Under the pieces are notes generated by a model, which searched no databases, was not told the DNA's origin, and saw nothing but the letters and a program-made list of their open reading frames with translations. Shown here one piece after another: positions 1 to 64,000 of a DNA stretch of 64,000 nucleotides. Every line of letters begins with the position of its first letter. Within the stretch, counting starts at the first letter, position 1. A program made the translations under genes and the position numbers. Source of the DNA: Segetibacter sp. GTDB taxonomy: Bacteria > Bacteroidota > Bacteroidia > Chitinophagales > Chitinophagaceae. The stretch is from positions 2,396 through 66,395 of the forward strand of contig NZ_JAOQAH010000030.1 in NCBI RefSeq assembly GCF_025963695.1. The letters run 5' to 3'.

Positions 1-1188
1 ACCCACTTCTGCTTTTGAATCGGTAGGGAGATTCGTTGTCCATCTAATAGAGGCTGTTGTCTCAGTTATTTTTTCAATAAAAGGCCCACTAATAATCCTG
101 GCTTGTTCAGGTGGTTCTACAAATCCTTCCAGGCTTAAGTCGAAAGCTATATCAGTACTGGTAGGATTTGATTGATGAATTTCTACTGCAACTACGTTAA
201 TGCCTGTTGTAAAGGCCGATGCGTTAATGTTGAAGGTTCGTAGCAAGCCGTTTTCGTCAACAGAACCAAGTGCAAGGGTTGTATAAGATATAGGGCCAGA
301 AGGCATATTATTACGATATACTTCTTTACTGTTTATATAAACTATTACTCCATCATCCCTCTTTACACTAAAACTATATTTTTTAAAAGCTTCAGGATTT
401 TGCAACGAAATAGTCCGTCTAAAATACGTAGTAATGTATTTGTTGTTAGGATCGGGGCCGAAACTTACAACAGTGCTTTCATTCCTATTTCCATAGCCAA
501 GTATAGCCGGTCCGCTTTTCCAACTCGCATCCGAAAAAGATATTCCAGTCCAGGAATTGCCCTGATTGGACCCGTCATCAAGGTACTTCCACCAAGAGCT
601 AAAAGGAATTGAGGTAGGATCGCTTACTACAGGATTTGCAGTTACACGCATATCAAAACTGATGTCATTGCTGCTATGGGTAAATTGATGAATTTCAACG
701 GCAATAACATTGTTTCCTTTTAAAACCAAAGAGGCACTTGTAGTAAAGCTTCTAATATTGCTACGGTCATTACTAAGGGACGCTGCAAAGGTGTTATAAG
801 AGAGTGGGCCAGCAGGCATATTGTCACGGAAAATCTCCACACCATTCAAGTATACCACCACCCCATCATCCCTTTTTATTTCCGATAAAAAGGAAGAAAA
901 AAAAGAAGGATCGCCACAATGTTCTATCCTTCTGAAGTAAGTAGTTATGTGTTTTTTTCTTGGGTTAGAACCATAGCTTATTACTGTACTTTCATCCCCA
1001 TCCCCATAACCCAGTTCTCCGGTACCGCTCTTCCAGTTGCTGTCGTCATAGTTAAGACCAGTCCATGCAGACCCTTGGTTTGAGCCGTCATCGAGGTACT
1101 TCCAGGAAGAGCCAAATGGAAATACTGTTTGAGCAGCTAATTCAAATGCAGGAATCGCTAGTAGTAAGATGAGGATAAGTTTTTTCAT
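1..1188 (-). CDS. Secreted protein with two tandem ~170-aa galactose-binding-like beta-sandwich domains followed by the start of a purple-acid-phosphatase/FN3-like N-terminal segment (partial, runs off the left edge; absent from the ORF track)
   Basis: Manual translation from ATG 1188 is open for 396 codons. Signal peptide MKKLILILLLAIPAFELAAQ. Two copies of WKYLDDGSNQG..W...W.SG...LGYG...E.TV.S.G...K.ITTYFRR...KRDDGV.VY.N..E..R.NMP.GP.SY...AVEIHQ, then ISGPFIEKITETTASIRWTT. Confidence 0.8.
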   Translation of the reverse strand, partial: MKKLILILLLAIPAFELAAQTVFPFGSSWKYLDDGSNQGSAWTGLNYDDSNWKSGTGELGYGDGDESTVISYGSNPRKKHITTYFRRIEHCGDPSFFSSFLSEIKRDDGVVVYLNGVEIFRDNMPAGPLSYNTFAASLSNDRSNIRSFTTSASLVLKGNNVIAVEIHQFTHSSNDISFDMRVTANPVVSDPTSIPFSSWWKYLDDGSNQGNSWTGISFSDASWKSGPAILGYGNRNESTVVSFGPDPNNKYITTYFRRTISLQNPEAFKKYSFSVKRDDGVIVYINSKEVYRNNMPSGPISYTTLALGSVDENGLLRTFNINASAFTTGINVVAVEIHQSNPTSTDIAFDLSLEGFVEPPEQARIISGPFIEKITETTASIRWTTNLPTDSKAEVG

Positions 1189-1332
1189 GGCTATTATTTT
1201 AAATTTATAAGTATGATTTAATATTCATGTAGATTTTGTGTTCACCGTCGATCGTTGACGAGCTACTAGTACCGAAATGTTGAAGAGCGTTTAAAAGAAG
1301 TGGTTGATTTTTAAGTTGTGGAGAGGGAGACT

Positions 1333-2715
1333 CTAAAAAGCATTACTATGCACCTTACTACTAAAAACAGTTAGGAAGATAATTTTCAGATCCAGTAAAA
1401 ACGACCAATTTTCAATATACCATAAATCGTGGCGTGTCCGTTCATTTTTCTGTTGTTCTGTATCCGTTGGACCTCTCCAACCATTAACCTGAGCCCATCC
1501 TGTTATGCCGGGTTTTACATAGTGTCTAACCATATAGAGGTAAACACATTGCTGAAGTTGTTTATTGAGAAACTGCCTGTGCGGCCTTGGACCTACTACA
1601 CTCATATGTCCTAATAATACATTAAGAAACTGCGGCAGCTCATCCAAACTATATTTTCGTACTATTTTACCGAGCGTGGTAATTCTGGCGTCGTTTTTTT
1701 CCGTGGACAAAGTACCACCGGTAGAAGTGTCGCTCTGGCGCATACTTCTAAACTTAAATACTTTAAAAGGCTTCCCTGCTCTTCCTATCCTCATTGGGCA
1801 ATAAAAGACTGGCCCCGGAGACTCTAGCTTGATTAAGATAGAAAGAATTATAAACAACGGAAACAAAAAAAGTAAAACCGCTGCAGAAAATGTTCTGTCA
1901 AATAAAGTTTTACTAAAAGAAGCTAATAGTCCCTCCACTGGTAACTGGCGAACATTTATTGCATTGACCTGGCCTAATCTTGTTAATCTGCAATTTTCTC
2001 CGAAAATGTGTTTGTAATCAAAGACATACTTCACTCGAATACCATGATAGTCGGCAGCAGAAATAATATTCTGTATTTTTTTTGTCTGTTCGATGGGTAA
2101 AGCAATAACAATCTCATCGACTCTGTTCTCTTGTAAATATTGCTGAATATCCTTTAAATTACTAACTATTTTTTCATGACCTATTGTACAAACCTCTTTA
2201 CTAGCGCAATTAATAAACCCTTTAATTTGATACCCAGCCACCTTACGTGAGTAAAGCTGTTCTTCAACAATTTTTGCTATAGTTCCGGTACCTGCAATTA
2301 AAGTATAATTGACACGTTCCTCAGTTTTTCCTATGAAAGCTTTTAAACTAATAAATGCAGAATAAACTAAAATATCAAGAATGGGAATGACAATTGATAT
2401 AGCTGCTATTCCCTTTTTATTTACAATAGGAATAGGAATTAGTATATAGAATAACAGTATCGTTGCAACAAATAAACCATATGCTTTTATATAGTTAGCC
2501 GTCCACTTACTAATTGCACTATCCATTTTTGAGAAATATACTTTTCTTACATGTTCTAATAAAGCCCAGAAAAAGATAAAACACGATAGTATAATACATT
2601 CAATTCTAGAAAAGTTGTAGTGCCAAAAAAAGAAAACAGACATAATAAAGGCCGTAGTAATTGTCAGAACATCCTCTTGAAAATAAAACGGAGTTTTTAT
2701 TTTTAGGGTAATCAT
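1333..2715 (-). CDS. wcaJ: Undecaprenyl-phosphate glucose phosphotransferase (priming glycosyltransferase, WcaJ/CpsE family)
   Basis: N-terminal TM helices, CoA-binding-like middle (LIAGTGTIAK, RVDEIVIALP), C-terminal bacterial sugar transferase motifs FKFRSM, SLDELPQFLNVLLGHMSVVGPRP, KPGITGWAQVNG, DLWYIENWSFLLDLKI. Confidence 0.92.
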   Translation of the reverse strand: MITLKIKTPFYFQEDVLTITTAFIMSVFFFWHYNFSRIECIILSCFIFFWALLEHVRKVYFSKMDSAISKWTANYIKAYGLFVATILLFYILIPIPIVNKKGIAAISIVIPILDILVYSAFISLKAFIGKTEERVNYTLIAGTGTIAKIVEEQLYSRKVAGYQIKGFINCASKEVCTIGHEKIVSNLKDIQQYLQENRVDEIVIALPIEQTKKIQNIISAADYHGIRVKYVFDYKHIFGENCRLTRLGQVNAINVRQLPVEGLLASFSKTLFDRTFSAAVLLFLFPLFIILSILIKLESPGPVFYCPMRIGRAGKPFKVFKFRSMRQSDTSTGGTLSTEKNDARITTLGKIVRKYSLDELPQFLNVLLGHMSVVGPRPHRQFLNKQLQQCVYLYMVRHYVKPGITGWAQVNGWRGPTDTEQQKNERTRHDLWYIENWSFLLDLKIIFLTVFSSKVHSNAF

Positions 2716-3074
2716 AAAACATATATTAAAGATTATAGAAGAATAATTTTAAGGCTGTGTTGTATCGATTAGTAGGATAATTGTACGATATTGAATAAGG
2801 ACTAATAACTGTTCGCTAAGGGCGATAGGGCAATGAAAGCTTACCTTCTAAACGGCAAAATGTTCTTTGAATAGGAAGAACCTTTCTTAGATAGTTAAAA
2901 TAAATACAGATTAGAAACGGGGAGCAAAATGATCTTCTAAAAAGATAATAGTGGCATTAAAAGACCTAAAAGAAAGGTTGCTGATTGGAGTAGCATTTAA
3001 ATCTAATTAAAGAGAATAAAGGTTACAGACTTGGAAAAGTATGAAGTAAGACGCCTAGAGAAATAGAACGGGTC

Positions 3075-4382
3075 TTACCAACATAAACCTTCATAATTTG
3101 GCAAGTACTCAATTTCGTTTATACGAACCAGGTCTATGACAGCTTCCTTTTCTTTTAATAGGTGCCCGTATTTTGCTGCATCAAAATTTTTATGGTTTAT
3201 AACTACTACGTCATTTTGTTTTATTGCCCTTTTAAGATCATTACTTATTAATGAAGATAAATGAGGTAAGCGTTCATTTATGTAAGCTTTGTTAGCACCA
3301 ATAAGTTTTGAAAGGCGAACATTTTCATCGTAGATAGTAACATGATATCCTTTACCAATAAGCATTTCTGCAAGGTCAACAGAAGGGCTGTACCTTAAAT
3401 CATCTGTGCCTTCTTTAAAGCTTAGACCCACAAAACAAATATTTCTTTTACCCGTCTTTTCTACCATTTCAAAAGCTATCTTCTTTTGGTTCTCATTTGA
3501 GTTATTTATACATCCTAAAACAGGAGTAGACAAGTAGTTATCGTGTCCTAATGTCACAAATCCTTTCAAGTCTTTTGGGAGACAAGAACCTCCATAAGCA
3601 AATCCCGGCTTAAAATAAGAAGTTGAAATATTTAAGCGTGTATCCTTACAAAACAGTTCCATTACCTTATGAGAGTCGATGGAGACTGCTTTACATACAT
3701 TCCCTACTTCGTTTGCAAAAGCTATCTTTAAGGCATGATAAGAATTGTTTACATATTTGATTATCTCTGCAATTTTAATATCCGTAATTTCTATAGGTGC
3801 ATCTAAACCCCGATAGATAGAAGCTACTTTTTCGATGGCATAGTCATGGTCTCCGCCAATAACAGTAATTGAAGGATGATAATAATCGCGTATTGCAAAA
3901 CCTTCTCTTAAAAACTCAGGATTTGATACTACAGAAAAGCTCGTTCCTCTTTTCTTATGTGAGCTCTCTTCCATAATTTCTCCGAACTTTTGATTTGTTC
4001 CGGGCAACACAGTACTTCTTATAACTACTGTATGGAAGGTTGTCTTTTTTTGTATTGCCTTACCTACCTGCTCCGCCGTTTTGTAGATGTATGAAAGATC
4101 TAAATGGCCATGAGGAGATGATGGCGTACCTACACAAATTATAGTTAAATCAGTATTGTTAACCGCCTCATCCGCACAGGTTGTTGCGGATATTCTACCT
4201 TGTTCATATCCATCCTTAATTATGACATCAATGTCCTTTTCTAAAATTGTTGGCTTTCCGCTATTAATAAGTTCTACTTTAAAAGAACTGACATCAACTC
4301 CGATGACATCGTGGCCATTCTTCGCAAGACATCCCAAACTCACACATCCAACATATCCTAATCCGAAAACTGAAATTCTCAT
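3075..4382 (-). CDS. algD: GDP-mannose 6-dehydrogenase-like nucleotide-sugar dehydrogenase (AlgD-like)
   Basis: MRISVFGLGYVG Rossmann start, GGSCLPKD catalytic Cys motif, GLSFKEGTDDLR, AEMLIGKGY, GANKAYI and C-terminal EGLCW. These match Pseudomonas AlgD as I recall it better than generic Ugd. Confidence 0.8.
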   Translation of the reverse strand: MRISVFGLGYVGCVSLGCLAKNGHDVIGVDVSSFKVELINSGKPTILEKDIDVIIKDGYEQGRISATTCADEAVNNTDLTIICVGTPSSPHGHLDLSYIYKTAEQVGKAIQKKTTFHTVVIRSTVLPGTNQKFGEIMEESSHKKRGTSFSVVSNPEFLREGFAIRDYYHPSITVIGGDHDYAIEKVASIYRGLDAPIEITDIKIAEIIKYVNNSYHALKIAFANEVGNVCKAVSIDSHKVMELFCKDTRLNISTSYFKPGFAYGGSCLPKDLKGFVTLGHDNYLSTPVLGCINNSNENQKKIAFEMVEKTGKRNICFVGLSFKEGTDDLRYSPSVDLAEMLIGKGYHVTIYDENVRLSKLIGANKAYINERLPHLSSLISNDLKRAIKQNDVVVINHKNFDAAKYGHLLKEKEAVIDLVRINEIEYLPNYEGLCW

Positions 4383-5434
4383 TTTATAACGATTTTATAC
4401 TGGTTAATTTGATGTCTCATAAATTCCGTCATATCATCCCAACTTTCAAGCAATCCGTTTCTTACTTTTATTTGCCCCCCTTTATCAAAGGGGTCGTCAA
4501 TTGTTTGGTTGATACATGTGACTGCTTCTTCACCCCGAAGGTGTTTTAGTATTCCCTGTTTCATCAGTAATTCATTCGCTTTCATTTTTCTTATGCCACA
4601 ATAAACACTTGGAATACCTAACATCGCACCTTCTCTTGCCATACTGTCTCCTGAAGACACTACTAGTTTAGAGTAATAAATTAAGGAGTGAATGTCTTCG
4701 ACAGGCTCTTCGAGAATAGTCCAGGATTTAGGAAATCTATTAGTAATACTTTTATCTTCTAATGATAAAACCACTTTAGTATTTGCATTTATCTTTTCGC
4801 AAAAGGAACTGATAATAGCATCCTCCTGGTTATAGTAATTGAATGACTTATTGCTTACTTCCCTAATAAAAACATATTCATTAGGTGTCAGACTGTACTT
4901 GTTGAGGGTGGTGGAAACCGGATTAAATCTTCTTGGGCTCAGGTAACTCCATTCTTTAAGACAATTGAAAATAGAAGTCTTGTTTGTCTTCTCCACTATT
5001 GGCGGAAAGAAGAGCTGATTTGAAAACCTTTCGTTTAACCTATTAACTCCTTTTCTTTCAGGATCATCGTAAAATTGAATAATAGGAGTGCCAGAAATTT
5101 TACAGGCGATTGCAAGTGGAATGCTGCTGGCAGCTATACAAATGTCGTATTTGTTTTTCCTGATAAGATTTAAAAAAGTAAACATCCTTCTTACATTGCC
5201 ATGCCACAGGATAGATAACCTGGTGCCCTTGCTGCTACCAACAGGAATTGTATTGAAGCCAGCGTATTCAGTTTCGATAATGTTAGGCAGTTTGCCTCTT
5301 TTCAGGTAGGAAATTGTAACTTCCCAATTTTCATCTTTTAACTGTTTTGATAGTCCTTTAAACAAGTTAAGTTGAGCAGGATGTTTGATATCAATCAATA
5401 CCTTTTCTTTACGCCTTCTTACAAGTATGCCCAT
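4379..5434 (-). CDS. DUF354 family protein (predicted GT-B fold glycosyltransferase-like)
   Basis: IDIKHPAQLNLFK N-terminal motif, VVSSGDSMAREGAMLGIPSVY C-terminal motif. Stop overlaps the algD start (ATGA). Start taken at ATG 5434 (ORF extends to 5476). Confidence 0.75.
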   Translation of the reverse strand: MGILVRRRKEKVLIDIKHPAQLNLFKGLSKQLKDENWEVTISYLKRGKLPNIIETEYAGFNTIPVGSSKGTRLSILWHGNVRRMFTFLNLIRKNKYDICIAASSIPLAIACKISGTPIIQFYDDPERKGVNRLNERFSNQLFFPPIVEKTNKTSIFNCLKEWSYLSPRRFNPVSTTLNKYSLTPNEYVFIREVSNKSFNYYNQEDAIISSFCEKINANTKVVLSLEDKSITNRFPKSWTILEEPVEDIHSLIYYSKLVVSSGDSMAREGAMLGIPSVYCGIRKMKANELLMKQGILKHLRGEEAVTCINQTIDDPFDKGGQIKVRNGLLESWDDMTEFMRHQINQYKIVIK

Positions 5435-5505
5435 AACATTTGTTTTAATTTTTGACCTTGTTTTAAATGCTAACATTCGAGGAATTGAAGCAAGAAAATT
5501 AGATG

Positions 5506-6477
5506 CTAGCCAATAGCTGTTTTATATATCCCAATAATTCTGTGTGCAATAGTCTCTGAATCTAAGCCTAGACTCAAAATCCTTTGCTTTCCCTTAGTTC
5601 TCCCATTTGTCTTTGAAAAGTGTAGAGCGCACTCTATTTTTTTTGCAAAATCATCCACATCAAAACTAGATACATAACAACCTTCTGTATCCCCCAAAAC
5701 CCATTTTACATCTCCCATATCTGTCGCAACAATCGGGCAATTGCATGCCATGGCTTCTTTTACCACATTAGGTGAACCTTCCATTAAAGATGGAACTACA
5801 AGAACACTTGCGTTGCTTAAATATTTTGGTATTTCTTCATGCGCAACAGGATAGGGATTTATAAGTTCAACATTAGGCAAACGTAATTTTGAAACAGCAG
5901 CTTCTGCCAGTGGATAATTTTTTCTAATATCGTTTTTGTTTCCCAGAAATAAGACGCTTTCTTTTTCGTTTATTACACTTGAACTTTCATTTCCGACAAC
6001 TCTTTCTGCATCGAACTTTTGCTTGTTAATTCCGTTAGGAATAATCCAAGACTTATGCTTTAGATATACATATTTTTCTATGTTCTTAGACTTAGAAATA
6101 ATTGCTTTTACAAAAGGCTGTATCAGCAAAGTACAAAAAGTAGAGATTCTGCTACTTAAACGAACTTTGTTTACACCAATGTACTCGCCGTAGGCATCAT
6201 TGCCCAATAGTGATAAGACAACAGGTGTTTTACCAGCGCCTATTACTGCTGCCCACCCGGAATAAGTAAAGTGGGCATGAATGAGATCATACTTATTTTT
6301 CTTCCGATGTTTTCTAATTTGCATACCCGCCTTCAAGTAGCCTAAGAAGCCCTTACCAACGACCGGGAAATAATCTACTATAATTCCTTGTTCTTTCAAC
6401 GACTCGCCTTGTTCCTTGATAAAAGGAATAATCTCAAAGCTTTTAATATTACCACCACACACAAAAAGTACTCTCAT
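5506..6477 (-). CDS. Glycosyltransferase family 4
   Basis: YDLIHAHF, IIPNGIN, VPSLMEGSPNVVKEAMACNCPIVATDMG (EX7E). Start taken at MRVLFV. Confidence 0.9.
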   Translation of the reverse strand: MRVLFVCGGNIKSFEIIPFIKEQGESLKEQGIIVDYFPVVGKGFLGYLKAGMQIRKHRKKNKYDLIHAHFTYSGWAAVIGAGKTPVVLSLLGNDAYGEYIGVNKVRLSSRISTFCTLLIQPFVKAIISKSKNIEKYVYLKHKSWIIPNGINKQKFDAERVVGNESSSVINEKESVLFLGNKNDIRKNYPLAEAAVSKLRLPNVELINPYPVAHEEIPKYLSNASVLVVPSLMEGSPNVVKEAMACNCPIVATDMGDVKWVLGDTEGCYVSSFDVDDFAKKIECALHFSKTNGRTKGKQRILSLGLDSETIAHRIIGIYKTAIG

Positions 6478-6582
6478 AATTAAATATTGAATTTTTAAAA
6501 AGAAACTTCGCCTCATTTTAGACATGATAATACCGCACGTATACGAGGAGGGTCGGAAGCGACATAAATCACACTTTGGATT

Positions 6583-8469
6583 TTATAATACCGCTAATAC
6601 CGAGGGAACACTTTTATTTATCTTATTGGTCAACAGCAGAGTGCTAATTATTAAAATAAGTTCTTTTTCTTTATTACCAAAGCGCGTATGTTCATCAACG
6701 AGGTGTAAAATTGCTCCCCTATCAAATATTTTCCAGAAGAATTGGTTATCATTTCTTATAAGCCATTCTTTAATATCGCTCGAACTCTTTCTAATATACT
6801 CTTTTGATGGGCCGTGAAAAGCCAGCTTCTTACGGTTGATCATTTCTTCAGGAAGGTAGTCGCGGGCGAAGGCTTTATGTATAATCTTACCATTCCTAAA
6901 ACTATATCGATATTCCCTCGGCAGTGATTCGATAAATTCTACCAATTCATTGTCAAGCATAGGAACACGGCATTCTAAGCCGAAATGCATTGTAATTTTA
7001 TCAGTATAGTTTAAAAGCGTTTCGGAGAGTTTTGTTCTCGTATCAAGATATGGAAAGAGGTCGCTACGATAAAGCGGAAGATTATTTTTACTTTTTAAAA
7101 CAGCATAATGATTACCTAGAGCGGAGTAGTATTTTGAAGACACTACTTCAACTTCATTTTTATTCATTAGCTTATTTAAAGCATGCTCTCCGAAAAGGCT
7201 ATTGAATTCAAAATAAGCATGTAGGTTACTTGAGGTTCCTACTGAAGAAAAAACTCGGCGTAAATCACGGTGTTTGATATATTTAGAACAAAACCGGAAA
7301 AGACGGGGTAAAATAGGAGCTTTAATTAAAAAATCAATAGCGGGCAAAGCTTTATACTTAGTGTAGCCGCCCAAAGGTTCATCCGCACCTTGACCACTCA
7401 AAACTACCTTTACTTTTGAAGCAGCTAATTTAGACAACGTGTACATTGGAAATATAGAACCCGTATCTGCCGGCTCTTCTATGATGTTTACAATGTGCTC
7501 AAACTCTTCAAAGAAATTACCAAACTTTACTTCTTCTGTATAATGCTCTAATTTAAGGTAAGCAGCAGTTTTACTTGCGCTTCCCCGCTCATCGAGTAAT
7601 TTATCGTCAAAGCCAACCGTGAAGCCTTTAATATTTTCCACTTTTGTTTTTGCAATAGCAGCTATAAGCGAAGAGTCAACACCTCCACTAAGAAAAATGC
7701 CGACTTCAACATCCGAAAGTAATTGTCTTTCCACAGCCTTTTCAAGAAGTTGTCCATACTCAACAACCAATTGTTTTTTAGTGCCATTAATCAATCCTTT
7801 CTTCTTTGGCAAATCAGCATAATAGCTTCTCGAAATTGAAAGTGTATCATTTAAATCAATGGTAATTAGTTGCCCTGGCTCAACCTTAAATATATCCTTT
7901 AACAATGTCTGGGGCGGGGGGACATGTCGAAATTGAAGGGCAGTTGTAACTGCACCAATAGAATACCGCGGCTCTACTTCGCTTATAATAGTTCTTAGCT
8001 CTGAAGAGAAGAGAAATTCATTATCCTTGAAGTAATAATACAAAGGCTTTACGCCGAAACGGTCTCGTGCCAGGTAAATCTTCTTGTCGATAATATCTAC
8101 ATAGGCAAAACTGAAAATCCCGTTAAGTCTTGCCAATGAATTAGGGGTACACTCATTGCGACAAAAATTTACAAGAGTTTCTGTATCAGAATGACCTTTA
8201 AAATGCACGTTGCTAAGAGTACTGCGAAGCTGGACGTGATTATAGATTTCGCCATTAAAAATAATGACCCCCTGTTCATCCGACGACATCATTGGCTGGC
8301 TCCCATTGCTGCTTAAATCCAATATTGACAGACGGTGATGAAATAATTGAACCGAACAAGAGTCAATCCTAAACTTTTTCAGACCGAATTCATCTGGACC
8401 ACGGTGGCGGATAAGCTGAACTACTTTATTAGATAAATTATGATTTATACTACCAACTATTCCGCACAT
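6583..8469 (-). CDS. asnB: Asparagine synthase (glutamine-hydrolysing)-like amidotransferase
   Basis: N-terminal MCGIVG (Ntn Cys), HRGPD, RLSILDLS, FNGEIYNH, ARDRFGVKPLYY, LSGGVDSS, LSGQGADE, ECRVPMLD. Confidence 0.93.
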   Translation of the reverse strand: MCGIVGSINHNLSNKVVQLIRHRGPDEFGLKKFRIDSCSVQLFHHRLSILDLSSNGSQPMMSSDEQGVIIFNGEIYNHVQLRSTLSNVHFKGHSDTETLVNFCRNECTPNSLARLNGIFSFAYVDIIDKKIYLARDRFGVKPLYYYFKDNEFLFSSELRTIISEVEPRYSIGAVTTALQFRHVPPPQTLLKDIFKVEPGQLITIDLNDTLSISRSYYADLPKKKGLINGTKKQLVVEYGQLLEKAVERQLLSDVEVGIFLSGGVDSSLIAAIAKTKVENIKGFTVGFDDKLLDERGSASKTAAYLKLEHYTEEVKFGNFFEEFEHIVNIIEEPADTGSIFPMYTLSKLAASKVKVVLSGQGADEPLGGYTKYKALPAIDFLIKAPILPRLFRFCSKYIKHRDLRRVFSSVGTSSNLHAYFEFNSLFGEHALNKLMNKNEVEVVSSKYYSALGNHYAVLKSKNNLPLYRSDLFPYLDTRTKLSETLLNYTDKITMHFGLECRVPMLDNELVEFIESLPREYRYSFRNGKIIHKAFARDYLPEEMINRKKLAFHGPSKEYIRKSSSDIKEWLIRNDNQFFWKIFDRGAILHLVDEHTRFGNKEKELILIISTLLLTNKINKSVPSVLAVL

Positions 8470-8558
8470 GGCTTAAAGATTTGGGTTATTAAAAAATTGA
8501 CTTTATTAGAATATGATTTCTTTGACTGTGGGGGCAAAAATGCAAGTACAAGGTTCAA

Positions 8559-9818
8559 CTAACCCGCGTATACCACCGCGTGCTCATCTTCTTCGGCCTG
8601 GGGCACTTCCGAATATTGTTCGCCATATTTTAATGCTGATAATAATAGCATAAGGAGGGGGGGGAAACTAAGCGTTCCAATAAAACGTCCAGGTATCAAG
8701 ACGATCAAAAAGTTAAATAATAGTGGATAAAACAATTTCTTGTTTTCTTGCGACATTATATTATTTCCTTTAAAAAAGTAATGGCTAAAAAACAAAATGA
8801 AAAGAAACATACCTACTATTCCTGTACTAAAAATTATCATGTTAATATCACTATGGATAGGCCTGTCTCTACCAAAATATCTCGTACCGAAAGCATAAGT
8901 ATCAAATAAATTCACTCCAAATAGTATCTCGGCAGGATCCCTTTTCTTTCTATGATAATCAATTAAGTAAAAGGTTTCTAAATATCTCCCTTCCTCCTCC
9001 AAACTATTTAGATTTTCTATGCGCTCCCTTTTCTCAAGCTGCCCCATAAGGCGTTCCTGGTAGAGGGGAAAGCTAATGATCAAAGCGGATATTAAGATAA
9101 AAACCAGCATCAACATCTTTAAGAATAACTTTTTATTGAAGAGCGCATAAATCATTATTGCTGCAGCAAGCATTAATAAGGTAGTTCGCCTTGTACTTAA
9201 TAAGAGCATACAAACATTTATGAGAATAAATGATACATCAACTACTTGAAGATACCGGTTTTTGTCTTTGTCAGTAAGAGCATAATGAATAGCTAAAAAA
9301 ACGATGATAGGAATGACATATAATCTTGAAGTAATTAGAAAACCAGTAGAGAATGCATCAGAATAAAACCCGGCTATACCTACTTTATTTGCATAGATTA
9401 TATAAAGTGGCAGTGCAATCAACAGTAGCCGGTTGTACTTCTTAAAACCTGTAAGCACATTATTGCTTTTACCGAAGTGAATGCCTACAGGAATCATTAA
9501 TAATGTAATAATTACAGGCAATACACTTTTTGCAGTTATAATCTGATCCCCGGGGTTTAGTAGCCATAACAAAAGGAGATACGACACCAGAACAACAAAA
9601 ATAAATTCTATGTGCTTTACTATTCTATACTTTATAATGTAGAACAGCACCAACGTTAACGGTACTAAGTAACGTAAAACTGCAAAAATTTTATCGTCTT
9701 TATAAAAGCCATCAAACATGTCGTAGAAGACAAAAAATAACATTAGCAGGTATGGGAATGGCCTGGTATCAATTAAAAATGATACTATTAAAAGAAGGGC
9801 TAAAACAATTAATATCAT
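8559..9818 (-). CDS. Wzy-like polysaccharide polymerase / O-antigen ligase-like membrane protein
   Basis: About ten hydrophobic helices, LLSTRRT loop, periplasmic loop with R..Y and H (RPIHSD), position within a wzx-containing locus. Confidence 0.7.
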   Translation of the reverse strand: MILIVLALLLIVSFLIDTRPFPYLLMLFFVFYDMFDGFYKDDKIFAVLRYLVPLTLVLFYIIKYRIVKHIEFIFVVLVSYLLLLWLLNPGDQIITAKSVLPVIITLLMIPVGIHFGKSNNVLTGFKKYNRLLLIALPLYIIYANKVGIAGFYSDAFSTGFLITSRLYVIPIIVFLAIHYALTDKDKNRYLQVVDVSFILINVCMLLLSTRRTTLLMLAAAIMIYALFNKKLFLKMLMLVFILISALIISFPLYQERLMGQLEKRERIENLNSLEEEGRYLETFYLIDYHRKKRDPAEILFGVNLFDTYAFGTRYFGRDRPIHSDINMIIFSTGIVGMFLFILFFSHYFFKGNNIMSQENKKLFYPLLFNFLIVLIPGRFIGTLSFPPLLMLLLSALKYGEQYSEVPQAEEDEHAVVYAG

Positions 9819-9827
9819 ACAGGCGTT

Positions 9828-10574
9828 TTAGTTGAACTGGTAATTCATTTTACAATGCTCGGCAACCAGCGCTGCGTTTCTTTCGGGGCTGTTGTTGCCT
9901 GAGAACAAGTATTTCTGCACGCATTCAGAACTCTCGAAAAGCTGGAACAGGTAAGAGGTATATTTTTCCAATTCTTGTATCCTTTTCTCTGGTGCCATTC
10001 GGTCAAACCTGCTTGTCTTTGTAGGCCGCATCTCTATTCTTTCTGCTGCAGTGTTTACATCAATATCGAAATAGTAAATGACATCAGTTCTAAAATAAAA
10101 CCTCGATAAACTTTTGCTTATACTGCTATACGACTTGGCCCTAAATATAGTAGCTGACCACATCTCTTGGATAGTCCATTGATCAAGCAACACAACATCA
10201 ATTTTTCCGTTCTTTTTTATTTGTTCTAGGGCAAGGTCAAAAAGTGTTAATCTAATGTATCTGTAAATTGAATTTGTGCTATAAATTCTGTTATTCGCGA
10301 GAGATATCATATAGAGTATTAAAGATTGACCTCTACATAAGACAAGCTTTAATACCAGTATACACTTTTCAATAAACGCCATTTTTCTTATATAGTCCTT
10401 CATATCCTGCCATGTACATACCGTGTAGCCATTACTCTCAAGCAAGCCCGATAAACATTTGCAACTTGTAGTCTTACCAGCACCAGGAGGACCTACAAAT
10501 TCAATTGTATACGCTTTTTGCTTTAAGATCTTTTTGCCGTGAGGCCTGTCTACAAACTTGTAATTGTTAAGCAT
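9828..10574 (-). CDS. P-loop nucleoside-monophosphate-kinase-like protein (thymidylate-kinase-like fold)
   Basis: IEFVGPPGAGKTT Walker A, VLLDQW, TDVIYYFDIDVNTAAERIEMR lid-like segment. ATG 10574 preferred over TTG 10622. Confidence 0.7.
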   Translation of the reverse strand: MLNNYKFVDRPHGKKILKQKAYTIEFVGPPGAGKTTSCKCLSGLLESNGYTVCTWQDMKDYIRKMAFIEKCILVLKLVLCRGQSLILYMISLANNRIYSTNSIYRYIRLTLFDLALEQIKKNGKIDVVLLDQWTIQEMWSATIFRAKSYSSISKSLSRFYFRTDVIYYFDIDVNTAAERIEMRPTKTSRFDRMAPEKRIQELEKYTSYLFQLFESSECVQKYLFSGNNSPERNAALVAEHCKMNYQFN

Positions 10575-10587
10575 TGTAATAGATCTA

Positions 10588-12144
10588 TTAGAGATAAGAA
10601 GCCCATATTTCTTTTTTGGCAATAAAAAGCACCTCTTCTAAGGGTTGAGCTGCATCTACACTAACAACCTTGCATTTTTCTGAAACTTTCAGGTTTCTAA
10701 AACCTGCTATTTTTTTCTGAAGCGTTTCCAGGGAATGTTCTCCTGGCTTGCGGGCTTCTACTACTTCTGCACCAGCAATTAATTTAAACAATACGTCCGG
10801 GGGGCTGGCTTCTGCCAAGGCATAAGCACGGGCTTCTTTTTTAGCTACAGCCCTAAAAAGGATATTGCGGGATGTAGAAAGATGATTAAGCAGAGGACCG
10901 TCATTATAAGCCATCACTTGATTCTGGGGAAACCTATCGCATATTACAAGCATTCCTTTCTTTTTGGCCACCTGCATCAAAGCAAGATTATTGCGTTTTT
11001 CATTGGCCACAATAAGTGCCTCTATACACTTGTAAACATTTGCAATAAATCCCTTTCTTGCGCCTGAAACTTTTTTGCACGATTCTTTGCTTTGCTTTTG
11101 AGACTGATTCCTGACGAACAATTTCTTAAAACCAAAAAGTATCTTTCTTGGTAATGATACTCTTCCGGCTCCCCTACCAAAATAAATTTTATAAACGTCG
11201 AGCTTTTTTTCGAACGTCTTATGCAGGTTAGCAGTAACTGTTGATTTACCTGATCCGTCTGCTCCCACTACCCCGATAATAAGACCCCCGCGCGGGTTAA
11301 TTCTATGTGACATTATGGGGCGATTAAGAAGCCTGGACGTTTTTCTATAGAATTTTACACTTACCTCTCTGTACCACCGCCTGGCGAGAGCGCTTAAGGG
11401 CGTGAACTGCCTGTATTTGCTAAATTCTTTTTTAATTATTACAGATAACTTAAGCAGTTCAATACGATTAAATTTACCGAAGACAATGAAAAACACGGGC
11501 AGGTAATTGGTGAATATGCCTTTAAGTATTGTTTCTATATCCTCATTTGAACACCGCTGTTTCAACCAATTATATTCCCTGATAAGATTTGCTGAATAGT
11601 ATATTTTGTTTTTCAGATACATCTTAATCACGTCCCTGTTCCTTATTTTTAAAGCTTCTCTTATAAAAAGAAGTATTAATTCCATATTAGGATCAGAACG
11701 GTATATCCCGAATTCATCATCCCAAACCCTACCTTCCAAAATCTTATTATGCAGATCGAGTTGATAGCTTTTTAAATAAGGTTCGCCCAGGGTTAACCTG
11801 TAATGTGAATGCAAATGAACCACCTTACCGGAATGTAAATCCAACCCAATAAAATCTTCTATATCCTTGTACTGTTTTTGCCTGATCGAATCAAATTTCT
11901 TGAAGCCTAACTTCATCAACAGAACTTCCAGTTCGTCTTTCTGGTTTTCATTAAAGAGTATGTCAAGATCTGTATCAGCGGTCATTGAAGCATCTAAATG
12001 TTCATTACTTTTCCAATGACAATAGCTGATCCTTTGGGCATGAAGCAACGTTAGAAGATCATCTATTAATGGTACTTTCCTGACCGGGAGATTACTTGCA
12101 GAAATAGTCGTGGACGGATTTGGTGTAAATGTTATTTCATTCAT
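10588..12144 (-). CDS. Fusion of an N-terminal Pol-beta-type nucleotidyltransferase-like domain and a C-terminal thymidylate-kinase-like domain
   Basis: WKSNEHL...DTDLDIL (DxD) at the N-terminus; GVVGADGSGKST P-loop, CDRFP and PPDVLFKL in the C-terminal half. Start overlaps the wzx stop (ATGA). Confidence 0.7.
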   Translation of the reverse strand: MNEITFTPNPSTTISASNLPVRKVPLIDDLLTLLHAQRISYCHWKSNEHLDASMTADTDLDILFNENQKDELEVLLMKLGFKKFDSIRQKQYKDIEDFIGLDLHSGKVVHLHSHYRLTLGEPYLKSYQLDLHNKILEGRVWDDEFGIYRSDPNMELILLFIREALKIRNRDVIKMYLKNKIYYSANLIREYNWLKQRCSNEDIETILKGIFTNYLPVFFIVFGKFNRIELLKLSVIIKKEFSKYRQFTPLSALARRWYREVSVKFYRKTSRLLNRPIMSHRINPRGGLIIGVVGADGSGKSTVTANLHKTFEKKLDVYKIYFGRGAGRVSLPRKILFGFKKLFVRNQSQKQSKESCKKVSGARKGFIANVYKCIEALIVANEKRNNLALMQVAKKKGMLVICDRFPQNQVMAYNDGPLLNHLSTSRNILFRAVAKKEARAYALAEASPPDVLFKLIAGAEVVEARKPGEHSLETLQKKIAGFRNLKVSEKCKVVSVDAAQPLEEVLFIAKKEIWASYL

Positions 12145-13634
12145 ACAACTTGAACAGATATTTTTTTAAACCGTTTAAGAATGAGTTTTTCAACTAATGC
12201 TTTATGGTCACTCCTGATAAAAAAACTTGGGAATAACCCAATGACTAAAAACAATAAAACCATTACTCCTACTCCGGTGCACAATAGAGTTACATACAAG
12301 GTGTTGAATTGCCGGCTTATAGTAACAATGAAATAACTAAAGACACCTGTTGTTATTCCTAAAAGAATTCCGTGAGTATGAGCCTTAACCAGGTCGAGCC
12401 AAGTACTACCAATCAGTTTGATACTTAATTGACTCATCATTAAAAAGTTGCCTACTAAAGTTAACGCTACACCCCAGGCTACACCATTAAGACCCCAAAA
12501 ATGTCCGATATATGAGCTTATGAACACTGCTCCTGCGTATATCAATTGTCTCCATGCCCTTCTGTAAACCGCACCGGTTGCCCTGGCAAGAGAGTCACTC
12601 ATTTTATAACTCATTCTGAAAAGGAGACTGCAAGCAAGTATTCTAAATGGATTTATTACCTCTGTCCATTGTGGGCCTAACAATACTAGTATGATTTCGG
12701 GAGCCAGAAATACAAACAAGACACTGATAGGAATTGCAATCAATGCAATAAGGCTAGTTCCTGTCAAATAAGCTTTCATAAGCTTTTGTTTATCGTCCTG
12801 CACTTTTGACATTGCAGGAAACAATACTTTGTCTAATGTATTACCGAAAAGACTTGAGGGCATAACCATGAACTGATAAGCACGTCCGTAAATACCTAAT
12901 GAAGCAGCCCCAAGTGTTCTTCCTACAACCAGGTTATCGCCTTGAACAGCTAAGTAATTTCCTATTCTTGCAAGCGTATGCCCCCCACCAAAACGTATTA
13001 ATTCTTTGAATGCGCTATAGTTAAATCGCGGACGCTTTGAGAACGGTTGAACAATCATCACTAAAGCGGCATATAAAACGGCTTGGGATATATTTGCAAT
13101 AACCAGGGCCCATACACCCATACCTAAATATCCTAAGCTTATACCAACCGCTCCGTAACCAACAGCATAAGATATAACGTCAAGGGCAGCAATTACTTTA
13201 AACTTCATATTGCGCTGCATCTGTGCCTGGCCTATAAGAGTAATTGAATCGACAAAGAAAACTATTGAAACAGCCCTTAGTACAGGAGCCAGCCCCTCCA
13301 TACGAAAAAAAACTTCCAGTACAGGAGCGCCGAGCAGCAAGACGCCGGCAAAAAGAAGACCCATGCACAAGGAAATCGTAAAGCCTGTAGTTAGGTGCCT
13401 GTCTTCCAATTCCTTTCGTTGTACTATAGCGGGACCCACCCCCATCTGTGTAAACAACTTTGAGAACTCAACTATAATTATAGCTATACCGGCTAAGCCA
13501 AACTCCTTTGGACTTATAAGACGGGCTAAAACTGCAAGCACCCCTATTTTCAGAAACACCTGAATACCACTTGCAGAAAGCAAATAAATGAACCCGGAAA
13601 AAGTGCGACTAGTGAGTTTATGATCTGGGGTCAT
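12141..13634 (-). CDS. wzx: Wzx flippase (PST/MOP family, WzxC-like)
   Basis: VLARLISPKEFGL, QMGVGPAIVQ, DNLVVGRTLGAASLGIYGRAY, VLFPAMSKVQDD; 12-14 TM helices. Confidence 0.9.
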   Translation of the reverse strand: MTPDHKLTSRTFSGFIYLLSASGIQVFLKIGVLAVLARLISPKEFGLAGIAIIIVEFSKLFTQMGVGPAIVQRKELEDRHLTTGFTISLCMGLLFAGVLLLGAPVLEVFFRMEGLAPVLRAVSIVFFVDSITLIGQAQMQRNMKFKVIAALDVISYAVGYGAVGISLGYLGMGVWALVIANISQAVLYAALVMIVQPFSKRPRFNYSAFKELIRFGGGHTLARIGNYLAVQGDNLVVGRTLGAASLGIYGRAYQFMVMPSSLFGNTLDKVLFPAMSKVQDDKQKLMKAYLTGTSLIALIAIPISVLFVFLAPEIILVLLGPQWTEVINPFRILACSLLFRMSYKMSDSLARATGAVYRRAWRQLIYAGAVFISSYIGHFWGLNGVAWGVALTLVGNFLMMSQLSIKLIGSTWLDLVKAHTHGILLGITTGVFSYFIVTISRQFNTLYVTLLCTGVGVMVLLFLVIGLFPSFFIRSDHKALVEKLILKRFKKISVQVV

Positions 13635-13757
13635 GCGGTCATGGCTTTTATAACAGTTTAATTAAAGGATGGTGATAAGTTGATAAGGTTACTACTAATA
13701 AAAAACTGATCTTTTATGAAAGCTTATTTATTAAGGTGCATTATTCCATTAGCGTTC

Positions 13758-14843
13758 TTAAGCATTTGCAAGCATTGCCGTTGCTTCTTCTTCAACCCCG
13801 TAATAGCTTTTATACCAATCAATGAACCTTTTTAATCCGCTTTGTATTGTAGTCTCAGGCTTGTAATTAAACTTCTTTATCAAATCATCCACATTCGCCC
13901 AGGTGGCAATTACATCACCGGGCTGCATTCCTTTCATTTCTATTCTTGCTTTTTTGCCTATATTTTTTTCGAGCTCCTTTATGAAGACCATCAACTCTAC
14001 AGGTTTATTATTTCCTATGTTGTAAACAGAGTATGGGGCAATGGATGAAGAAGGACCTGGTTGTTTACCATTCCATTTTTTGTTGGAGGTAGCAGGTTTC
14101 TCAAGTACATTAACTATACCTTCTACTATATCATCGATATAGGTAAAATCTCTTTTCATTTTACCATAATTGAAAACCGGGATAGGCTTGTCCGCCAATA
14201 TAGAATCAGTAAAAAGGAAATAAGCCATGTCCGGCCGGCCCCATGGGCCATATACTGTAAAAAAGCGCAGCCCTGTTGTAGGTAAATGGTACAGGTAGCT
14301 GTACGAATGAGCCATTAATTCATTGGCTTTTTTTGTAGCAGCATAAAGTGAAACCGGGTGATTAGTGTTATGCTCAACAGAGAATGGTATTTGTTCATTT
14401 AAACCATAAACGCTTGAAGAACTTGCATAAATTAAATGCTTAACCTTATTGTGTCGGCAAACCTCCAACAGATTAAGAAAGCCTACAAGGTTAGATTGTA
14501 TATAGGCGTCTGGATTTAATATTGAATACCTCACTCCTGCTTGTGCTGCAAGGTTAATAACAACATCAAAATTATTTTTTTTACAAAATGCCATTAACTC
14601 CCTTTTATCTTCGAGATTTAATTTAATAAACCTGTAGAGTTTATATTTGGTGCTTCTCACTTCTTTATTCCAAGCAATTTCTGTTGTATCAATTCCAGTT
14701 TCATTCAGACGTGCATATTTTAGGTTGACGTCATAGTAGTTGTTTATATTATCCAGACCGACTACTTCGTGTTCTTCTTTTAGCAAGGCAATGCTTAAAT
14801 GAAAGCCAATAAAGCCCGCACTTCCGGTAACTAATATCTTCAT
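13758..14843 (-). CDS. NAD-dependent epimerase, UDP-glucuronate 4-epimerase-like
   Basis: MKILVTGSAGFIG, NLAAQAGVRYS, YASSSSVYG, YAATK (YxxxK), LRFFTVYGPWGRPDMA, MQPGDVIATWA. Confidence 0.9.
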   Translation of the reverse strand: MKILVTGSAGFIGFHLSIALLKEEHEVVGLDNINNYYDVNLKYARLNETGIDTTEIAWNKEVRSTKYKLYRFIKLNLEDKRELMAFCKKNNFDVVINLAAQAGVRYSILNPDAYIQSNLVGFLNLLEVCRHNKVKHLIYASSSSVYGLNEQIPFSVEHNTNHPVSLYAATKKANELMAHSYSYLYHLPTTGLRFFTVYGPWGRPDMAYFLFTDSILADKPIPVFNYGKMKRDFTYIDDIVEGIVNVLEKPATSNKKWNGKQPGPSSSIAPYSVYNIGNNKPVELMVFIKELEKNIGKKARIEMKGMQPGDVIATWANVDDLIKKFNYKPETTIQSGLKRFIDWYKSYYGVEEEATAMLANA

Positions 14844-14930
14844 CTGAATGCTTTTTAATTTGTTTAAATTGAAGAGCAATCTCATCTCTTGATTGTCTTG
14901 TTAGGGTAGAATGAAAGAGTAAACAAATAT

Positions 14931-15476
14931 TTAATGGAAACTGGACACGTGTCTTTGGGCACCTGCTCTTTGCGACCTTGCAAGAACCGTTACATTAGAT
15001 TTTTCAACTTCTGCTGTCATTTGATAACCTAAAGCAGGAAGAACTACTGTAACTGAATTACTCTTGATGGAGATTATACTTCCTTCACGTTTATTTAATA
15101 ATCCACTTTCAATACGAACCAAATCATTAACGCCAATATCCAGCTTTTCCAATTTAACGTTGGTGTGTTCATCTAAAAATTTTTTTATAATTTCAATCTC
15201 TACATCTCTTATAACCGCAGGTGTATTGGACCAACTGACAAATTTGACCACCCCCTCAATTTCTTTAACCTTAATCATTTCCCGCTCATCTACCTTGACG
15301 AAAACGTAGCAAGAAAACAGAGGTTCTCGAACTATTTTTTTACGATCACTCCATTGTCTTAATACGGAATTAAGAGGACAATAGACTGTTATATCTTGCC
15401 GGCTCAGGGTTTCAGCTATTTTCTTTTCCCACCTGGGCATGGTATAAATAGCAAACCAGTTCTTGCGTGTTAACAT
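14931..15476 (-). CDS. upxY: UpxY-family (NusG/RfaH paralogue) transcription antiterminator
   Basis: NWFAIYTMPRWEKK, RQWSDRKKIVREPLFSCYVFV, KOW-like VRIESGLLNKREG. Start taken at MLTRKNW. Confidence 0.88.
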   Translation of the reverse strand: MLTRKNWFAIYTMPRWEKKIAETLSRQDITVYCPLNSVLRQWSDRKKIVREPLFSCYVFVKVDEREMIKVKEIEGVVKFVSWSNTPAVIRDVEIEIIKKFLDEHTNVKLEKLDIGVNDLVRIESGLLNKREGSIISIKSNSVTVVLPALGYQMTAEVEKSNVTVLARSQRAGAQRHVSSFH

Positions 15477-15593
15477 AATTATTTTCTTTAATTTAGTGGT
15501 TCTTTTAAGAGAATAAGCTTCGCTTAGCTGGGCTACAAGTGGCGCCAGGTTAAGGTTCAACAAAATCTTGCAGTATGTAGGCGGCTGAATAGT

Positions 15594-15716
15594 GGAAGCG
15601 TGTACAAACGATGCGTTACGCTTCCCATTTCCTATCGCCGTTGTTCAACACCGATCTATCAGTTCCCTCAGCTTTTTTGCATTTAAGGGATCTTTATCTT
15701 AAAGAATGGGCTTCGC
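15594..15716 (-). promoter_or_regulatory. Candidate ops-like pause element GGGCGAAGCCC plus a downstream leader hairpin in front of upxY
   Basis: Minus-strand GCGAAGC at 15716-15710 inside GGGC-GAA-GCCC. 8-bp inverted repeat GGAAGCGT (15594-15601) / ACGCTTCC (15618-15625). Both lie in the ~310-nt wzc-upxY spacer. Confidence 0.45.
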
Positions 15717-15787
15717 CCAACCTAGCTACAGTTGGTAGTTAAGCAGAAAGTTTAGAACGAAAATTTTAGGGAAAAGGAAAAAAGTGT

Positions 15788-18130
15788 TTAAACGTTACCA
15801 GCCGCGCTTCGCCCTTCATAAACGCTGTCACTATATACCTTTTTAAGTCCATAACCGAACCCACTACCATATCTCTTCCTTAAGAAACCCCTAGGCTTAA
15901 TTCCATTAAAAACAATAGATACGTTGCGAAGAGCATTTACTTTATTACTTGCATCTAATAGTTCTACCATCGCTTTTGTTGTGAAATCATGTCTTACAAC
16001 AAATAAAGTGGAGCTACAATATTCAGAAAGTATATAAGCATCAGTAACAGGATCAATGGGGCTAGAATCAATGATTATAAAATCAAAAATGTTGTTGAGA
16101 TAGTCAAATAGTTTACTCAAATCCGAATTCAACAGCAACTCAGTGGGATTACTTCTGGAGTTGCCTGCAGGTATCAAAAAGAGTTCCGAGTGATCGGTTT
16201 TGTAAATAATGTCATCAATTTCTTGTTCACTTCTTTCCAAAAAATCCGCAATTCCTTTATCGACTGATTTTTTATACCAGCCTGAGGTTTTAGGATTTCG
16301 CAAATCGAAATCGATTAATACTACCTTTCTACCTGAGTTAGCAATACTTAATGCAAGGTTATTACTGATAAAAGTCTTCCCTTCAGAAGCAATGCTTGAG
16401 GTAACAAGTATCCTTTTATTTTGCAGTTGCCTGTTGTTTAAACCTAGATTAGCTCTAAGGTGTCGGAATTGCTCAATTGATGCAGTCTGTTTAATAGTAT
16501 TATTTATGATAAAAGAATTTTTCTTCCCCTTAACTCTAATTACTTCGGCCACTATTGGAGCGTTTGTAATAGTTTCAATGTCGGTACGAAATAAAATTTT
16601 GTTTGTTAGCAATTCTTTTCCACTTATAAAAACTAGCCCCGAAATCATTGAAAGCGCAAATGCCCCTAAGAATATTAGCCACACCTTTGGGCTGACGGGC
16701 AGAAATGATGCATCCGGGTGATCAATAATTCTACTATCTGCAACAGTAGCTGCATTTGCTAATGCTGTTTCCTCTCTCTTCTGCAATAAGAAGGAATAAG
16801 CCGCATTTTTTATAGTTTGTTGTCGGCTTATATTCAACAAATCTCTTTCCTTTCCGGGGATTGATTGAAGCATAGAATTGTATGTGCCGGTGCTTGCACT
16901 TAAATTGCTTTTTCTTGCGTGCACGCTTACCCTTTGGTTTTGGATATTTTCCAAAATCGTCGGCTTCATTTTGTCAATTTCATTTCGCAGAGAAAACATT
17001 ATTGGATTTCCTCCTGGTATCGTCTTTCTTAATCTTTCATATTGCATTTGGGTATCGTAGTACCTTTGTAATAATTGCGCAAGCAAGGGATCTTTTAACC
17101 CAGTTACAGAAGGTACTATGCCTATTTGATTATCCTTGGCCTGCACATATTTTTCAACTTCATTTAACATTGCCATCTCCATATTTACCTCGGTCATTTT
17201 ACGGTCGTTATCACCTACATTCTGTAAGTAAAGTCGTCCTTGCTCACCTATATCAACAACTCCTTTGTCAGTCTTAAATTTTCGCAATTGATTTTCAATT
17301 GAATCGAGCTCTCTAACTACGTATTTAATGCGGCTTTCCACAAATGAAAGTGTATTCGAGGTCAAAAGGTTTTTGTCATTTATTGCAGCCTGGTTATACT
17401 CACTAATAAGAAGGTTTAATATCTCTTTACCTCGTTGAGTTACTTCATCCTTAATAGTTAAATGAATTACAGACGAAAGCTTATTTATCGGAGATACATT
17501 TAGATTTAGAATAAGGCGATTAAGAGCTTGTTTTGGCGGAACCAGAGAAAAGTATAAACGGTTGGTAGTTTGTGTTTTAAAGTATCGGTTAATATTAAAT
17601 TTGGCTGTCCCAAATGAAGTAGTAACGAATTGATTTAAAGGGTAGGTTTTGTCCCCTATATCAACAGTCTTATTTACTTCGTTAAAAGTAAAATCAACTC
17701 TTTCTACAACTTCCACTATCATATTTGGATCGGCTAATTCGACCGTAACGGGTGACGAAGTAAAAGCGGAATAGGAAACTAAAGGTGTGGCCTCAAAAAC
17801 AGGAGCATAAAGACTTAAACTATTTACCACCTTCTTTAGTAATTCTCTAGATTGAATAACTTCAATTTCATTTTCGACAATCTTATTAGAAGAATAAATA
17901 TTTAGAGCATCTAGTATTTTCGAATCATCAGCTCCTTTTTTCTCGTCTTTAATTAGTATATCAGCAGATATTTCATAGACGGGTTTGGTGAGGTATAGGT
18001 AAAAACTTCCGGCGACTAAGAATACCACTAGTAGTAGGGCAAACAGGGGCCAGTAAGGTAAATAACTGTATACTAATCGCTCAACAACTCCCTTTTCCTT
18101 CTTTGAAATAACCGGCTTTTTCGCGTCCAT
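15788..18130 (-). CDS. wzc: Wzc-type polysaccharide co-polymerase / tyrosine autokinase
   Basis: Wzz-like N-terminal TM, coiled periplasmic region, VTSSIASEGKTF Walker A, VVLIDFDLR, IIIDSSP, Tyr/Gly tail RYGSGFGYG. Start taken at MDAKK. Confidence 0.93.
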   Translation of the reverse strand: MDAKKPVISKKEKGVVERLVYSYLPYWPLFALLLVVFLVAGSFYLYLTKPVYEISADILIKDEKKGADDSKILDALNIYSSNKIVENEIEVIQSRELLKKVVNSLSLYAPVFEATPLVSYSAFTSSPVTVELADPNMIVEVVERVDFTFNEVNKTVDIGDKTYPLNQFVTTSFGTAKFNINRYFKTQTTNRLYFSLVPPKQALNRLILNLNVSPINKLSSVIHLTIKDEVTQRGKEILNLLISEYNQAAINDKNLLTSNTLSFVESRIKYVVRELDSIENQLRKFKTDKGVVDIGEQGRLYLQNVGDNDRKMTEVNMEMAMLNEVEKYVQAKDNQIGIVPSVTGLKDPLLAQLLQRYYDTQMQYERLRKTIPGGNPIMFSLRNEIDKMKPTILENIQNQRVSVHARKSNLSASTGTYNSMLQSIPGKERDLLNISRQQTIKNAAYSFLLQKREETALANAATVADSRIIDHPDASFLPVSPKVWLIFLGAFALSMISGLVFISGKELLTNKILFRTDIETITNAPIVAEVIRVKGKKNSFIINNTIKQTASIEQFRHLRANLGLNNRQLQNKRILVTSSIASEGKTFISNNLALSIANSGRKVVLIDFDLRNPKTSGWYKKSVDKGIADFLERSEQEIDDIIYKTDHSELFLIPAGNSRSNPTELLLNSDLSKLFDYLNNIFDFIIIDSSPIDPVTDAYILSEYCSSTLFVVRHDFTTKAMVELLDASNKVNALRNVSIVFNGIKPRGFLRKRYGSGFGYGLKKVYSDSVYEGRSAAGNV

Positions 18131-18147
18131 GTCGTTATATTTATAAA

Positions 18148-18933
18148 TTATCTGGTTAATCGATCTACCACAATTGCAATAAATGAGAGGCTGCTGATAA
18201 ACACAGGAAGCCATTGTTTCGTGGTACTGGCACTTGCCACCTTAGCTTCATTTGCCGCAACATATACTACATCATTTGACTTTAGATAGTAGTATGGAGA
18301 CGTCAATAATTCATTATCATTTAGATTAATTCGCTTTGCCACTCTCTTGCCTTCTTCGACTTCGTGTAGAATTAGAATGTTATCGCGTCTTGCGTATGGT
18401 GTCAGGTCGCCGGCAAGCCCTAAGGCTTCAAGGAGGGTAATTTTTTCGCTTGGCACATTAAACACTGATGGATGTATTACTTCACCCAGAACAGTCACTT
18501 TATAATTTAAATATCGAATGTCAACAACAGGATCAAACAAAAGATTTCTTTGTATTAATTCTCTGGTAATAATACTTTTCAACTGTTTTTTTGTTAAGCC
18601 TGCTGCTTTTATTCTTCCCAACATTGGAAACTGCAGGCTGCCGTCTTGATCTACTAAAAAGCCATTGCTTTGTGAGGCTGTACCTGCATTTACGCTGCCT
18701 TGAGAAGTTGTTTTAGCATATAAATTGAAGGGGACTGTAGCTTCAGCATTCACACTGCTTACAGAAATGCTCAAGATGTCATTTTTCTGAATTACCGGTT
18801 CGAGGTTTTCCGTCTTGTACTCGATTGTGCTATCAGCCAAATTATTAAAGTTTGTAGCCTTTCTTGTGTTAACACAAGATAAAAAGAGGGGTAAAAGAAA
18901 GAGCATAGCGCTGCATGAACGATGCGTAATCAT
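18148..18933 (-). CDS. wza: Wza-type polysaccharide export outer-membrane lipoprotein
   Basis: Lipobox LFLSC, IQKNDILSISV, VDQDGSLQFPMLGRIKAAG, VTVLGEV..P, TLLEALGLAGD (SLBB), C-terminal amphipathic helix. Confidence 0.92.
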   Translation of the reverse strand: MITHRSCSAMLFLLPLFLSCVNTRKATNFNNLADSTIEYKTENLEPVIQKNDILSISVSSVNAEATVPFNLYAKTTSQGSVNAGTASQSNGFLVDQDGSLQFPMLGRIKAAGLTKKQLKSIITRELIQRNLLFDPVVDIRYLNYKVTVLGEVIHPSVFNVPSEKITLLEALGLAGDLTPYARRDNILILHEVEEGKRVAKRINLNDNELLTSPYYYLKSNDVVYVAANEAKVASASTTKQWLPVFISSLSFIAIVVDRLTR

Positions 18934-19353
18934 TTAATAATAGTTTTGGTAGTTAAGTAAGTATTGATTGGTAGAAACTAATTGGAAATCACAATTTCTA
19001 AATTTGAAAATTTCCCTGACCGTTCTACTGTGGGGCGACAAGTAAAATGTCCGATCACTTAGCTCTAAGTCTTGATTTAACAACAGTTAAATGACACATT
19101 ATATTTCTTATTAACCTAATTCTTTCTCTAAGATATAGTGCCGTTGGCCCAATTTTTTGTCCACTTTTGCTCATTAAATCAGCGACTAACTCCTTCTAAT
19201 ATCCGTTCATTTTTAGAGACATAAAAACACTGGGATAGACCCTCTACTCCTTTAACAAGCTTTAACAGCAAGGTTACTTGCTGAAGAGATTTCTGCGCAC
19301 TGCCAATCCGATTAGCGGCTTATTTGAAAACCAGTTCTAGCAGACAGATTAGC

Positions 19354-20589
19354 CTATGTTACCAAATAACCAAATGCTTGAAAGTTAGTTAAGACAAGTA
19401 GAACTACTGCTATAGTTTCCATACTTTTAACAAGTAGCTTTTTGAATCCTGTCTGCTCCACTAAATATTGTAATTGCTCATCAACCGATTTTCTTTTTTT
19501 AATTGTTTGCTGTAAGGAGAAATACAAGATTCGATTAAAGTTTCTTGACAAGAAATAAAAATTCATAGCAGTGATTGTCTCTAATATATCCAAAGATTTT
19601 TCTTCTCTGCCAATATTTGCAAATGCTATTGCCTGATTTAAATATATAGATTCAAATAATCTCAAGTCAACATGAGGAGCCACTTTATTGTTCCTTTTTT
19701 TAATTGCTTCATGTATATAAAATAATGCTTCCTCATATTGATAAGTAAGCACCAGCGCTTCTGATAATATGTATTCAAAAGCCGGAAAATCCTGATAGAT
19801 GAATTTTGAAGGTTTTATGGAACTGTAGAACTCCCTGGCTTGAGTTAAGATAGAGCCGATTTCCCTATTAAAAGCTTCTGCAAAATATAGTTGCGCAGCA
19901 AAATATCTACCTGCTATAGACGGTGGCACACTTTCATTAATGGTATAACATAAAATTTCGTTGTGGTGCTTTTTAATTGCTTCCATATTCATGGTAAGCC
20001 AGTAACGAAAACAGAGTAAAGAGTTTCCAAATATTTGGGCTTCAACTGTTCTTTTTTCATTTAAATAATAGCACAAGCCTACTCCATAGTATGAGTCCAG
20101 CTTATCGATATTAACCGATTGTTCATAATAGAATATTTGCCCATTTAATGTTTTTGCTATTCGTCGTTGAAGCTGATCTATAATGTTCGGCTTTTTGTCC
20201 AAATAAATAATGGTAGTATGTATTAAGTTAATGTAGGTCACATCGTTAATACACTTTACATCTGAATCATTAAACAGTAAGGTCAGAAAATTCAATAATC
20301 CCTGGTCATTGCCACTGCTGTTCTGTTGCATTTCCTCGCCATTATCTGCCAATTCCGAGAAGGAAGGAAAGCCGCAATAACGGGATAATAGATCTAAAGT
20401 AAATAAGGACACCTGATACTTGCTCTTTATTAAATTGAAAAAGCGTCTGAGAGTATTTAAACTTAGTTTAACATTGGTCTGCCGGTAAATATCCTTGCTT
20501 AAACTATCACAATCCGACGCAATAAGAATTTTTCTACCAAACGCCTTTTCAACCACTTCTTTTAAAAGTGTTACTTTTTTGACTTCCAT
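19354..20589 (-). CDS. Hypothetical protein with an N-terminal HTH-like segment and helical-repeat (TPR-like) C-terminus; possible regulator
   Basis: CDSLSKDIYRQTNVKLSLNTLRRFF...SLFTLDLLSRYCGF resembles a Bacteroidota XRE-like DNA-binding segment. C-terminal YEEALFYI...IAFANIGREEKSL repeats. 411-codon ORF. Confidence 0.6.
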   Translation of the reverse strand: MEVKKVTLLKEVVEKAFGRKILIASDCDSLSKDIYRQTNVKLSLNTLRRFFNLIKSKYQVSLFTLDLLSRYCGFPSFSELADNGEEMQQNSSGNDQGLLNFLTLLFNDSDVKCINDVTYINLIHTTIIYLDKKPNIIDQLQRRIAKTLNGQIFYYEQSVNIDKLDSYYGVGLCYYLNEKRTVEAQIFGNSLLCFRYWLTMNMEAIKKHHNEILCYTINESVPPSIAGRYFAAQLYFAEAFNREIGSILTQAREFYSSIKPSKFIYQDFPAFEYILSEALVLTYQYEEALFYIHEAIKKRNNKVAPHVDLRLFESIYLNQAIAFANIGREEKSLDILETITAMNFYFLSRNFNRILYFSLQQTIKKRKSVDEQLQYLVEQTGFKKLLVKSMETIAVVLLVLTNFQAFGYLVT

Positions 20590-21121
20590 AAAAGCAATTA
20601 GTTGGTTTTAAGATTCAAATAATAGATTTCCTCACGCCGAATTTTAGCAATCAGACATTTTCTAATTAATTCAAAAGCTGAAATAATGCTTAGCCTAATA
20701 ATTTGTCGTGACCGAGAAGGGGAGATTACAAATTCTGTTTCTATTGGAGAACGTAACAATATTATAGTATTACCCGCACTCTTATATTATACTTTTGTAC
20801 GATATTGATGTATAATTTACAGATTTTACGATAATTCGTAATTATTCTGCATGAGGATCCTAAAAGGGTCAATAGCAGATTTTGAAATAATAATAACTGC
20901 AGGGTACTAGCAACGATGAAAAATATGACACTTTTTACGCTTATAAAACATTCGCAACTTTTGCTAGTAATAGAAAATATGTTTCACTATATTCACAGTA
21001 AGAAAAGAAAGTCTTTTTCTAAGCATATCAGGCTTTTTTACTTTAATCGCTCCCCCAATATTCTTTCCCGTTCGTGCTTGCCATTTGATTACAAATCTTA
21101 TTTGTAACAAAAACCGAACAT

Positions 21122-21658
21122 ATGAAAATCTTTATCGGAAATATGATTTGCCCTTGCTGCATCGAGGTTGTGAGGCTTTTATTACAAAAAATGGAAATTG
21201 CTTATGTTTCTATAGAAGCAGGCATAGTTGAATTAAAAGAAACTGTAAGTACAGAACAACTCCTTCTACTAGGTCGTGAATTGAAGAAATATGACCTGGA
21301 ATTATCAGTCGATCTGCATATAATACTGACAGAAAAAATTAAAAAATTAATAATAGAATTAGTTTACTACAACCGAGAGCAATTACCCACAAACTTATCT
21401 GACTATTTAAGTCAGAAATTAAATTACAATTATAGATACTTGTCAAATCTCTTTAAGTTACAAGAAGGAGAAACAATTGAACATTTTTTTATCGAGAATA
21501 AAATACATCGGGCCAAAGAATTATTAACGTTTGGATATTTGTCTCTCAATCAAACAGCTGATATGCTTAATTATAGTAGTATAGCCTATTTATCCAAACA
21601 GTTTAAAAAAGTGACCGGACAAAGTCCTTCTTTTTTTAAGAAGGCTTTCTTTAAATAA
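21122..21658 (+). CDS. AraC-family regulator with an HMA-like Cys-containing N-terminal domain
   Basis: NMICPCCIEVV N-terminus; YRYLSNLF, TIEHFFI..KI.RAKELL, LSLNQTADMLNYSSIAYLSKQFKKVTG (AraC double HTH). Confidence 0.88.
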   Translation: MKIFIGNMICPCCIEVVRLLLQKMEIAYVSIEAGIVELKETVSTEQLLLLGRELKKYDLELSVDLHIILTEKIKKLIIELVYYNREQLPTNLSDYLSQKLNYNYRYLSNLFKLQEGETIEHFFIENKIHRAKELLTFGYLSLNQTADMLNYSSIAYLSKQFKKVTGQSPSFFKKAFFK

Positions 21659-22176
21659 TGGTAAATTGAGTAGAAAAAGGTGCTTTTGCTTAATTGACAT
21701 ATAACCGTCATTAAAAATGAAAATTTAATTTTTAGTCTTTAGCTCCTTAAAATGCATTTTGCAAAAATTCTAAATCTCCTTATCGTCATCAATAATAATA
21801 TTTGCACATTAATTCTTGTTCAGGGTAGTGTTGTTTATAGTACCGTAGATTTAAGAAATTCCTCTTAAAAGAGATTGTGTTTAGAGTTATTGTTTTCCTA
21901 TAAAGGTGTTATCCTTCAGGCAGTATATTTTTAAATTAAGATTTAGTTTAAGCAATGTGGATGTAGAAAAATTCTAACGCCAATTTGTATCTCAGTTGAT
22001 TGATATACTACAGTTTTATTATGCAACATGCTCTGTGAAGCTGGTAAACAAAAAGGCAAGCAGAAAAGCAGCTAATATAATGTACTTCCCAACCATTTAT
22101 TGAACAACATTGACAGCCTTATTGCAACTGCAAGAAGCAATAACGGCGCTACTACTTTAGGCGTTCAAGACTTTAG

Positions 22177-22719
22177 CCAGGTAAGAAAAGATTAGGTAAA
22201 GAACAGGCTGATGTAATAATAAATATTACGGCAAATATTATAGGCGGACAAGTAACCCGAGATACAGCTAAACAGTCGTCAGAAAGGTTTGAGAAGATTA
22301 TGCAGGAAAAAGCGATGTTTTCTATTAACAGTTCAGACACTTCAGTTAGCCATTCTAAATAATTAAAATCCACTATTCCGCCTTCCAAAATTCCCGCTTT
22401 AAGTTTTGCAGAATTTGTGGGTATGGCTGCTAATGATCATTCTGAAATGATAGAGAGAAAAGCCTTCTAGTGCCAGATTTTAAACGACCATGAAGCATTG
22501 AAAAACAAACAGGATAGGTATAAGAAAATACCTATTGCACTAAGTTTGATAGGTAATAATACAAAAACTATACAAAGCATAAAGGTAGCAGACCGTGAAG
22601 CGAACGTTGCTATAATGTGTACGCTAGTTGAACGAATAGTGATCGAGCACAAAGCAAAACCGGTTAACGTAATTGTATCAGAATCATTGAGATCGCTCGC
22701 ATTGAAAAGGACAGGTTGA
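22177..22719 (+). pseudogene. Probable decayed gene of unknown family
   Basis: One frame runs about 180 codons with only two internal stops in AT-rich DNA. No recognisable start or family. Confidence 0.3.
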
Positions 22720-22723
22720 AATG

Positions 22724-22769
22724 CAAAAAAAGCACTTCCAAAGGAAGTTTTGCAAGGCATTGCAAAACT
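22724..22769 (-). terminator. Probable intrinsic terminator after the second susD
   Basis: 10-bp stem AGTTTTGCAA-GGCA-TTGCAAAACT (22746-22769) 17 nt past the susD stop, followed on the minus strand by a second short stem and a T-run. Confidence 0.5.
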
Positions 22770-22786
22770 AAATCTCTTCTGTTTTT

Positions 22787-24427
22787 CTACCAGGACGGAT
22801 TTTGAACAAGTTTGGTCGCCCGGGTTAATTCACTTTGCGGAAAAGGAAATCGGTAATTCTTTTCTGAAAAAATCCTGCTTTCTACCGTAAATACCTCGTA
22901 GGTTAGTACAGTCCCGTTTTTGGTTATACGCATACCTGAAACCGGTTTATTTAAAAATTCCTCACCCTTTTTCCAACGTCTTACATCAAAAAAGCGGTGT
23001 TCCTCAAAACAAAGCTCCACGCGTCTTTCATTCTGTATCCGCAAACGCATCTGGTCTTTACTTAGACCGGCCGGTAGGGCTGGCATTCCTGCCCGTGTTC
23101 TTAAAAGGTTGATATTGGTATAGACCTCTGCAATTGGTCCCTGTGCCTCATTTAGCGCCTCTGCATAATTTAGCAACACTTCCGCATACCTAAAATGAAC
23201 CCATGGCCTTCTAACATTACTGGCTGAGTTAACTGCCCAGTTTGCCGCATCATAAAGAAACTTTCGCATGTAATATCCCGTTTTAGTAGTATTTACATTA
23301 GAAATTACATTGTCTTTACCCCCAACAAAGGTTTCAACGATTTTTGGTGATTTAAAAATCGCCCCGTTCACCATAATAAATAGATTCAACCTTGGATCCC
23401 TATTGGCATAAGGATTATTTCTGTCATAACCGGATGTAGCATCGGTAATTGGCTTACCTGTTGTTCGCATTTCAAAAGCATCCACTAATTCTTGTGTGGG
23501 ATTAGTTCTGCCGCGGGCTCCGTCGTAACTAATCGGGCCGTTTGCGCTTTCAATGTTATTTACATTGTCCGCTACAGACGCAAATATCACCTCGTTGTTG
23601 TATGCGTTTGTTGTATAATTCCAGATGTTAGCATGTTGTGCTGTAACCAGTAAGGAATGTTTGTTTAAGCTAATGACTGCTTTAGCTGCATCTGCGGCTT
23701 GTTGCCATTTTGTAACATCCCCTGTTGGATTATTTAAAGGGCTTGCAGCATACAATAACGTTCTTGCTTTAAGCGCAAGGGCAGCTGTTTGTGTTGCTCT
23801 TCCTTTATCCGTAGCTGATTGATCGGATAGTGATGGCAGGAGGGTCGTGGCGGCCGAGTCGCAGTCGGACGTGATTTGATTTACAACTTCTTCAAACGTA
23901 TTTTTTGGGATGTCCAATTCTTGTGTAGGAGAAAATGCACGATTTGCAATTATGATTGCTCCATATCTTTTAAATAGCTCGAAGTGATAATAAGCCCTCA
24001 AAAAGAAAGCCTCACCACGCAACGACGGAATAGCACTCACCGGTACAATACTACTTGTAGCACTTTTCTCGAGGAAGAGGTTTGTTCTTCTAATATAGTT
24101 ATACATGTTAGTATACTGATCATCCAGGGTGCGAAGTGGTCCCCATGTTCCGTTATTGAAAATATTTATGGTTGACCCCTGGTTTGAATTAACCGCCTCG
24201 TCAGAAGCTGATGCGAGTAAAGCTCCGTCGGTAAGATCATACCTACGAAGTATTCCCAGATAAGCGTTGTTTAAAAAACCCCTTGCGAGCCTGTCGGAAG
24301 TCCAAACATCCTTCTCCTTTACTCCACCATCGGTGTAATCAAAGCTCAGGTAGTCCTTCTTACAGCTTGCAAGCAAAACAACGGTACAACATATACCTAC
24401 CAAAGATTTTATGCTAATCGTACTCAT
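22787..24427 (-). CDS. susD: RagB/SusD family nutrient-binding lipoprotein (pair 2)
   Basis: Lipobox LLASC, GEAFFLRAYYHFEL, ALALKARTLLYAAS, NPTQELVDAF, RDPRL, FRYAEVLLNYAEA, ERRVELCFEEHRFFDVRRW, QNPSW. Confidence 0.93.
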   Translation of the reverse strand: MSTISIKSLVGICCTVVLLASCKKDYLSFDYTDGGVKEKDVWTSDRLARGFLNNAYLGILRRYDLTDGALLASASDEAVNSNQGSTINIFNNGTWGPLRTLDDQYTNMYNYIRRTNLFLEKSATSSIVPVSAIPSLRGEAFFLRAYYHFELFKRYGAIIIANRAFSPTQELDIPKNTFEEVVNQITSDCDSAATTLLPSLSDQSATDKGRATQTAALALKARTLLYAASPLNNPTGDVTKWQQAADAAKAVISLNKHSLLVTAQHANIWNYTTNAYNNEVIFASVADNVNNIESANGPISYDGARGRTNPTQELVDAFEMRTTGKPITDATSGYDRNNPYANRDPRLNLFIMVNGAIFKSPKIVETFVGGKDNVISNVNTTKTGYYMRKFLYDAANWAVNSASNVRRPWVHFRYAEVLLNYAEALNEAQGPIAEVYTNINLLRTRAGMPALPAGLSKDQMRLRIQNERRVELCFEEHRFFDVRRWKKGEEFLNKPVSGMRITKNGTVLTYEVFTVESRIFSEKNYRFPFPQSELTRATKLVQNPSW

Positions 24428-24466
24428 ATATAAGTTCTAAAATTTAGTCGACATTAATTTTATCAA

Positions 24467-27400
24467 TTAAAACGTTGCCCGTAAACCGAAGCTGTATGTT
24501 TTTAGATAAGGATAAGCATCTCCACTACCTGCTGATGGAATTTCAGGGTCTACATCGATATCTAGTTTTGTAAAGGTCAGTAGATTTGAACCGCCGATAT
24601 AAAACCTCATCTTCTTCATGTGAAATCTACTTAATACCTTTTGTGGTAGTGAAACCCCGGCTTCAATATATTTTAGACGGAGATAATCGCCGGACCTTCT
24701 CCAGAAATCCGACCCGGCTGTATTATTTCCACGATCAGTTAAACCAACCCTAGGATATTTTGCAGTTTCCGCGGTTGCGGGAGTCCAACGTTTTAATGTT
24801 TCCTCGTTAAACGAGAAAGGGCCACTGTTCACCAAACCTTGTATATCTATTGTTTTTCCTTTGACCCCTTGCCAGTAGGTTGAGAAGTCAAAAATTTTAA
24901 AATTCACTGCAGTTCCAAAACCGTAGTAAATATTAGGGAGATCTCTTTTGTTCACTCTTATCCGGTCGAAATTATCAATAATGCCATCCGGCTTTCCTGT
25001 AATGCCTCCAATATCTTTGTATTTTATATCCCCTGGAATTATTCTCCCAAAAAAGCTTTGACTTGGACTTGCAGTAATTTCAGCCTGGTCCTTAAATAAT
25101 CCATCTGAAACAAATAACAGGGAAGACCCAGCTATATTACCAATAGTTTTTTGGTAATCAGGTATCCCATTCTGGCCGTTTTGAGCAATTACTTTATCAT
25201 CAGAAAATAAAATATTACCGTTTACCGATACATCGAATCGACCCACTTTCTTGGTATAATCCATCCCGAGTTCAATCCCTCTGCTGTCTACTTGTCCCTC
25301 GTTTACCGTACCTAGAGCTTGCCCGAGAATATTAGGAATGACAGCATCGGTAAGTATACCCGTCCTGCTTGATTTATAAACATCGCCTGTAAGCGAAAGA
25401 GAATTGCGGAACAATCTTATCTCTATGCCAGCATTAACCGTTTCAAATGTTTCCCAGGTAATTTCAGGGTTACCGAGGCTGCTTTCATTTGCAGAAGGGG
25501 TAGCCGAAAAACCGGTGCCAAAGGTGTAACCTCCACCTCCTGTATTACGAGCATAAAAACTTTCAAAAGGGAAGCGGTTTCCACCAATATTACTACTACC
25601 TGCTTTGCCTGCAGATGCTCTTAGTTTGAGATAGGTAAGCAAGTTACTAGTCTTTAAAAAATCTTCTTCTGTAACTACCCAGCCTGCAGATACAGCAGGA
25701 AAAAATCCATAGCGCTTGTGTGGTGGAAAGTTTTCAGAACCTGAATAGCTTGTTACCAGTCCCACGTAATACTTGTCTTTATATCCATAATCTACTCTGC
25801 CTGAAACTCCCTGGCCCCTAAAGTCGAGTCTTTCTGGTGAGGCATCTACATATCTTTGCCCAAGAACAGTAGCTTTTAAACTGTGGTTTCCAAATGTCCG
25901 ATCATAATCGAAGCCCGTCCAGAATTCATTCCTTCTGTTATTGTTGGTAAAGGCAGCACTACGATACCCTAAAGGTGTTTTAGTTCGGAACAATTGTGTG
26001 GGGGAAGTGTTGAAATCATAAATTTCGTAATCTCGGTTCAACCCCGCAGAATAAGTGCCGGATACATCATGGCTATAATAAACAATTGCAGATAATCCCT
26101 TTGTTAGAAAATCGAGCTTTTGTTTTGCATTTAATGAGGCTAAAAGCACTCGGTCTACAACAGTGTTGTACCCCCTGTCTTTAAGCATACCTAAAGGGTT
26201 ATTGCGAAAATCGGTTGTTCCACCATACGTTCCGTTTTCATTTCGAATTGGAAATGCATTGGGGGGAGTGTTATAAAGAGCACTTAAAAAAGGGTTGGCA
26301 TTATCTCCCGGGTTTAACCGATTTTCTGACCGCCCGCCGGAATTTAGGGTAATAGTTAGGTTTTTGTTTACATTAAAATCAATGTTACCTCTGAAATTAA
26401 AACGTGTAAAGCCGGTGTTTGAATTAAAGTCGTTTGATTTGGCGCCTTTGAACAAACCACCCTGATCAAAATAACTAAGCAATACAAAGTAACGGAGTGT
26501 GCTATTACCCCCGTCGGCGGATAGTACATAACGTTGAACGGAGGAGGTTTTGTTTAAAAAGTCTCCTACAAAATTGTTAGTAGGATATTTATACTGGTTA
26601 CTGCCGGTTTGGTATGCGGCAAGAGCCACATTATCATAAACAGGGGTAGCATTATCATTCAGTCGCGCCTCATTGTATAAACTTGCAAACTGGTACGAAC
26701 TCAGTGGTTTAATAATTTTTTCAACCTGCTGTACACCTCCTTGTATGTCAAGACTTATACTTGATCTTGTGGCGCTCCCTTTTCTAGTAGTAACCAAAAC
26801 TACTCCATGACCGGCTCTTAGTCCGTACCACGCCAGAGCAGCCGCATCTTTTAATACCGTGACACTTTCAATCTCATTTAAATCCATATCCTGAAAGTCT
26901 CTTTGCACGCCATCCACCAATATCCTGGCAGCAGAACTTCCATAAGAAGAACGCCCTCTTACAAAAATGTTTGCGTTATCATTTCCAGGTCGGTTGTCCG
27001 TTTGTTGTATGTATAAACCCGGAATTCTGCCCGAGAACGAATTAATCAGGTTCGCCATTGGAATTTGCGGAAGATTAGCGGTGTTATAAGAACTTATAGA
27101 AGAAGTTATTTCTCGTTTCTTTCGCACACCAAAAGGGATTTCAATATCGTCATCTTCGCCCGCATCAATTAGCGCAACATCTAATTCAATATTGAGATCT
27201 GCAAAAGAACTTAGTTCAAGCTGCTTTGTGTGAAACCCGGTTTTTTTTATAATAATTATATCCTTCGATTCAGCTTTGATCGTAAACTTTCCAGTTTTGT
27301 CGGTAAATAAAACAGTATTCTTCTCCTGAACGGCAATACTTGCATTTTCAACAGGCTTCTTACTTTTATCAGTTACAAACCCAGTAAATTGTTTTAGAGG

Positions 27401-27484
27401 TATAGCCGTTTCCTGTGCAAAAATTGAAGCGTGTAAAAGCACGAAAGACAACACCATTATAGTATGCTCGTAAAATTTTCTCAT
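24467..27484 (-). CDS. susC: SusC/RagA TonB-dependent transporter (pair 2)
   Basis: Signal peptide, plug motif ILVDGVQR..IESVTVLKDAAA..YGLRAGHGVVLVTT, YGFFPAVSAGWV, DIKYKDI, C-terminal YSFGLRATF. Confidence 0.93.
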   Translation of the reverse strand: MRKFYEHTIMVLSFVLLHASIFAQETAIPLKQFTGFVTDKSKKPVENASIAVQEKNTVLFTDKTGKFTIKAESKDIIIIKKTGFHTKQLELSSFADLNIELDVALIDAGEDDDIEIPFGVRKKREITSSISSYNTANLPQIPMANLINSFSGRIPGLYIQQTDNRPGNDNANIFVRGRSSYGSSAARILVDGVQRDFQDMDLNEIESVTVLKDAAALAWYGLRAGHGVVLVTTRKGSATRSSISLDIQGGVQQVEKIIKPLSSYQFASLYNEARLNDNATPVYDNVALAAYQTGSNQYKYPTNNFVGDFLNKTSSVQRYVLSADGGNSTLRYFVLLSYFDQGGLFKGAKSNDFNSNTGFTRFNFRGNIDFNVNKNLTITLNSGGRSENRLNPGDNANPFLSALYNTPPNAFPIRNENGTYGGTTDFRNNPLGMLKDRGYNTVVDRVLLASLNAKQKLDFLTKGLSAIVYYSHDVSGTYSAGLNRDYEIYDFNTSPTQLFRTKTPLGYRSAAFTNNNRRNEFWTGFDYDRTFGNHSLKATVLGQRYVDASPERLDFRGQGVSGRVDYGYKDKYYVGLVTSYSGSENFPPHKRYGFFPAVSAGWVVTEEDFLKTSNLLTYLKLRASAGKAGSSNIGGNRFPFESFYARNTGGGGYTFGTGFSATPSANESSLGNPEITWETFETVNAGIEIRLFRNSLSLTGDVYKSSRTGILTDAVIPNILGQALGTVNEGQVDSRGIELGMDYTKKVGRFDVSVNGNILFSDDKVIAQNGQNGIPDYQKTIGNIAGSSLLFVSDGLFKDQAEITASPSQSFFGRIIPGDIKYKDIGGITGKPDGIIDNFDRIRVNKRDLPNIYYGFGTAVNFKIFDFSTYWQGVKGKTIDIQGLVNSGPFSFNEETLKRWTPATAETAKYPRVGLTDRGNNTAGSDFWRRSGDYLRLKYIEAGVSLPQKVLSRFHMKKMRFYIGGSNLLTFTKLDIDVDPEIPSAGSGDAYPYLKTYSFGLRATF

Positions 27485-27534
27485 ATAAGTTATCGTCTAT
27501 TTATTAAGATTACTCTTCAATTAATGTTTGTGTA

Positions 27535-29220
27535 TTATTCCCACCCCGGGTTTTGTTTAAGAACACCATTGCTTTTATCTATTTCGGCTCTTGGTATTGG
27601 GTAATTAAACATGCGGTCACTGAATTCCCGTTGGTACAAAGCAGGGAGCGGAACAACATTATAAGTAAACCCGGTAGCTGTTTTAGTAACGTTTATGGCA
27701 TTAACGACAGCCTTAATGGTTTCACCATCACGCCACCTTAACAGATCCCACCACCGCATTTCTTCAAAAGCAAATTCCACCGCTCTTTCGTTTCGAATGC
27801 GCTTACGCATTTGATCTTTTGTTAAGCCTGCAGGAAGATTGGGCATTCCTGCGCGTGTCCGTACTTGATTGGCGTAAGTGTATACATCTGCAACAGGACC
27901 GTCGGCTTCATTAAGGGCTTCGGCATAGTTTAACAACACCTCTGCGTAGCGGAAAAATATAAAGTTCACTATTCCGGTAGCGGTAGAGTTTCCTCTGATG
28001 GCTTCAGGCCACAATCGCTTGCAATAATACCGGGTGCGGGTTGTACTGTTAGAGGCGGGCACGTAGTCGACTCCTCCGTCATACATCTGTATTTTTCTTC
28101 CTTGCCAGGTCATGTCGTTATAAATAATATTATTATAGAAACGAAGGTCCCTGTTAACATAGGGAGCTTGCGGGTTATAGCCAGAAGTAGCGTCAGTAAT
28201 AGGCTTTCCATTACTCATTTCATATAAGTCAACGTGGTTCTGAGTAGGATTCAAAAGACCTTGTGCTCCACCTGAGCTGGGAGGCATTATGAAATCACTT
28301 AGCATACCACCTAACGAACGGGGACCCCTTACCTTAATCATAATGTACTCAGGAGAGGTACTCACGTTTAGCAAGGTAGTATAGGTAGGGTGTAGCGAAT
28401 ACTTATTCATGCTGATAATCCCCTTGGCAGCATCTGCAGCTTTCTTCCATTTTGCCGCAGTACCGGCAGGATTTTGGTTAGGACTAGCATCAAGCATTAA
28501 AAGACGAAGCCGAAGAGCTTTAACTGCTCCGCCTGTAGCCCGTCCATAATTTCTTGCATCCCAATCCGTATCCGGAGCATAAACCCTTCCGGAAGGCAGA
28601 TCAAATGTGACTGTTGAAAATAACGTCTCAGCGGCCGCAAGATCTTTTAATATAAAATTTACCGTTTCATCATAAGTGTTTCTTGGCAAGTCAAGGTTGT
28701 CGGTTAGCGCTGGAGCTTTGTCAAGCAGAATGACACCCCCAAAACGTTTAACCAGTTCAAAGTAGAACATCCCTCTTAAAAAAAGCATTTGTGCCTTTAT
28801 CAGTTGAGGACTTTGTAAAGTTGACCACGGAACACTATCGACTTTTGACAGCATTACGTTCACATTGCGAATACCCTGGTACATCCTGTTGTAAATGGAG
28901 ACTACATCCGTAGCTGAAGGGTCCAGGAATTTACCAGAGGTCATAACTGCAACAAATGGATAGGAGTCAGAGGCGCCGGAAGAAATTGCTTCATCACAAA
29001 ACTGACCTGTAGTTCCTTTATATCCCTGGCTCATGCGGCCGAATTCATCAATCATATAATTGTATGAATTGTCAGCAAAGCGCGACGCGAGTACGGGGTC
29101 GCCAAACACGTTTTCGCGGGTTATGGGGGCACCTGGGTCACGCTGTAAAAAATCTTTTTTGCAGCCCGTAATTCCTACAAAAGCCATACATAAAAAAGAA
29201 AGAAAAAAATATTTCATCAC
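27535..29220 (-). CDS. susD: RagB/SusD family nutrient-binding lipoprotein (pair 1)
   Basis: Lipobox ITGC, AQMLFLRGMFYFEL, NPTQNHVDLY, RDLRF, FRYAEVLLNYAEA, ERAVEFAFEEMRWWDLLRW, QNPGWE. Confidence 0.93.
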   Translation of the reverse strand: MMKYFFLSFLCMAFVGITGCKKDFLQRDPGAPITRENVFGDPVLASRFADNSYNYMIDEFGRMSQGYKGTTGQFCDEAISSGASDSYPFVAVMTSGKFLDPSATDVVSIYNRMYQGIRNVNVMLSKVDSVPWSTLQSPQLIKAQMLFLRGMFYFELVKRFGGVILLDKAPALTDNLDLPRNTYDETVNFILKDLAAAETLFSTVTFDLPSGRVYAPDTDWDARNYGRATGGAVKALRLRLLMLDASPNQNPAGTAAKWKKAADAAKGIISMNKYSLHPTYTTLLNVSTSPEYIMIKVRGPRSLGGMLSDFIMPPSSGGAQGLLNPTQNHVDLYEMSNGKPITDATSGYNPQAPYVNRDLRFYNNIIYNDMTWQGRKIQMYDGGVDYVPASNSTTRTRYYCKRLWPEAIRGNSTATGIVNFIFFRYAEVLLNYAEALNEADGPVADVYTYANQVRTRAGMPNLPAGLTKDQMRKRIRNERAVEFAFEEMRWWDLLRWRDGETIKAVVNAINVTKTATGFTYNVVPLPALYQREFSDRMFNYPIPRAEIDKSNGVLKQNPGWE

Positions 29221-29241
29221 TATAAATTGAAGTGTTTAGCC

Positions 29242-32200
29242 CTAGAATTGAATGTTCAAGCCGAAGTTGTAGATTTTTGTTACGGGATAGCTAAAGGCAG
29301 GATTGTTGAAAGCTCCCTGGTCGTTAAGCAGCGACGTATTAATTGCATTTTCAGGATCAAGTCCTACGAATTTTGTCCATGTCGCTAAGTTCTGTCCGTT
29401 GAAGTAAGCGCGTATACTTTCTATACCTGCTTTTTTACTGAGCTTTGAAGGAACCAGGAAGGATACTTCTATATTTCTTAGTTTGAGATACGAAGAATTC
29501 TGCAGCAGGAACGAATTTGTTACATAGCTTGGGTTACCACCCGTTGCGCCGGTTCGCATAACCGGCCATGTTGCATTAGTAGGATTTTCGGGAGTCCAAC
29601 GGTCAAACATTTGAGCATAATATTGGTTACGGCCGTTCCCGTCTAATTGCACGTTAGAGCTTACTTTATCAGCTCCTTGCAATAACGCGGACAGCGTAAT
29701 GCTTCTCCAGCTAATGCTTGGTTCTATACCAAACACGTTTTGAGGCACATCGGCATAGCCAATAGCAACTCTATCCTGATCATCTATAACTCCGTCTGCA
29801 TTTGTATCATTATATTTCAAATCACCCGGAATTACCTGGGTACCTACTCTGCTTACCGGACTTTTGTTGATTTCATCAAGTGACTGGTAAAAGCCGATGA
29901 CCTGGTATCCCCGATATTGGCCAATTGGTAGCCCGCTGTTTTTCAAATCTGCTGCAAGATTTAGCGGTTCATCAGTTTTAACTATCTTATTCTTTGCATG
30001 GGTGTATTGAAGATTAAGACTAAATTTCCAATCCTTTGTATTCACTCTGTAACTAACCTCCGCTTCGTACCCGCTATTGTAGTTTTCGCCGTAATTGCTG
30101 AGAGGACGTGTTTCACCATAAATATTTGGTGAAGAATTATTCCGGGATAAGAGTATATCATATCGCTTTTCATCAAACACATCCACATTAACCGACAACT
30201 TACTTTTAAACCAAGAGGTTTCAATTCCAATATTTCTCTTGATCGATTTTTCCCAGCTCACAAAGGGATTGCCAGGCTTGCTGTGCCAAACCACAGGATT
30301 ATTAACAATAGAATTTGGATTTCCAAATTGCACCTGGCTGTTAGGGTTGGTAATCCCTCCTCCTACACCTACGGTACCTCCGCCGTTTGAATATTCATCA
30401 AGGTAAATAAACCGAGTACCACCAACATTTCCATAACCAATAAGCCCATATGAACCACGTATTTTCATGTAATTCAAAACCTTCACGCTTTTCATGAACT
30501 TTTCTTCGGTTAGTGTCCATCCTGCAGAAACTGCCGGAAATAATCCGTAACGCTCGCTTTTCGGATAGTTTTCGGAGCCGTTGTAAGAACCGTTGATTTC
30601 AAAGAAGTATTTGCTCTTGTAATTATAGGTCATTCTTAGCACCAATCCTTCGTTCGCAAAAGGAGCCTGAGCTCCTTCAGCACCCCTTAACTCCCTCTGG
30701 CCAACAAATACCCCTGAAACAGCATGCTGACCGAACTGCCGCGTATAATTAAGCGCGGCCTGTATATTAGTTTTTACGTAACCGGAGCGACCGGTACCTG
30801 GAGCATTCAGGGCATCTTCAAAAGTAGCCCTGCTAACCGTTAATTCTTTAGTACTCTTATCAAGCGTATAGCTTGTGAAAGATCCCGTTTGTAATCTTGC
30901 CCCGCTGATATACGCGTCATACGCAAAAGTGATTTTTGCGCTCAAACCGTTAACGACGCTGTTTAACTTCTGGTCAAGTACAAAGACGCTTTCCAAGGCA
31001 TTATTATCTGTATTAACATAACCACTGCGCTTTAGAATTCCATAAGGGTTAAAAGTGTTTACCCCAAGTGTGCCTATATCTTCAATCTGGTTATAAGTTT
31101 CATCAAGCAATCTCATTTCCGGTGTTGTAGGATTGGTGTATTCAGGAAAGAAAGGAAGGCCCCACGCGGGGATAGCAGTTATCCTGCTTACAAGACCGGC
31201 TACTCCACTTCTTTGCCTGTTAAACAAGTTGCCCTGGCCAGCGTTTCCGACCGGAGAATACCTGTTTTCAAGTCGACCAGCCATTCGAAGACTTAATACG
31301 GTACTACTTGTGAGAGTAAAATCAAGATTCGAACGGAAGTTGTAGCGTGTGTATGAAGGTGTAGTTTTATAACCCGACGGTGTCTTGAAATCTTTCAACA
31401 TACCATCTTCAAAAAGGTATCCTACTGAAACAAAATATTTTGTAAGTCGTGAGCCTCCTGTAAAATTAAGATTATGCTGGTTGCGCGACCATGCGGGTCT
31501 CGTAAGCGCTTTATACCAATTTACGTTCGGATATATTAACGGATCTCCTGTTCCCTCTTTATAAATTTGAAGGTCCTGTGCTGTAAATAGTTTTTTATAG
31601 CCTGCAGGTACAAGGTTGTACTTAATTAAATTTTCTTCCGCTTCGTTATGAAGAAAAGCGCTACGATAAGCGTCGAGGAATTCAGGTAATTCAGTGGGCT
31701 TTACTACACCAACATTACCTGAATAAGACACTTTTGCTTTTCCGGCTTTCCCGGTTTTAGTGGTAATAATAATAACACCATTAGCTCCTTTAATACCAAA
31801 CAAAGCCGTTGACGAAGCATCTTTAAGAACGCTGATAGCCTCAATTTCGTTGGGGTCAATATCACCGAAACCCTGTCTTTCAACACCGTCCACTATTATT
31901 AACGCTGCCGAATTTGCAGAAGCACGCCCGCGGATAAAAATATCTGATCCGTTATCCCCAGGCAATCCTGATCGTTGTTGCGCAAACAAGCCTGGAACCC
32001 TTCCTACGAGTGAATTAGTGGCATCAGACACAGGCGACTTTACTATATCTTTTCCTGAAACAGTACTGATGGCAGCTGTTTGCTCCTTTTTCTTTTGAGT
32101 GCCGTAGCCTATAACAATTACTTCGCTTAACTTATTATTAGCAGGTGTGAGCTGCACGAAAAGATTATTGCTTTTTGCTACTACCACTTCCTTAGTATCA

Positions 32201-32427
32201 TAACCTACAGAACTAAAAACTAATGTAGAACCGGGCGTTGTGTTGATGGAAAAATTACCCGCTTCGTTTGTAGAAGTGCCTGTTCGGGTTCCTTTAATAT
32301 TGATAGAAACTCCAACTAACGACCCACTATCGGAAGAAGCAACTCTTCCAGTTATATAGCGGGTTTGTGCAGAAACGGTAAAAAAAAATAATATGAATAC
32401 AACTGAAAGGAGTTGAAATCTCATCAT
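29242..32427 (-). CDS. susC: SusC/RagA TonB-dependent transporter (pair 1)
   Basis: CarboxypepD-reg-like N-domain (GTSTNEAGNFSI, LVFSSVGY), EVIVIGYGTQKK, IEAISVLKDASSTALFGIKGANGVIIITT, YGLFPAVSAGW, C-terminal YNFGLNIQF. Confidence 0.95.
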   Translation of the reverse strand: MMRFQLLSVVFILFFFTVSAQTRYITGRVASSDSGSLVGVSINIKGTRTGTSTNEAGNFSINTTPGSTLVFSSVGYDTKEVVVAKSNNLFVQLTPANNKLSEVIVIGYGTQKKKEQTAAISTVSGKDIVKSPVSDATNSLVGRVPGLFAQQRSGLPGDNGSDIFIRGRASANSAALIIVDGVERQGFGDIDPNEIEAISVLKDASSTALFGIKGANGVIIITTKTGKAGKAKVSYSGNVGVVKPTELPEFLDAYRSAFLHNEAEENLIKYNLVPAGYKKLFTAQDLQIYKEGTGDPLIYPNVNWYKALTRPAWSRNQHNLNFTGGSRLTKYFVSVGYLFEDGMLKDFKTPSGYKTTPSYTRYNFRSNLDFTLTSSTVLSLRMAGRLENRYSPVGNAGQGNLFNRQRSGVAGLVSRITAIPAWGLPFFPEYTNPTTPEMRLLDETYNQIEDIGTLGVNTFNPYGILKRSGYVNTDNNALESVFVLDQKLNSVVNGLSAKITFAYDAYISGARLQTGSFTSYTLDKSTKELTVSRATFEDALNAPGTGRSGYVKTNIQAALNYTRQFGQHAVSGVFVGQRELRGAEGAQAPFANEGLVLRMTYNYKSKYFFEINGSYNGSENYPKSERYGLFPAVSAGWTLTEEKFMKSVKVLNYMKIRGSYGLIGYGNVGGTRFIYLDEYSNGGGTVGVGGGITNPNSQVQFGNPNSIVNNPVVWHSKPGNPFVSWEKSIKRNIGIETSWFKSKLSVNVDVFDEKRYDILLSRNNSSPNIYGETRPLSNYGENYNSGYEAEVSYRVNTKDWKFSLNLQYTHAKNKIVKTDEPLNLAADLKNSGLPIGQYRGYQVIGFYQSLDEINKSPVSRVGTQVIPGDLKYNDTNADGVIDDQDRVAIGYADVPQNVFGIEPSISWRSITLSALLQGADKVSSNVQLDGNGRNQYYAQMFDRWTPENPTNATWPVMRTGATGGNPSYVTNSFLLQNSSYLKLRNIEVSFLVPSKLSKKAGIESIRAYFNGQNLATWTKFVGLDPENAINTSLLNDQGAFNNPAFSYPVTKIYNFGLNIQF

Positions 32428-32562
32428 GACAAGCAAATTTGATTTTAAATGTATGCTATATAATTCGGTACAAAAAAATTAACGAGTAATTGTTAAAACG
32501 CTCTCAATCAACTTATTTGTAATGTGTTTTGGACGGGGTATTTTAAAAACAACGTGCTACTG

Positions 32563-32891
32563 ATAGGTTACAAATGAATGCTGGAGTTCGTGGGAAACAA
32601 ATAAACCTTGTTTGAGTAGATGCATGGGCCCAGATAATCGTACAGGGTAGGAAGGGGATATTTATGAACAGTGCGAAACGCTGCCAGATGAACCCACCCA
32701 TTTCCTTTGCCGGAAAAATCAGTCCGAATAATACCTGAAGGGCGAAAGTTGTTAGTAAAGTAGGTCAACTGGATATGGCAGGAACATATCAGCTAAAATT
32801 TAAGGGAGACAAAAGAAAAGGTCAACCCGAAAGGGTTTCAGCGAAATTAGGCGCACCAAGATTATCAACAATTGTAGGTGAACCAAATTAG
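32563..32891 (+). mobile_element. Degenerate IS4-family (IS50/Tn5-like) transposase fragment
   Basis: Stitching frames gives GYK*..DAWAQIIVQG[D]R/EGDIYEQCETLPDEPTHFLCRKN/RIIPEGRKLL/AGTYQLKFKGDKRKGQPER, resembling the DREGDIYE..H.L.R catalytic region of IS4 transposases. Contains frameshifts and stops. Confidence 0.6.
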
Positions 32892-32940
32892 TCGCCAGAA
32901 GCTTGAGTTTACCTGATACGATTTGAAGGAGAAAAGCAAC

Positions 32941-32973
32941 AAAAAAGCCCGTAAAATTTGCATTTACGGGCTT
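32941..32973 (-). terminator. Intrinsic terminator downstream of tRNA-Ser
   Basis: 11-bp stem AAGCCCGTAAA / TTTACGGGCTT with a T-run on the minus strand. Confidence 0.85.
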
Positions 32974-32996
32974 ATGTTACTCTTGATGATTGTCTG

Positions 32997-33081
32997 CGGA
33001 GAGTTAGGGATTCGAACCCCAGGACCTGTTACAGTCAACAGTTTTCAAGACTGCCGCAATCGACCGCTCTGCCAACTCTCC
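32997..33081 (-). tRNA. tRNA-Ser (anticodon TGA), CCA not encoded
   Basis: GGAGAGTTGGCAGAGCGGTCGATTGCGGCAGTC-TTGAAA-ACTGTT, long variable arm, GGTTCGAATCCC T-loop, CTCTCCG acceptor end; 85 nt. Confidence 0.97.
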
Positions 33082-33085
33082 GGCG

Positions 33086-33115
33086 CAAAAGTACGGGTTG
33101 AGTTATAACTACAAA
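33086..33115 (-). promoter_or_regulatory. Bacteroidota primary-sigma promoter of tRNA-Ser
   Basis: -7 box TACTTTTG (33093-33086) and TTTG (33115-33112) 18 nt upstream. Confidence 0.7.
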
Positions 33116-33303
33116 AAAAACTTTTCATTTTTTTTGTTTTTCTTCGGTGCATGTAGAACAATTCTTATACGACCTTATGTTATCAGCGAAGGAGTTTAAA
33201 CCTGATTTGATCGAATTGCCGGCAGGTAAGCTTGTTTCAATTATCATTAGATCTCTACTTAGGTTGGCAGAGATTTAGCAGAAAAACCGTTTAAAAACTA
33301 TTA

Positions 33304-34203
33304 ATGAAATATAAACAATTAGGGAAGTCTGACCTTACAATAAGTGCTATTGGTTTCGGATGCATGTCTTTACAATTAGACGAAAGGGAGAATGAAAAAA
33401 TCATACACAAGGCAGTAGATTTCGGTATCAACTTTTTTGATACTGCAGATTTATATGATAAAGGCATGAATGAGATGTTCGTTGGTAAGGCGTTACAAGG
33501 AAAACGGGACAAGGTTATCATAGCGACAAAAGTTGGCAACCAGTGGAGAAAGGACGGCAGCGGTTGGGATTGGAACCCAAAAAAAGATTATATACTTTCC
33601 TGTGCAGAACAAAGCCTGAAGAGATTGCAAACAGACTATATAGACTTATACCAGTTGCACGGAGGAACAATCGATGACCCAATAGAAGAAACAATAGATG
33701 CTTTTGAGATTTTGAAAAAACAAGGCAAAATCCGTCATTACGGCATCTCTTCTATCAGGCCCAACGTCATAAAGAAATATGTAAGCCTTTCAAACATTGT
33801 AAGTGTGATGATGCAGTATAGTTTATTGGATCGTCGACCTGAAGAAGTTTGTTTGCCCCTGCTGCAGAAGCACCAAATAGGGGTGTTGGCAAGAGGCAGT
33901 GTGGCAAATGGTCTATTGGTAAATAAGCCGGCGAAAAGCTATCTTAATTACGATGAACACGAAGTGCGTAAGGCTGCTAAAAACGTAAAAGACATGTCAA
34001 CACAAGATCGAAGTGCTGCCCAAACGGCAATACAATTTGTATCAGGTAATTCAGCTATTACTTCGGCAGTTGTAGGAATTCGAACCTTAGAGCAGTTGAA
34101 AGAAGCGGCAGAAGCCATCTCAGCAACTCAACTTAGTACAACGGAAAGAGAAGAACTAACCAAATTAATAGCAGTGAACTACTACACTGATCATCGCGAA
34201 TGA
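33304..34203 (+). CDS. Aldo/keto reductase
   Basis: ISAIGFGCM, GINFFDTADLY, IATKVG, SLKRLQTDYIDLYQLH, GKIRHYGISS, MMQYSLLDRRPE. Confidence 0.93.
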   Translation: MKYKQLGKSDLTISAIGFGCMSLQLDERENEKIIHKAVDFGINFFDTADLYDKGMNEMFVGKALQGKRDKVIIATKVGNQWRKDGSGWDWNPKKDYILSCAEQSLKRLQTDYIDLYQLHGGTIDDPIEETIDAFEILKKQGKIRHYGISSIRPNVIKKYVSLSNIVSVMMQYSLLDRRPEEVCLPLLQKHQIGVLARGSVANGLLVNKPAKSYLNYDEHEVRKAAKNVKDMSTQDRSAAQTAIQFVSGNSAITSAVVGIRTLEQLKEAAEAISATQLSTTEREELTKLIAVNYYTDHRE

Positions 34204-34637
34204 CTTATTATAATTCGTTGTAAGGATATCCTTTCTGTAAAATATTTCCACAAGGTCCTTTTTTCAACTTTTAACGACTCATTCATTTCGCCTTAATGTT
34301 GGCGTTGAGGCGCTGCGACCATATGGGCAATTCTCTTTGCCGGTAATTCTATTCTTAACATAAACGCCGGGCTTATAGAAATTCCAGGTAAAGGAAACGG
34401 TTCATTTGATAAGCACTACATTCGTTACGGTGAAAGCTAGCGGAAGTAATTCGGACACGAACGCCTCAGGAACGACAATAAAAATTCGACCCGTCGTTTC
34501 ACCCTGCTGTCCAGACTTTTTTTATACTACAAGTAAATTCAATTGAAGTGAACAACAGTTTATTAGATGTGACGCTTGAAAAATTATACAAGTATCGGAT
34601 TGAAGATGTTTTTTAAAATAAGCTGCGGTAAGATTTG

Positions 34638-34665
34638 CCGACGAACGAAATGCGACGCAACGATG
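34638..34665 (+). repeat. Dispersed mini-hairpin repeat, copy A
   Basis: CCGACGAACGAAATGCGACGCAACGATG; 23/28 identical to copy E. Confidence 0.7.
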
Positions 34666-34846
34666 AATAAACAAAGAACAAGTGCTTGTAACATAAAAAT
34701 TTTTATAATCTATTGTAGCCCTTGTACAGAGTAAGTGCAGCGCACCACTAACTTAACTATTTGTGCAGCAGTAGTTTTGCAAGGGCAATGTTTTTAAATC
34801 AATTTTCACGAGGTATAGTTTTTTCTGTTATGAACATAAAATTTTT

Positions 34847-35590
34847 ATGGAAAAAATGAACGATTTAAAAGCTTTATTAGCACATGAAGTGCAGGATCTT
34901 ATTTCGGTAGAAGACCAGATAATCGAAGCGATGCCGGCAATGATTGCAAAGGCACAAAATGGTGAATTAAAAAAAGCACTCGAGCAACATTTGTCGGTAA
35001 CAGAAAAACAAAGAACGAGGCTGGATGAAGTTCAGAAGCTAGTTAATGGAGGAGCAAGCGAAGAAAACAAAGGATTTTTGTCAGGCTTATTTGGAGCCAT
35101 AACCGGCGGAGAAAAGTGTAAAGGAATGGAAGGAATCATAAGTGAAGGCGAAAAAATTATGCGCGCCGACATGGATGTGGATGTGAAAGATGCAGCAATA
35201 ATAGCCTGCGCTCAAAAAATAGAGCACTATGAAATATGCGGTTACGGTACTGCCCGAGCTTATGCAATGGAACTTGGCCTGAAAGAAGCTGAGAGTCTGC
35301 TACGCCAAACATTAGACGAAGAATACTTCGCCGATAACTTGCTGACCAGGCTTGCCTACTCAGGTATAAACGAGGATGCAGAAACTACAGATGAAACAAA
35401 AGCAGGTGGCGCCGCTGCAAAAAGTAATAACGCGCCTAAAAAAGCAGCGGCAAAAAAGAAAGTTGAACCAAAAAAGGCTGCTACTCCTAACATTAACAAA
35501 GCGGCAGCAAAAGCTGAAAACGGCAAAGCTGCAAGTAAGAAAGTGGCGGCAAAAACCTCGGCGCCTAAAAAGGCAAGTGGTAAAAAATAA
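34847..35590 (+). CDS. yciF: YciE/YciF (DUF892) ferritin-like protein with a Lys/Ala-rich C-terminal tail
   Basis: EVQDLISVEDQI, LEQHL..T..Q..RL, CKGMEGIISEGE, DAAIIACAQKIEHYEICGYGT, LRQTLDEE...D..LT; tail rich in PKKAAAK-type units. Confidence 0.88.
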   Translation: MEKMNDLKALLAHEVQDLISVEDQIIEAMPAMIAKAQNGELKKALEQHLSVTEKQRTRLDEVQKLVNGGASEENKGFLSGLFGAITGGEKCKGMEGIISEGEKIMRADMDVDVKDAAIIACAQKIEHYEICGYGTARAYAMELGLKEAESLLRQTLDEEYFADNLLTRLAYSGINEDAETTDETKAGGAAAKSNNAPKKAAAKKKVEPKKAATPNINKAAAKAENGKAASKKVAAKTSAPKKASGKK

Positions 35591-35646
35591 CATCGGCTGC
35601 TATCTACAATGAAGATAATTTGCTCCAAAGGAAGTCATTAATACCT

Positions 35647-36252
35647 ATGAAGGCTTTACTCTTGATTGACATACAAAATGATTTTATGCCTGGCGGGGCA
35701 CTGGCAGTTCCGGGTGGAGATGAAATTGTTGCTATAGTAAACCAGCTGCAACTTCGGTTTGAACTGGTTGTCGCAACGCAAGACTGGCATCCGCAAAATC
35801 ATAAGAGCTTTGCAGTAAACCATGCAGGAAAACAAGTTTTTGAAGAAATTGATCTAAACGGATTGAACCAGGTTTTGTGGCCAATACACTGTGTGCAGGG
35901 AACGAAGGGAGCTGAGTTTTCGAAAAACCTGTTAATGAATAAAGTGGAGGCTATTTTTAGAAAAGGTACAGATAGTGAAATTGATAGCTATAGCGGGTTT
36001 TATGACAACGGACATCGCAAGTCTACTGCACTTACAGAATATTTAAAAGGCAAGCAGGTAACTGAAGTATATATTGCTGGCCTTGCCGCTGACTACTGCG
36101 TTTATTACACAGCCAAAGACGCTTTGGAAGAAGGCTTTAAAACTTACATAGTCGAAGATGCCGTAAGAGCGATTAACCAGGATGGATTCAAAAAAGCAAA
36201 AGAAGATATAACAAACAACGGGGCAATAATAATCGACAGCACTTCTCTCTGA
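35647..36252 (+). CDS. pncA: Nicotinamidase/pyrazinamidase
   Basis: LLLIDIQNDFMPGGALAV, TQDWHP, WPIHCVQGT, FRKG..DSYSGF, GLAADYCV. Confidence 0.93.
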   Translation: MKALLLIDIQNDFMPGGALAVPGGDEIVAIVNQLQLRFELVVATQDWHPQNHKSFAVNHAGKQVFEEIDLNGLNQVLWPIHCVQGTKGAEFSKNLLMNKVEAIFRKGTDSEIDSYSGFYDNGHRKSTALTEYLKGKQVTEVYIAGLAADYCVYYTAKDALEEGFKTYIVEDAVRAINQDGFKKAKEDITNNGAIIIDSTSL

Positions 36253-36312
36253 TAGCACCCCTCCTATCAGTGGCATAAAAATTTAATCTTCTTTATTTTA
36301 AAAATACAGATT

Positions 36313-36522
36313 ATGCCACTAAATAATGAAACCCCTAAAGTCAGAAACAATCCTCACCCAACGCCTACAGATGAAGCCGTTATTGCCGCACATGAACAGG
36401 CAGATAAAGATATAGACCTCGATCCTGATTTAACTCCAACTCCGAGTCCATTAGACGATCTTGACGAGGGAGAAACTGCCCGTTATGGAGACGAGGCACC
36501 GAAAGATGATGATGAAAAATAA
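36313..36522 (+). CDS. Small acidic, Pro-rich, probably disordered protein
   Basis: 69 aa with 20 D/E; A-rich 5' region before ATG; terminator immediately after the stop. Confidence 0.65.
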   Translation: MPLNNETPKVRNNPHPTPTDEAVIAAHEQADKDIDLDPDLTPTPSPLDDLDEGETARYGDEAPKDDDEK

Positions 36523-36528
36523 CTATCA

Positions 36529-36552
36529 CCCCACGCAATGTGGGGCTTTTTG
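36529..36552 (+). terminator. Intrinsic terminator
   Basis: CCCCAC-GCAAT-GTGGGG followed by CTTTTTG. Confidence 0.75.
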
Positions 36553-36576
36553 TTTTTGTTTTTTTTATAAATCAAC

Positions 36577-37017
36577 TCACCCTTTAGTCGGATAACCTTT
36601 GTCTATCCAATCAGTTTTAATATTCTTTGGCAGGTTGAGTAGCTGGTAGTTGGTAAATTTCATTTCTTTCAGGGCATCTATAGCAGGCCTAACATTAGGG
36701 CAATGTTCAAAAGGGCAACAGCCGCAATAGACCACAACTTGTGTTTCTTTCGATAAACCACTTAACTCCTTTTTTAGCTTATCCATATTTTCTTTGTCCT
36801 TTCCCATTCCTATGTCAATCGAATGAGGAATAGGCGCCCCCGGTCCCACGCTAAATATTACAGGCACTTCTTTATTGGCTGTGATTTTTTGGGCCAGTTC
36901 TGCTGGTTGAATCAGTTGCTTGCTTGTCCAATTTTCAGGGTTCTGGGCGAATGTTTTTTCCATCGAGAAAAAAGCTAACAACACAAAGAAGAAGGTGAAA
37001 GGCTTACGTTTTTTCAT
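36577..37017 (-). CDS. Exported rhodanese-like domain protein with a CGCCPxxxC motif
   Basis: Signal peptide MKKRKPFTFFFVLLAFFSMEKTFAQ; IPHSIDIG, VVVYCGCCPFEHCPNVRPA, DWIDKGYP. Confidence 0.75.
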   Translation of the reverse strand: MKKRKPFTFFFVLLAFFSMEKTFAQNPENWTSKQLIQPAELAQKITANKEVPVIFSVGPGAPIPHSIDIGMGKDKENMDKLKKELSGLSKETQVVVYCGCCPFEHCPNVRPAIDALKEMKFTNYQLLNLPKNIKTDWIDKGYPTKG

Positions 37018-37267
37018 GTTCAATAAGTTAATTTACCAGCTAAAGTAAAAGGTAATTTTAGATAAAGATCGAGATTGCCAAAGACTTTAACTAATTCAGC
37101 AACTATTAGAACAACTCTTTTTTGATGCCGCCATCTTGCTACTATTAAACATTTTTGCGTCGCACTCTTGTACAGTTTCTTCTTTACTCGCCAAAATACC
37201 CACATCACTAATTAATTTCCTGCCACTATAAAACCTTTTACTTTTGTCGCAAGACTCAAAAGTAAAA

Positions 37268-38245
37268 ATGGATCTATTACGTGTATCAGGAATAAATAAG
37301 CGATCGGAAGGTTTTGCATTAAATAATATCAGCTTCAATTTAAAAAGAGGGCAGAAACTTTCTATTGCCGGAGAGACAGGTTCGGGGAAAAGTACATTAT
37401 TGAAAATCATAGCAGGGTTGGTTCAGCCCGAATCGGGGTCGATAGAATTTGAGAATGAAAAGGTTTTAGGCCCCGAAGAGAAATTAATACCAGGGCACCC
37501 CCGCATTGCTTATTTATCTCAACATTTTGAACTGCGAAATAATTATAAGGTTGAAGAGTTGTTGGATATGGCGAATAAATTGCCTGTTGATGAAGCTGAA
37601 ACGATTTACGAAGTGTGCCAGATCGAACACCTTTTAAAACGCAAGACGTCAGAACTATCAGGCGGCGAAAAACAACGTATTGCAACAGCCAAGCTATTGA
37701 TAACTTCTCCAAAGCTGCTATTGCTCGACGAGCCCTACTCTAACCTTGACATGGGGCACAAGAAGATCCTGAAGTCCGTTATCAATGACATCACTAAAAA
37801 GCTCTCTATTACCTGTATCATGGTTTCACATGACCCACCTGAAACCCTATCTTGGGCAGACGAGATTATGATAATGGAAGCTGGACATATCATCCAGGCA
37901 GGAACACCGGAGGAGGTTTACAGAAAACCACACAGTAAGTACGTGGCAAGCCTTTTTGGTGATTATAACATAATCCGCCACCAGGAGGCAACCCGTATGG
38001 GTGCCTCAACAGAGAACATAATTGGCAAAAATATTTTTACGAGACCAGAGGATTATAAAATTGTACAACATGAAGAGCAAGCCGTTATTGGCGAAGTTGA
38101 AAAAATCTGTTTTTTAGGTAGCTATTATCAAATAGAAGTTAGCATTGATGAAACCTTAATTACAGTAAATGCATGTGAATGTACAGTTGCAAAGGGAGAC
38201 CTGGTATATCTTTCGCTTCAACTGAATGAGCCCTGGTATCTTTAA
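37268..38245 (+). CDS. Stand-alone ABC transporter ATP-binding protein (PotA/CysA-like, C-terminal TOBE-like domain)
   Basis: GETGSGKST Walker A, LSGGEKQR signature, LLLLDEP Walker B, VSHD. No permease adjacent. Confidence 0.88.
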   Translation: MDLLRVSGINKRSEGFALNNISFNLKRGQKLSIAGETGSGKSTLLKIIAGLVQPESGSIEFENEKVLGPEEKLIPGHPRIAYLSQHFELRNNYKVEELLDMANKLPVDEAETIYEVCQIEHLLKRKTSELSGGEKQRIATAKLLITSPKLLLLDEPYSNLDMGHKKILKSVINDITKKLSITCIMVSHDPPETLSWADEIMIMEAGHIIQAGTPEEVYRKPHSKYVASLFGDYNIIRHQEATRMGASTENIIGKNIFTRPEDYKIVQHEEQAVIGEVEKICFLGSYYQIEVSIDETLITVNACECTVAKGDLVYLSLQLNEPWYL

Positions 38246-38420
38246 AAGTATACTAAATCCAAACCTAAGAAAACTGTGTATATAGTATCGAAACGTTTAG
38301 ATAATGGTTAAACAAGAACGTTTCGAACCGAAGGAATCAATAAGCTTACCATTGCTAAAGTTTATGGTTCAAAACCTGCGCCCACAATTGTACCGGCTTT
38401 AGGAGACTTAAAACTAAAAG

Positions 38421-39710
38421 CTATAATACATGTTGCTGTCTCATCGGTAGTACAATAATAAAGTTCGAACCTTTGCCTTCGGTGCTTTTTGCAATAATAC
38501 TACCGTTATGCTTTTCTATAATCCTTTTGGTAATAGCGAGCCCAATTCCTGTGCCTTCGTATTTATCTTTTGTGTGTAGCCTTTTAAATAGGGTAAAGAC
38601 GTTCGACATATATTTCTCATCGAAGCCAATACCGTTGTCTTTTATATTTATGCAGGCGTAGGGGCCTGCTGTGTCTGGCGAACTATCATAAACACTATCA
38701 CAAATCCTCGAAGCGGAAATGGTTATAATGGGACTAACGCCAGGCCTTGAAAACTTCAATGCATTACTAATAACGTTTTGAAATACCTGCCTTATTTGTC
38801 CAGGGTTTACTTCTATAACCGGAATCTCTTCAATAGTTATCGTAGCTTTCTTTTCTTCAATTATTAATTCAAAATCTTTCAACAACTCTGCAATCAGCAG
38901 TTTTAAATCTGTAAGCTCAAACTTATTGTCTTTATCCGATAAACGCGAGAATGAAAGAATATCGTGTATAAGCACCCTCATTCTTTCTGATGAACTAATG
39001 ATTTTTTGCAAGTAAGTACCCGCAGAAGCCGAAAACTGGGCAGCATGTTTTTCCTTTAAAAGATTTGAGTAAATCTGAATTTTACGCAATGGTTCCTGCA
39101 AATCATGGGAAGCTACAGAAGCAAATTGTTGAAGATCGTGGTTGCTGATTTCGAGAGCGTGGTTAATCTCTTCGAGTTGTTGATTATTTAGCTTCAATTG
39201 TCTCTGCGTCTCTTTTTGCTCTGTGAGATCTGTGAGAATAATGCTTAATGATACACCTTCGTCCAATTCGAGGGTTGTAAAGGATAGTTGAAATTCTACG
39301 TATCGCTGCTGATTAATTAAAGAAATTTCGCCCTTGCAATCCTGCCCCCAACCCCTTTTAAAAAGTGCATTGAACTGATCAACAAAAGCCGGAGCAATGA
39401 AATTAGAGAACGGAAGGCCGAGCACTTTTGACATCGGCAGGTTCAACATTGAGGCAAATTGGGTGTTGCTGTAAACAATAATTCCCTCGCGGTTTAAGGT
39501 AACTGCTCCCTCATTCATCTTTTCGATGAAGAGGCGATAAGTTTGGTCGGCTGTTTTTAAAGTATACAATTCGTGCCCCTTTTCTCCAAGTACCACAAGC
39601 GCATCAACCCGGCCGGTCCTAATGGCATCAATTGTATCGTTTGCCTCCTCAAGCTGCTGACGCAGATCTGTTACTTCATTTAAAAGTTCTTCGTAAGTTT
39701 TTGCTTTCAT
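38421..39710 (-). CDS. PAS-domain sensor histidine kinase of the kai operon
   Basis: N-terminal coil IDAIRTGRVDALVV, PAS (MNEGAVTLNREGIIVYSN), H-box ASHDLQEPLRKI, N-box NVISNALKF, DNGIGF, GTGIGLAI. Confidence 0.92.
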   Translation of the reverse strand: MKAKTYEELLNEVTDLRQQLEEANDTIDAIRTGRVDALVVLGEKGHELYTLKTADQTYRLFIEKMNEGAVTLNREGIIVYSNTQFASMLNLPMSKVLGLPFSNFIAPAFVDQFNALFKRGWGQDCKGEISLINQQRYVEFQLSFTTLELDEGVSLSIILTDLTEQKETQRQLKLNNQQLEEINHALEISNHDLQQFASVASHDLQEPLRKIQIYSNLLKEKHAAQFSASAGTYLQKIISSSERMRVLIHDILSFSRLSDKDNKFELTDLKLLIAELLKDFELIIEEKKATITIEEIPVIEVNPGQIRQVFQNVISNALKFSRPGVSPIITISASRICDSVYDSSPDTAGPYACINIKDNGIGFDEKYMSNVFTLFKRLHTKDKYEGTGIGLAITKRIIEKHNGSIIAKSTEGKGSNFIIVLPMRQQHVL

Positions 39711-39716
39711 CTGCAA

Positions 39717-40034
39717 CTATACATTGATACCTAAACCCCGAAGAACCCTGTTTGTATCAGACATGTCGCCAATAAGTCTTCTCTCGGGTAAAGGCAATGT
39801 TTTAATAAGAAGGGGTAGCGCGATTAGTTGTTTCGTTTCAGCTATGTCCTTTTGTTGGTACACATCAATAATGTCCAAAGTATATCTTCCTTTAATATGG
39901 GTTTCGCAAATTTGTTTCAAATTGGTTATAGCCCTTACAGAATTGGAAGAAGCTCCAATAACATATAAGCGAAGTACAAACTCTATTTGTTCTTCATTAT
40001 TTTTTTCTAACTCTTCGGGTTCTTCGCTGGCCAT
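39717..40034 (-). CDS. kaiB: KaiB-family protein (divergent paralogue)
   Basis: FVLRLYVIGASSNSVRAITNL..ICE, LDIIDV, ALPLLIKTLPLPERRLIGDMS. Confidence 0.9.
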   Translation of the reverse strand: MASEEPEELEKNNEEQIEFVLRLYVIGASSNSVRAITNLKQICETHIKGRYTLDIIDVYQQKDIAETKQLIALPLLIKTLPLPERRLIGDMSDTNRVLRGLGINV

Positions 40035-40035
40035 A

Positions 40036-40323
40036 CTATTGTTTTGCAGGACGGATGTTCAAGCCAACCAAAACCTTTTCTTCATTAGATAGGTCGCCTA
40101 TTATTTTACGTATCGGTTCAGGAACTTTTTTTACTAATGTGGGTATAGCAAATATCTGGTCACCTTCAGCTAATTGAGGTTGTACCAGCAAGTCTATGAC
40201 CTCAATAACATATTTACCTTTCAGATGCTCTTCACACAATTTATTGAGGTTACTTATTGCCGCTACCGATTTAGATGTTTTACCGGCCACATATAACCTT
40301 AATTCGTATTTTTCTTCGTTCAT
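40036..40323 (-). CDS. kaiB: KaiB-family protein (canonical-like)
   Basis: [57 protein letters not shown] 40323 preferred (ORF extends to 40365, inside kaiC). Confidence 0.93.
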
Positions 40324-40333
40324 CGACTCCGTT

Positions 40334-42040
40334 TTACTTTCCGGATCCGTTACTATTTCCATCATGCCTTTTTTTAATTAATTCTTCGCGATTCTTTTCC
40401 ATTACCTCTTTTCTCAATTCTTCTTCTATATAGCTTTTATTCAGCTCATCAGTCACTGATTCAAATTCTTCTTTCAGACTTTCTATTTTAGCCTGCAACA
40501 CATTTCTCTTCCTTTCTATTTCCTTGTCCTTTCTTGTTACTGCATGTGTTCGCAATACAACCCCTGTTTCCTCCATCAATTGTTGAGCCTCCCTTGCAGA
40601 TCCTGTTAAAACGCCTTCAGGTCCCAGGTAAACATCAACCAGTTGTACCCCGTCGTCGGAGATTACAAATTCACGCACCTGGTTAGAATGACGCATTCCC
40701 CTAGATTTCATAATATACATTCCGCGGTTTCTCTCGCCGTTATTTTCAATATCCCGTACCAGTAGCCACGCATCTACCAGGGATGATACGCCTTCGTCCG
40801 TTTGTTCGTTAACAACGGTATTTAAGGTTAATGCTGTAAACATTACGGTAACCTGTTCTGCCTGTAAAAAATCTATCAGCCTTATCAACATTCCTTTTAC
40901 TTCGCTTACAGACCCCACAGTAATCAGGTTCGTTATGGGATCAAGTATGATGGCGGACGGCTTAAATCTTTTAACCATTTTATGAATAGTCAAAAGGTGC
41001 ATCTCCAGGCCATTTAAAGTTGGTCTCGACGCATTGAATTGAAGGTATCCATTATCAATATGCTGTTGTAGATCGATACCAATGGAACGCATATTCCTTA
41101 TAATCTGCTGCGGCGATTCTTCGAAGGCAAAGTAAAGGCACCGTTCTTTTCGCTTACTGGTTTCATTAGCGAAATATGCAGCAATACTGGTCTTTCCTGT
41201 ACCAGCAGTACCAGATACCAGAATACTGCTTCCCCTAAAGAAACCACGCCCTTCTAGCATTTGGTCCAGCGACTCTACGCCAGATGAAACTCTTTCCGAA
41301 GAAACAGGATGTTCAAGTCTAAGCGCAGTAATAGGCAATACTGAAATTCCCTGCTCATCTATTAAAAATGGGTATTCATTAGTTCCATGAACTGATCCCC
41401 TATATTTCACAATTCTTAAAAGCCTGGTTGAGATCTGGTTAATAACGCGATGATCCAATAAAATTACACAGTCAGAAACATACTCTTCAAGTCCCTGCCT
41501 TGTAAGGAAACCTTCACCTTTTTCGCCGGTGATGATAGCCGTAACACCTTTTTCTTTAAGCCATTGAAACAATCTTCGCAGCTCTGCACGCAATATTGCC
41601 ATGTTTGATAAGCCTGTAAACAAGTTCTCAATCGTATCCAACACAACGCGTTTTGCTTTTATGCTGTCAATAGCATACCCGAGTCTTATAAACAGTCCAT
41701 CCAAATCATACTCGCCCGTTTCTTCTATTTCGCTTCGCTCAACATGTACGTAATCCACTTTAATTTTTTTATCCCTTTGTAGCCTGTCAAGGTCAAAACC
41801 CAGCGATGCAACGTTTATAGCTAATTCCTCTGCTTTCTCTTCAAAAGCCATAAAAACACCTGGCTCATCAAATTCTAACGCACCTTTCACAATAAACTCA
41901 AGCGAAAACAATGTTTTTCCGCACCCTGCCGCACCACAAATAAGGGTAGGTCTGCCAGTAGGTAGCCCTCCACCTGTTATTTCATCTAACCCGGCTATTC
42001 CACTTCGTGTTTTGGAAAGAGACTTTTTAAGTTGTTCCAT
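40334..42040 (-). CDS. kaiC: Double-domain KaiC ATPase/autokinase with a long C-terminal coiled coil
   Basis: [17 protein letters not shown]; [18 protein letters not shown]; predicted phospho-site segment GVSSLVDAW; helical tail [20 protein letters not shown]. Confidence 0.95.
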
Positions 42041-42259
42041 ATTTTCTTTTAGGTAAAACATTTATTTAACTTGTAGCCACTGGCAACATAAAAAATATCA
42101 TGCCTTTACTGCCCCCGTACTTGATGTGAAATAGGTTTGCAACTTAAATTAAGGTGGCAAGTATAAATAAAACCGACGTCTTCAACCAAGTTTCTCTACA
42201 CAATAGCTGCTATTTCTCTTTTGGAATATTTTCTGGTTACCAGCACAAGTTTTTCATTG

Positions 42260-42288
42260 TCATCATTGTTGCGTCGCACACTTGTACC
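42260..42288 (-). repeat. Dispersed mini-hairpin repeat, copy B
   Basis: GGTACAAGTGTGCGACGCAACAATGATGA; identical (29/29) to copy C. Confidence 0.85.
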
Positions 42289-42405
42289 TGCAGAATTAAA
42301 ATCAGCACAAGTATTACTTACTTGTAATGACAGTAATAAAGACCATCTAAATTTGTGAGAAGGGAATTGCTTCGTTCTTGAAATGGAGGAAGCATAATGC
42401 CGGCA

Positions 42406-43386
42406 TTACCTCTTTGGCTGATGCATCATCAATATATCTATCAACTCTTGCACCTCTGAAGCTGGCCTGTCTTCTACCAGGTAGAAATGATTACCGCCCT
42501 TATCGTTCCATGTATTGCTTCCCTTTTCCGTTACCTCAATAGTTCCGGCCACTAATTTATAGTAAGGTTTATAACCGGCTATAGCTACAAGTACTGCTGT
42601 CTCATCCCAGCTCATCCTTCCTGCTTTGTCCTGCGGATCAAGGGGAATACTAATGCGGAATACATCTTTTACAGGACTGTTTCGGATAGTACTGTTATTT
42701 ATCAGCGGCAACCCTGTTTTTATTTTTTGGCCTATTTCCCAACCGCTAAAAATGATAGGGGTACTCCAGTTTTCAAACACATATTTTCCTGAAGCGGCAT
42801 CCTGGTCAATATTAAATTCGCTTCCCGAAGGAAAGCGGCCTGCCATACTAACCAATGATTTCACTTTTTTTGCTACCAGTTGCATTCCCGTCAGCGGTGA
42901 ATATTTATCAGGCCGGGACTTAAGCAGATTAGCCAGGTTAGTCAGGAAACCAACAGTAACGACCGTCACACTTTTGTCGGGTTGCTTTGCTAATACTTTC
43001 CGATATACCTCAACAGCATCAGGAACATCATTATTATTTTTCATGGCATGGGGATACTTGCTAATCAAAGTATCCGTCCAATGTTGAAAGTCTTTTTTTG
43101 TTAGTGCCGATCCCTTCGGAACTCCAATAGGCAAACCCGGCCTTTTGAAGTAAGTATTGAAAACGTTTATTACTGCAGCCACTCCCTCATATTTTGTACT
43201 GGCTACTGTTGCCAAAATTTTAGCCTTGCCCTCATCTGCAAAAGCGTGTAACAACGCAATAGCGCCTGCATCGTCATAATCGGGCCCCATATCAGTGTCA
43301 AAAATTACAGGGACAGCTTTCTTGCCTTGCGCATGCATAACAGAAGCAGAAAGTAACAATGCATTTAGTAGAATAATCTTTATCAT
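42406..43386 (-). CDS. Exported nucleoside hydrolase (IU-NH family)
   Basis: Signal peptide; VIFDTDMGPDYDD Ca-binding motif, VGFLTNLA, SEFNI, RMSWDETAVL. Confidence 0.88.
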   Translation of the reverse strand: MIKIILLNALLLSASVMHAQGKKAVPVIFDTDMGPDYDDAGAIALLHAFADEGKAKILATVASTKYEGVAAVINVFNTYFKRPGLPIGVPKGSALTKKDFQHWTDTLISKYPHAMKNNNDVPDAVEVYRKVLAKQPDKSVTVVTVGFLTNLANLLKSRPDKYSPLTGMQLVAKKVKSLVSMAGRFPSGSEFNIDQDAASGKYVFENWSTPIIFSGWEIGQKIKTGLPLINNSTIRNSPVKDVFRISIPLDPQDKAGRMSWDETAVLVAIAGYKPYYKLVAGTIEVTEKGSNTWNDKGGNHFYLVEDRPASEVQELIDILMMHQPKR

Positions 43387-43565
43387 ATAGAGTGGGGTTT
43401 AAGCAATTTTAGCACACCTCAAATTACTGAAAGTTACCATTGAAGCAACTGGAACATCACAATGCTATTTTGTAAGTATAATTGGTAATTCATGATATTT
43501 TAAAGATCATTTTATGGCTACTACCTATAGATCTAAAAGCAATTAAAAATCTTTTGATAATATTT

Positions 43566-45017
43566 CTACTCCTCCTCATCCGCTAACAGTTCTCCATTAG
43601 TCAATTCGGGCAAAATAATTTTTACCTGTTCATCACTTAACGTATCTACACCTTTCAGTCTTTTTTGGATAGCTCTTGTTCGTACACCTGCTACATTTTC
43701 AAGTTGATCTAATCCGGTTTGTATGTTTCTCTGGGCTTTTTCGAGTAAGCCGCTAAAATTGCCAAACTCAGTTTTTACTGCGCTCAACAATTGCCATACT
43801 TCCCCGCTTCGTTTTTCTATAGCTAACGTACGAAAGCCCATTTGTAAACTGCTTAAGAAGGCAGAAAGAGTGGTAGGACCGGCGATGTTTATTTTACATT
43901 CTGTCCGTATGCTTTCAAATAGCCCCGGGGTTCGCAGCACTTCAGCATATAAACTTTCAAACGGCAGAAACAAAATAGCGAAGTCTGTTGTATTGGGAGG
44001 ATCAATATAGCGACCGCAAATATCGCTTGCACATTTTTTTATCCCTCTTACAAAAGCTTTACGGCTTTCTTCAATCTGCTCAACGTCGCCTATTTCATAA
44101 GCCTGCATCAGCCATTCAAAATCTTCTTTGGGAAACTTTGAGTCAATGGGCAGCCATAAAGTTTTGTCTTTGTTGCCCGGAAGTTTTACAGCAAACTCTA
44201 CCAATGCGTTGCTACCTTCTTTTGTTTTTACATTCTTGGCGAATTGATCAGGGGTTAGTGTTTGTTCAAGAAGGTTTTCTAATTGGTATTCGCCTAGTAG
44301 ACCACGAGTTTTTACATTGCCAAGTACACGTTTAAGATCGCCTACACCTGTTGCCAGTTGTTGCATGTCTCCAAGACCTTTGTGTACGGCTTCGAGTCTT
44401 TCGCTTACCAGTTTGAATGACTCTCCCAAGCGTGTTTCAAGTGTCTGCTGTAATTTTTCGTCTACCGTTATTCTTATTTGTTCCAGCTTTTGTTCGTTGC
44501 CTTGTTGAAGTTCGGCAATCTTCTTTTCAAGAGTCAAACGCATGCTATCAAGACGGTTACTGGTATCGTTGTTTTGTTCGCTCTGTTTGTTTAGAAGCGC
44601 ATAAAAGTTGTCTTTTTGTAGCGCGTTCAATTCTTGAATGGATAGGGCAAGGTCTTTTTTAAAAGTGTCAAGGGCTTGTTTTATCTCGGTTCGGGTTTCT
44701 TTTACATTGCTATTATTGGCTTCACTGAAAGCTGTGAGTTTATGATCGATAGTATTGGTGAGATGATTTAATTTTTCTTCAAAAGAAATAAGGGACGATG
44801 CAAGTTCTCTTCGGGCAAGGGCAGCATTGTCAAAAGTCTCTTTTCGGTTAGAAGCAATTTCTGTTTTTACAGATGCTTCTACCCTTTGCATTTCAAGCCC
44901 TAGCGAGTCTAGTTTATAGGGAAAGCCGGCGTCTTTGTTGTTGGTTGCGCGGGATGACATAATAAGGTTGATAACGAGCAGCAGAATAATGATCGCCAGA
45001 AGGATGTAAATAATCAT
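43566..45017 (-). CDS. rmuC: DNA recombination protein RmuC
   Basis: N-terminal TM then coiled coil, KTRGLLGEYQLE, PIDSKFP, PPNTTDFAILFLPFESLYAE, PTTLSAFLSSL. Confidence 0.93.
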   Translation of the reverse strand: MIIYILLAIIILLLVINLIMSSRATNNKDAGFPYKLDSLGLEMQRVEASVKTEIASNRKETFDNAALARRELASSLISFEEKLNHLTNTIDHKLTAFSEANNSNVKETRTEIKQALDTFKKDLALSIQELNALQKDNFYALLNKQSEQNNDTSNRLDSMRLTLEKKIAELQQGNEQKLEQIRITVDEKLQQTLETRLGESFKLVSERLEAVHKGLGDMQQLATGVGDLKRVLGNVKTRGLLGEYQLENLLEQTLTPDQFAKNVKTKEGSNALVEFAVKLPGNKDKTLWLPIDSKFPKEDFEWLMQAYEIGDVEQIEESRKAFVRGIKKCASDICGRYIDPPNTTDFAILFLPFESLYAEVLRTPGLFESIRTECKINIAGPTTLSAFLSSLQMGFRTLAIEKRSGEVWQLLSAVKTEFGNFSGLLEKAQRNIQTGLDQLENVAGVRTRAIQKRLKGVDTLSDEQVKIILPELTNGELLADEEE

Positions 45018-45126
45018 GAAGCAATTTAACCGCTTACAATTGAATAATGAACAGGATAATGGTTGCTTTGAGTTTTGCTGCCATTTTGCTTTGGATAGAA
45101 CTCCCCGGTGTTGTATAAAAACCACT

Positions 45127-45800
45127 ATGGGACGTTAAAAACAAACGAACCGTCGAACATTCTACCAACAAAATGTTCCGCTGGAACATTTACATGTGGT
45201 ACCAGGAACATGCGTACACACTTTAGGTACAAGAACCACCGTATAGAGTCATCTTGCTTTAATGTCCCGTAGGGACATGTGGTAGGTAGAGGAAAGGTTG
45301 TTGTGCTTACGTGATATAGGGAACGTTTGGTGCAGAATGAAATACATATCAAATCACCAGGCGTCCCAAATGGGACGTTAAAAACAAACGAACCGTCAAA
45401 CATTCTACCAACAAAATGTTCCGCTGGAACATTTACATGTGGTACCAGGAACATGCGAGCACACTTTAGGTACAAGAACCACCGCATAGACTCATCTTGC
45501 TTTAATGTCCCGTAGGGACATGTGGTAGGTAGAGGAAAGGTTGTTGTGTGGACGTGATATAGGGAAAGTTTGGTGCAGAATGAAATACATATCAAATCAC
45601 CAGGCGTCCCAAATGGGACGTTAAAACCAACGAGCCGTCAAACATCTACCAACAAATTGTTCCGCTGGAACATTTAGATGTGGTACCAGGAAGATACGTA
45701 CACGCTGTAGATACAAAAACCACCGTATAAATACATCTTGCTTTAATGTCCCGTAGGGACATGTGGTAGGTAGAGGAAAGGTTGTTGTGTGGACGTGATA
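45127..45800. repeat. Tandem array of ~2.8 copies of a 243-bp unit built from REP-like palindromes (REPIN/BIME-like)
   Basis: Units start at 45127, 45370 and 45613. Each has TCTACC-N6-ATGTTCC(GCT)GGAACAT and an inverted partner ATGTCCC(GTA)GGGACAT-N6-GGTAGA, forming 130-bp modules at 45161-45290, 45404-45533 and 45645-45774. CGTCCC(AAAT)GGGACG lies at the unit junctions. Confidence 0.92.
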
Positions 45801-45802
45801 TC

Positions 45803-45831
45803 GGTACAAGTGTGCGACGCAACAATGATGA
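45803..45831 (+). repeat. Dispersed mini-hairpin repeat, copy C
   Basis: GGTACAAGTGTGCGACGCAACAATGATGA, abutting the truncated third 243-bp unit. Confidence 0.85.
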
Positions 45832-46022
45832 TTTGAAAAACAAATGCCGGTAACAAAAAAAAACAACCCAGCGCAAAGATCAAAAATGAAAACCGTTGCT
45901 TCTACCAGAGGCAATACCGTAGCATTTCAATAAGCGTTATTTGTAAACCTCTATATTTGATTAACAAAAAGAGCTAACGGTTGCAAGATAACTTTGAGCA
46001 TTCGTTGTAGTGGTAGTAATTG

Positions 46023-46403
46023 ATGAAAACAAACCTTATTTTAATTGGCTTAGGTGGTGCGCTTGGCAGTATATTAAGATACCTGACTTCATTGTACGTA
46101 GCAAGGCACTTTTCTACTATGATTTTTCCCTATGGCACTTTTGCAGTTAATGTAATTGGTTGTATAATTATTGGGATAATTTATGGAATGTCTGAAAGAT
46201 TTCAGTGGCTGACTCCTACCCTACGATTATTTCTGGTGACAGGCTTTTGCGGAGGATTTACAACTTTTTCCGCTTTTGCATATGAGAATTTGCAGCTACT
46301 ACAAGGTTCAAACTTTACCGGGTTTGCGCTTTATTCTATTTTAAGTTTCATTGTCTGCATTGCCGCAGTTTATGCAGGACTACTATTAGTAAAGAGCATT
46401 TAA
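46023..46403 (+). CDS. crcB: Fluoride channel Fluc/CrcB
   Basis: GGALGSILRY, FPYGTFAVNVIGC, GFCGGFTTFSAF; four TM helices. Confidence 0.95.
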   Translation: MKTNLILIGLGGALGSILRYLTSLYVARHFSTMIFPYGTFAVNVIGCIIIGIIYGMSERFQWLTPTLRLFLVTGFCGGFTTFSAFAYENLQLLQGSNFTGFALYSILSFIVCIAAVYAGLLLVKSI

Positions 46404-46463
46404 ATTGAGAATTAGTCTGGATAAAATATATTTTCAGAGATAAGCGCAGACTGCTTTACCTGT

Positions 46464-49280
46464 TTATTCAATTGGTAAAAATATTTTGAAAGTTGCTCCC
46501 TGCCCCGGTTCGCTCTCCGCTTTGATAAATCCTTTATGATTTTCGATTACCTTTCTTACAATGGCGAGACCAATGCCGGTGCCTTCATACTCTGCCTTTC
46601 CATGTAGTCTTTGAAACATTTTAAAGATCTTATCTGCGTAAGCTTGTTCAAAACCTATCCCATTATCAGAAACTTTAAGCAGGTTATACAGCTTCTCCGG
46701 AGAAACATTGTGAAGATCATCGCCTTGAATGTCTTCTCCCTTTACTACCGATGAGGTAATGTGGATTTCAGGACGGATGTCGGGTCGGCTAAACTTAAGA
46801 GCGTTTGTAATAAGATTCTGAAATACTTGTTGTATCTGCCTTCTATGTCCGGTTATTACAGGCAGCGGGCCAACTATTACCCGGGCATTTTTTTCCGCTA
46901 CAATCACTTCAAGATCCTCTAAAACCAGGGCTACTTTTTTATCGAGGTTAATTTCTTCGAAATTGGTATTTCCGTTTGAGGTGTGCGAAAATTCTAAAAG
47001 ATCATTAATAAGTAGCTGCATGCGTTCAGTGGCTTTCTCCATCCGCTGAAAGTAGTGTTGATCCTTTTCCAACAGTCTTACTCCCAGGTTATTTTTCAAC
47101 CTTTCAGAAAAAGTGCGGATCTTCCTGATAGGTTCTTTAAGGTCGTGCGAAGCTGCATATGCGAAATCCTCCAGATTCGCATTGGATCGTTTAAGTTCCT
47201 GGATCGTACGTTCCAGCTCAAGCTGGGATTGCTTGTTTACAGTAACATCGGTGAATATGTGAATGAGGTGATTTTCGTCCATCCGGGAAATAGTGAGTTC
47301 AAGCCATTTATTAATTGCCCCAAGGTGATGTTGAATGATAGTAGGCTCACCCGACGCTAACGTGTTTAAGCAAGCGCGTCCATACGGGGAACTAAAAATA
47401 TCAGGATCAAGATCACGGGCTCTTTGATTCAAATAAATGTCTTTAGGAATACCTACATATTTTACTGCTGACTCATTGGCAAGAATTGTTCTGGCATCAT
47501 ATACCCTACCTTCTTCATCCCTGATCATTTCACTCACCGAAATACCATTGGACGAGTTTGTTAAAATATTATCTAACAAACTTTTCTGGCTTTCAAGATC
47601 CCTGGTACGCTCTACTACCCTTTCTTCTAACAAATCGGTATTCTTCTTCTGATCATCAATGTCTGTGCAGGTGCCATACCATTTATAAATATTGCCGCCG
47701 TCATCTTTTAATGGCAATGCCCTTCCAAGAAACCAGCGATATTGGCCATCAAATCGTTTAAAACGATATTCGATTTCGTAAGGATCGCCTGTTTTCAGAC
47801 TGTGCCTCCAAACCTCCCAGGCCTTTTCCTGGTCATCGGGGTGCAAAACTGCGTTCCATCCAGTATCTTTTGATTGTTCATAAGTTAAGCCTGTGTAATC
47901 GTACCATCGCTTGTTATAAAACTCGTGATAGCCATCCGCTTTTGTTGACCAGATTATCTGGGGCATAAAGTCTGTTACGAACTTAAATTCCTTATTGCTC
48001 TCCTCTACCTTCATTCTCGCCAGCACCTGCTCGGTAACTTCCGTTGCAACCACCATGATGCCTACATTCCCTCCATTTTCCTGCACCGGCGTAAAAGCGA
48101 GTTTGAAGTACCGCTCTTCCATTAAAGTATCTCGCATCAGGGGAACAAGACGCTCGTAATCAAAGTACGGTTCTCCCGTTTTATATACTCTACGGAAAAT
48201 ATCAATGACGGGTTGGCCCTTTAGTTCGGGAAGAACGTTTAGCAGTGGTTTTCCAATAATCTCGCTGGTCTTATCAATCAGCGCCAGCATACTTTGATTA
48301 ACGGTATCAAAGATTAAATCTTCCCCTTTAAAAATCAGCATTGCCACAGGAGCAGTATTGATGATATTACGGAAGTTTTTATCTTTTTGGATTAACAGTT
48401 CTTCCGTCTTCTTCCTGTCGGTAATATCCTGCATTGACCCAAGCATCCGGTACGGCTTGCCATCCTGGTTGTGCAAAATATATCCTCTATCCAGTACCCT
48501 TGCGTAGCTGCCATCCTTTCTACCGAAGCGGTATTCTGCCAACCATTGGCTACCACCCTTGTCTATTACGTCGTGTATGCTTTGAATTACCCACTCCCGG
48601 TCTTCCGGATGAAGCCCTATGTACCAGGAATCTATAGTAGGATAAATCTCTTCTTGTGCGTAACCAAAAAGTTCTTTAAATCCCTCGTTCCACCACATCT
48701 TATTAGTCAAAAGGTTCCAATCCCAAACCGCATCATGGGTAGCTTTGGCGATAAGTTCAAATCGTTCTTTAGCTTCGAATATGTCTCGCGATTGTTCTTT
48801 TAAGCGCCTGTCCAATTCCCGGTTTAGCTGTTGCAATTCTTCAAGTTCTTCCGGGCTAATAACCAAAGGGTCTGAAGCGGCGGGTTTACGAAATTCTACC
48901 TGGCCACTCTCGTGAACCAGGGTTTCGACTGTTGAAAGTAATTCCACCAGCTCATCCGAAATTAGCTCCATCTCATCCAGTCCTACCCTGGCTTCGGCTA
49001 CCTTGCCAGTCTTATACAAATCAACCAATTTTCTTGCAACCGTATGAAGGGTAGTGTGCACTTGCTCCAACTTGTGCATTTCAGGAATGTTTGCATAAGC
49101 ACTTAGGGCATGTCCGTAAATCCATTGCCCAACTGCACAATCGTAGTGAGAAATTACAGGAGCTGCGTCCAGGTCAGCTCCATAAAGAATAGAGCGCAAT
49201 CTTGTTTTAAACAGAAGGTGCTTTACACGCGCCTGCTCAAAATCAAATTTAATCCAACGTCCCTCCTGTTCTTTGTGCAT
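46464..49280 (-). CDS. Cytoplasmic sensor histidine kinase: CZB zinc-binding domain, four PAS domains, HisKA, HATPase
   Basis: CZB ligands VKH, HYDCAVGQW, VHTTLH; PAS_3-like LHPEDR and LHPDDQ; PAS_4-like GKPLLNVLPEL; H-box ASHDLKEPIRKI; NLITNALKF; DNGIGF; GTGIGLAI. Confidence 0.9.
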   Translation of the reverse strand: MHKEQEGRWIKFDFEQARVKHLLFKTRLRSILYGADLDAAPVISHYDCAVGQWIYGHALSAYANIPEMHKLEQVHTTLHTVARKLVDLYKTGKVAEARVGLDEMELISDELVELLSTVETLVHESGQVEFRKPAASDPLVISPEELEELQQLNRELDRRLKEQSRDIFEAKERFELIAKATHDAVWDWNLLTNKMWWNEGFKELFGYAQEEIYPTIDSWYIGLHPEDREWVIQSIHDVIDKGGSQWLAEYRFGRKDGSYARVLDRGYILHNQDGKPYRMLGSMQDITDRKKTEELLIQKDKNFRNIINTAPVAMLIFKGEDLIFDTVNQSMLALIDKTSEIIGKPLLNVLPELKGQPVIDIFRRVYKTGEPYFDYERLVPLMRDTLMEERYFKLAFTPVQENGGNVGIMVVATEVTEQVLARMKVEESNKEFKFVTDFMPQIIWSTKADGYHEFYNKRWYDYTGLTYEQSKDTGWNAVLHPDDQEKAWEVWRHSLKTGDPYEIEYRFKRFDGQYRWFLGRALPLKDDGGNIYKWYGTCTDIDDQKKNTDLLEERVVERTRDLESQKSLLDNILTNSSNGISVSEMIRDEEGRVYDARTILANESAVKYVGIPKDIYLNQRARDLDPDIFSSPYGRACLNTLASGEPTIIQHHLGAINKWLELTISRMDENHLIHIFTDVTVNKQSQLELERTIQELKRSNANLEDFAYAASHDLKEPIRKIRTFSERLKNNLGVRLLEKDQHYFQRMEKATERMQLLINDLLEFSHTSNGNTNFEEINLDKKVALVLEDLEVIVAEKNARVIVGPLPVITGHRRQIQQVFQNLITNALKFSRPDIRPEIHITSSVVKGEDIQGDDLHNVSPEKLYNLLKVSDNGIGFEQAYADKIFKMFQRLHGKAEYEGTGIGLAIVRKVIENHKGFIKAESEPGQGATFKIFLPIE

Positions 49281-49909
49281 ATTATTTTGGTCAATTCGGT
49301 TTAAGCCGCATCTAAATTAGACCGAAAGTATGGATTGATAAAAATTAAGGATTTCCATTTAAGAGAGTAGCAGAATTAATTGAAGGGTGAAGTGAATATT
49401 CCGTAAAGGAGAGATTTTTATTTAGTTAAAAAGTTCCTTATTTAACCTAGCCTTTTAACAGCTTCCTCCCACAAATTGCAGATGAAGTTCTGTTGCGACC
49501 ATCTTGTAAATAATACTTTGATTGTTAGTTCCGATTCATTTCTTGTTTTCGCAATCATGTAATTTCTTCTTGCCAAGCGCGTCTTTATTTGTTGTTTTTT
49601 TAGTTTGGCTTTTATATCCATTTGATAATAGTCGTAAATAATTTTTAAACTTCTTTTTAAAGTATTAGTACTTCGTAAATCTACTATTAAGATTTGAGAT
49701 TCAAAATGGAAGTTTACGACCTGATGGATACACATTGGAGGAATTTAATTAAAGAAAAAAGCATTGATTGAACCAGAGATGTACTTATTACTTCCGAACT
49801 GCTCGCCCATGCCCGCAAAAATGCTTTTTTGTCTTACCTAATATCAGTGCTTCTTATTCTTCTTATCTAAAATATTTTTTATGTTAACAGCTTCAGCACT
49901 TTGGTCTGG

Positions 49910-50020
49910 CATCGTTGTGTCACTCACTTGGACTGTTGAAGTCCACTTCGGCAACTAGCATTTCAGGTGTCCCTAACCGGTGCTGAGAGAGGTGAGCCCC
50001 GGCCGCAAAACAGCTATGCC
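49910..50020 (-). ncRNA. Candidate structured RNA element ending in dispersed repeat copy D
   Basis: GC-rich island in an AT-rich spacer with four stems foldable by eye, followed by GTCCAAGTGAGTGACACAACGATG (49933-49910). No known family recognised. Confidence 0.35.
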
Positions 50021-50055
50021 AAATCGTATTGCTATTGATACCGAACAGTCAATTT

Positions 50056-51867
50056 CTATTTGTTACTCAACACTACTATATCCATAGGTTTTAGTATCAC
50101 TTGCTTTGCAATGGCTTGTGTGAATACATTTTTAAATGCTCCCTTATTCAAAACTGCATGAGTAAAAGGTATAGCCTCATCACTTCTGTTTACTAATACA
50201 ATCACTTCCTCGTTATTGTATTTCCGGCTGAAGGCATATAACTGCCTCGCATCATCTTTTACCACGGTAGTATAATTTCCAAGCTTAATAGATTTAAATT
50301 CTTGTCGAAGCCGTATAAATTTTTTGTACCACTCAAATAAATCTTTGTTGAAAACGACCTCATCCGGCTCATGCTTACTTTGGTTGGGGTTATACATCTC
50401 TGCATCATATTTCATTTCGGGCCAAACCATTGGTTTACGACAATCAGGATCGTTGGCACCCCACATACCCATCTCATCGCCATAAAAAAACATCGGTGAA
50501 CCTAAGTACAGCATTTGAAAAGCTACTATTAACTTCTGCTTTTGCACCTGTGCAGTAGTGGGTTTGCGGGCATTGTAATTTCTATTGTTGCTCTTCTGGC
50601 TCCAGTTAAAATATTTCCCCCAATTACCCATTTTCTCTCCGTCAGGATTGGCTACAGCACTTGCAAGCCGTGTTGCATCGTGGCTGTTCATCAGGTTTTG
50701 CATATTCAAAGCAACCCCTTCTCCAAAAGCCTCCCTCAATTCTTTAAGTCTTGTATCAAATTGCGTAACTGTTATAGCACTTGTATCCTGAACAAAGAAG
50801 TCGTGCATGATAAAAGCAAAGTTGTAATTCATAGTGGCATCAAATTCATCGCCACTTAGGTACGGCCTCGTTTTCTCAACCGGGTCAACTAACTCTGCAG
50901 TCATATATGCCTGGGAATTAATACTACGTACCCATCGGCGCCAGTCTTTCCAGAAAGGGTGCCCAACGTTATAGGCAACATCAAGGCGCCAGCCATCAAT
51001 ACCGGCTGCAGCACCTCTATTCATAGGGTTCATCCAACGTTTGGTAGCATTGAAAATATATTCTTTAGGTCCTGCAACAATACCGGTACTATCTTCTTTT
51101 AACTCCGGCAATGTTTTTACCCCAAACCATCCCTTGTATTGAAACGTTGTTCCCTTCGCGGTGTCGCGCCAGCTATCTACCATAAACCAGTCTTTGTACG
51201 GCGAAGCCTGCTGGTTCTTTTCAACATCCTGAAATGCAAAGTTTTTAATGCCGAGGTGGTTAAATACACCATCAAAGATGATGTACATCTTCCGTTTGTG
51301 TACCTCCTCTATCAGCTTCAGAGCAAGTAAATCCGCTTTCGTCCACACCCATGAGGCAGTGTTTAACGGATTCTCCTTTGCTATCAATTTTTTATCACCT
51401 TCCGGGTCCGGACCAAAAGTAGGGTCTACGTGATGATAAGTTAATGCATCATATTTATGAGACGATGGAGACCAAAAAACGGGCGTCATGTAAATGGCAT
51501 TAACACCAATCGATTTAATATAATCAAGCTTGTTAATTACACCTTGCAAATCGCCGCCATAGCGACGCCTTTGAATGTTGTAATAAATATCCTTACCGTT
51601 TTTCTGTTCATAAGGCTGCAGTTGATACCAATCACTTGTCCATGGATGGACTTGAAAAGGCGAGGTATCATCAAAAGGATAAGCACCATTTTGATCTGTT
51701 ACTTTAGGATCATTTGTTGGATCACCATTACTAAAACGTTCGGGGAAGATCTGGTACCAAACTACACCTTTGCTCCAGCGAGGCGTAAAATCTGTTTGAG
51801 CCAAGGTTAACATTGAACTGAATAATAAAGTTGCTAATACCAGGGGAGCTATTAAAATCTTTTTCAT
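50056..51867 (-). CDS. Exported GH13 alpha-amylase family protein (neopullulanase/cyclomaltodextrinase-like)
   Basis: Signal peptide; WYQIFPERF, YGGDLQGVINKLDYI, DGVFNH, GIDGWRLDVA (nucleophile), AELV (acid/base), NSHDATR. Confidence 0.92.
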   Translation of the reverse strand: MKKILIAPLVLATLLFSSMLTLAQTDFTPRWSKGVVWYQIFPERFSNGDPTNDPKVTDQNGAYPFDDTSPFQVHPWTSDWYQLQPYEQKNGKDIYYNIQRRRYGGDLQGVINKLDYIKSIGVNAIYMTPVFWSPSSHKYDALTYHHVDPTFGPDPEGDKKLIAKENPLNTASWVWTKADLLALKLIEEVHKRKMYIIFDGVFNHLGIKNFAFQDVEKNQQASPYKDWFMVDSWRDTAKGTTFQYKGWFGVKTLPELKEDSTGIVAGPKEYIFNATKRWMNPMNRGAAAGIDGWRLDVAYNVGHPFWKDWRRWVRSINSQAYMTAELVDPVEKTRPYLSGDEFDATMNYNFAFIMHDFFVQDTSAITVTQFDTRLKELREAFGEGVALNMQNLMNSHDATRLASAVANPDGEKMGNWGKYFNWSQKSNNRNYNARKPTTAQVQKQKLIVAFQMLYLGSPMFFYGDEMGMWGANDPDCRKPMVWPEMKYDAEMYNPNQSKHEPDEVVFNKDLFEWYKKFIRLRQEFKSIKLGNYTTVVKDDARQLYAFSRKYNNEEVIVLVNRSDEAIPFTHAVLNKGAFKNVFTQAIAKQVILKPMDIVVLSNK

Positions 51868-51873
51868 ACGTAG

Positions 51874-51881
51874 CAAAAATA
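51874..51881 (-). promoter_or_regulatory. -7 box of the GH13 gene
   Basis: TATTTTTG ending 6 nt before the ATG. Confidence 0.5.
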
Positions 51882-52038
51882 ATATGGAGACTGGTTAAAG
51901 TAAATCAGTTTTCTACCATTGTTACATTTCGGCAGCACCTTAAACAAAATGGAAAATAAGAACAGTATTTCCTAATTTCTATATTCATGGCAAATCCTGC
52001 AATTAAGTATAATCATCCCACCAATGCTGTGACCCCAA

Positions 52039-52641
52039 TTACTTCTCTATTTTCAGCAGCCTGAAAAATTCCTCTTCCCCAATTTCTTTTACTTCACCTG
52101 GCTGCAGGTCACCTAATAAGATATCTTCAATTGCAACCCGTACCAATCGCTTGCATCTGTGTCCGACCGCAGCAACCATTTTTCGTACCTGGTGATACTT
52201 TCCTTCTATTAAAGTCATCATCAACCAGGCGGAGGCTGTGTACTCAACTTGGTATGCTGGTAATGTAATGTAATCAGAAGGATTTAAAACTACCTCCACC
52301 GCTTCTGGTACTGCCGTATAGTAACTTCCTCCCTTTACCTGTATCGAAACACCGCTGCGAAGTTTCTCCAACGTTTCTTGTGTTACAATATGTTTTACCA
52401 GCACCAGGTATTTCCGCTGATGGCTAACCTTGCCTTGGAAAAGCTTCTTTGTAATTGTTTTATTCGTCGTTAGCAATAGCAAACCTTCTGATTGATTGTC
52501 TAATCTTCCTATTGCATGTGTGCCTTCGGGAAATTCAAAATTTATATCTCCTAATAAAACTACATCGTGGCTGCTTTTAAACTGCGAAACCATATTGCAG
52601 GGCTTATAAAGGATGAAGTACCGATGCGAAATTTCGTTCAT
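52039..52641 (-). CDS. rRNA pseudouridine synthase, RsuA/RluE family (no S4 domain)
   Basis: ILYKP, AIGRLDNQSEGLLLLT (catalytic Asp), LIEGKYHQVRKMVAAVG, RLVRVAI. Confidence 0.9.
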   Translation of the reverse strand: MNEISHRYFILYKPCNMVSQFKSSHDVVLLGDINFEFPEGTHAIGRLDNQSEGLLLLTTNKTITKKLFQGKVSHQRKYLVLVKHIVTQETLEKLRSGVSIQVKGGSYYTAVPEAVEVVLNPSDYITLPAYQVEYTASAWLMMTLIEGKYHQVRKMVAAVGHRCKRLVRVAIEDILLGDLQPGEVKEIGEEEFFRLLKIEK

Positions 52642-52987
52642 AATTTAACTGTAATCTACTATAGGAATTCAAGATAAATGCCTGCCTTATTGCGTACCAA
52701 CATGCTACCGTTCTCGTCGTTATTTTTTCTTTAGTTACTGTCTTTTTATTCTTCCGGGAAAGTAACAAATGCTTGAAAGAGTGGAAAAGGATTATTCGGT
52801 ACACCAAGATTTGCCAGATGAATGGACTGTGGAAAAAACGAATAATAGTAGTGTAAAGATGCGTCTTACAATTAAGTTTTTTTGCTACTTTCCAGATAAA
52901 CGACGTAAAGCGAGAGATGGTAATACTAAAAGAAGTTAAAATGGAAACAGCAATTAATAAGCTTTTAAGAAAAAAAGCTCGTTACTG

Positions 52988-54076
52988 CTAATAAGCCAGC
53001 GTAACTGCCACCGGGTAGTGATCGGATAATTGCCGACGGATAACACGATAATCTGTAACCTCAAAGAATGGTTTTACCATGACATAATCAATTTGAAAAT
53101 CAGGTAACCCGCCATTAAAAGTTACCCTGTAACCCCTTCCCTTTTCGCGAAAAGCATTTTTCATTTCCCGCATGGTATAATTAACCGCATATGAAGAAGG
53201 CGTATCGTTAAAATCACCCGCAATGATAATTGGATACTCGCAAGAACTTGCGTGCTCTTTAACCATTTTCACCTGTTTACTTCTATTTCTGTAAGCGAAA
53301 GAAAACTTATCCTTGACTTTAAAAAGAAATTTAAATTTGCCTATTATATCTGCGTTTCGCCATTCTTCATACTCGTACGGCTGAAAACCAAACGATTGAA
53401 AATGCACATTATAAACCCTTATAATTTTACCATTTGTGTTAATGTCGGTAAAAATTGCCTGGTTACCACCTGACGTTTCCGAAAAAAGAATAAACCCGGT
53501 ATTGACAATAGGAAATTTTGAAAGCGTTGCAATGGATTCCGTAGGAAAAACATTGGGATCGTTTGGACCATCATAATAGTAAGACGCCTTAAGAATAATT
53601 TTAAGAGAGTCTAGTGTATTTAAGCCGACTCCCCTATTGTTTTGAAAATCCTGCATACAAAGTATATCTGGTTGTTCCCCCTGGATCAGCTGTAGTATTG
53701 AACCCTGTACACTTGTCTCTATATCATTAGCATCTGTAAACATGTGTACGTTATAAGTCATAAACTTAAGTTTATTGCCGCCCTGCTTTACATCAGAGGG
53801 AAAGAAATTCGCCCCAAATGAATTCAGAAAAATATTTATTGTAAATAACGCAGGGATAAGAAAGAGTATTGAAGATATATTTCTTTTAATAAGTATATAA
53901 AGAACAAACAGTGCAAGATGCAGTAATAGGAGGAATGGATATATTAAGCCAAAAAAGGCAATAAAATCAAAATTTGCAGGATCTACATAAGGAGCGGCAG
54001 CGGCAGCAATAAGTGCAACGGAGGTCACGATTATCGAAAACCCTATTAAACTACTAAATACCTTTTTAACTATCAT
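52988..54076 (-). CDS. Membrane-anchored endonuclease/exonuclease/phosphatase family protein
   Basis: Three N-terminal TM helices; MTYNV, PDILCMQD, IAGDFNDTP, QIDYV, SDHYPV. Confidence 0.88.
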   Translation of the reverse strand: MIVKKVFSSLIGFSIIVTSVALIAAAAAPYVDPANFDFIAFFGLIYPFLLLLHLALFVLYILIKRNISSILFLIPALFTINIFLNSFGANFFPSDVKQGGNKLKFMTYNVHMFTDANDIETSVQGSILQLIQGEQPDILCMQDFQNNRGVGLNTLDSLKIILKASYYYDGPNDPNVFPTESIATLSKFPIVNTGFILFSETSGGNQAIFTDINTNGKIIRVYNVHFQSFGFQPYEYEEWRNADIIGKFKFLFKVKDKFSFAYRNRSKQVKMVKEHASSCEYPIIIAGDFNDTPSSYAVNYTMREMKNAFREKGRGYRVTFNGGLPDFQIDYVMVKPFFEVTDYRVIRRQLSDHYPVAVTLAY

Positions 54077-54363
54077 TAACTTCTTCTTCCTAGTGTTTAT
54101 AAAAGCTTAACTAATCCAGAATTTAGGGTAAGATTAAAAAGCAGTGCAAAATTATTTAAAGCACTACCAATAAGACAATAAAAAAGGTAACGATAGTTGC
54201 AAAATAAGAAAGTATTGAAAGCGTCTTCAGCGTTATTGAAAATCTAGCTGCAATATATAAGATAAAAATCTTAACTCCTCTAGGTTTGTAGCGCTCTTGT
54301 GGGGGAACGTTTAGCGCAGTAACGCCCTTAGAACTTCTATCCTCATAATGCTAACTCTCCCTT

Positions 54364-54394
54364 AAAAAAAAACCACTTCTTTTAGGAAGTGGCC
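54364..54394 (-). terminator. Intrinsic terminator of rpoD
   Basis: Minus strand GGCCACTTC-CTAAAA-GAAGTGGTT followed by a T-run. Confidence 0.8.
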
Positions 54395-54418
54395 TTTTTA
54401 AAAAATTAGTAATGAAAT

Positions 54419-55276
54419 TTAGCCCAAATAAGCTTTCAGAGCATTACTATAACGTGCTTTTTGTAGGCGCTTAATAGCTCTTTCTTTAATTTGCCTGATA
54501 CGCTCTTTCGTTAAATCGTATTTCTGGCCAATCTGCTCGATGGTAACACCGTTCTCTCCGTCTAGGCCAAAATATGCGTTTACAATTTCTGCTTCCCTTG
54601 GTGAAAGTGATTTGAGTACTCTACGAATTTCCTCTCTCAAACTATCCTTCATTACGTCATCGTCTGTATCATCTCCACCTTCTAATAAATCACCCATTGC
54701 CACATCTTCTGCTTCGTGTACCGGAGCATCTAAGGATGTATGACGTGTATTGCTTTGAAATATATTATTAATCTCAGTTTCGCTCATCTCAAGAATGTCC
54801 GCTAGCTCTTCTGTACTAGGTTCCCTCTCATGCTCCTGCTCAAAAGCCATATAGGCTTTGTTTGCTTTGTTGTATGTGCCGATTTTATTTTGAGGCAAAC
54901 GAACGAGACGTCCTTGTTCAGCTAATGCCTGTAATATAGATTGGCGGATCCACCAAACGGCGTAAGAAATAAACTTGAAACCTTTAGTCTCATCAAAACG
55001 TTGTGCTGCTTTAATTAAACCTAAATTTCCTTCATTTATCAAATCACTTAAAGATAACCCCTGGTGTTGATACTGCTTGGCCACTGACACCACAAAACGC
55101 AGGTTGGCGGTGGTTAATCTTTCAAGAGCCCTTTGATCACCCATTTTAATCTTTTGGGCCAAAATGGTCTCCTCTTCAGGAGTAATCATAGGTATTTTAG
55201 AAATCTCCTGAAGGTATTTTTCAACCGCTTGGGAGTCTCGGTTTGTAATCTGTGTCGCAATTTTGAGTTGCCTCAT
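54419..55276 (-). CDS. rpoD: Primary RNA polymerase sigma-70 factor of Bacteroidota type (lacks region 1.1)
   Basis: MRQLKI start, ANLRFVVSVAKQY, DLINEGNLGLIKAAQRFD, KFISYAVWWIRQSI, LTKERIRQIKE. Confidence 0.95.
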   Translation of the reverse strand: MRQLKIATQITNRDSQAVEKYLQEISKIPMITPEEETILAQKIKMGDQRALERLTTANLRFVVSVAKQYQHQGLSLSDLINEGNLGLIKAAQRFDETKGFKFISYAVWWIRQSILQALAEQGRLVRLPQNKIGTYNKANKAYMAFEQEHEREPSTEELADILEMSETEINNIFQSNTRHTSLDAPVHEAEDVAMGDLLEGGDDTDDDVMKDSLREEIRRVLKSLSPREAEIVNAYFGLDGENGVTIEQIGQKYDLTKERIRQIKERAIKRLQKARYSNALKAYLG

Positions 55277-55600
55277 GCTGTAGTATATTTAAAAATTATA
55301 ACGCCTTAAAGACCGCTGTAGTTCATTTATTAGTATAATAGACGTCTGCAAGTGCGGCGAAGTTACGTGTCGGCATCCGTTTTTACCAGTATTTGTGGAA
55401 AAAGGCACCTGTTTTGTCTATAAATTAACCTGATGTCAGCTTTTCTTTAGCTAAATTTTTGTTTTTTATAATATGGTTACACTTACTTTGAAAAAGTTAA
55501 TCTATATCTCTGCACTTAGTACATTGGGTGTTGATTATGTTACTATAAAATATTCTTCAAAAAGCATACCCTTAGATCTCACAATAACTTCTTATTCTCT

Positions 55601-55608
55601 TAATTTCG
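55601..55608 (+). promoter_or_regulatory. -7-like box of ltaE
   Basis: TAATTTCG (one mismatch to TAnnTTTG) ending 6 nt before the ATG. Confidence 0.4.
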
Positions 55609-55614
55609 CGGCTT

Positions 55615-56628
55615 ATGATTGACTACAGGTCCGACACCTTTACCAAACCGTCCCCGCAAATGTTAGAGGCGATGTTTAAAGCGGAAGTTGGTGACGATGT
55701 GTATGGAGAAGACAGCACTGTAAACAAACTCGAAGGAATATCGGCAGATATGTTTGGAATGGAGGCCGCTATTTTTTGTCCAAGCGGCACTATGACAAAC
55801 CAGATTGCAATAAAATGCCATACGGTGCCAGGGGATGAAGTGATATGTGACCATGTATCTCACGTGTATATTTACGAGGGAGGTGGTATAGCCCTAAATT
55901 CTGCCAGTTCTGTCCGCCCTGTTTTAGGTAACAGCGGAAGACTTACAGCAGAGCAGGTACTTGACTCAATTAACCCTGATGATATACATAAACCCCGAAC
56001 TAGTCTTGTTAGCCTTGAAAATACGGCAAACCGTGGAGGGGGAAGCTGCTACGCGTTGGGAGAGCTAGAGAAAATTAAAGAAGTTTGTGCGAAAAACAAG
56101 CTGGCCTTACACCTGGATGGAGCGCGTTTGTTTAATGCGATGGTTGCAAAAGGAGAAAAGCCAAAAGACCATGGAAAAATTTTCGATAGTATTTCCATTT
56201 GCCTAAGTAAAGGTTTAGGCACACCAGTAGGAAGTGTTTTACTTGGAACCAAAGATTTAATTAAAAGAGCAAGAAGAATAAGAAAAGTTTTTGGTGGAGG
56301 GATGAGACAGGCAGGATATCTTGCTGCTGCAGGAATTTATGCGCTCGAAAACAACATAAACCGCCTTGAAGAGGATCATCAAAATGCGCAGAAGATAGCT
56401 AATGCACTTGCGAAAAAAGACTTTATTGGCGCTATCCTACCCGTAGAAACAAACATTATTATTTTTGAAGTAAGTGGAAGACTTAGCCCCGTTGGCTTTG
56501 CAGAAAAGATGGCCGAAAATAATATAAAGGTCACGGTTATTTCTAAAACCCAGGTGAGAATTGTTTTACATTTGGATGTAACAGGGGATATGGTATTGAA
56601 AACAATAAAGGTGATTGATCAACTATAA
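55615..56628 (+). CDS. ltaE: Low-specificity L-threonine aldolase
   Basis: DYRSDTFTKP, GDDVYGED, SGTMTNQ, LENTAN, HLDGARLFNA, SICLSKGLG (PLP Lys), GGGMRQAG. Confidence 0.93.
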   Translation: MIDYRSDTFTKPSPQMLEAMFKAEVGDDVYGEDSTVNKLEGISADMFGMEAAIFCPSGTMTNQIAIKCHTVPGDEVICDHVSHVYIYEGGGIALNSASSVRPVLGNSGRLTAEQVLDSINPDDIHKPRTSLVSLENTANRGGGSCYALGELEKIKEVCAKNKLALHLDGARLFNAMVAKGEKPKDHGKIFDSISICLSKGLGTPVGSVLLGTKDLIKRARRIRKVFGGGMRQAGYLAAAGIYALENNINRLEEDHQNAQKIANALAKKDFIGAILPVETNIIIFEVSGRLSPVGFAEKMAENNIKVTVISKTQVRIVLHLDVTGDMVLKTIKVIDQL

Positions 56629-56667
56629 GCAGTAGTCTTTTAAACATAGAAAAACACAGGCAAAATA

Positions 56668-58326
56668 ATGCTTCCCAAAAATAATCCAACTAATACGCAG
56701 GCATGGCTTCTCTTAAAACGACATTACGATGAAGAAATGCAGCGCACACATCTTCGAAAATTATTTACTGCAGACCCTGACCGTTTTAAGAAATTTTCTA
56801 TTTCGTTCAATAATATTTTATTTGACTACTCCAAAAATATTATCAACAATAAAACACTTCAATTATTATTTCAAATTGCCGAAGAGTGCCAGGTAAAAGA
56901 TGGCATACAGGCAATGTTTAACGGTGAAAAGATAAATGAGACGGAAAACAGAGCTGTTTTACATGTAGCCCTTCGAAATTTTTCAGACAGACCTTATCAT
57001 TCAGAAGGGCAAAATGTAATGCCCGATGTTGAAAAAGTACGGGCGCATATGAAGTCTTTTACAGAAAAAGTGCATTCGGGCGAGTGGAAGGGATACACAG
57101 GAAAACCTATAAAATATATAGTAAATATTGGCATCGGGGGAAGCGATCTCGGACCGGTAATGGTGACCGAAGCTCTAAAACCCTATTGGAAAGAAGGAAT
57201 TCAGCCGCATTTTGTTAGTAACGTAGATGGAACGCATATAGCCGAGACACTAAAGAAAATAACTCCGGATGAAACATTGTTTCTCGTTGCCTCAAAAACG
57301 TTTACTACACAGGAGACGATGACAAATGCACGTACGGCAAGAGATTGGTTTATGAAATCAGCCGGAGATGAAGCACATGTAGCGAAGCACTTTATTGCCT
57401 TAAGCACGAATGAAAAAGAAGTGGTTTCTTTTGGAATTGCACCGGAGAACATGTTTGTTTTTTGGGATTGGGTTGGAGGAAGATATTCACTATGGAGCGC
57501 TATAGGACTGTCTATTGCATTAACTATAGGGTACGAAAACTTCGAAGAACTCCTAAAAGGAGCGTTCGAGGTTGATGAACATTTTAGAACAGAAAAGTTT
57601 GCAACCAATATACCAGTTATAATGGCGCTTATTGGAGTATGGTACACTAACTTTTTTGGAGCACAAAGCGAAGCAATACTTCCGTACGATCAATATATGC
57701 ACCGATTTGCTGCATACTTTCAGCAGGGAAATATGGAAAGCAATGGTAAAAGCGTTGACAGAAACGCTTATGAAGTAAACTATTCTACGGGCCCGGTTAT
57801 TTGGGGTGAAGCCGGTACAAACGGGCAACACGCTTTTTATCAACTGATCCACCAGGGTACTTTAATTATCCCATGTGACTTCATTGCTCCAGCAATTAGC
57901 CATAACCCTATCGGCGATCATCATATAAAGCTGTTAAGCAATTTTTTTGCGCAGACAGAAGCAATGATGAATGGAAAGACAGAAGAAGAAGTAACAGCTG
58001 AATTGGTAAAAGCAGGTAAATCAAAAGAAGAAATAAAGAAACTACTAAAGTTTAAAACTTTTAAGGGAAACAAACCAACCAACTCTTTTCTAATTAAAGA
58101 AATTACCCCGCGAACGTTGGGTAGTTTAATAGCAATGTATGAACATAAGATTTTTGTTCAGGGCATTTTATGGAACATTTTCAGCTTCGATCAATGGGGC
58201 GTTGAGTTGGGAAAACAACTTGCTAATAAAATACTTCCTGAACTGGAAAACCTGGATGAAGTAAAAGGTCACGATTCATCAACAAATGGATTGATTAATC
58301 ATTTTAAAAATATCAGAACAGCCTAA
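56668..58326 (+). CDS. pgi: Glucose-6-phosphate isomerase
   Basis: [67 protein letters not shown]. Confidence 0.98.
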
Positions 58327-58489
58327 GCAATATATTTTGTAGCGGACAATCGCGAATAGTAATTGGAGTTCTCACGTATAATTCTAAACTATTCTTCGAG
58401 CTTCAGTCACAGTCTTCCTTTTTTTGCAAGCTTTATTACAGCCCCTTGCCCGATGCATTTGGAAACTGTTAATTAAAAAAATGCCAGAA

Positions 58490-58558
58490 AAGCTAAATAG
58501 TAGTACAACCGATGAACGGACTGCGACGCAAGAATGTTAAATCGGAGCTATTTAGCTT
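58490..58558 (+). repeat. Dispersed mini-hairpin repeat, copy E, enclosed in an 11-bp inverted repeat
   Basis: Core CCGATGAACGGACTGCGACGCAAGAATG (58509-58536) flanked by AAGCTAAATAG (58490-58500) and CTATTTAGCTT (58548-58558). Confidence 0.7.
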
Positions 58559-58582
58559 GCTACAAAAATAATAAAGCAACCA

Positions 58583-59746
58583 TTATAAGGTTCTACGAAG
58601 CTGTCTATTGTTTCTGCGGGTGAATACTACCAGTAAGACAATACCACTAATAATAAGAAAAGCAGCTATTAGCTCAGCTTGAGTAGGGCTAATACCCCAG
58701 AAATGATATTTGGTATTTACTCTTATTAACTCAATGCAGAACCTTTCGATGCCATTTACAATTAAATAAATGGCAGCTAAAACACCGGGTGTTTTAATTC
58801 TTTTGCGGATACTCCAAAGGAAACCGAATAATAAAAGACAAGCAATAATTTCATACAAAGGTGTCGGAAAAACGGCCTGCGGCAGTTCTGCGCAGTACTG
58901 GCCAACACAACCTGGAATATGAACGCCTTCGCTAATCACGTTATGAGGATAAGTATAAGCCCAAGCCCAGTCTGGTAGCCAGGAAAAAGGTTTTGGATGA
59001 GTGTTTACAATTCCCCAATCGCCATCACCCGCCACCTGGCAACCAATACGACCCAGTCCATAAGCCAACATCATTGCGGGCGCAAATGTATCAGCCACAT
59101 GTATTGCGTTCATATTGTTCTTTCGGCAATACCTCCAGATAGCGATAGTAGCGCAGATTAAACCACCGTAAAAAGTTAACCCGCTAAATGAAATAAGAGA
59201 ACCTATCGGATCCCTAATTAAATCGTTTATATTCTCAAGATTATGGAAAATTTTAGCGCCTAAAAAACCGAAAATAAAGGCATAGATAACCATGTCACCT
59301 ACCCTTTCGTGGGGCCATATTTTTATGGTTCTTTCCTCAGGTTTTGCAAGTTTAGTCTTGTTTTTTTCCTGCCATTTTAAAAAAGCAAATAGAAGGGCCA
59401 TTAAAATTCCGGCTCCCCAACTACCCTGACCTGAAAGAATATAAGTTTGAGTATCTACTAATGCTTCACGATCTAAGAAAGCGCCAATCAACTTAAAACC
59501 CATTACAAAACCCAGAATAAAATTTATTAAAAGTTCACCAACCGAGGCGGGTTTACCTACGACCACTTTTTCTTCTTTATAGGTAAGTAACCCTTCCTTC
59601 GTTTTTCTTCTTAGCTCGGCAGTTAAAACAAATGCAGTTGCGATAAAAGACAGGGCAACAAAAAAACCAAAAGAGTTTATGAGTTTAAGACCGGTCCATT
59701 CTACTCCAAACAAATCTTTAAAAGCGTAGTATAAATTAGGATACAT
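58583..59746 (-). CDS. lgt: Prolipoprotein diacylglyceryl transferase family protein (long Bacteroidota form)
   Basis: GLTFYGGLI, AYGLGRIGCQVAGDG, PTPLYE, ERFCIELIR; multiple TM helices. Confidence 0.85.
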   Translation of the reverse strand: MYPNLYYAFKDLFGVEWTGLKLINSFGFFVALSFIATAFVLTAELRRKTKEGLLTYKEEKVVVGKPASVGELLINFILGFVMGFKLIGAFLDREALVDTQTYILSGQGSWGAGILMALLFAFLKWQEKNKTKLAKPEERTIKIWPHERVGDMVIYAFIFGFLGAKIFHNLENINDLIRDPIGSLISFSGLTFYGGLICATIAIWRYCRKNNMNAIHVADTFAPAMMLAYGLGRIGCQVAGDGDWGIVNTHPKPFSWLPDWAWAYTYPHNVISEGVHIPGCVGQYCAELPQAVFPTPLYEIIACLLLFGFLWSIRKRIKTPGVLAAIYLIVNGIERFCIELIRVNTKYHFWGISPTQAELIAAFLIISGIVLLVVFTRRNNRQLRRTL

Positions 59747-59765
59747 TGATAATTATTCTGGTGCG

Positions 59766-59773
59766 CAAAAGTA
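59766..59773 (-). promoter_or_regulatory. -7 box of lgt
   Basis: TACTTTTG 19 nt upstream of the ATG. Confidence 0.55.
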
Positions 59774-60003
59774 TGAATTGCAATGTTAATGAGAAGTTTG
59801 CATTAATGAAGACACATGCCGGAAAGAATTGGAACACCGATGACAAGGATTGGACTGATGAGCACAAATGTTTCTGCTTCTTTTGGTAATAAATTTACTG
59901 ATGAGTTTTAGTACCTGTTTTTCTATAAAACGCAAAACTTTTATCTTCCTAAATCTATCAACCTCCTTTAAATTCGCGCTATCTGTGTTCCAGTTATTTC
60001 TGT

Positions 60004-60035
60004 AAAAAAAACCTCCCCCATTGAAATGGAGGAGG
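60004..60035 (-). terminator. Intrinsic terminator after brxA/B
   Basis: Minus strand CCTCCTCCA-TTTCAA-TGGGGGAGG followed by T8. Confidence 0.75.
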
Positions 60036-60104
60036 ATATTTACTAACCCATCCGCGGCAAAGGCAATTAAGCCAGGATGAAAATTTACATATCTTTAATT
60101 GCGT

Positions 60105-60518
60105 TTAGCAATGTTCTTCAAAAGCGGCAATAAGGTTACGTGCAATCATTTGAGCCGGACGACCTTCTATCATGTGTCTTTCAATAAAATGAACCAGTTC
60201 ACCGTTTTTAAATAATGCAATAGCTGGTGAAGATGGAGGATAAGGCAATAAATGCTCACGAACTCTTTGAATGGCAGCAGTATCGAAACCGGCAAAACTT
60301 GTGGTCAGGTTTTCAGGTTTCTTAGTAGAATTTGCAACAGCCATTAAAACACCGGGGCGCGCCGAACCTGCACTGCAACCGCAAACGCTATTAATCATCA
60401 ATAAAGTTGTTCCTTCTTTACTTACATACTCATCCACAAGTTCAGGTGTATCTAAATCTTCAAAGCCATTATCGGTAAGCTCGGCTTTCATTGGTAATAC
60501 TATTTCTTCTGGATACAT
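60105..60518 (-). CDS. BrxA/BrxB family bacilliredoxin
   Basis: INSVCGCSAGSARP (CGC motif), TSFAGFD, PPSSPAIALFKNGELVHFIERHMIEG. Confidence 0.93.
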   Translation of the reverse strand: MYPEEIVLPMKAELTDNGFEDLDTPELVDEYVSKEGTTLLMINSVCGCSAGSARPGVLMAVANSTKKPENLTTSFAGFDTAAIQRVREHLLPYPPSSPAIALFKNGELVHFIERHMIEGRPAQMIARNLIAAFEEHC

Positions 60519-60739
60519 TTATTTTAATTTAGATGTGACTTATAATTTATCAGGCAACAAAAATACGTAGAAATGCAATTAATATTCAAAAAAGGAATGT
60601 TAATGGCAATTGTGTCAGTAAAATCAGAAGAAACAAGACTATATGGCAGCAAAAATATAATTTCCTGACTTTTACACTGATTTCTTTGAAAGGAACGGCG
60701 TTTGATCTAGCTGTACCAAACAAATAAAAAATAAAAACT

Positions 60740-61171
60740 ATGATACTTACAAAAACTTATCCCGCAAGCAACAGCTTAAACAAAGTATTTGACGAGTTGT
60801 TCAGTACTTTCCCGGCAACCCGGGGAAACGACGTTTGGACTAATACATCAGCTCCGGTAAACATTAACGAAACAGAAAATGGTTACGATCTTCAGTTCAA
60901 CGTTCCCGGAAGAAACAAAGAAGATTTTAAAATTAATGTAGAGAACAAATTACTTACAGTTAGCCACGAAAAGAAAGAAGAGGCTGAAGTAAAAGAATTT
61001 AAACCTGTAAGAAGAGAGTGGGCTTTCCAGAACTTCAAACGTTCGTTTACACTTGATGAAAAAATTAATGCAGACAAAATAGAGGCGAAGTATGAGAACG
61101 GCATTTTAAACGTTTTTCTTCCTAAAAAAGAAGAAGTTAAAAATGCTCCAAAACAAATTTCCATACAATAA
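60740..61171 (+). CDS. Hsp20/alpha-crystallin small heat-shock protein
   Basis: PVNINETENGY, VPGRNKEDFKI, FKRSFTL, IEAKYENGILNVFLPK. Confidence 0.93.
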   Translation: MILTKTYPASNSLNKVFDELFSTFPATRGNDVWTNTSAPVNINETENGYDLQFNVPGRNKEDFKINVENKLLTVSHEKKEEAEVKEFKPVRREWAFQNFKRSFTLDEKINADKIEAKYENGILNVFLPKKEEVKNAPKQISIQ

Positions 61172-61252
61172 TCTATTAAACCTTTTTTTAAAAAAGCAGT
61201 TTAACTACTGATTAATAAAGATTGTTTCATAGCAGTTGGTTTTGGTTTTGTG

Positions 61253-61287
61253 AAACCCGGTGTTTTTACGCCGGGTTTGTTTTTTTA
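61253..61287 (+). terminator. Intrinsic terminator after hsp20
   Basis: AAACCCGGTGT-TTTT-ACGCCGGGTTT followed by a T-run. Confidence 0.8.
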
Positions 61288-61347
61288 TAATATTTTCACT
61301 CCCACAATTTCAGCAAATCGCAGTTGTACTCACATTTAGATAAAATC

Positions 61348-62211
61348 ATGCAAAAAACCACCCTGATCATATTATCGTTCTTAACCTCCTTCCTCTCTTC
61401 TACCGCCCAAATACCTAAAGAAAAAACTTTACTTTGGAAGGTTTCTGGCAAAGGAATTACAGCCCCTTCATACCTTTTTGGCACTATCCATCTGATGTGC
61501 TCCGGCGAAATGAAAATGCCACAGATTGTAAAAGAAAAGTTTAATACTGCCCGCGAACTATACCTTGAAGTTGACATAGACGATCCGAACATGATGAAAG
61601 AAATGATGGAGGGAATGCAAATGAAAGATTCTTCGACATTAGAAAATTTGATGGGAAGTAAATTTGAAAGCGTAAGTGCCATTTTCAAAAACTCCACAGG
61701 CATGCCTTTAAAAATGCTTAATACAGCAAAGCCTATGCTGGTGATGTCTATGATTTATCCTTCTTTACTAGGTTGCGCACCTGTTAGTTGGGAAAGTGTT
61801 TTTCAAACAATGGCTAAAGAAAAATCGATAGCAATAAAAGGCCTTGAAAAGGTGCGGGACCAGATTGATGTTTTCGACAAAATTCCATACAAAGTACAAT
61901 CCGACATGTTGCTGAAAACACTCCTAAATATGGATAGCGCTAAAATTGAATTTCACGAAATGCTGGACGTTTATAAAAAGAAAGACATCCATCAAATGAA
62001 TATATTAACTACCAAAGAAGAAGACTTCGGCCCATACACTGACATTCTTTTAAGTAATCGCAATCGTAATTGGATACCGGTTATAGGTGAAGAAGCTAAA
62101 AAACGTGCTACTTTCTTTGCTTTTGGTGCAGGGCATTTGGGTGGAGAAACCGGTGTTATAAACTTATTGAGAAAAGCAGGATTTACGGTAACCCCGGTAT
62201 TTTATCAATAA
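61348..62211 (+). CDS. TraB/GumN family protein
   Basis: Signal peptide; LLWKVSG, SYLFGTIH, GLEKVRDQ, RNRNW, FAFGAGHL, LLRKAGFTV. Confidence 0.9.
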   Translation: MQKTTLIILSFLTSFLSSTAQIPKEKTLLWKVSGKGITAPSYLFGTIHLMCSGEMKMPQIVKEKFNTARELYLEVDIDDPNMMKEMMEGMQMKDSSTLENLMGSKFESVSAIFKNSTGMPLKMLNTAKPMLVMSMIYPSLLGCAPVSWESVFQTMAKEKSIAIKGLEKVRDQIDVFDKIPYKVQSDMLLKTLLNMDSAKIEFHEMLDVYKKKDIHQMNILTTKEEDFGPYTDILLSNRNRNWIPVIGEEAKKRATFFAFGAGHLGGETGVINLLRKAGFTVTPVFYQ

Positions 62212-62261
62212 CGTTTAATCAATATTTTTCGTTTGTTTACCAACATTTGTTTTCATAGCAA

Positions 62262-62280
62262 CATTGTTGTGTCACTCACT
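62262..62280 (-). repeat. Dispersed mini-hairpin repeat, copy F
   Basis: AGTGAGTGACACAACAATG, same variant class as copy D. Confidence 0.7.
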
Positions 62281-62742
62281 GCAACGCTAAATCTTCCTTC
62301 AACTATTTTCATAATTTCTCAAATCAACTATATATCCGTTACTTACGCCATCACATAAAACCCGTGGCTGTTTTCGCATAAGTAGATTTCGTTATAGTAA
62401 TGCGCCCCGTATTGCTGTAATAGTGCAAAAGGTAAATTCTTAGTATCGCCAGCCCGTGGTTTTTGTCGTGGTCTTGTTGTCTTCAACAATTCATTTAACC
62501 GCCACTTCAATTTTTACAGCGAACTCAATCAAAACGATTGAATGAAAATCATCATTAAAACACCGTCATTTTATTTATAGGCAATTGGGCGCAATCAGCT
62601 ACCTGGCAGGCAAAATTAAAACACTTTGTAAAGCTTAAAAAGCAGGGCAATAAAATGCAGACTTTTCACTCTTGATTATCTAAAAACACTTCTCGTCTTT
62701 TATTTTCATCGTATTCAAAAATACCAGTTCCTCATACTCGTC

Positions 62743-63195
62743 TTAAATACAATTATCCTTTCTCCTTGTGTCAATTAGATATTGAATTTTCCATTCGCCA
62801 TTTATTCTTACCAAATGGAAAGAGTTTACGCCGCAGTGGCTAAAACTTCCTTTATAATAAAATTGATAGGGAGTCCATACAATTGCCAGGTCAGCATCAA
62901 CTTTTACCATGTTAAAAGTTATTCGTTCATCTGCATCGCCTTTAGGCATGCCTGCGATCTGTTTCGCAAAATCACGAACATCTTCATTTCTTATTGAAAC
63001 TTTTCCTTCTTTGGTTTTAGCTACGGTTTGCAAAATGGCACTGTCGGTAAAACATTGCGTAAGCATAAGACTATCTCCTGCCTTCATTGCCGTAAACAGT
63101 TTGCCTACTACCATTTTAACCGAATCAGTTGGAGTTTGACTGAATCCAAGAATGCTGCATAACAGGCACCCAGCAACAAAAAAGCACGTTTTCAT
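62743..63195 (-). CDS. Exported NTF2-like (DUF4440/SnoaL-like) protein
   Basis: Signal peptide; LFTAMKAGDS, DLAIVWTPYQFY, HCGVNSFHLV, WKIQYLIDTRR. Confidence 0.8.
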   Translation of the reverse strand: MKTCFFVAGCLLCSILGFSQTPTDSVKMVVGKLFTAMKAGDSLMLTQCFTDSAILQTVAKTKEGKVSIRNEDVRDFAKQIAGMPKGDADERITFNMVKVDADLAIVWTPYQFYYKGSFSHCGVNSFHLVRINGEWKIQYLIDTRRKDNCI

Positions 63196-63218
63196 ATTTT
63201 CAATTTTGGAAGAATCTT

Positions 63219-63524
63219 CTATACTAAAGCCTTTCCTTCAAATTCCAATCCCCTGTCATTTTTGTCCAACGCCTGTTTTAGTTCCACTAGCTCTGCTTGT
63301 GGTGCAGCCGGTAATGCGTAATGCGTCGAAATAGTAAGAAAGGCACTCATGAACGCAGTGGTATTATCTTCTAAGGTTGAAAACATAGAACCCAGGTATT
63401 CATAATACGCCTTTCCTTCCCGCACGTGTTGTTTTAAAAAAACATAGAGCCTGCCTCCTACTATATCAATTGAGTTGTTTAATTCATAGACATATTGAAT
63501 TTTGCCCAAAATTTCAACCATCAT
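63219..63524 (-). CDS. Hypothetical protein (~100 aa)
   Basis: Protein-like 3' part of the 141-codon ORF from MMVEILG; lies directly upstream of and co-directional with the NTF2-like gene. Confidence 0.45.
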   Translation of the reverse strand: MMVEILGKIQYVYELNNSIDIVGGRLYVFLKQHVREGKAYYEYLGSMFSTLEDNTTAFMSAFLTISTHYALPAAPQAELVELKQALDKNDRGLEFEGKALV

Positions 63525-63775
63525 AATCATCAATAATTTCAAGGTTAATAATAAAATACTGCAGCTGTTATAAGCAAAAGCTACGCCGACACAAAGTGTA
63601 ATAAAAGCTCCCCAAAAGATTTGCGGTTGAACCGAGCGTGGCAACGATGCTACTTTACTTTGCTACAGTTGATACCCAAAAATAAAAACCTCAAAAAGTA
63701 CAATTGATTAAGAATTAGAAGAAATTTCGGACTTTTAAAAAAAAGCCTGCAAATAATTGCTGTAGCGTGATAACT

Positions 63776-63805
63776 AAAAAAGCCACCAACAATGGCGGCT
63801 TTTTT
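63776..63805 (-). terminator. Intrinsic (possibly bidirectional) terminator after speA
   Basis: Minus strand AAAAAGCCGCCA-TTGT-TGGTGGCTTTTT. Confidence 0.8.
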
Positions 63806-63823
63806 AATAGAATTTTATGAGGC

Positions 63824-64000
63824 TTACATATACCCTAATATCTTCAACATACTCTGGGCAGTCTGTTCTTTAGCATACACCCAATCTTTTAGCTTACCGT
63901 CTTTATCATGCCCGACAATAATGTGTTTTGGACTTGGGATTAAACAGTGCTTAATACCTCCGTAGCCGCTGATCTGGTCCTGGTAAGCGCCGGTATGAAA
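63824..64000 (-). CDS. speA: C-terminal end of arginine decarboxylase (partial; absent from the ORF track)
   Basis: Manual translation FHTGAYQDQISGYGGIKHCLIPSPKHIIV...EQTAQSMLKILGYM* fits the Bacteroidota SpeA C-terminus. Confidence 0.8.
   Translation of the reverse strand, partial: FHTGAYQDQISGYGGIKHCLIPSPKHIIVGHDKDGKLKDWVYAKEQTAQSMLKILGYM

Follow-up and report, generated by a model that had tools for sequence, protein, structure and literature searches.

A conserved two-gene cassette of nucleotidyltransferase-fold and thymidylate-kinase-like domains beside flippases in bacterial polysaccharide loci

The window analysed here is a 64,000-nucleotide stretch of a Segetibacter sp. genome (contig NZ_JAOQAH010000030.1). 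A single-strand Wzx/Wzy-type polysaccharide locus lies at 1333..18933 (minus strand), recognised from Pfam matches and from a gene order common to loci L001-L020 of our comparison. In transcription order it encodes Wza, Wzc, a UpxY/NusG-like protein, an NDP-sugar epimerase, Wzx, a two-domain fusion protein (FUS), a second kinase-like protein (KIN2), Wzy, AsnB, a GT4 protein, a DUF354 protein, a UDP-sugar dehydrogenase, and a phosphoglycosyl transferase; there is no methyltransferase and no sulfotransferase. The wzx gene (12141..13634, minus strand) encodes a MOP-family flippase (PF13440 at 1.1e-85), and its stop codon shares a 4-nt ATGA overlap with the start of FUS (GTTGTATGAATG). The 518-aa FUS frame occupies 10588..12144 (minus strand), with its stop codon at 10588-10590. 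KIN2 follows at 9828..10574 (minus strand), and a gap of 9 nt separates its end at 9828 from the start of the wzy-like frame at 9818. This last gene (8559..9818, minus strand) encodes a polytopic membrane protein with a weak Wzy_C match (7e-6, below cut-off) and holds the same position in related loci. A sequence-only reading of this stretch had described the gene coordinates, the motifs, the overlap with wzx, and the gap to wzy, and all of them are present as it gave them (ORFs and translation).

FUS and KIN2 are confirmed as real genes and not chance ORFs by their homologues, their conserved motif residues, and confident structure models. FUS has 805 homologues at E ≤ 1e-3, of which the nearest outside relative (82 per cent identical) comes from Segetibacter aerophilus, and its AlphaFold model has a pLDDT of 87.5 and a pTM of 0.85. 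Across seventy-one full-length relatives from many phyla, residues K45, D59, D61, D102, H110, G294, K300, D403, R404, P406, and R465 are nearly or fully invariant. KIN2 is a stand-alone protein of 248 aa with an NMP-kinase fold (model pLDDT 85.4), has thirty-two close homologues, and is identical to a database protein (P0121). An alternative TTG start at 10622 would lengthen it to 264 aa (ORF 9828-10622, minus strand), but the ATG at 10574 agrees better with both the homologues and the database entry. A promoter and terminator scan around the two genes stayed at chance level with a consensus ill-suited to Bacteroidota.

The N-terminal domain of FUS (residues 20-273; 11326..12087, minus strand) comprises an alpha/beta nucleotidyltransferase core (approximately 25-150) and a helical bundle (152-273). 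Its key residues are YCHWKS at 41-46, D59xD61, D102, and H110xH112xH114. The DLD triplet (D59-L-D61; 11962..11970, minus strand, from the translation) is the putative metal-binding pair of the fold, and it is kept among the full-length relatives (D61 in 71/71, D59 in 70/71). The model orders helices (H) and strands (E) as H25-36, E41-43, H47-54, E60-64 (with D59xD61), H66-78, E82-86, and E95-102 (with D102). The predicted domain therefore has the strand-helix-strand unit with DxD, and the third carboxylate on a later strand, that define a Pol-beta core.

Profile matches point the same way, though the window's own N-domain scores only 13.1 bits against PF14907 (NTP_transf_5), under the gathering cut-off of 31.2. 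Among fifty-four N-domain relatives, twenty-seven matched PF14907 (E ≤ 1; best E 9.2e-7) and six matched PF10706, and one relative (P0207) has an extra N-domain copy that exceeds the PF14907 gathering score (36.1 vs 31.2). The N-domain sequence profile had no match in the PDB, and when the whole FUS model was searched with Foldseek against the PDB and BFVD, all matches fell in the kinase domain, leaving the N-domain unranked. Together, the weak profile matches and the topology suggest a Pol-beta-type fold, distantly related to NTP_transf_5 and ANT(2''), which likewise have this type of fold with DxD and a third Asp; FUS retains all three putative metal-binding Asp residues. The known target of ANT(2'') is a sugar hydroxyl. 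The nucleotidyltransferase-like N-terminus proposed from the sequence thus agrees with the element order, the three Asp residues, and the matches among relatives. A search with the N-domain alone found 1,630 cluster representatives at 50 per cent identity, spread over many bacterial phyla and one archaeal MAG.

In FUS this domain is followed by a P-loop kinase that is thymidylate-kinase-like and of the YghR/S/T type (residues 285-518; 10591..11292, minus strand). Translation and conservation identify its Walker A motif, GADGSGKST (G294-T302; 11239..11265, minus strand). Alignment to Staphylococcus aureus thymidylate kinase identifies DRFP (D403-P406; 10927..10938, minus strand) as the counterpart of DR[YF] in that enzyme. 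DRFP is followed by a conserved N414-D415-G416-P417 and is itself well kept (D403 in 65/71 relatives, R404 in 69/71, P406 in 71/71); a PPD (P448-P449-D450) and, from the translation, an RKP (10744-10752, minus strand) complete the set. All of the top fifty Foldseek matches to FUS were thymidylate or deoxycytidine kinases (target-normalised TM-score 0.56-0.70). With a pI of 9.7 the protein is also very basic, as is a disordered loop at 348-363, and both features would suit action at an anionic membrane surface.

KIN2 has a GPPGAGKT P-loop (10470-10493, minus strand, from the translation), a D-Q-W motif where thymidylate kinase has D-R-Y, and a lid (RIEMRPTKTSRFD). Its Foldseek matches were adenylate, thymidylate, UMP-CMP, and deoxynucleoside kinases. 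KIN2-like genes form four subfamilies linked by full-length hhalign (E 6e-9 to 4e-26), and the P-loop, D147, R195, and R199 are conserved across this superfamily. KIN2 is thus a second NMP-kinase-fold protein and a distant paralogue, with the P-loop, acidic residue, and lid arginines intact. Both kinases share the fold of thymidylate kinases (for example that of S. aureus, PDB 2CCG/4DWJ; Foldseek probability 1.0 to many of them, target-normalised TM-score 0.5-0.7), and the FUS domain also shares the P-loop, DR[FY], and a lid with basic residues. Identity is only about 20 per cent, however, and the FUS kinase differs in bearing a 60-residue helical or disordered insertion (approximately 325-395) and in being fused to another domain. 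Sequence searches of the PDB with FUS and KIN2 gave sub-threshold thymidylate-kinase matches or nothing. In the source records, the annotations are ‘thymidylate kinase’ or ‘nucleoside/nucleotide kinase family’.

Such annotations, the thymidylate, adenylate, and UMP-CMP kinase folds, and the independence of the cassette from any particular sugar set would all suit local nucleotide recycling. The kinases would then re-phosphorylate UMP, UDP, and other NMPs or NDPs from the phosphoglycosyl transferase and glycosyltransferases, easing product inhibition and feeding nucleotide-sugar synthesis. We consider this very unlikely. Both proteins score under the curated thymidylate-kinase cut-offs, the FUS kinase with 24.7 bits against 27 for PF02223 and 22.8 against 83.25 for TIGR00041, and KIN2 with 25.1 and 24.4 against the same two thresholds. 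At Val379 of FUS, S. aureus thymidylate kinase has its thymine-stacking Phe. Housekeeping kinases already perform such recycling, and it leaves unexplained the obligatory nucleotidyltransferase-fold domain as well as the fusions to Wzx, Wzy, sulfotransferase, and methyltransferase domains described below.

The FUS kinase domain has clear homologues in E. coli, where a FUS HMM matched YghT (1.5e-35), YghR (1.7e-33), and YghS (4.9e-31) over HMM positions 270-502, with 30 per cent identity by tblastn. These sequence matches place it in the YghR/YghS/YghT family (b2984-b2986), whose members share the motifs G-x-DG-[ST]-GKST, DR[FY]PQ, DGP, and RKPDH with FUS. The three genes adjoin the MOP flippase gene yghQ, just as FUS adjoins wzx. 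Unlike FUS, they encode stand-alone proteins of approximately 230-250 aa that lack a nucleotidyltransferase-fold domain, and none was found nearby; a 274-aa hypothetical protein beside yghQ, considered as a split-off N-domain, does not match. Their neighbourhood holds serine-palmitoyltransferase, ACP, acyl-AMP-ligase, and LptF/G-like genes and not glycosyltransferases, Wzy, or Wzc. YghR, YghS, and YghT are annotated as ‘putative ATP-binding proteins’, and PGAP names them ‘dTMP kinase’ or ‘nucleoside/nucleotide kinase family protein’. Our literature search found no functional study of yghQRST or of E. coli sphingolipid clusters (‘yghS’ in a paper on haloarchaeal EPS is part of a strain name, YGHS18, and not a gene).

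We compared gene neighbourhoods across seventy-nine loci (seventy-eight genome loci and the window). At least one polysaccharide-assembly hallmark was found in 74/79 and at least two in 60/79, so that homologues lie overwhelmingly in polysaccharide loci and not mostly outside them. A KIN2-like gene was present in 58/79; the other twenty-one had none within 10 kb, which is partly due to short contigs and crude ORF calling. Where both genes were found, the KIN2-like gene directly adjoined FUS in 33/53 loci (10.9 expected from shuffled gene order), and a flippase adjoined FUS in 33/49 (9.2 expected; maximum of 18 in 2000 shuffles), though the compared loci are phylogenetically related, and fewer independent events underlie these adjacencies than the counts suggest. 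At least 140 GTDB species representatives carry the cassette, and it is represented in about 1,100-1,600 protein clusters at 50 per cent identity. Among the carriers are soil Bacteroidota, Chloroflexota, Acidobacteriota, Actinomycetota, Cyanobacteria, Proteobacteria, and one haloarchaeal MAG. FUS and KIN2 thus form a widespread, conserved two-gene cassette of glycan loci in many phyla, preferentially beside a flippase. This conservation, the linkage and fusion of FUS to flippases, and the YghR/S/T membership of its kinase domain go beyond the sequence-only reading, which had correctly set the two genes apart from standard Wzx/Wzy components. Its expectations that the DxD and P-loop residues would be conserved, and that the FUS C-terminus and KIN2 were kinase-like, were also borne out, the latter by the NMP-kinase fold that Foldseek recovered.

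Rufibacter sp. DG15C (WP_066508813.1) and Nibribacter koreensis encode Wzx-FUS fusions, as does a second cluster 36 per cent identical to the query. Further fusions join FUS to Wzy_C, to a sulfotransferase, and to a methyltransferase (a cluster of forty-three members). One hypothesis for this close association is that FUS and KIN2 belong to the MOP flippase or the assembly complex as nucleotide-dependent subunits, regulatory or energising, that gate or license flipping and leave the glycan chemically unchanged. Flippase adjacency well above chance and the Wzx-FUS and Wzy_C-FUS fusions in separate lineages are in line with this. So is the position of YghR/S/T beside YghQ, among lipid (serine palmitoyltransferase) and LptFG-like genes and not glycosyltransferases, which suggests that the kinases follow the flippase and not the sugar chemistry. 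Nevertheless, at least twenty FUS loci have no recognisable flippase, several of them using a Wzt ABC transporter instead, and the methyltransferase-FUS fusion stands outside any transport context. NMP-kinase-fold proteins are phosphotransferases, not motors, and full conservation of the nucleotidyltransferase triad implies that a second kind of reaction is catalysed. A purely regulatory or energising role therefore seems quite improbable to us.

The interpretation we prefer, as a tentative working model, is that FUS and KIN2 are a self-contained, cytoplasmic, ATP/NTP-driven tailoring cassette, predicted to decorate the lipid-linked repeat unit with a phosphate-linked substituent. In this, the candidate tailoring pathway of the sequence-only reading is upheld. 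No further family consistently accompanies the cassette across the compared loci, from which it follows that the cassette must contain its own transferase. Using ATP, the two kinases would act at the inner membrane face and phosphorylate the repeat unit on its undecaprenyl diphosphate carrier, or alternatively they would phosphorylate a small nucleotide-like precursor of the substituent. As FUS keeps DR[FY] and the lid arginines, which bind the acceptor phosphate in thymidylate kinase, it may extend a phosphomonoester and not a hydroxyl. The nucleotidyltransferase-fold domain would then make a phosphodiester or pyrophosphate bond, so that a nucleotide-derived or sugar group caps the phosphate or a sugar hydroxyl. 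The adjacent Wzx would flip the modified unit and Wzy would polymerise it, and the expected product is a polysaccharide with a phosphate-containing substituent. The flippase adjacency, the fusions, and the position of YghR/S/T beside YghQ speak for this model too, as they tie the cassette to late assembly steps. Against a tailoring role, the enzymes structurally closest to both kinases have nucleotides or nucleosides as substrates and not sugars or lipids, and the methyltransferase-FUS of Gemmatimonadales sits among signalling genes, with no glycan locus and no KIN2.

Known routes to phosphate-based polysaccharide substituents include Stealth-type hexose-phosphate transferases, the LicD family, and WbdD. 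The last of these, the kinase and methyltransferase chain terminator of E. coli O9a, and LicA/LicC/LicD are alike in concept to the proposed cassette, in that a lipid-linked glycan receives a phosphate-based group from a cytoplasmic, kinase-containing tailoring enzyme. The methyltransferase-kinase pairing of WbdD is echoed by the methyltransferase-FUS fusion, and FUS also occurs in loci with a Wzt carrying Wzt_C; the window locus differs in being Wzx/Wzy-dependent and in having no methyltransferase. Their kinases are of other types, with a protein-kinase fold in WbdD and a choline kinase in LicA. A LicCD-type analogy, raised from the sequence, was not supported: FUS and KIN2 had no Pfam or NCBIfam match to LicA, LicC, or LicD (E ≤ 0.1), and the fifty-four N-domains had none to LicD or LicC (E ≤ 1). 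The parallel drawn with Campylobacter O-methyl-phosphoramidate (MeOPN) synthesis (Cj1415-Cj1418) has no specific support from gene content: the cassette is not accompanied by a glutamine kinase, a cytidylyltransferase, or an amidohydrolase.

The precedent for the second step is PsmN, which we take to be a member of PF14907 (NTP_transf_5) and which is, to our knowledge, the only member of that family to have been studied. In the pseudomycoidin lasso-peptide cluster, the kinase PsmK and PsmN jointly add a hexose to the kinase-made phosphate; PsmN comes from an uncharacterised nucleotidyltransferase family and was modelled on ANT(2'') (PMC6993621; PMC9266682). It is active only on peptide pre-phosphorylated by PsmK (PMC6993621), and in the tailoring model the capping reaction would depend similarly on a kinase-installed phosphate. 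FUS and KIN2 share this kinase-nucleotidyltransferase partnership, but PsmK is HPr-kinase-like, whereas the partner kinase in FUS has an NMP-kinase fold and is fused to the nucleotidyltransferase domain. The substrates differ as well, being a peptide for PsmK and PsmN and presumably a glycan or lipid-linked intermediate for FUS. We found no functional study in the literature of PF14907, of thymidylate-kinase-like genes in polysaccharide clusters, or of P-loop kinases acting on lipid-linked units.

The putative acceptor-side motifs of FUS, DRFPQ and NDGP, are conserved across loci with quite different glycosyltransferase sets, which argues for a generic, small, or shared substrate and not a variable sugar. 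This conservation would also fit donor synthesis, in which the cassette builds a nucleotide-activated or 3'-phosphorylated donor (NDP-X or PAPS-like; cf. PAPS synthase and MeOPN) and a separate transferase attaches the group. The nearest structural relatives are nucleotide and nucleoside kinases, and the FUS kinase domain retains thymidylate-kinase-like DR[FY] and Y-N motifs. In addition, FUS is directly preceded by sulfotransferase genes in four Chloroflexota loci, and a single sulfotransferase-FUS fusion is known. However, sulfotransferases occur in only 6/79 loci and not in the window, so we retain a PAPS-synthase-like role only as one form of donor synthesis. Moreover, we know of no Pol-beta-fold enzyme that makes sugar or sulfate nucleotides. 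No dedicated transferase family accompanies the cassette, and the Wzx and Wzy_C fusions point to a membrane-bound intermediate and not a soluble pool. One family of phosphonate gene clusters does have a thymidylate kinase and a PF14907 gene flanking PEP mutase (PMC8942020), a pairing that speaks for donor synthesis as well as for the tailoring model. PEP mutase was absent by motif from our seventy-eight genome loci, which indicates no phosphonate link there. On balance we regard donor synthesis as unlikely.

A broader proposal, more speculative and somewhat doubtful, is that FUS, KIN2, and YghR/S/T belong to a previously unrecognised, phylum-spanning class of flippase-coupled phosphotransferases. 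NMP-kinase-fold enzymes would phosphorylate lipid-linked envelope precursors and an NTP_transf_5-type domain would add an unusual phosphodiester or pyrophosphate cap, licensing export by a MOP flippase. If so, the modification would be new to bacterial polysaccharides and would provide a first function for E. coli yghQRST. Phosphate-based substituents alter the charge of bacterial polysaccharides, their antigenicity and material properties, and their recognition by phages and lectins, and the cassette would be a further route to them, from different folds than Stealth, LicD, and WbdD. It also ties together three uncharacterised sets (Pfam NTP_transf_5, the E. coli K-12 orphans YghR/S/T, and the flippase YghQ), making the hypothesis testable in a model organism.

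We dropped an anti-phage defence role for FUS and KIN2, for which PADLOC models gave marginal P-loop matches only (E 0.0009-0.016). Last, AsnB had been suggested as a partner of the two genes in building a donor. Its presence in just 7/79 loci does not support that role, and its gene is an insertion peculiar to the window and the Segetibacter relative. More plausibly, AsnB amidates the uronic acid produced by the locus's UDP-sugar dehydrogenase and epimerase.

The polysaccharide locus of the window (approximately 1333–18933) lies entirely on the minus strand. In transcription order it begins with wza (Poly_export) and wzc (Wzz/GNVR/P-loop tyrosine-kinase type), followed by a NusG/UpxY-like gene, an NDP-sugar epimerase gene, and wzx (Polysacc_synt_3, 1.1e-85). 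Directly after wzx are FUS (10588–12144), encoding a 518-aa protein, and KIN2 (9828–10574, or to 10622 with a TTG start), encoding a small P-loop protein. The remaining genes encode a wzy-like membrane protein, AsnB (6583–8469; a glutamine-hydrolysing asparagine-synthase homologue, TIGR01536, 391 bits), a GT4 glycosyltransferase, a DUF354 protein, a UDP-sugar dehydrogenase, and finally a Bac_transf phosphoglycosyl transferase. The sequence-only reading had described these junctions correctly: the wzx stop and FUS start share an ATGA overlap, KIN2 and wzy are separated by 9 nt, and the motifs DLD, GADGSGKST, DRFP, PPD, and GPPGAGKT are all where it placed them. The organism belongs to the Bacteroidota and is a near relative of Segetibacter; the window FUS is 82 per cent identical to a protein of the soil species Segetibacter aerophilus.

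Just upstream of wza is a 411-aa ORF (19354–20589, minus strand) with no Pfam match. It is kept in this position in eight related Bacteroidota loci (cluster c17) and may be a locus-specific regulator. Two tandem SusD/SusC-like pairs (546 + 1005 aa and 561 + 1064 aa; 22787–32436, minus strand) adjoin the locus. Elsewhere in the window are a tRNA-Ser(tga) gene (32996–33081), a double-domain KaiC homologue (PF06745, 3.8e-106; 40334–42061, minus strand), and a large PAS histidine kinase with an N-terminal CZB zinc-binding domain (46464–49280, minus strand).

In family libraries, all thymidylate-kinase matches of FUS and KIN2 are sub-threshold, and FUS residues 1–280 have no match. We modeled FUS with AlphaFold2 on an 87-sequence alignment (pLDDT 87.5, pTM 0.85). 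The model consists of an alpha/beta domain (approximately residues 25–150), a helical bundle (152–273), and a P-loop domain (285–518) with a disordered basic loop at 348–363. When the whole model was compared with the PDB using Foldseek, the fifty best matches were thymidylate and deoxycytidine kinases only, covering the C-domain only, and a viral structure library gave the same picture. The KIN2 model (pLDDT 85.4) matches adenylate, thymidylate, UMP-CMP, and deoxynucleoside kinases. Profile alignments (hhalign E-values of 1e-5 to 2e-11) make the KIN2-like proteins distant paralogues of the FUS C-domain.

In the model, the N-domain elements follow one another as in a Pol-beta-type nucleotidyltransferase, with C42-H43-W44-K45-S46 replacing the usual G[GS] at the strand end, followed by a helix, the D59xD61 strand, another helix, and strands carrying D102 and H110xH112xH114. 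We scanned 54 N-domains from many phyla singly against Pfam; 27 matched PF14907 (NTP_transf_5; best E-value 9.2e-7) and six matched PF10706 (aminoglycoside 2''-adenylyltransferase). The window N-domain scores 13.1 bits against PF14907, under the cut-off of 31.2. One 730-aa relative (P0207; locus L084, 10001–12193) is a full FUS with an extra copy of the N-domain, and the extra copy of one relative passes the PF14907 gathering score. Based on the element order and these matches, we regard this domain as distantly related to NTP_transf_5 and ANT(2''), a putative relative rather than a confirmed member of either family.

Across 71 full-length relatives (approximately 25–80 per cent identity), the N-domain residues conserved in at least 85 per cent of sequences are Y41, C42, H43, W44, K45, S46, N47, D59, D61, D102, H110, H112, H114, G120, K125, E155, R162, K166, and E190. 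The corresponding C-domain residues are G294, D296, G297, G299, K300, S301, D403, R404, P406, D415, G416, P417, E437, P449, D450, and R465. This level of conservation indicates that both putative active sites of FUS are under purifying selection. Among 62 KIN2-like proteins, the P-loop, D147, R195, and R199 are kept (264-aa numbering), and all three active sites of the FUS–KIN2 pair appear intact. Aligned with S. aureus thymidylate kinase, FUS keeps DR[FY], replaces the Y-Q of the kinase with a Y-N pair, and has Val in place of the base-stacking Phe.

In a scan covering one genome for each GTDB species, we identified 140 encoded FUS relatives and retained 78 loci with 10-kb flanks. Carriers include Bacteroidota, Chloroflexota, Acidobacteriota, Actinomycetota, Gemmatimonadota, Planctomycetota, Nitrospirota, Proteobacteria, Cyanobacteria (Calothrix), Spirochaetota, Thermotogota, and one Halobacteriales MAG. 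Searching with the N-domain alone returned 1,630 cluster representatives (50 per cent identity) at E ≤ 1e-3, and 1,145 at E ≤ 1e-10. Among the best 150 of the 1,630, most measure 480–540 aa and carry the domain N-terminally, which makes the fusion the usual layout of the family.

Clustering covered 1,065 ORFs, taken from the 78 loci and the window. Counting glycosyltransferases, MOP flippases, Wzy_C proteins, phosphoglycosyl transferases, Wzc, Wza, and Wzt as hallmarks of polysaccharide assembly, 74 of the 79 loci carry at least one and 60 carry at least two. Four clusters of P-loop proteins (approximately 250–270 aa), one including KIN2, were joined as a single family by iterated HMM searches and full-length hhalign (E-values of 6e-9 to 4e-26). 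A KIN2-like gene is present in 58/79 loci and adjoins FUS in 33 of the 53 loci carrying both genes (10.9 expected with shuffled gene order, maximum 20 in 2000 shuffles). A flippase adjoins FUS in 33/49 loci (9.2 expected, maximum 18). Among loci below approximately 40 per cent identity, the counts are 20/29 for KIN2-like genes (6.6 expected) and 12/28 for flippases (5.4 expected); the compared loci are phylogenetically related, and these adjacencies are not independent events. FUS and KIN2 make up a conserved cassette that comprises three catalytic domains and is embedded in glycan-assembly loci. The general proposal of an unknown tailoring pathway is supported and can be put more sharply.

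Tandem duplicates of FUS occur in five loci (L002, L013, L018, L021, L072). In four Chloroflexota loci (L040, L042, L050, L054), FUS and a KIN2-like gene directly follow a sulfotransferase gene, with three to four more Sulfotransfer_3 genes in the cluster; these are probably sulfated-polysaccharide loci. An XrtA-associated EPS locus on a Chelatococcus plasmid has a full FUS, then a KIN2-like gene (‘AAA family ATPase’), then a flippase.

No family besides the KIN2-like proteins follows FUS consistently across the 79 loci. AsnB is present in just seven and, among close relatives, only in the window and the S. aerophilus locus. The sequence-only reading had tied AsnB to the two genes and drawn an analogy with the Campylobacter MeOPN pathway; neither link is supported. 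The window AsnB is probably a uronic-acid amidotransferase unrelated to the cassette. Given the lack of other co-occurring families, the cassette must use common donors (ATP/NTPs, possibly nucleotide sugars) and must hold its own transferase. Synthesis of an activated donor by the cassette is an unlikely alternative beside this pattern.

Longer members of the family each contain a complete FUS joined to other domains. Wzx–FUS proteins occur in Rufibacter sp. DG15C (1025 aa, WP_066508813.1), in Nibribacter koreensis (a 1029-aa ORF), and in a separate cluster 36 per cent identical to the query (1038 aa). The gene for a 915-aa Wzy_C–FUS protein (L083) precedes a KIN2-like gene and wzx, in that order, and an 825-aa Sulfotransfer_3–FUS protein (L082) has a KIN2-like gene downstream. 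The cassette is enriched beside, and sometimes fused to, late tailoring enzymes and the proteins acting on the completed lipid-linked unit. A role for FUS and KIN2 as partners of the flippase would fit the adjacency and the Wzx and Wzy_C fusions; we give this a low probability. A further fusion, an 823-aa Methyltransf_11–FUS protein from a 43-member Gemmatimonadales cluster (L079–L081, gene at 10001–12472), is found among PAS/GAF histidine-kinase and response-regulator genes, outside glycan loci and without a KIN2-like neighbor.

Our tentative reading is that the cassette tailors the lipid-linked repeat unit in the cytoplasm. The kinases would supply the phosphate (one or more groups), and a phosphodiester or pyrophosphate bond made by the nucleotidyltransferase-fold domain would place a phosphate-linked substituent on the Und-PP-linked unit ahead of flipping. 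The sole relevant experimental precedent is the lasso-peptide pair PsmK/PsmN (PMC6993621). PsmN falls in a family labeled ‘uncharacterised nucleotidyltransferase’ and has been modeled on ANT(2''); it is required for hexose addition to the phosphate installed by PsmK, and its DxD mutant is inactive (PMC6993621). A gene pair of thymidylate kinase and PF14907 is also reported beside PEP mutase (PMC8942020). Three observations count against tailoring: both cassette kinases are most like nucleotide kinases, the acceptor-side motifs are kept whatever the sugar set, which fits a generic substrate, and the Methyltransf_11 lineage is outside glycan loci. For these reasons we retain all three alternatives. 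The third, that the kinases recycle nucleotides, draws on the first two observations; we consider it the least probable.

The FUS and KIN2 families have been recorded only as unannotated ‘thymidylate kinase-like’ or hypothetical proteins; in the literature searched, there appears to be no description of the FUS architecture, the cassette, or the link to the flippase. The FUS kinase domain is approximately 30 per cent identical to E. coli YghT (tblastn, plasmid records), and the FUS HMM matches YghR, YghS, and YghT of K-12 over the whole kinase domain with shared motifs (E-values of 5e-31 to 1.5e-35). These uncharacterised ‘ATP-binding proteins’ are stand-alone homologues of the kinase domain, and their genes flank the MOP flippase gene yghQ, much as FUS adjoins a flippase. 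We found no functional study of the ygh region in the literature. Of 5,426 complete E. coli genomes, 4,744 carry the region. The K-12 copy of yghQ is cut short by IS5 (L085: NC_000913.3 3131341-3134823). The intact region of O157:H7 LSU61 (L087) also encodes an acyl-AMP ligase, an ACP, a serine palmitoyltransferase, an epimerase/dehydratase-family protein, LptF/G-like proteins, and a YtfJ-family protein; the nucleotidyltransferase-fold domain was not found there. The O157:H7 region looks like a lipid synthesis/export cluster with three orphan kinases.

In Agriterribacter, Pedobacter, and other Bacteroidota loci, the place of KIN2 downstream of FUS is taken by a family of approximately 280-aa proteins with no Pfam match. 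The gene immediately follows FUS in L029 (11551–12399), L030 (11500–12297), and L035, and comes after FUS and an intervening AsnB-like gene in L027 (6096–6932) and L031 (5274–6137). The family has a conserved motif, ‘GKHRAYALSALGY’, which to our eye resembles ParB/sulfiredoxin proteins, and it may be a non-homologous replacement for KIN2.

Follow-up and report, generated by a model that had tools for sequence, protein, structure and literature searches.

A four-gene operon, kaiC-kaiB1-kaiB2-PAS histidine kinase, encoded on the minus strand (positions 38421-42061) of a Segetibacter DNA stretch of 64 kb (hereafter the window), is real: it represents the form that the KaiA-free KaiBC hourglass known from Rhodobacter takes in Bacteroidota, where it is widely conserved. 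We consider it rather probable that it operates as a KaiA-independent phospho-switch of the Rhodobacter hourglass type, equipped with a PAS-coupled kinase and a second, specialised KaiB. The novelty of the Bacteroidota operon resides in this second KaiB, which according to the predictions is fixed in the active fold; the operon is thus a testable variant and not a new kind of system. A preliminary description of this DNA had proposed a KaiA-less, nucleotide-sensing timer; a Rhodobacter-type KaiBC with its dedicated PAS kinase is retained from that proposal on grounds of homology, but the stress context and the complete output are not.

Organisation and genomic context of the operon

When the ATG starts are taken, the four genes are separated by gaps of only 10, 1, and 6 nt, in agreement with the tight packing reported initially, and a sequence scan revealed no terminator-like site between them. 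The presence of two KaiB proteins and a dedicated kinase, also reported initially, is confirmed by two PF07689 matches and by the PAS_9, HisKA, and HATPase_c matches of the last gene. The 344 nt upstream of kaiC (42062..42405, minus strand) are free of ORFs and, given their position 5' of the first gene, presumably contain the operon promoter and 5' leader; an Rfam search of this region gave no family match and a scan with the sigma-70 consensus, which is not suited to Bacteroidota, was uninformative.

Of 80 related genome loci, 73 show the order kaiC-kaiB-kaiB-PAS gene, among them essentially all those of Bacteroidota, and only one kaiB occurs in each of 26 alphaproteobacterial relatives. Such operons had rightly been said to appear in comparative genomics: a Bacteroidetes group with only KaiB2/KaiC2 was already pointed out in 2017 (PMC5520375). 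By contrast, the stress genes among which the operon was described as embedded are incidental neighbours that are not syntenic elsewhere, since genes for AKR, DUF892, isochorismatase, nucleoside hydrolase, and RmuC are adjacent to kai genes in 0-2 of the 80 loci. No KaiA domain was detected in any ORF of at least 120 aa of the 64-kb window, as the preliminary description had indicated for kaiA. A canonical cyanobacterial KaiABC oscillator was rejected because of this absence of KaiA from the window and because the proteins score below the cut-offs of the cyanobacterial equivalogs, both for KaiC (TIGR02655, 353.6 against 546.25) and for KaiB1 and KaiB2 (TIGR02654, 100 and 87.2 against 145.3).

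KaiC and two KaiB proteins with opposite predicted folds

The kaiC gene (40334..42040, minus strand) encodes a double-domain protein of 568 aa, or of 575 aa if translation starts at an alternative ATG at 42061, with two PF06745 matches (Pfam, E 3.8e-106) and a score of 745.7 bits for NCBIfam NF006799 (cut-off 408). Both ATPase domains are intact, as previously described, with Walker A motifs GAAGCGKT in the first and GTAGTGKT in the second, the catalytic residues FEE in both, and Walker B motifs VVLDT and IILDP; none of the 81 aligned orthologues deviates at the Walker A, EE, or Walker B residues. The nearest solved structure is that of the dodecameric Rhodobacter KaiC-RS (8DBA, E 7e-191), with 54.6% identity over 538 columns (65% in CI, 52% in CII), and KaiC-RS structures (8DBA/8FWI/8DB3) score 639 bits versus 329 bits for Synechococcus elongatus KaiC. 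The predicted phosphosite is a pair of serines (codons 40781..40786, minus strand; S426/S427 in the 575-aa numbering) within a 12-residue motif, whose TDEGVSSL aligns to S413/S414 of KaiC-RS, the residues changed to EE in the phosphomimic 8FWI. These two positions are serine in 80/81 and 81/81 orthologues, respectively, and such a Ser-Ser pair is a hallmark of KaiC2 (PMC5520375, PMC10076222). The column matching R385 of S. elongatus KaiC (KaiC-SE) and K375 of the ancestral KaiC-eta, both inhibitory, is occupied here by Thr and by T/S in 70/81 orthologues, a state described as de-repressed (bioRxiv 10.64898/2026.04.01.715469).

KaiC2-type proteins are recognised by a C-terminal extension of about 50 aa beyond KaiC1, and the Segetibacter protein carries the extension of the KaiC2/KaiC-RS type (group IV): ~89 aa after GSAREA (40337..40603, minus strand), presumably a coiled-coil dimerisation and regulatory tail. 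The protein is thus longer than the S. elongatus KaiC chains (568-575 versus 519 aa), and its alignment to S. elongatus KaiC ends at residue 490, whereas that to 8DBA continues through the coiled-coil tail to residue 552, with 24% identity in the tail. This region is rich in E/K/R/L and devoid of Pro, its best heptad register places L/I/V/M/F at 50% of the a/d positions (a weak signal, shuffle p ~0.05), and 79/81 orthologues have a tail of 71-112 aa. Judged by its sequence, KaiC is of the KaiC2/Rhodobacter KaiC-RS type (group IV), and by analogy it may form a tail-to-tail dodecamer, which the low tail identity and weak heptad signal just mentioned do not suffice to establish.

The first KaiB gene, kaiB1 (40036..40323, minus strand), encodes a protein of 95 aa (108-109 aa from alternative upstream ATGs at 40362/40365, which would overlap kaiC) that matches PF07689 (E 5e-28, 97.1 bits) and has as best solved relative the orthologous KaiB-RS of Rhodobacter (8FWJ_M). 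The second, kaiB2 (39717..40034, minus strand), encodes a divergent paralogue of 105 aa (PF07689, E 1.4e-22, 79.6 bits) with 49% identity to KaiB1; KaiB1 is 84-96% identical among relatives versus 60-85% for KaiB2. The preliminary description treated them simply as paralogues, but positions 68 and 83, AF2 models, and Foldseek comparisons predict opposite default folds. KaiB1 has I/V/G at positions 68/83/84 (KaiB-RS numbering), and positions 68 and 83 are hydrophobic in 74/74 of its orthologues and likewise in all 34 single KaiBs of other phyla. KaiB2 has E and R at positions 68 and 83, which are polar in 58/74 and 61/74 of its orthologues, respectively; the polar signature is missing from five orthologues, four Bacteroidales MAGs and one Limnocylindria. 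In KaiB-RS, the substitutions I68R/V83D/N84R replace a population that is 89% ground state by one that is 86% fold-switched (PMC10808063).

AF2 models built from subfamily-only alignments adopted the ground-state topology for KaiB1 and the fold-switched one, ending in a C-terminal helix, for KaiB2, with the modest confidence of mean pLDDT values of 68 and 64, respectively, and AF2 output for KaiB is known to vary with the alignment supplied and may in part reflect memorised structures. Foldseek separates both models cleanly: the top 17 matches of KaiB1 are ground-state KaiB crystals (TM 0.73-0.81), the top 11 of KaiB2 are all fold-switched KaiBs (4KUN, 5JYT, 8FWJ_M, and 8UBH; TM 0.68-0.85), and fold-switched KaiBs are also the only full-length matches of KaiB2. 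The ground-state signature (hydrophobic 68/83 plus a ground-state model) is therefore present in KaiB1, which looks like a ground-state fold-switcher similar to Rhodobacter KaiB, and absent from KaiB2, which we classify as a predicted FS-type KaiB because of E68/R83 and its fold-switched model, that is, as a protein predicted to be locked in the thioredoxin-like state. The prolines P58, P65, and P67, whose isomerisation is rate-limiting for KaiB fold switching (PMC11185700), are present in both proteins and in 74/74, 74/74, and 69-74/74 orthologues, respectively. FS-favouring pockets are documented in the KaiB tree (PMC10808063), and our literature search found no description of an FS-type KaiB beside a ground-state-type one in an operon with one KaiC.

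A PAS histidine kinase with a conserved Kai-linked module

The last gene (38421..39710, minus strand; alternative TTG start at 39716) encodes a cytoplasmic PAS-HisKA-HATPase_c kinase of 429 aa with a Cph1-like H-box. Besides PAS_9, it matches HisKA (47.1 bits) and HATPase_c (80.8 bits), and its H, N, G1, and G2 boxes are legible in the translation (SHDLQEPLR, DNGIGF, GTGIGL). A gene occupies the same position 3' of kaiB in 105/113 related loci. Its N-terminal helix plus PAS module (aa 1-176; 39183..39710, minus strand) aligns collinearly with its homologues at the N-terminus of the post-kaiB gene in other phyla (E 1e-12 to 1e-33), including HWE kinases of Alphaproteobacteria, a hybrid kinase of Planctomycetota, proteins of Acidobacteriota, and others, and it is also homologous to stand-alone PAS proteins of 235-250 aa. 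It shares the signature AIRxGxVDALVV...YTL..AD..YR.FIE.M..GA...G.I.Y.N with these proteins and gave no match to other PAS kinases of the related loci or of the window. The kinase cores behind this module are unrelated. On this sequence evidence, the helix plus PAS is the conserved Kai-linked part of the kinase and the transmitter is swapped between clades.

A SasA-type kinase was rejected, since the N-terminus consists of a helix and PAS instead of a fused KaiB-like thioredoxin domain and the score for the SasA-type family NF006800 (87.7 bits, through the kinase core only) is below the cut-off of 342. The operon might nevertheless contain the equivalent of SasA in two pieces, with KaiB2 as a thioredoxin-like dock through which the kinase reaches the CI ring of KaiC, and KaiB1 alone regulating KaiC. 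We find this unlikely. It would fit the constant location of kaiB2 immediately 5' of the PAS gene (6 nt apart here), the fold that the KaiB2 model shares with the SasA N-domain (6X61 and 1T4Y are among its matches, TM 0.52-0.66), and the weak matches of both KaiBs to NF006800. But the matches of KaiB2 to fold-switched KaiBs are clearly better, it scores 87 bits for true KaiBs versus 30 for the SasA model, and none of 113 loci encodes a KaiB-kinase fusion. Moreover, this PAS module is also retained in clades that have only one KaiB, and in Pseudomonas, which has no KaiB, the adjacent kinase binds KaiC directly by its PAS domain, which suffices for binding (bioRxiv 10.1101/2022.01.26.477890), so the kinase could dock without any need of KaiB2.

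The "built-in two-component output" of the preliminary description holds for the kinase but not for its partner. [quoted passage not shown] The output route is consequently incomplete here.

Proposed mechanism and comparison with known Kai systems

From the gene content, motif conservation, synteny, and fold predictions observed above, we infer the following biochemistry. KaiC would assemble via its long C-terminal tail, probably as the tail-to-tail dodecamer, leaving the A-loop exposed and allowing Ser-Ser autophosphorylation in the absence of KaiA whenever ATP is high. When the ATP/ADP ratio drops, fold-switched KaiB would bind the CI ring, ATPase activity would rise, and KaiC with KaiB bound would dephosphorylate by the ATP-synthase route, so that the phosphorylation level would report the time spent in a low-energy state. 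KaiB1 would be the slow component, resting in the ground state with its fold switch limited by the three conserved prolines, whereas KaiB2, predicted to be already fold-switched, would bind without lag. It may occupy the KaiB site of CI immediately or compete for it, form a bridge to the kinase, or serve as a nucleator of KaiB1, for which the model is the cooperative recruitment of KaiB by fold-locked KaiB and the SasA thioredoxin domain in cyanobacteria at low dose, replaced by competition at high dose (bioRxiv 10.1101/2020.06.17.158394). However, the nucleator role may not carry over, since KaiB-RS binds KaiC-RS non-cooperatively (PMC10076222). The kinase would read the KaiC/KaiB state via its helix plus PAS module and signal to a single-domain response regulator encoded elsewhere in the genome.

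The same proteins might instead form an energy or stress switch without time-keeping, in which KaiC phosphorylation tracks ATP/ADP or redox and gates the kinase while the two KaiBs only tune its sensitivity, as has been proposed for the KaiC homologues tied to stress in Legionella and Pseudomonas. Heterotroph KaiC2-type proteins are tied to oxidative, salt, and osmotic stress and not to rhythms (PMC5520375; bioRxiv 10.1101/2022.01.26.477890), a link that the preliminary description gave accurately; the ATPase of KaiC-RS is fast and lacks temperature compensation (PMC10076222), and a fold-locked KaiB2 would free at least one KaiB from the slow step. In addition, Flavobacterium johnsoniae KaiC has been purified and is arrhythmic in vitro (PMC12081879), which also makes outdated the earlier statement that no functional characterisation existed in Bacteroidota. 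We regard such a switch as possible but somewhat doubtful: the stress-gene neighbourhood is not conserved, and KaiB1 keeps all the features of a slow fold-switcher at much higher identity than KaiB2, a conservation hard to reconcile with an irrelevant delay. Switch and hourglass share their biochemistry and differ mainly in physiology, and the arrhythmia of the F. johnsoniae KaiC agrees with the favoured hourglass, though it does not establish any time-keeping.

KaiC, ground-state KaiB1, and fold-locked KaiB2 might even constitute a stand-alone timer of three proteins, an idea to which we give little credence. If true, KaiB2 would take the role of KaiA or of the SasA thioredoxin domain, competing with or nucleating KaiB1 on CI, and would give non-photosynthetic Bacteroidota a programmed delay or, beyond that, a self-sustained rhythm; reconstitutions of this trio are apparently absent from the literature. 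A self-sustained KaiA-free oscillator, with KaiB2 as the missing third component that generates delayed feedback through competition with KaiB1 or the kinase or through their sequestration, appears very improbable. Three Kai-type proteins are kept together in 73 loci of several Bacteroidota orders, and opposite default folds would mean that one site is served by two binders of widely differing kinetics. In the published work, Flavobacterium KaiC was assayed in vitro with S. elongatus KaiA and one KaiB set, and we found no sign in the literature on this KaiC of a test of KaiC, KaiB1, and KaiB2 together. Nonetheless, 0% of group IV KaiCs are rhythmic in vitro, enzymes of the KaiC-RS type are fast and not temperature-compensated, and nothing points to a component that would activate phosphorylation in a phase-dependent manner.

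Several known systems share parts of this architecture. In S. elongatus KaiABC, KaiC and KaiB folds are likewise coupled to a histidine kinase output, fold-switched KaiB binds CI, and the thioredoxin-like N-domain of SasA mimics it at the same KaiC site. The Bacteroidota operon differs from this cyanobacterial system (with its SasA/CikA/RpaA output) in lacking, within the window, KaiA and an RpaA-type regulator, in its Ser-Ser instead of Ser-Thr phosphosite, and in a kinase predicted to dock by its PAS module and not by a fused KaiB-like domain. The KaiB2 model superposes best on the naturally fold-switched Lpp1115 of Legionella pneumophila (4KUN; 66.9 bits with the KaiB2 sequence versus 55.6 with KaiB1) and KaiB-TV-4 of Thermosynechococcus (8UBH), as well as on KaiB bound to KaiC, but here the FS-type KaiB shares its operon with a ground-state-type KaiB and a single KaiC. 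[quoted passage not shown]

The closest likeness is to the KaiBC of Rhodobacter (Cereibacter) sphaeroides (8DBA, 8FWI, 8FWJ; PMC10076222), an ATP/ADP-driven, KaiA-independent hourglass, as the preliminary description had correctly stated. Autophosphorylation without KaiA combined with ATP/ADP-dependent dephosphorylation accelerated by KaiB is known only for its KaiC-RS (PMC10076222). Both systems have a double-domain, long-tailed Ser-Ser KaiC whose CI/CII catalytic residues are intact, and neither has a KaiA, in the Segetibacter case as far as the window extends. KaiB-RS has the ground-state signature and three prolines in common with KaiB1, and in the alphaproteobacterial relatives the gene after kaiC-kaiB carries this helix plus PAS module at its N-terminus. 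The day/night ATP cue of a phototroph is not obviously applicable to the present host, a non-phototrophic Chitinophagaceae relative. The Bacteroidota operon also departs from the Rhodobacter type in its HisKA/HATPase_c instead of HWE kinase core, in a KaiC tail only 24% identical, and in a second KaiB encoded between kaiB1 and the kinase in 73/73 loci versus 0/26 alphaproteobacterial ones.

Gene layout and genomic surroundings

Four ORFs, all on the minus strand and in the same direction, span positions 38421-42061 of the window sequence and encode KaiC, two KaiB proteins (KaiB1 and KaiB2), and a PAS kinase. The start and stop codons read in the sequence confirm the intergenic gaps of 10, 1, and 6 nt given in the preliminary description: kaiC ends with a TAA at 40334-40336, 10 nt before the ATG of kaiB1 (40323); 1 nt separates the TAG of kaiB1 from the ATG of kaiB2 (40034); and the ATG of the kinase (39710) lies 6 nt past the kaiB2 stop codon, also TAG. 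The sole ambiguity in this layout concerns alternative upstream starts for kaiC (42061), kaiB1 (40362/40365), and the kinase (a TTG at 39716). Since a terminator scan of the region 38000-42500 found no terminator-like hairpin between the four genes and the downstream neighbour is convergent, they look like a single operon. A sigma-70 promoter scan of the same region retrieved fewer promoter-like sites than in shuffled sequences, the sigma-70 consensus being uninformative for Bacteroidota promoters. An Rfam scan of the whole window detected no family near the operon and no fluoride riboswitch upstream of crcB (46020-46403), its sole match being an 85-nt tRNA at 32997-33081 on the minus strand (52.7 bits).

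The window is an ordinary piece of Bacteroidota chromosome, with an exopolysaccharide (EPS)/capsule cluster, two SusC/SusD pairs, an amylase, PGI, and Lgt. The EPS/capsule cluster is large (1333-18933 and 22787-32436, followed by the SusC/SusD pairs) and contains genes for a sugar transferase, a UDP-glucose dehydrogenase, glycosyltransferases, an Asn-synthase-like protein, and a NusG-family regulator, as well as Wzy-like, Wzx-like, Wzz/tyrosine-kinase, and Wza-like genes. The operon had been described as embedded among stress genes, but its flanking genes, which code for an aldo-keto reductase, a DUF892 (YciF-like) protein, an isochorismatase, a nucleoside hydrolase, and RmuC, occur near kai genes in just 0-2 of 80 related loci. 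The stress-island setting therefore does not belong to the system, and we rejected the idea that these neighbours travel with the kai genes. A rival reading, which we consider unlikely, takes the operon for a stress or energy switch with no timing at all.

Several neighbouring genes have peculiarities of their own. The DUF892 protein (34847-35590, plus strand) carries a C-terminal tail of ~70 residues, rich in Lys, Ala, and Pro and histone-H1-like. The gene at 36577-37023 (minus strand) encodes a protein of 148 aa that looks secreted, contains the motif CGCCPFEHCP, and has no Pfam match; it is conserved, with the same neighbours, on two JGI contigs (L081 and L082). Between rmuC and crcB, a tandem repeat at 45127-45801 (243-bp unit, 2.8 copies, 93% matches) is crossed by ORFs (mechanical calls at 45125-45595 and 45621-45914) that encode the same peptide repeated, also without Pfam match.

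KaiC and the two KaiB proteins

Each of the four proteins can be placed in its family without ambiguity. KaiC matches the Pfam KaiC domain twice (E 3.8e-106) and scores 745.7 bits with NCBIfam NF006799 (cut-off 408). It falls below the curated cut-off of the cyanobacterial equivalog TIGR02655 (353.6 versus 546), as do both KaiBs for TIGR02654. Its closest solved relatives are the Rhodobacter sphaeroides structures 8DBA, 8FWI, and 8DB3 (E 7e-191, 639 bits), compared with just 329 bits for Synechococcus elongatus KaiC. Identity with the R. sphaeroides protein, KaiC-RS, reaches 54.6% over 538 columns (65% in CI, 52% in CII, and 24% in the tail). The KaiC2/KaiC-RS clade is defined by a Ser-Ser pair and a C-terminal extension (PMC10076222; PMC5520375). 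In the window KaiC, the Ser-Ser pair in TDEGVSSL aligns with S413/S414 of KaiC-RS, and an extension of ~89 residues after GSAREA aligns with the crystallised KaiC-RS coiled coil up to residue 552. Across 81 aligned KaiC orthologues, the two phosphosite serines are present in 80-81 sequences and a tail of 71-112 residues is kept in 79; no sequence departs from the Walker A Lys/Thr, the two Glu-Glu pairs, or the two Walker B Asp, in agreement with the initial view that both ATPase domains are intact. The column matching the inhibitory residues R385 of S. elongatus KaiC and K375 of the ancestral KaiC-eta is Thr in the window and T/S in 70 of the 81 orthologues, a type of column proposed to represent a de-repressed state (bioRxiv 10.64898/2026.04.01.715469). 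KaiC is predicted to form, likely through its tail, a dodecamer; the heptad signal of this tail is weak (best register with 50% hydrophobic a/d positions, shuffle p ~0.05).

The KaiB domain is recognised in each of the two small proteins (E 5e-28 for KaiB1 and 1.4e-22 for KaiB2), which share 49% identity. Among 55 relatives, KaiB1 is tightly constrained (84-96% identity), whereas KaiB2 is looser (60-85%). The top solved relative of KaiB1 is the KaiC-bound R. sphaeroides KaiB (KaiB-RS, 8FWJ_M), from which KaiB2 is further removed, being relatively nearer to Legionella Lpp1115. In a neighbour-joining tree, without resolution on KaiB2 monophyly, the KaiB1 sequences formed a well-defined clade to which the single KaiBs from other phyla attached.

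A specific difference concerns positions at which mutations shift the fold of KaiB-RS. This protein is 89% in the ground state, its triple mutant I68R/V83D/N84R(A) is 86% fold-switched, and Arg at position 68 is over-represented in KaiB sequence clusters predicted to be fold-switched (PMC10808063). In KaiB-RS numbering, all 74 KaiB1 orthologues have I/V/M/L at position 68, V at 83, and G at 84, and 34 single KaiBs from other phyla are likewise hydrophobic at 68 and 83. In the 74 KaiB2 orthologues, position 68 is polar or charged in 58 (E35, R11, Q6, K5) and position 83 in 61 (K31, R18), with both polar in 50 and at least one in 69; position 84 is G in 47 and I in 16. The window KaiB2 has E at 68 and R at 83. 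P58, P65, and P67, whose cis/trans isomerisation limits the KaiB fold switch (PMC11185700), are kept in both proteins.

AlphaFold2 models, run with subfamily-only alignments, point in the same direction. That of KaiB1 has the ground-state topology (beta-alpha-beta, ending in alpha 69-82 and beta 85-92), and ground-state KaiB crystals take all of the top 17 places among its PDB matches (82-95 columns, TM 0.73-0.81), fold-switched structures aligning over the N-terminal half only. That of KaiB2 has a thioredoxin-like topology (beta-alpha-beta-alpha-beta, with a C-terminal helix at 94-100); here the 11 highest-ranking matches are, without exception, fold-switched KaiBs (4KUN, 5JYT, 8FWJ_M, 5JWO/R/Q, and 8UBH; TM 0.68-0.85, 81-88 columns), and ground-state crystals align over just ~55 columns. 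Since confidence is modest (pLDDT 68 and 64 for KaiB1 and KaiB2, respectively) and the behaviour of AlphaFold2 on KaiB is debated, the residue pattern over 74 orthologue pairs outweighs the models.

The best-supported reading of the operon, which we regard as fairly probable, is an ATP/ADP-driven phospho-switch or hourglass. KaiC would be the KaiC-RS-like phospho-switch, KaiB1 its slow, fold-switching partner, KaiB2 a partner already fold-switched, and the PAS kinase the output of the KaiBC switch. We are least sure, in this mechanism, of the part played by KaiB2, which might compete, nucleate, or serve as an adaptor. A nucleator has a precedent in fold-locked KaiB and the SasA thioredoxin domain, which at low dose promote the recruitment of KaiB and at high dose act as competitors (bioRxiv 10.1101/2020.06.17.158394). 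The non-cooperative binding of KaiB-RS (PMC10076222) counts against it. In S. elongatus, residue R22 lies in the interface between KaiB subunits and has been implicated in cooperative binding (bioRxiv 10.1101/2020.06.17.158394); the window KaiB2 retains Arg at this position, as do 44 of 74 KaiB2 orthologues, whereas KaiB1 and KaiB-RS have A/T/K. We also considered a split-SasA arrangement, which we ranked low as a rather improbable explanation.

The kai-linked kinase and its output

The last gene of the operon encodes a PAS_9 domain followed by HisKA and HATPase_c, with intact H-box (SHDLQEPLR) and N/G1/G2 boxes. The part of this protein that is constant across clades is its N-terminal ~170 residues, made of a leader helix and a PAS domain: residues 1-176 are collinear with the N-terminus of the gene product following kaiB in 105 of 113 loci (E 1e-12 to 1e-33; e.g., residues 15-169 aligned to 15-169), with the signature AIRxGxVDALVV...YTL..AD..YR.FIE.M..GA...G.I.Y.N. 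The transmitter behind it changes, being HisKA/HATPase_c in Bacteroidota (with an additional PAS domain in Sphingobacteriaceae), HWE_HK in Alphaproteobacteria, and a hybrid kinase with receiver domain in Gemmataceae; in four Bacteroidales MAGs the gene encodes 235-250 aa and no kinase. The C-terminal kinase half did not match the HWE kinases, and the helix+PAS module matched neither other PAS-rich kinases in the related loci nor, even at E up to 10, a 938-aa multi-PAS kinase in the window. Considering this conservation and specificity, and that in Pseudomonas the PAS domain of a KaiC-adjacent kinase suffices for KaiC binding (bioRxiv 10.1101/2022.01.26.477890), the module is the most likely candidate for a reader of the KaiC/KaiB state. 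A flavin or light-sensor reading of the PAS domain was dropped, no LOV-type NCRFLQ motif being visible in the translation. The 938-aa protein (46464-49280, minus strand) is a cytoplasmic sensor kinase with an N-terminal CZB (zinc-binding) domain and several PAS domains; its Cph1-like H-box, SHDLKEPIR, is of the same type as that of the kai-linked kinase.

The two-component output initially proposed is incomplete in the window: neither a phmmer search with CheY, nor a profile built from 28 operon-linked regulators, nor tblastn at E up to 10 revealed a response regulator or a remnant of one in the 64 kb. Directly after the kinase, a single-domain receiver protein of ~135 aa is encoded in 31 of 65 related kinase-bearing loci, namely all those of Flavobacterium and several of Chitinophagaceae and Cytophagales. 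In the nearest relative still possessing this gene, a Segetibacter sp. MAG (L003, regulator at 4150-4554), IIHYQNMP replaces the IILDQNMP of the orthologues, so that HY stands for LD and the phospho-acceptor Asp is apparently lost. This change suggests that the regulator gene is decaying in this lineage, and from the window it has disappeared entirely.

Distribution and comparison with known kai systems

The kai system itself belongs to a known kind. KaiB2/KaiC2-type genes were pointed out in Bacteroidetes in 2017 (PMC5520375), in line with the earlier remark that such operons appear in comparative genomics, and public annotations already give these proteins the names KaiB and KaiC. The accompanying statement that no functional characterisation was known in Bacteroidota must be corrected, since Flavobacterium johnsoniae KaiC has been purified and tested in vitro; it showed no rhythm when combined with KaiA of S. 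elongatus and with KaiB from either F. johnsoniae or S. elongatus (PMC12081879). The window is indeed KaiA-less, with no KaiA domain in any ORF of at least 120 aa, and a KaiA-free self-sustained oscillator appears highly improbable.

Our literature search found no description of the conserved pairing of ground-state-type and fold-switched-type KaiBs in one operon, nor of a helix+PAS module that is conserved between phyla while its transmitters are exchanged. Chronobiology has yet to settle the role of KaiBC in non-photosynthetic bacteria, and this operon is the standard form in Bacteroidota (Chitinophagaceae, Cytophagales, Sphingobacteriaceae, and Flavobacterium), some of them genetically tractable. 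If KaiB2 is indeed locked in its fold by nature and is encoded next to a KaiB1 able to switch, the two together would offer a natural experiment on the contribution of the slow switch to timing. The constant PAS module with changing kinase type would provide a concrete candidate for KaiC-state readout in many bacteria devoid of SasA and CikA. Should these predictions fail, this would be merely another annotated kaiBC operon.

A scan of one genome per species retrieved >580 relatives, of which the top 80 (60-81% identity) come almost entirely from Bacteroidota and span Chitinophagaceae, Spirosoma, Dyadobacter, Mucilaginibacter, Pedobacter, Flavobacterium, and Bacteroidales MAGs. Among named organisms, the nearest relatives of the window Kai proteins belong to Segetibacter species (S. 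aerophilus KaiB1 is 96% and KaiB2 83% identical), and an identical KaiC with the same neighbours is found on JGI metagenome contigs. Four Bacteroidales/Rikenellaceae MAG loci (L060, L072, L073, and L078) represent another sub-variant of the operon, in which a kinase-less helix+PAS protein follows the two kaiBs and the second KaiB is hydrophobic at positions 68 and 83. The order kaiC-kaiB-kaiB, usually followed by the PAS kinase, is conserved in 73 of the best 80 loci, the seven exceptions being other phyla or contig ends; the first kaiB is nearer to the window KaiB1 in 73/73 and the second nearer to KaiB2 in 54/73. By contrast, all 26 alphaproteobacterial loci of KaiC-RS relatives (including Paracoccus, Falsirhodobacter, Rhizobium, Bradyrhizobium, and others) have kaiC, one kaiB, and a kinase, which makes the second KaiB the distinguishing mark of the Bacteroidota operon.

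Follow-up and report, generated by a model that had tools for sequence, protein, structure and literature searches.

Two KaiB proteins of separate clades and different predicted folds in a KaiA-free kai operon of a soil Bacteroidota

A cassette of four closely packed genes on the minus strand of the analyzed window (a 64,000-nucleotide stretch of contig NZ_JAOQAH010000030.1 from Segetibacter sp., a soil Bacteroidota) encodes KaiC, two different KaiBs and a soluble sensor histidine kinase, without KaiA. The explanation that we favor, and to which we give about an even chance, is a KaiA-independent KaiC hourglass cassette of the Rhodobacter sphaeroides type with two specialized KaiBs: a metamorphic KaiB-1 and a constitutively binding-competent KaiB-2 that would sit beside it on the CI ring of KaiC.

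The kaiC gene (40334..42061, minus strand) encodes a KaiC of the KaiC2/R. sphaeroides type, 575 amino acids long and with two RecA-like domains, which scored 745.7 bits against NCBIfam model NF006799 (cut-off 408). A phmmer search aligned residues 15-552 (538 residues) with KaiC-RS (8DBA) at 638.6 bits, and the alignment covered both the C-terminal coiled-coil tail and the Ser-Ser phosphosite pair, where VSSLVDAW lies against LSSLMDGW. No other double-domain KaiC is encoded in the whole genome. A KaiA search (PF07688) gave no match in this 97%-complete genome, and the S. elongatus control genome was detected. With a KaiB-RS orthologue encoded after kaiC, the cassette has the features of a KaiC2-type hourglass and resembles the KaiBC system of R. 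sphaeroides (8DBA, 8FWI, 8FWJ; PMC10076222). That system, the only KaiA-free Kai timer to have been reconstituted, was described with a single KaiB in a two-protein core, whereas the regulatory half here consists of two old, apparently specialized KaiBs, a pair also found in 79 of 80 related loci, and a kinase with a coil and a PAS domain is fixed in the operon. The text of Pitsawong et al. (2023; PMC10076222) on the R. sphaeroides system says nothing of an operon or of a histidine kinase.

Downstream of kaiC lie kaiB-1 (40036..40365), kaiB-2 (39717..40034, 105 amino acids) and the kinase gene (38421..39716), all on the minus strand. The longest open reading frame of kaiB-1 has 109 codons, but translation probably starts at ATG 40323 rather than 40365, which gives 95 amino acids, because the orthologues have 97-101. 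A 1-nt spacer separates its stop from the kaiB-2 start (40034..40038, minus strand). At the next junction (39708..39719, minus strand), the kaiB-2 stop codon TAG (39719-39717) is followed after 6 nt by the kinase ATG at 39710 (429 amino acids), as had been read from the sequence alone, and an in-frame TTG at 39716 (431 amino acids) abuts the stop directly. The close contact between kaiB-2 and the kinase gene is not special. In 79 related loci, both the kaiB-1/kaiB-2 and the kaiB-2/kinase junctions are mostly -4, -1 or +1 nt, and the whole operon is equally tight.

The order kaiC-kaiB1-kaiB2-sensor was observed in 79 of 80 related loci from Chitinophagaceae, Spirosomataceae and Sphingobacteriaceae. 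Linkage of kaiB-2 to kaiC was found in all 80, and a sensor gene directly follows kaiB-2 in every one of the 79 loci that extend far enough. The same four-gene layout is present in 11/11 tandem loci with both flanks present in a 401-genome sample of the phylum; a twelfth tandem locus (L030) is cut at a contig end and was not counted. Single-KaiB variants occur in both directions: one locus (L034) lacks KaiB-2 and another (L106) lacks KaiB-1. The absences are clean: neither the 240-nt gap of the former nor the 115-nt gap of the latter holds a relic of the missing gene. Thus, neither KaiB is indispensable everywhere.

A scan for sigma-70 promoters and terminators gave matches no more frequent than in shuffled sequence, and the Bacteroidota TAnnTTTG box was found neither upstream of kaiC nor within the operon. 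These results agree with a single transcription unit, without proving it. ACAAGT/ACTTGT repeats upstream of kaiC were considered as a conserved operator and rejected, being absent from 75 related loci. No RNA run contained the locus sequence; all matching runs were soil-metagenome DNA. No response-regulator gene adjoins the cassette.

Both small proteins match the Pfam KaiB family (PF07689; gathering score 27), KaiB-1 with 97.1 bits and KaiB-2 with 79.6 bits (profile positions 1-81 of 82), and share 49% identity. Both score below the cyanobacterial equivalog cut-offs (TIGR02654: 100 and 87.2 bits for KaiB-1 and KaiB-2, cut-off 145.3; NF006798: 104.1 and 87.3 bits, cut-off 110), and by these models neither is filed as a cyanobacterial clock KaiB. 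On the SasA model (NF006800/PRK09303; cut-off 342 bits), KaiB-2 reached 30.3, KaiB-1 27.9 and the kinase 87.7 bits, the last being lower than the kinase scored on many unrelated kinase models. Judged by these family models, KaiB-2 is a true KaiB and not a SasA-type domain.

The sequence-only reading had stressed that the two KaiBs differ at conserved motifs, and all of its sequence statements check out: KaiB-2 carries VIGASSNSVRA, ALPLLIKT and IGDMSD, and KaiB-1 carries AIPTLVKK and IGDLSN. It had also regarded KaiB-1 as canonical-like. This description needs qualifying at the "NS.R" motif, where cyanobacterial KaiB (AGNTPNSVRAL) is resembled by KaiB-2 and not by KaiB-1. KaiB-2 further possesses an acidic, disordered N-terminal extension (MASEEPEELEKNNEEQIE, residues 1-18). 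The medians over 61 orthologues are 18 residues for the length of the extension and -3 for its net charge, and 79% of the extensions are negative, which confirms the acidic character noted earlier. The C-terminus of KaiB-2 falls right after the GLG motif (RGLGINV).

The closest PDB match of KaiB-1 is KaiB-RS (8FWJ), with 100.1 bits for the single sequence, and the same structure scored 120.1 bits with the KaiB-1 clade profile versus 98.2 bits with the KaiB-2 profile. KaiB-RS also groups with the position-1 KaiBs in the tree. Sequence comparison thus identifies KaiB-1 as the equivalent of the metamorphic KaiB of R. sphaeroides, in support of the fold-switching role proposed for it earlier. The affinity of KaiB-2 is a different one. 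With the KaiB-2 profile, Lpp1115 of Legionella pneumophila (4KUN) scored 95.8 bits, which is 24 bits above its score with the KaiB-1 profile (72.0 bits). In an AU test, a single Bacteroidia clade of position-1 and position-2 KaiBs was rejected (delta lnL 112, p = 0.00015), and the position-1 KaiBs as one clade were not rejected. These phylogenetic results place KaiB-2 in an old second KaiB clade and indicate that the duplication is not confined to Bacteroidia.

The AF-Cluster work (Wayment-Steele et al. 2023; PMC10808063) showed that some natural KaiBs, such as KaiB-TV4 of Thermosynechococcus vestitus (8UBH), are stabilized in the fold-switched form and occupy pockets of the KaiB tree, and that AF2 reports the favored state of a KaiB when given a shallow, clade-specific alignment. 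AF2 was run here by the same logic, with a clade-specific alignment for each KaiB. KaiB-1 was predicted, at low confidence (pLDDT 65.5), in the ground-state topology, and the top 17 matches of its model in a Foldseek search of the PDB are all ground-state KaiB crystals. KaiB-2 was predicted in the fold-switched beta-alpha-beta-alpha-beta-beta-alpha topology (pLDDT 79.1; mostly 85-89 in the switching half, with a drop to 65 at residues 61-70). The top Foldseek matches of this model are 4KUN, a fold-switch-stabilized KaiB and KaiC-bound KaiB-RS. The first-ranked match, 4KUN, aligned over 89 of 90 columns with a TM-score of 0.83 on the target, an rmsd of 1.9 Å and about 42% identity in the Foldseek alignment. 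Lpp1115 was crystallized in the fold-switched, thioredoxin-like form (PMC10808063). KaiB-2 is thus Lpp1115-like both in sequence, where it is closer than KaiB-1, and in the full-length match of its model. Considering the model together with the clade residues described below, KaiB-2 appears to be locked permanently in the KaiC-binding shape. AF2 calls for fold-switching proteins are contested and may just echo the nearest training-set structure, which is 4KUN in the case of KaiB-2 and the ground-state crystals in that of KaiB-1; therefore, these predictions are not independent of the sequence affinities.

The KaiB-2 clade is marked by the signatures DVYQQ, R at Te23, K/R at Te88 and G at Te91. 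Known fold-locking mutations are I88A and G89A with D91R (G88A;D90R in S. elongatus numbering) (bioRxiv 10.1101/2020.06.17.158394; PMC9478674). At the first of these sites (Te I88), V is found in 100% of KaiB-1 and K/R in KaiB-2, and at Te D91, KaiB-1 has N and KaiB-2 has G; G89 is retained in Bacteroidia KaiB-2. In a set of 87 KaiB-2-type sequences, each representing one cluster at 50% identity, alanine occupies Te89 in 14 and Te88 in 10. As positions 88 and 91 vary outside Bacteroidia, fold-locking of KaiB-2 may be lineage-specific or only partial. Te23 is R in KaiB-2 versus A/T in KaiB-1 and KaiB-RS, and the equivalent R22 of S. elongatus contributes to ring cooperativity (bioRxiv 10.1101/2020.06.17.158394).

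Sixteen positions are conserved within each KaiB clade yet differ between the clades. KaiB-2 has changed at twice the rate of KaiB-1 (p-distance 0.29 vs 0.13), the latter being the slowest-evolving protein of the cassette. These differences bear on the possibility that the two genes are redundant or dosage-partitioned duplicates whose products both switch fold and bind CI, the sequence divergence being neutral drift. Such redundancy would suit two full-length domains with a conserved core and the loss of each KaiB in at least one lineage. We nevertheless consider it very improbable, as the two distinct clades have been kept since before Bacteroidia diverged, with clade-specific positions, predicted folds and evolutionary rates that differ and a fixed order that extends to nearly all two-domain KaiB open reading frames found. 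That the two KaiBs are not equivalent, as proposed earlier, is thus borne out by their clades, predicted folds and signatures.

A reading to which we give a somewhat better but still poor chance is that KaiB-2 has its function elsewhere than on KaiC and is a stress or signaling protein with a thioredoxin fold, like Lpp1115, perhaps modulating the kinase or another partner, the operon providing co-expression only. Lpp1115 is nearest to KaiB-2 in both sequence profile and predicted structure, the Legionella kai operon is tied to stress response and not to circadian rhythm (PMC10808063), and KaiB-2 has diverged faster than KaiB-1. On the other hand, about 30 columns are conserved (at least 80%) and identical across both clades, including P70-x-P72-x-R74..I77-G78-D79-x-S81 and surface residues of helix 1, which suggests a common partner. 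The strict linkage of kaiB-2 to kaiC and the existence of natural fusion proteins also point to one complex. The Legionella KaiB reportedly shows no detectable interaction with its KaiC, a finding ascribed to Loza-Correa and colleagues in 2014; if valid across the clade, it would count against CI binding by KaiB-2.

Given that the two KaiBs are not equivalent and that KaiB-2 is predicted to be thioredoxin-like, it is plausible that they share the KaiC CI ring or, as raised already in the sequence-only reading, compete for it. In the favored hourglass cassette, KaiB-1 would rest in the ground-state fold, switch to the thioredoxin-like fold and bind the CI ring, where, like KaiB-RS, it would accelerate dephosphorylation and the hydrolysis of ATP. 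KaiB-2, whose sequence seems to favor the binding-competent thioredoxin-like fold at all times, would bind KaiC as well and occupy CI sites beside KaiB-1, and may either seed and sharpen KaiB-1 recruitment or cap it through competition. The model for such an effect is the action of fold-locked KaiB and of the SasA thioredoxin domain on cyanobacterial KaiB: both bring KaiB to KaiC in a cooperative manner, SasA doing so at low dose, and at higher dose they become its competitors (bioRxiv 10.1101/2020.06.17.158394). If this is correct, fold-locked KaiB, which has been studied in the cyanobacterial clock by means of engineered mutants, already exists in nature, and models of hourglass timers need a second KaiB species as ring seed or competitor. 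[quoted passage not shown]

The fourth gene encodes a kinase with an N-terminal helix, an AIRTGRVDALVV motif and PAS, HisKA and HATPase_c domains (Pfam PAS_9 69-166, HisKA 195-260, HATPase_c 306-426); it has no detectable receiver domain. The coil that had been noted ahead of the PAS domain is present: the N-terminus bears DTIDAIRTGRVDALVV, and the module before the PAS core (39543..39710, minus strand; about 56 residues) consists of a heptad-like helix followed by IDAIRTGRVDALVV. This module is the most conserved part of the protein (p-distance 0.33; PAS 0.43, kinase core 0.46), is unique in its own genome and survives changes of the output domains, being carried by PAS-PAS-HK, HD-GYP and GAF-HK variants. 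It is therefore a candidate Kai-coupling element.

The sequence-only reading had viewed KaiB-2 and this kinase as a SasA split into two pieces: KaiB-2 would bind the kinase N-terminus constitutively and dock the kinase on the KaiC CI ring in trans, and KaiB-1 alone would regulate KaiC. In SasA (1T4Y, 6X61; Synechococcus/Thermosynechococcus), a KaiB-mimicking, thioredoxin-like domain, which is a non-switching module on the KaiB site of CI, is fused to a kinase without coil and PAS input. KaiB-2 is a separate protein, encoded apart from the kinase here and in 79/79 loci. Its model resembles the SasA N-domain weakly (Foldseek E = 3e-4 to 1.5e-3 for 1T4Y and 6X61), and this domain is touched by the KaiB-2 profile only and not by the KaiB-1 profile (E = 0.005-0.009). 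The invariable position of the sensor gene after kaiB-2, the conservation and uniqueness of the sensor module and the locus that has lost KaiB-1 and kept KaiB-2 and the kinase (L106) would suit such a split arrangement, for which the binding of fold-switched KaiB by KidA PAS domains is a precedent.

Nevertheless, the same sensor N-terminus stands behind single KaiB-1-type KaiBs in two operons that lack KaiB-2 (L034 and L036), the junctions are equally tight throughout the operon, and the SasA model scores KaiB-2 and KaiB-1 similarly, at a small fraction of its cut-off. In a mirror-tree analysis of 67 loci plus the window, with KaiC controlled for, the partial correlation with the kinase N-terminus was 0.52 for KaiB-1 and likewise for KaiB-2; therefore, this analysis cannot discriminate between the KaiBs. 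The earlier proposal to search for natural fusions of KaiB-2 and kinase also gave no such link. No credible KaiB::kinase fusion was found among 134 word-sharing candidates of 294-934 amino acids from a 5.8-billion-cluster collection, nor any among the 120 closest kinase homologues. One 269-residue open reading frame (P0309) with a KaiB-2-type domain followed by coil and PAS looked like the predicted fusion and was rejected as an artefact or a decaying locus, because its contig (L122) has a frameshifted kaiC and a fragmented kinase region and the protein is a singleton.

The genuine fusion joins the two KaiBs to each other. A KaiB-1::KaiB-2 protein of 247 amino acids is encoded on three independent contigs (cluster P0241/P0392), with a separate kinase downstream that has the same coil and PAS N-terminus. 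The count of real fusions is confined to this cluster: many other two-domain KaiB open reading frames (206-314 amino acids) were discounted, being singletons whose domains are separated by sequence that resembles a frameshift product. In nearly all of the two-domain frames found, the KaiB-1-type domain is the N-terminal one. A KaiC::KaiB-type fusion (P0391) was also found, as a singleton. The split-SasA proposal is thus supported in part: KaiB-2 is predicted in the thioredoxin-like fold of the SasA N-domain, but nothing ties it specifically to the neighboring kinase, and we regard the proposal as unlikely.

In the favored hourglass cassette with two specialized KaiBs, the kinase may instead dock on the KaiB ring: a mixed KaiB ring on KaiC would form the surface that is read by the coil and PAS N-terminus of the probably co-transcribed kinase. 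The pseudo-receiver of CikA is said to bind fold-switched KaiB (Tseng and colleagues, 2017) and offers one analogy for such docking. KidA, whose PAS domains bind fold-switched KaiB (PMC9478674), offers a second, as an N-terminal sensor-type domain that reads the clock through KaiB; the comparison with the kinase here is drawn as an analogy, and the gene for KidA, a GGDEF-EAL protein with several PAS domains, lies at another place in its genome. A more elaborate and rather doubtful version is a three-protein core of KaiC2, metamorphic KaiB-1 and fold-locked KaiB-2 with a mixed, possibly alternating 3+3 CI ring, in which KaiB-2 would be both an always-ready seed and the docking partner of the kinase, a SasA in two pieces. 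The conserved coil and PAS module of the kinase is a specific candidate for the route by which Kai systems outside the cyanobacteria pass on their output.

The operon lies on the minus strand of the window and consists of kaiC (42061-40334, 575 aa), kaiB-1 (40365-40036, 109 aa as its longest ORF), kaiB-2 (40034-39717, 105 aa) and a PAS histidine kinase gene which runs from 39716 (TTG) or 39710 (ATG) to 38421 (431 aa from the TTG). Pfam detected the KaiB domain in both small proteins (97.1 bits for KaiB-1 and 79.6 bits for KaiB-2, which share 49% identity), two copies of the KaiC ATPase domain in KaiC, and PAS, HisKA and HATPase_c in the kinase. The genome contains no other KaiB genes and no other double-domain KaiC, and a search of it for KaiA found none. 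The window KaiC aligns with Rhodobacter sphaeroides KaiC (8DBA) over residues 15-552 (638.6 bits), and both the Ser-Ser phosphosite and the coiled-coil tail fall inside this alignment. Since KaiB-1 orthologs are 97-101 aa long, the true kaiB-1 start is probably the ATG at 40323, 10 nt past the kaiC stop; the longest ORF shares 32 nt with the 3' end of kaiC (window 40323-40365).

Most KaiB-bearing genomes within the genus have two adjacent KaiBs. In a sample of 401 genomes of the phylum, tandem KaiB pairs were the rule in the class of the window, and single KaiBs were found in other classes. The order kaiC-kaiB-kaiB-sensor was present in 11 of 12 tandem loci drawn from this sample; at the twelfth, the contig ends ahead of kaiC. 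A scan of species-representative genomes revealed 416 loci encoding a KaiB-2 relative, and among the best 80 of these, from Chitinophagaceae, Spirosomataceae and Sphingobacteriaceae, the complete four-gene order was found in 79. Two metagenome-assembled genomes labelled Janthinobacterium lividum (L064) and Williamsia sp. (L116) carry a typical Bacteroidia cassette, with KaiC 76-81% identical to that of the window, and their contigs are probably mis-binned.

The sequence-only reading had proposed that KaiB-2, like the KaiB-like domain of SasA, bridges KaiC to the kinase in trans. The features on which it drew (the KaiB sequence strings, the acidic N-terminal extension of KaiB-2 and the 6-nt gap to the kinase ATG) are all read in the sequence. 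The tight abutment of KaiB-2 and the kinase is real, but it is nothing special to that pair: in related loci the kaiB-1/kaiB-2 and kaiB-2/sensor junctions are both typically -4, -1 or +1 nt, which indicates that the abutment belongs to the whole operon.

To place KaiB-2, we built a tree from position-1 and position-2 KaiBs, single KaiBs, PDB sequences and approximately 100 representatives from a library of 1.84 billion proteins. In this tree, which has few columns and weak resolution, position-1 KaiBs group with R. sphaeroides KaiB and position-2 KaiBs cluster among many sequences from elsewhere. The AU test rejected one clade of all Bacteroidia KaiBs (delta lnL 112, p = 0.00015) and did not reject a single clade of position-1 KaiBs. 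The profile of the KaiB-2 clade scored higher than that of the KaiB-1 clade against Legionella KaiB Lpp1115 (4KUN; 95.8 vs 72.0 bits), and lower against R. sphaeroides KaiB (8FWJ; 98.2 vs 120.1 bits). Judged from sequence, KaiB-2 represents a KaiB clade that is separate and old. The SasA N-domain was matched marginally, by the KaiB-2 profile only (E = 0.005-0.009), and the NCBIfam SasA model, whose cut-off is 342 bits, gave both KaiBs only about 28-30 bits. At this level KaiB-2 is a KaiB and not a SasA-type domain.

The two clades also appear to differ in fold. AlphaFold2 was run on each protein with an alignment of its own positional orthologs only (58 and 61 sequences), in line with the published AF-Cluster logic (PMC10808063). 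The KaiB-1 model has the order strand-helix-strand-(short strand)-helix-helix-strand (pLDDT 65.5), and its top 17 Foldseek matches are all ground-state KaiB crystals. The KaiB-2 model has the order strand-helix-strand-helix-strand-strand-helix (pLDDT 79.1; mostly 85-89 in the switching half, down to 65 at residues 61-70). Its top matches are 4KUN, fold-switch-stabilised KaiB (5JYT, 5JWR and 5JWO), KaiC-bound R. sphaeroides KaiB (8FWJ_M) and KaiB-TV4, followed by SasA N-domains and then thioredoxins. The predictions therefore place one clade in each of the two KaiB folds, with the caveat that in runs of this type the model may merely recall the nearest structure of its training set.

Separate from these models, support for the fold difference comes from sequence positions (Thermosynechococcus elongatus numbering). 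Position I88 is V in 100% of the KaiB-1 clade and K/R in the KaiB-2 clade, D91 is N and G, respectively, and at the C-terminus KaiB-1 carries a conserved IRPAK tail whereas KaiB-2 stops directly past GLG. It has been reported that I88A, and G89A with D91R, lock the fold-switched state (PMC9478674; bioRxiv 10.1101/2020.06.17.158394). Among 87 KaiB-2-type representatives from elsewhere, A occurs at 89 in 14, A at 88 in 10 and G at 91 in 44; the signature that marks KaiB-2 most generally, D-[VI]-Y-Q-Q, lies right behind strand 2. KaiB-2 retains the Arg that corresponds to R22 of S. elongatus, a contributor to ring cooperativity (bioRxiv 10.1101/2020.06.17.158394); this Arg is absent from KaiB-1 and R. 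sphaeroides KaiB. That the two KaiBs are simply redundant seems very improbable.

Schmelling et al. found that Bacteroidetes encode KaiB2/KaiC2-like proteins only. Wayment-Steele et al. noted that KaiBs in the fold-switched state occur in pockets and that a genome may hold as many as four KaiB copies (PMC10808063); Pitsawong et al. make no mention in their text of an operon or of a histidine kinase (PMC10076222). No conserved tandem that pairs a ground-state-type with a fold-switched-type KaiB was described in the literature searched.

We then asked whether KaiB-2 is specific to the kinase. None of 120 close homologs of the kinase N-terminus, all but two of which are 409-440 aa long, contains a KaiB domain, and a search of proteins of 294-934 aa with words in common with KaiB-2 found no KaiB-2::kinase fusion, its sole match being KaiC::KaiB. 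The latter, P0391 (689 aa; a Logan/ENA singleton), is a candidate single-chain ORF, real or a read-through artefact, whose KaiB domain fits the KaiB-2 profile slightly better (119 vs 110 bits). P0309, a representative protein with a KaiB-2-type domain and a coil+PAS region, was rejected as an artefact: it is a singleton whose own contig has a frameshifted kaiC and a fragmented kinase region. The representatives are rich in two-domain KaiB ORFs, nearly all with the KaiB-1-type domain first and the KaiB-2-type domain second. One such chain (P0241/P0392 cluster; 247 aa, linker of approximately 35 residues) is exact on three contigs of independent metagenome samples (L123:712-1455, L124:29-772 and L125:615-1358; GC approximately 61%). 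This natural fusion is a Rosetta-stone signal which ties KaiB-2 to KaiB-1. On L123, a coil-PAS-GAF kinase and a receiver gene lie directly downstream, and the partial gene upstream does not encode a recognisable KaiC.

The sensor also exists without KaiB-2. At locus L034, a sensor with the shared N-terminus follows a single KaiB-1-type KaiB, with no kaiB-2 relic found there. In another class of the phylum, L036:3839-5011 encodes the coil+PAS N-terminus with an HD-GYP (HD_5) output and no kinase, after a kaiC-kaiB operon with a single KaiB-1-type KaiB, implying that the Kai-linked input module combines with different outputs. The converse case, kaiC-kaiB2-kinase, is L106:5868-7959 (Arcticibacter svalbardensis), which alone of the 80 loci lacks kaiB-1 and in which a 115-nt gap separates kaiC from kaiB-2. 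The kinase of this locus is broken up into two ORFs that overlap, suggesting a frameshift or sequencing error. Partial correlation with the kinase N-terminus was equal for KaiB-1 and KaiB-2. The tests of fusion, dependence and co-variation remove the specific arguments for a KaiB-2/kinase adaptor, and a bridge particular to KaiB-2 is now unlikely, although the two proteins may still bind.

Conservation within the kinase is highest at its N-terminus (p-distance 0.33; PAS, 0.43; catalytic core, 0.46), which has no paralog in the genome of the window. This N-terminal part is kept across output swaps (HK, PAS-PAS-HK, HD-GYP and GAF-HK), and PAS domains, as in KidA, are able to bind fold-switched KaiB (PMC9478674). 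Considered by itself, the kinase N-terminus is a good candidate for a coupling element.

In the most likely mechanism, to which we give an even chance, KaiB-1 would have the role of the switching regulator, as KaiB does in R. sphaeroides, and KaiB-2 would be an always-competent KaiB sharing the CI ring. Towards the binding of KaiB-1, KaiB-2 would act either as a seed or as a competitor, as reported in cyanobacteria for fold-locked KaiB and for the thioredoxin domain of SasA (bioRxiv 10.1101/2020.06.17.158394), and it is through its coil+PAS module that the kinase would read the ring once loaded. A role of KaiB-2 off KaiC is a good deal less probable, below even the KaiB-2-specific bridge.

Stand-alone CheY-like receivers (approximately 130-145 aa) were observed downstream of the kinase in 24 of 79 related loci (e.g., L050:7599-7997), and such receivers also occur upstream of kaiC in 15 of 75 (e.g., L055:3360-3797); flanking the cassette, they are candidate cognate partners of the kinase. 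The window cassette has no adjoining receiver, and its genome has only receiver paralogs at 35-40% identity. In the 344 nt upstream of kaiC, the hexamer ACAAGT/ACTTGT occurs five times (intergenic, window 42069-42325), including an inverted pair at 42307-42325, a count reached by 0 of 2000 shuffles; none of 75 related loci has the motif ahead of kaiC, indicating a feature local to the window. The sequence of the window was also found in soil metagenomes.
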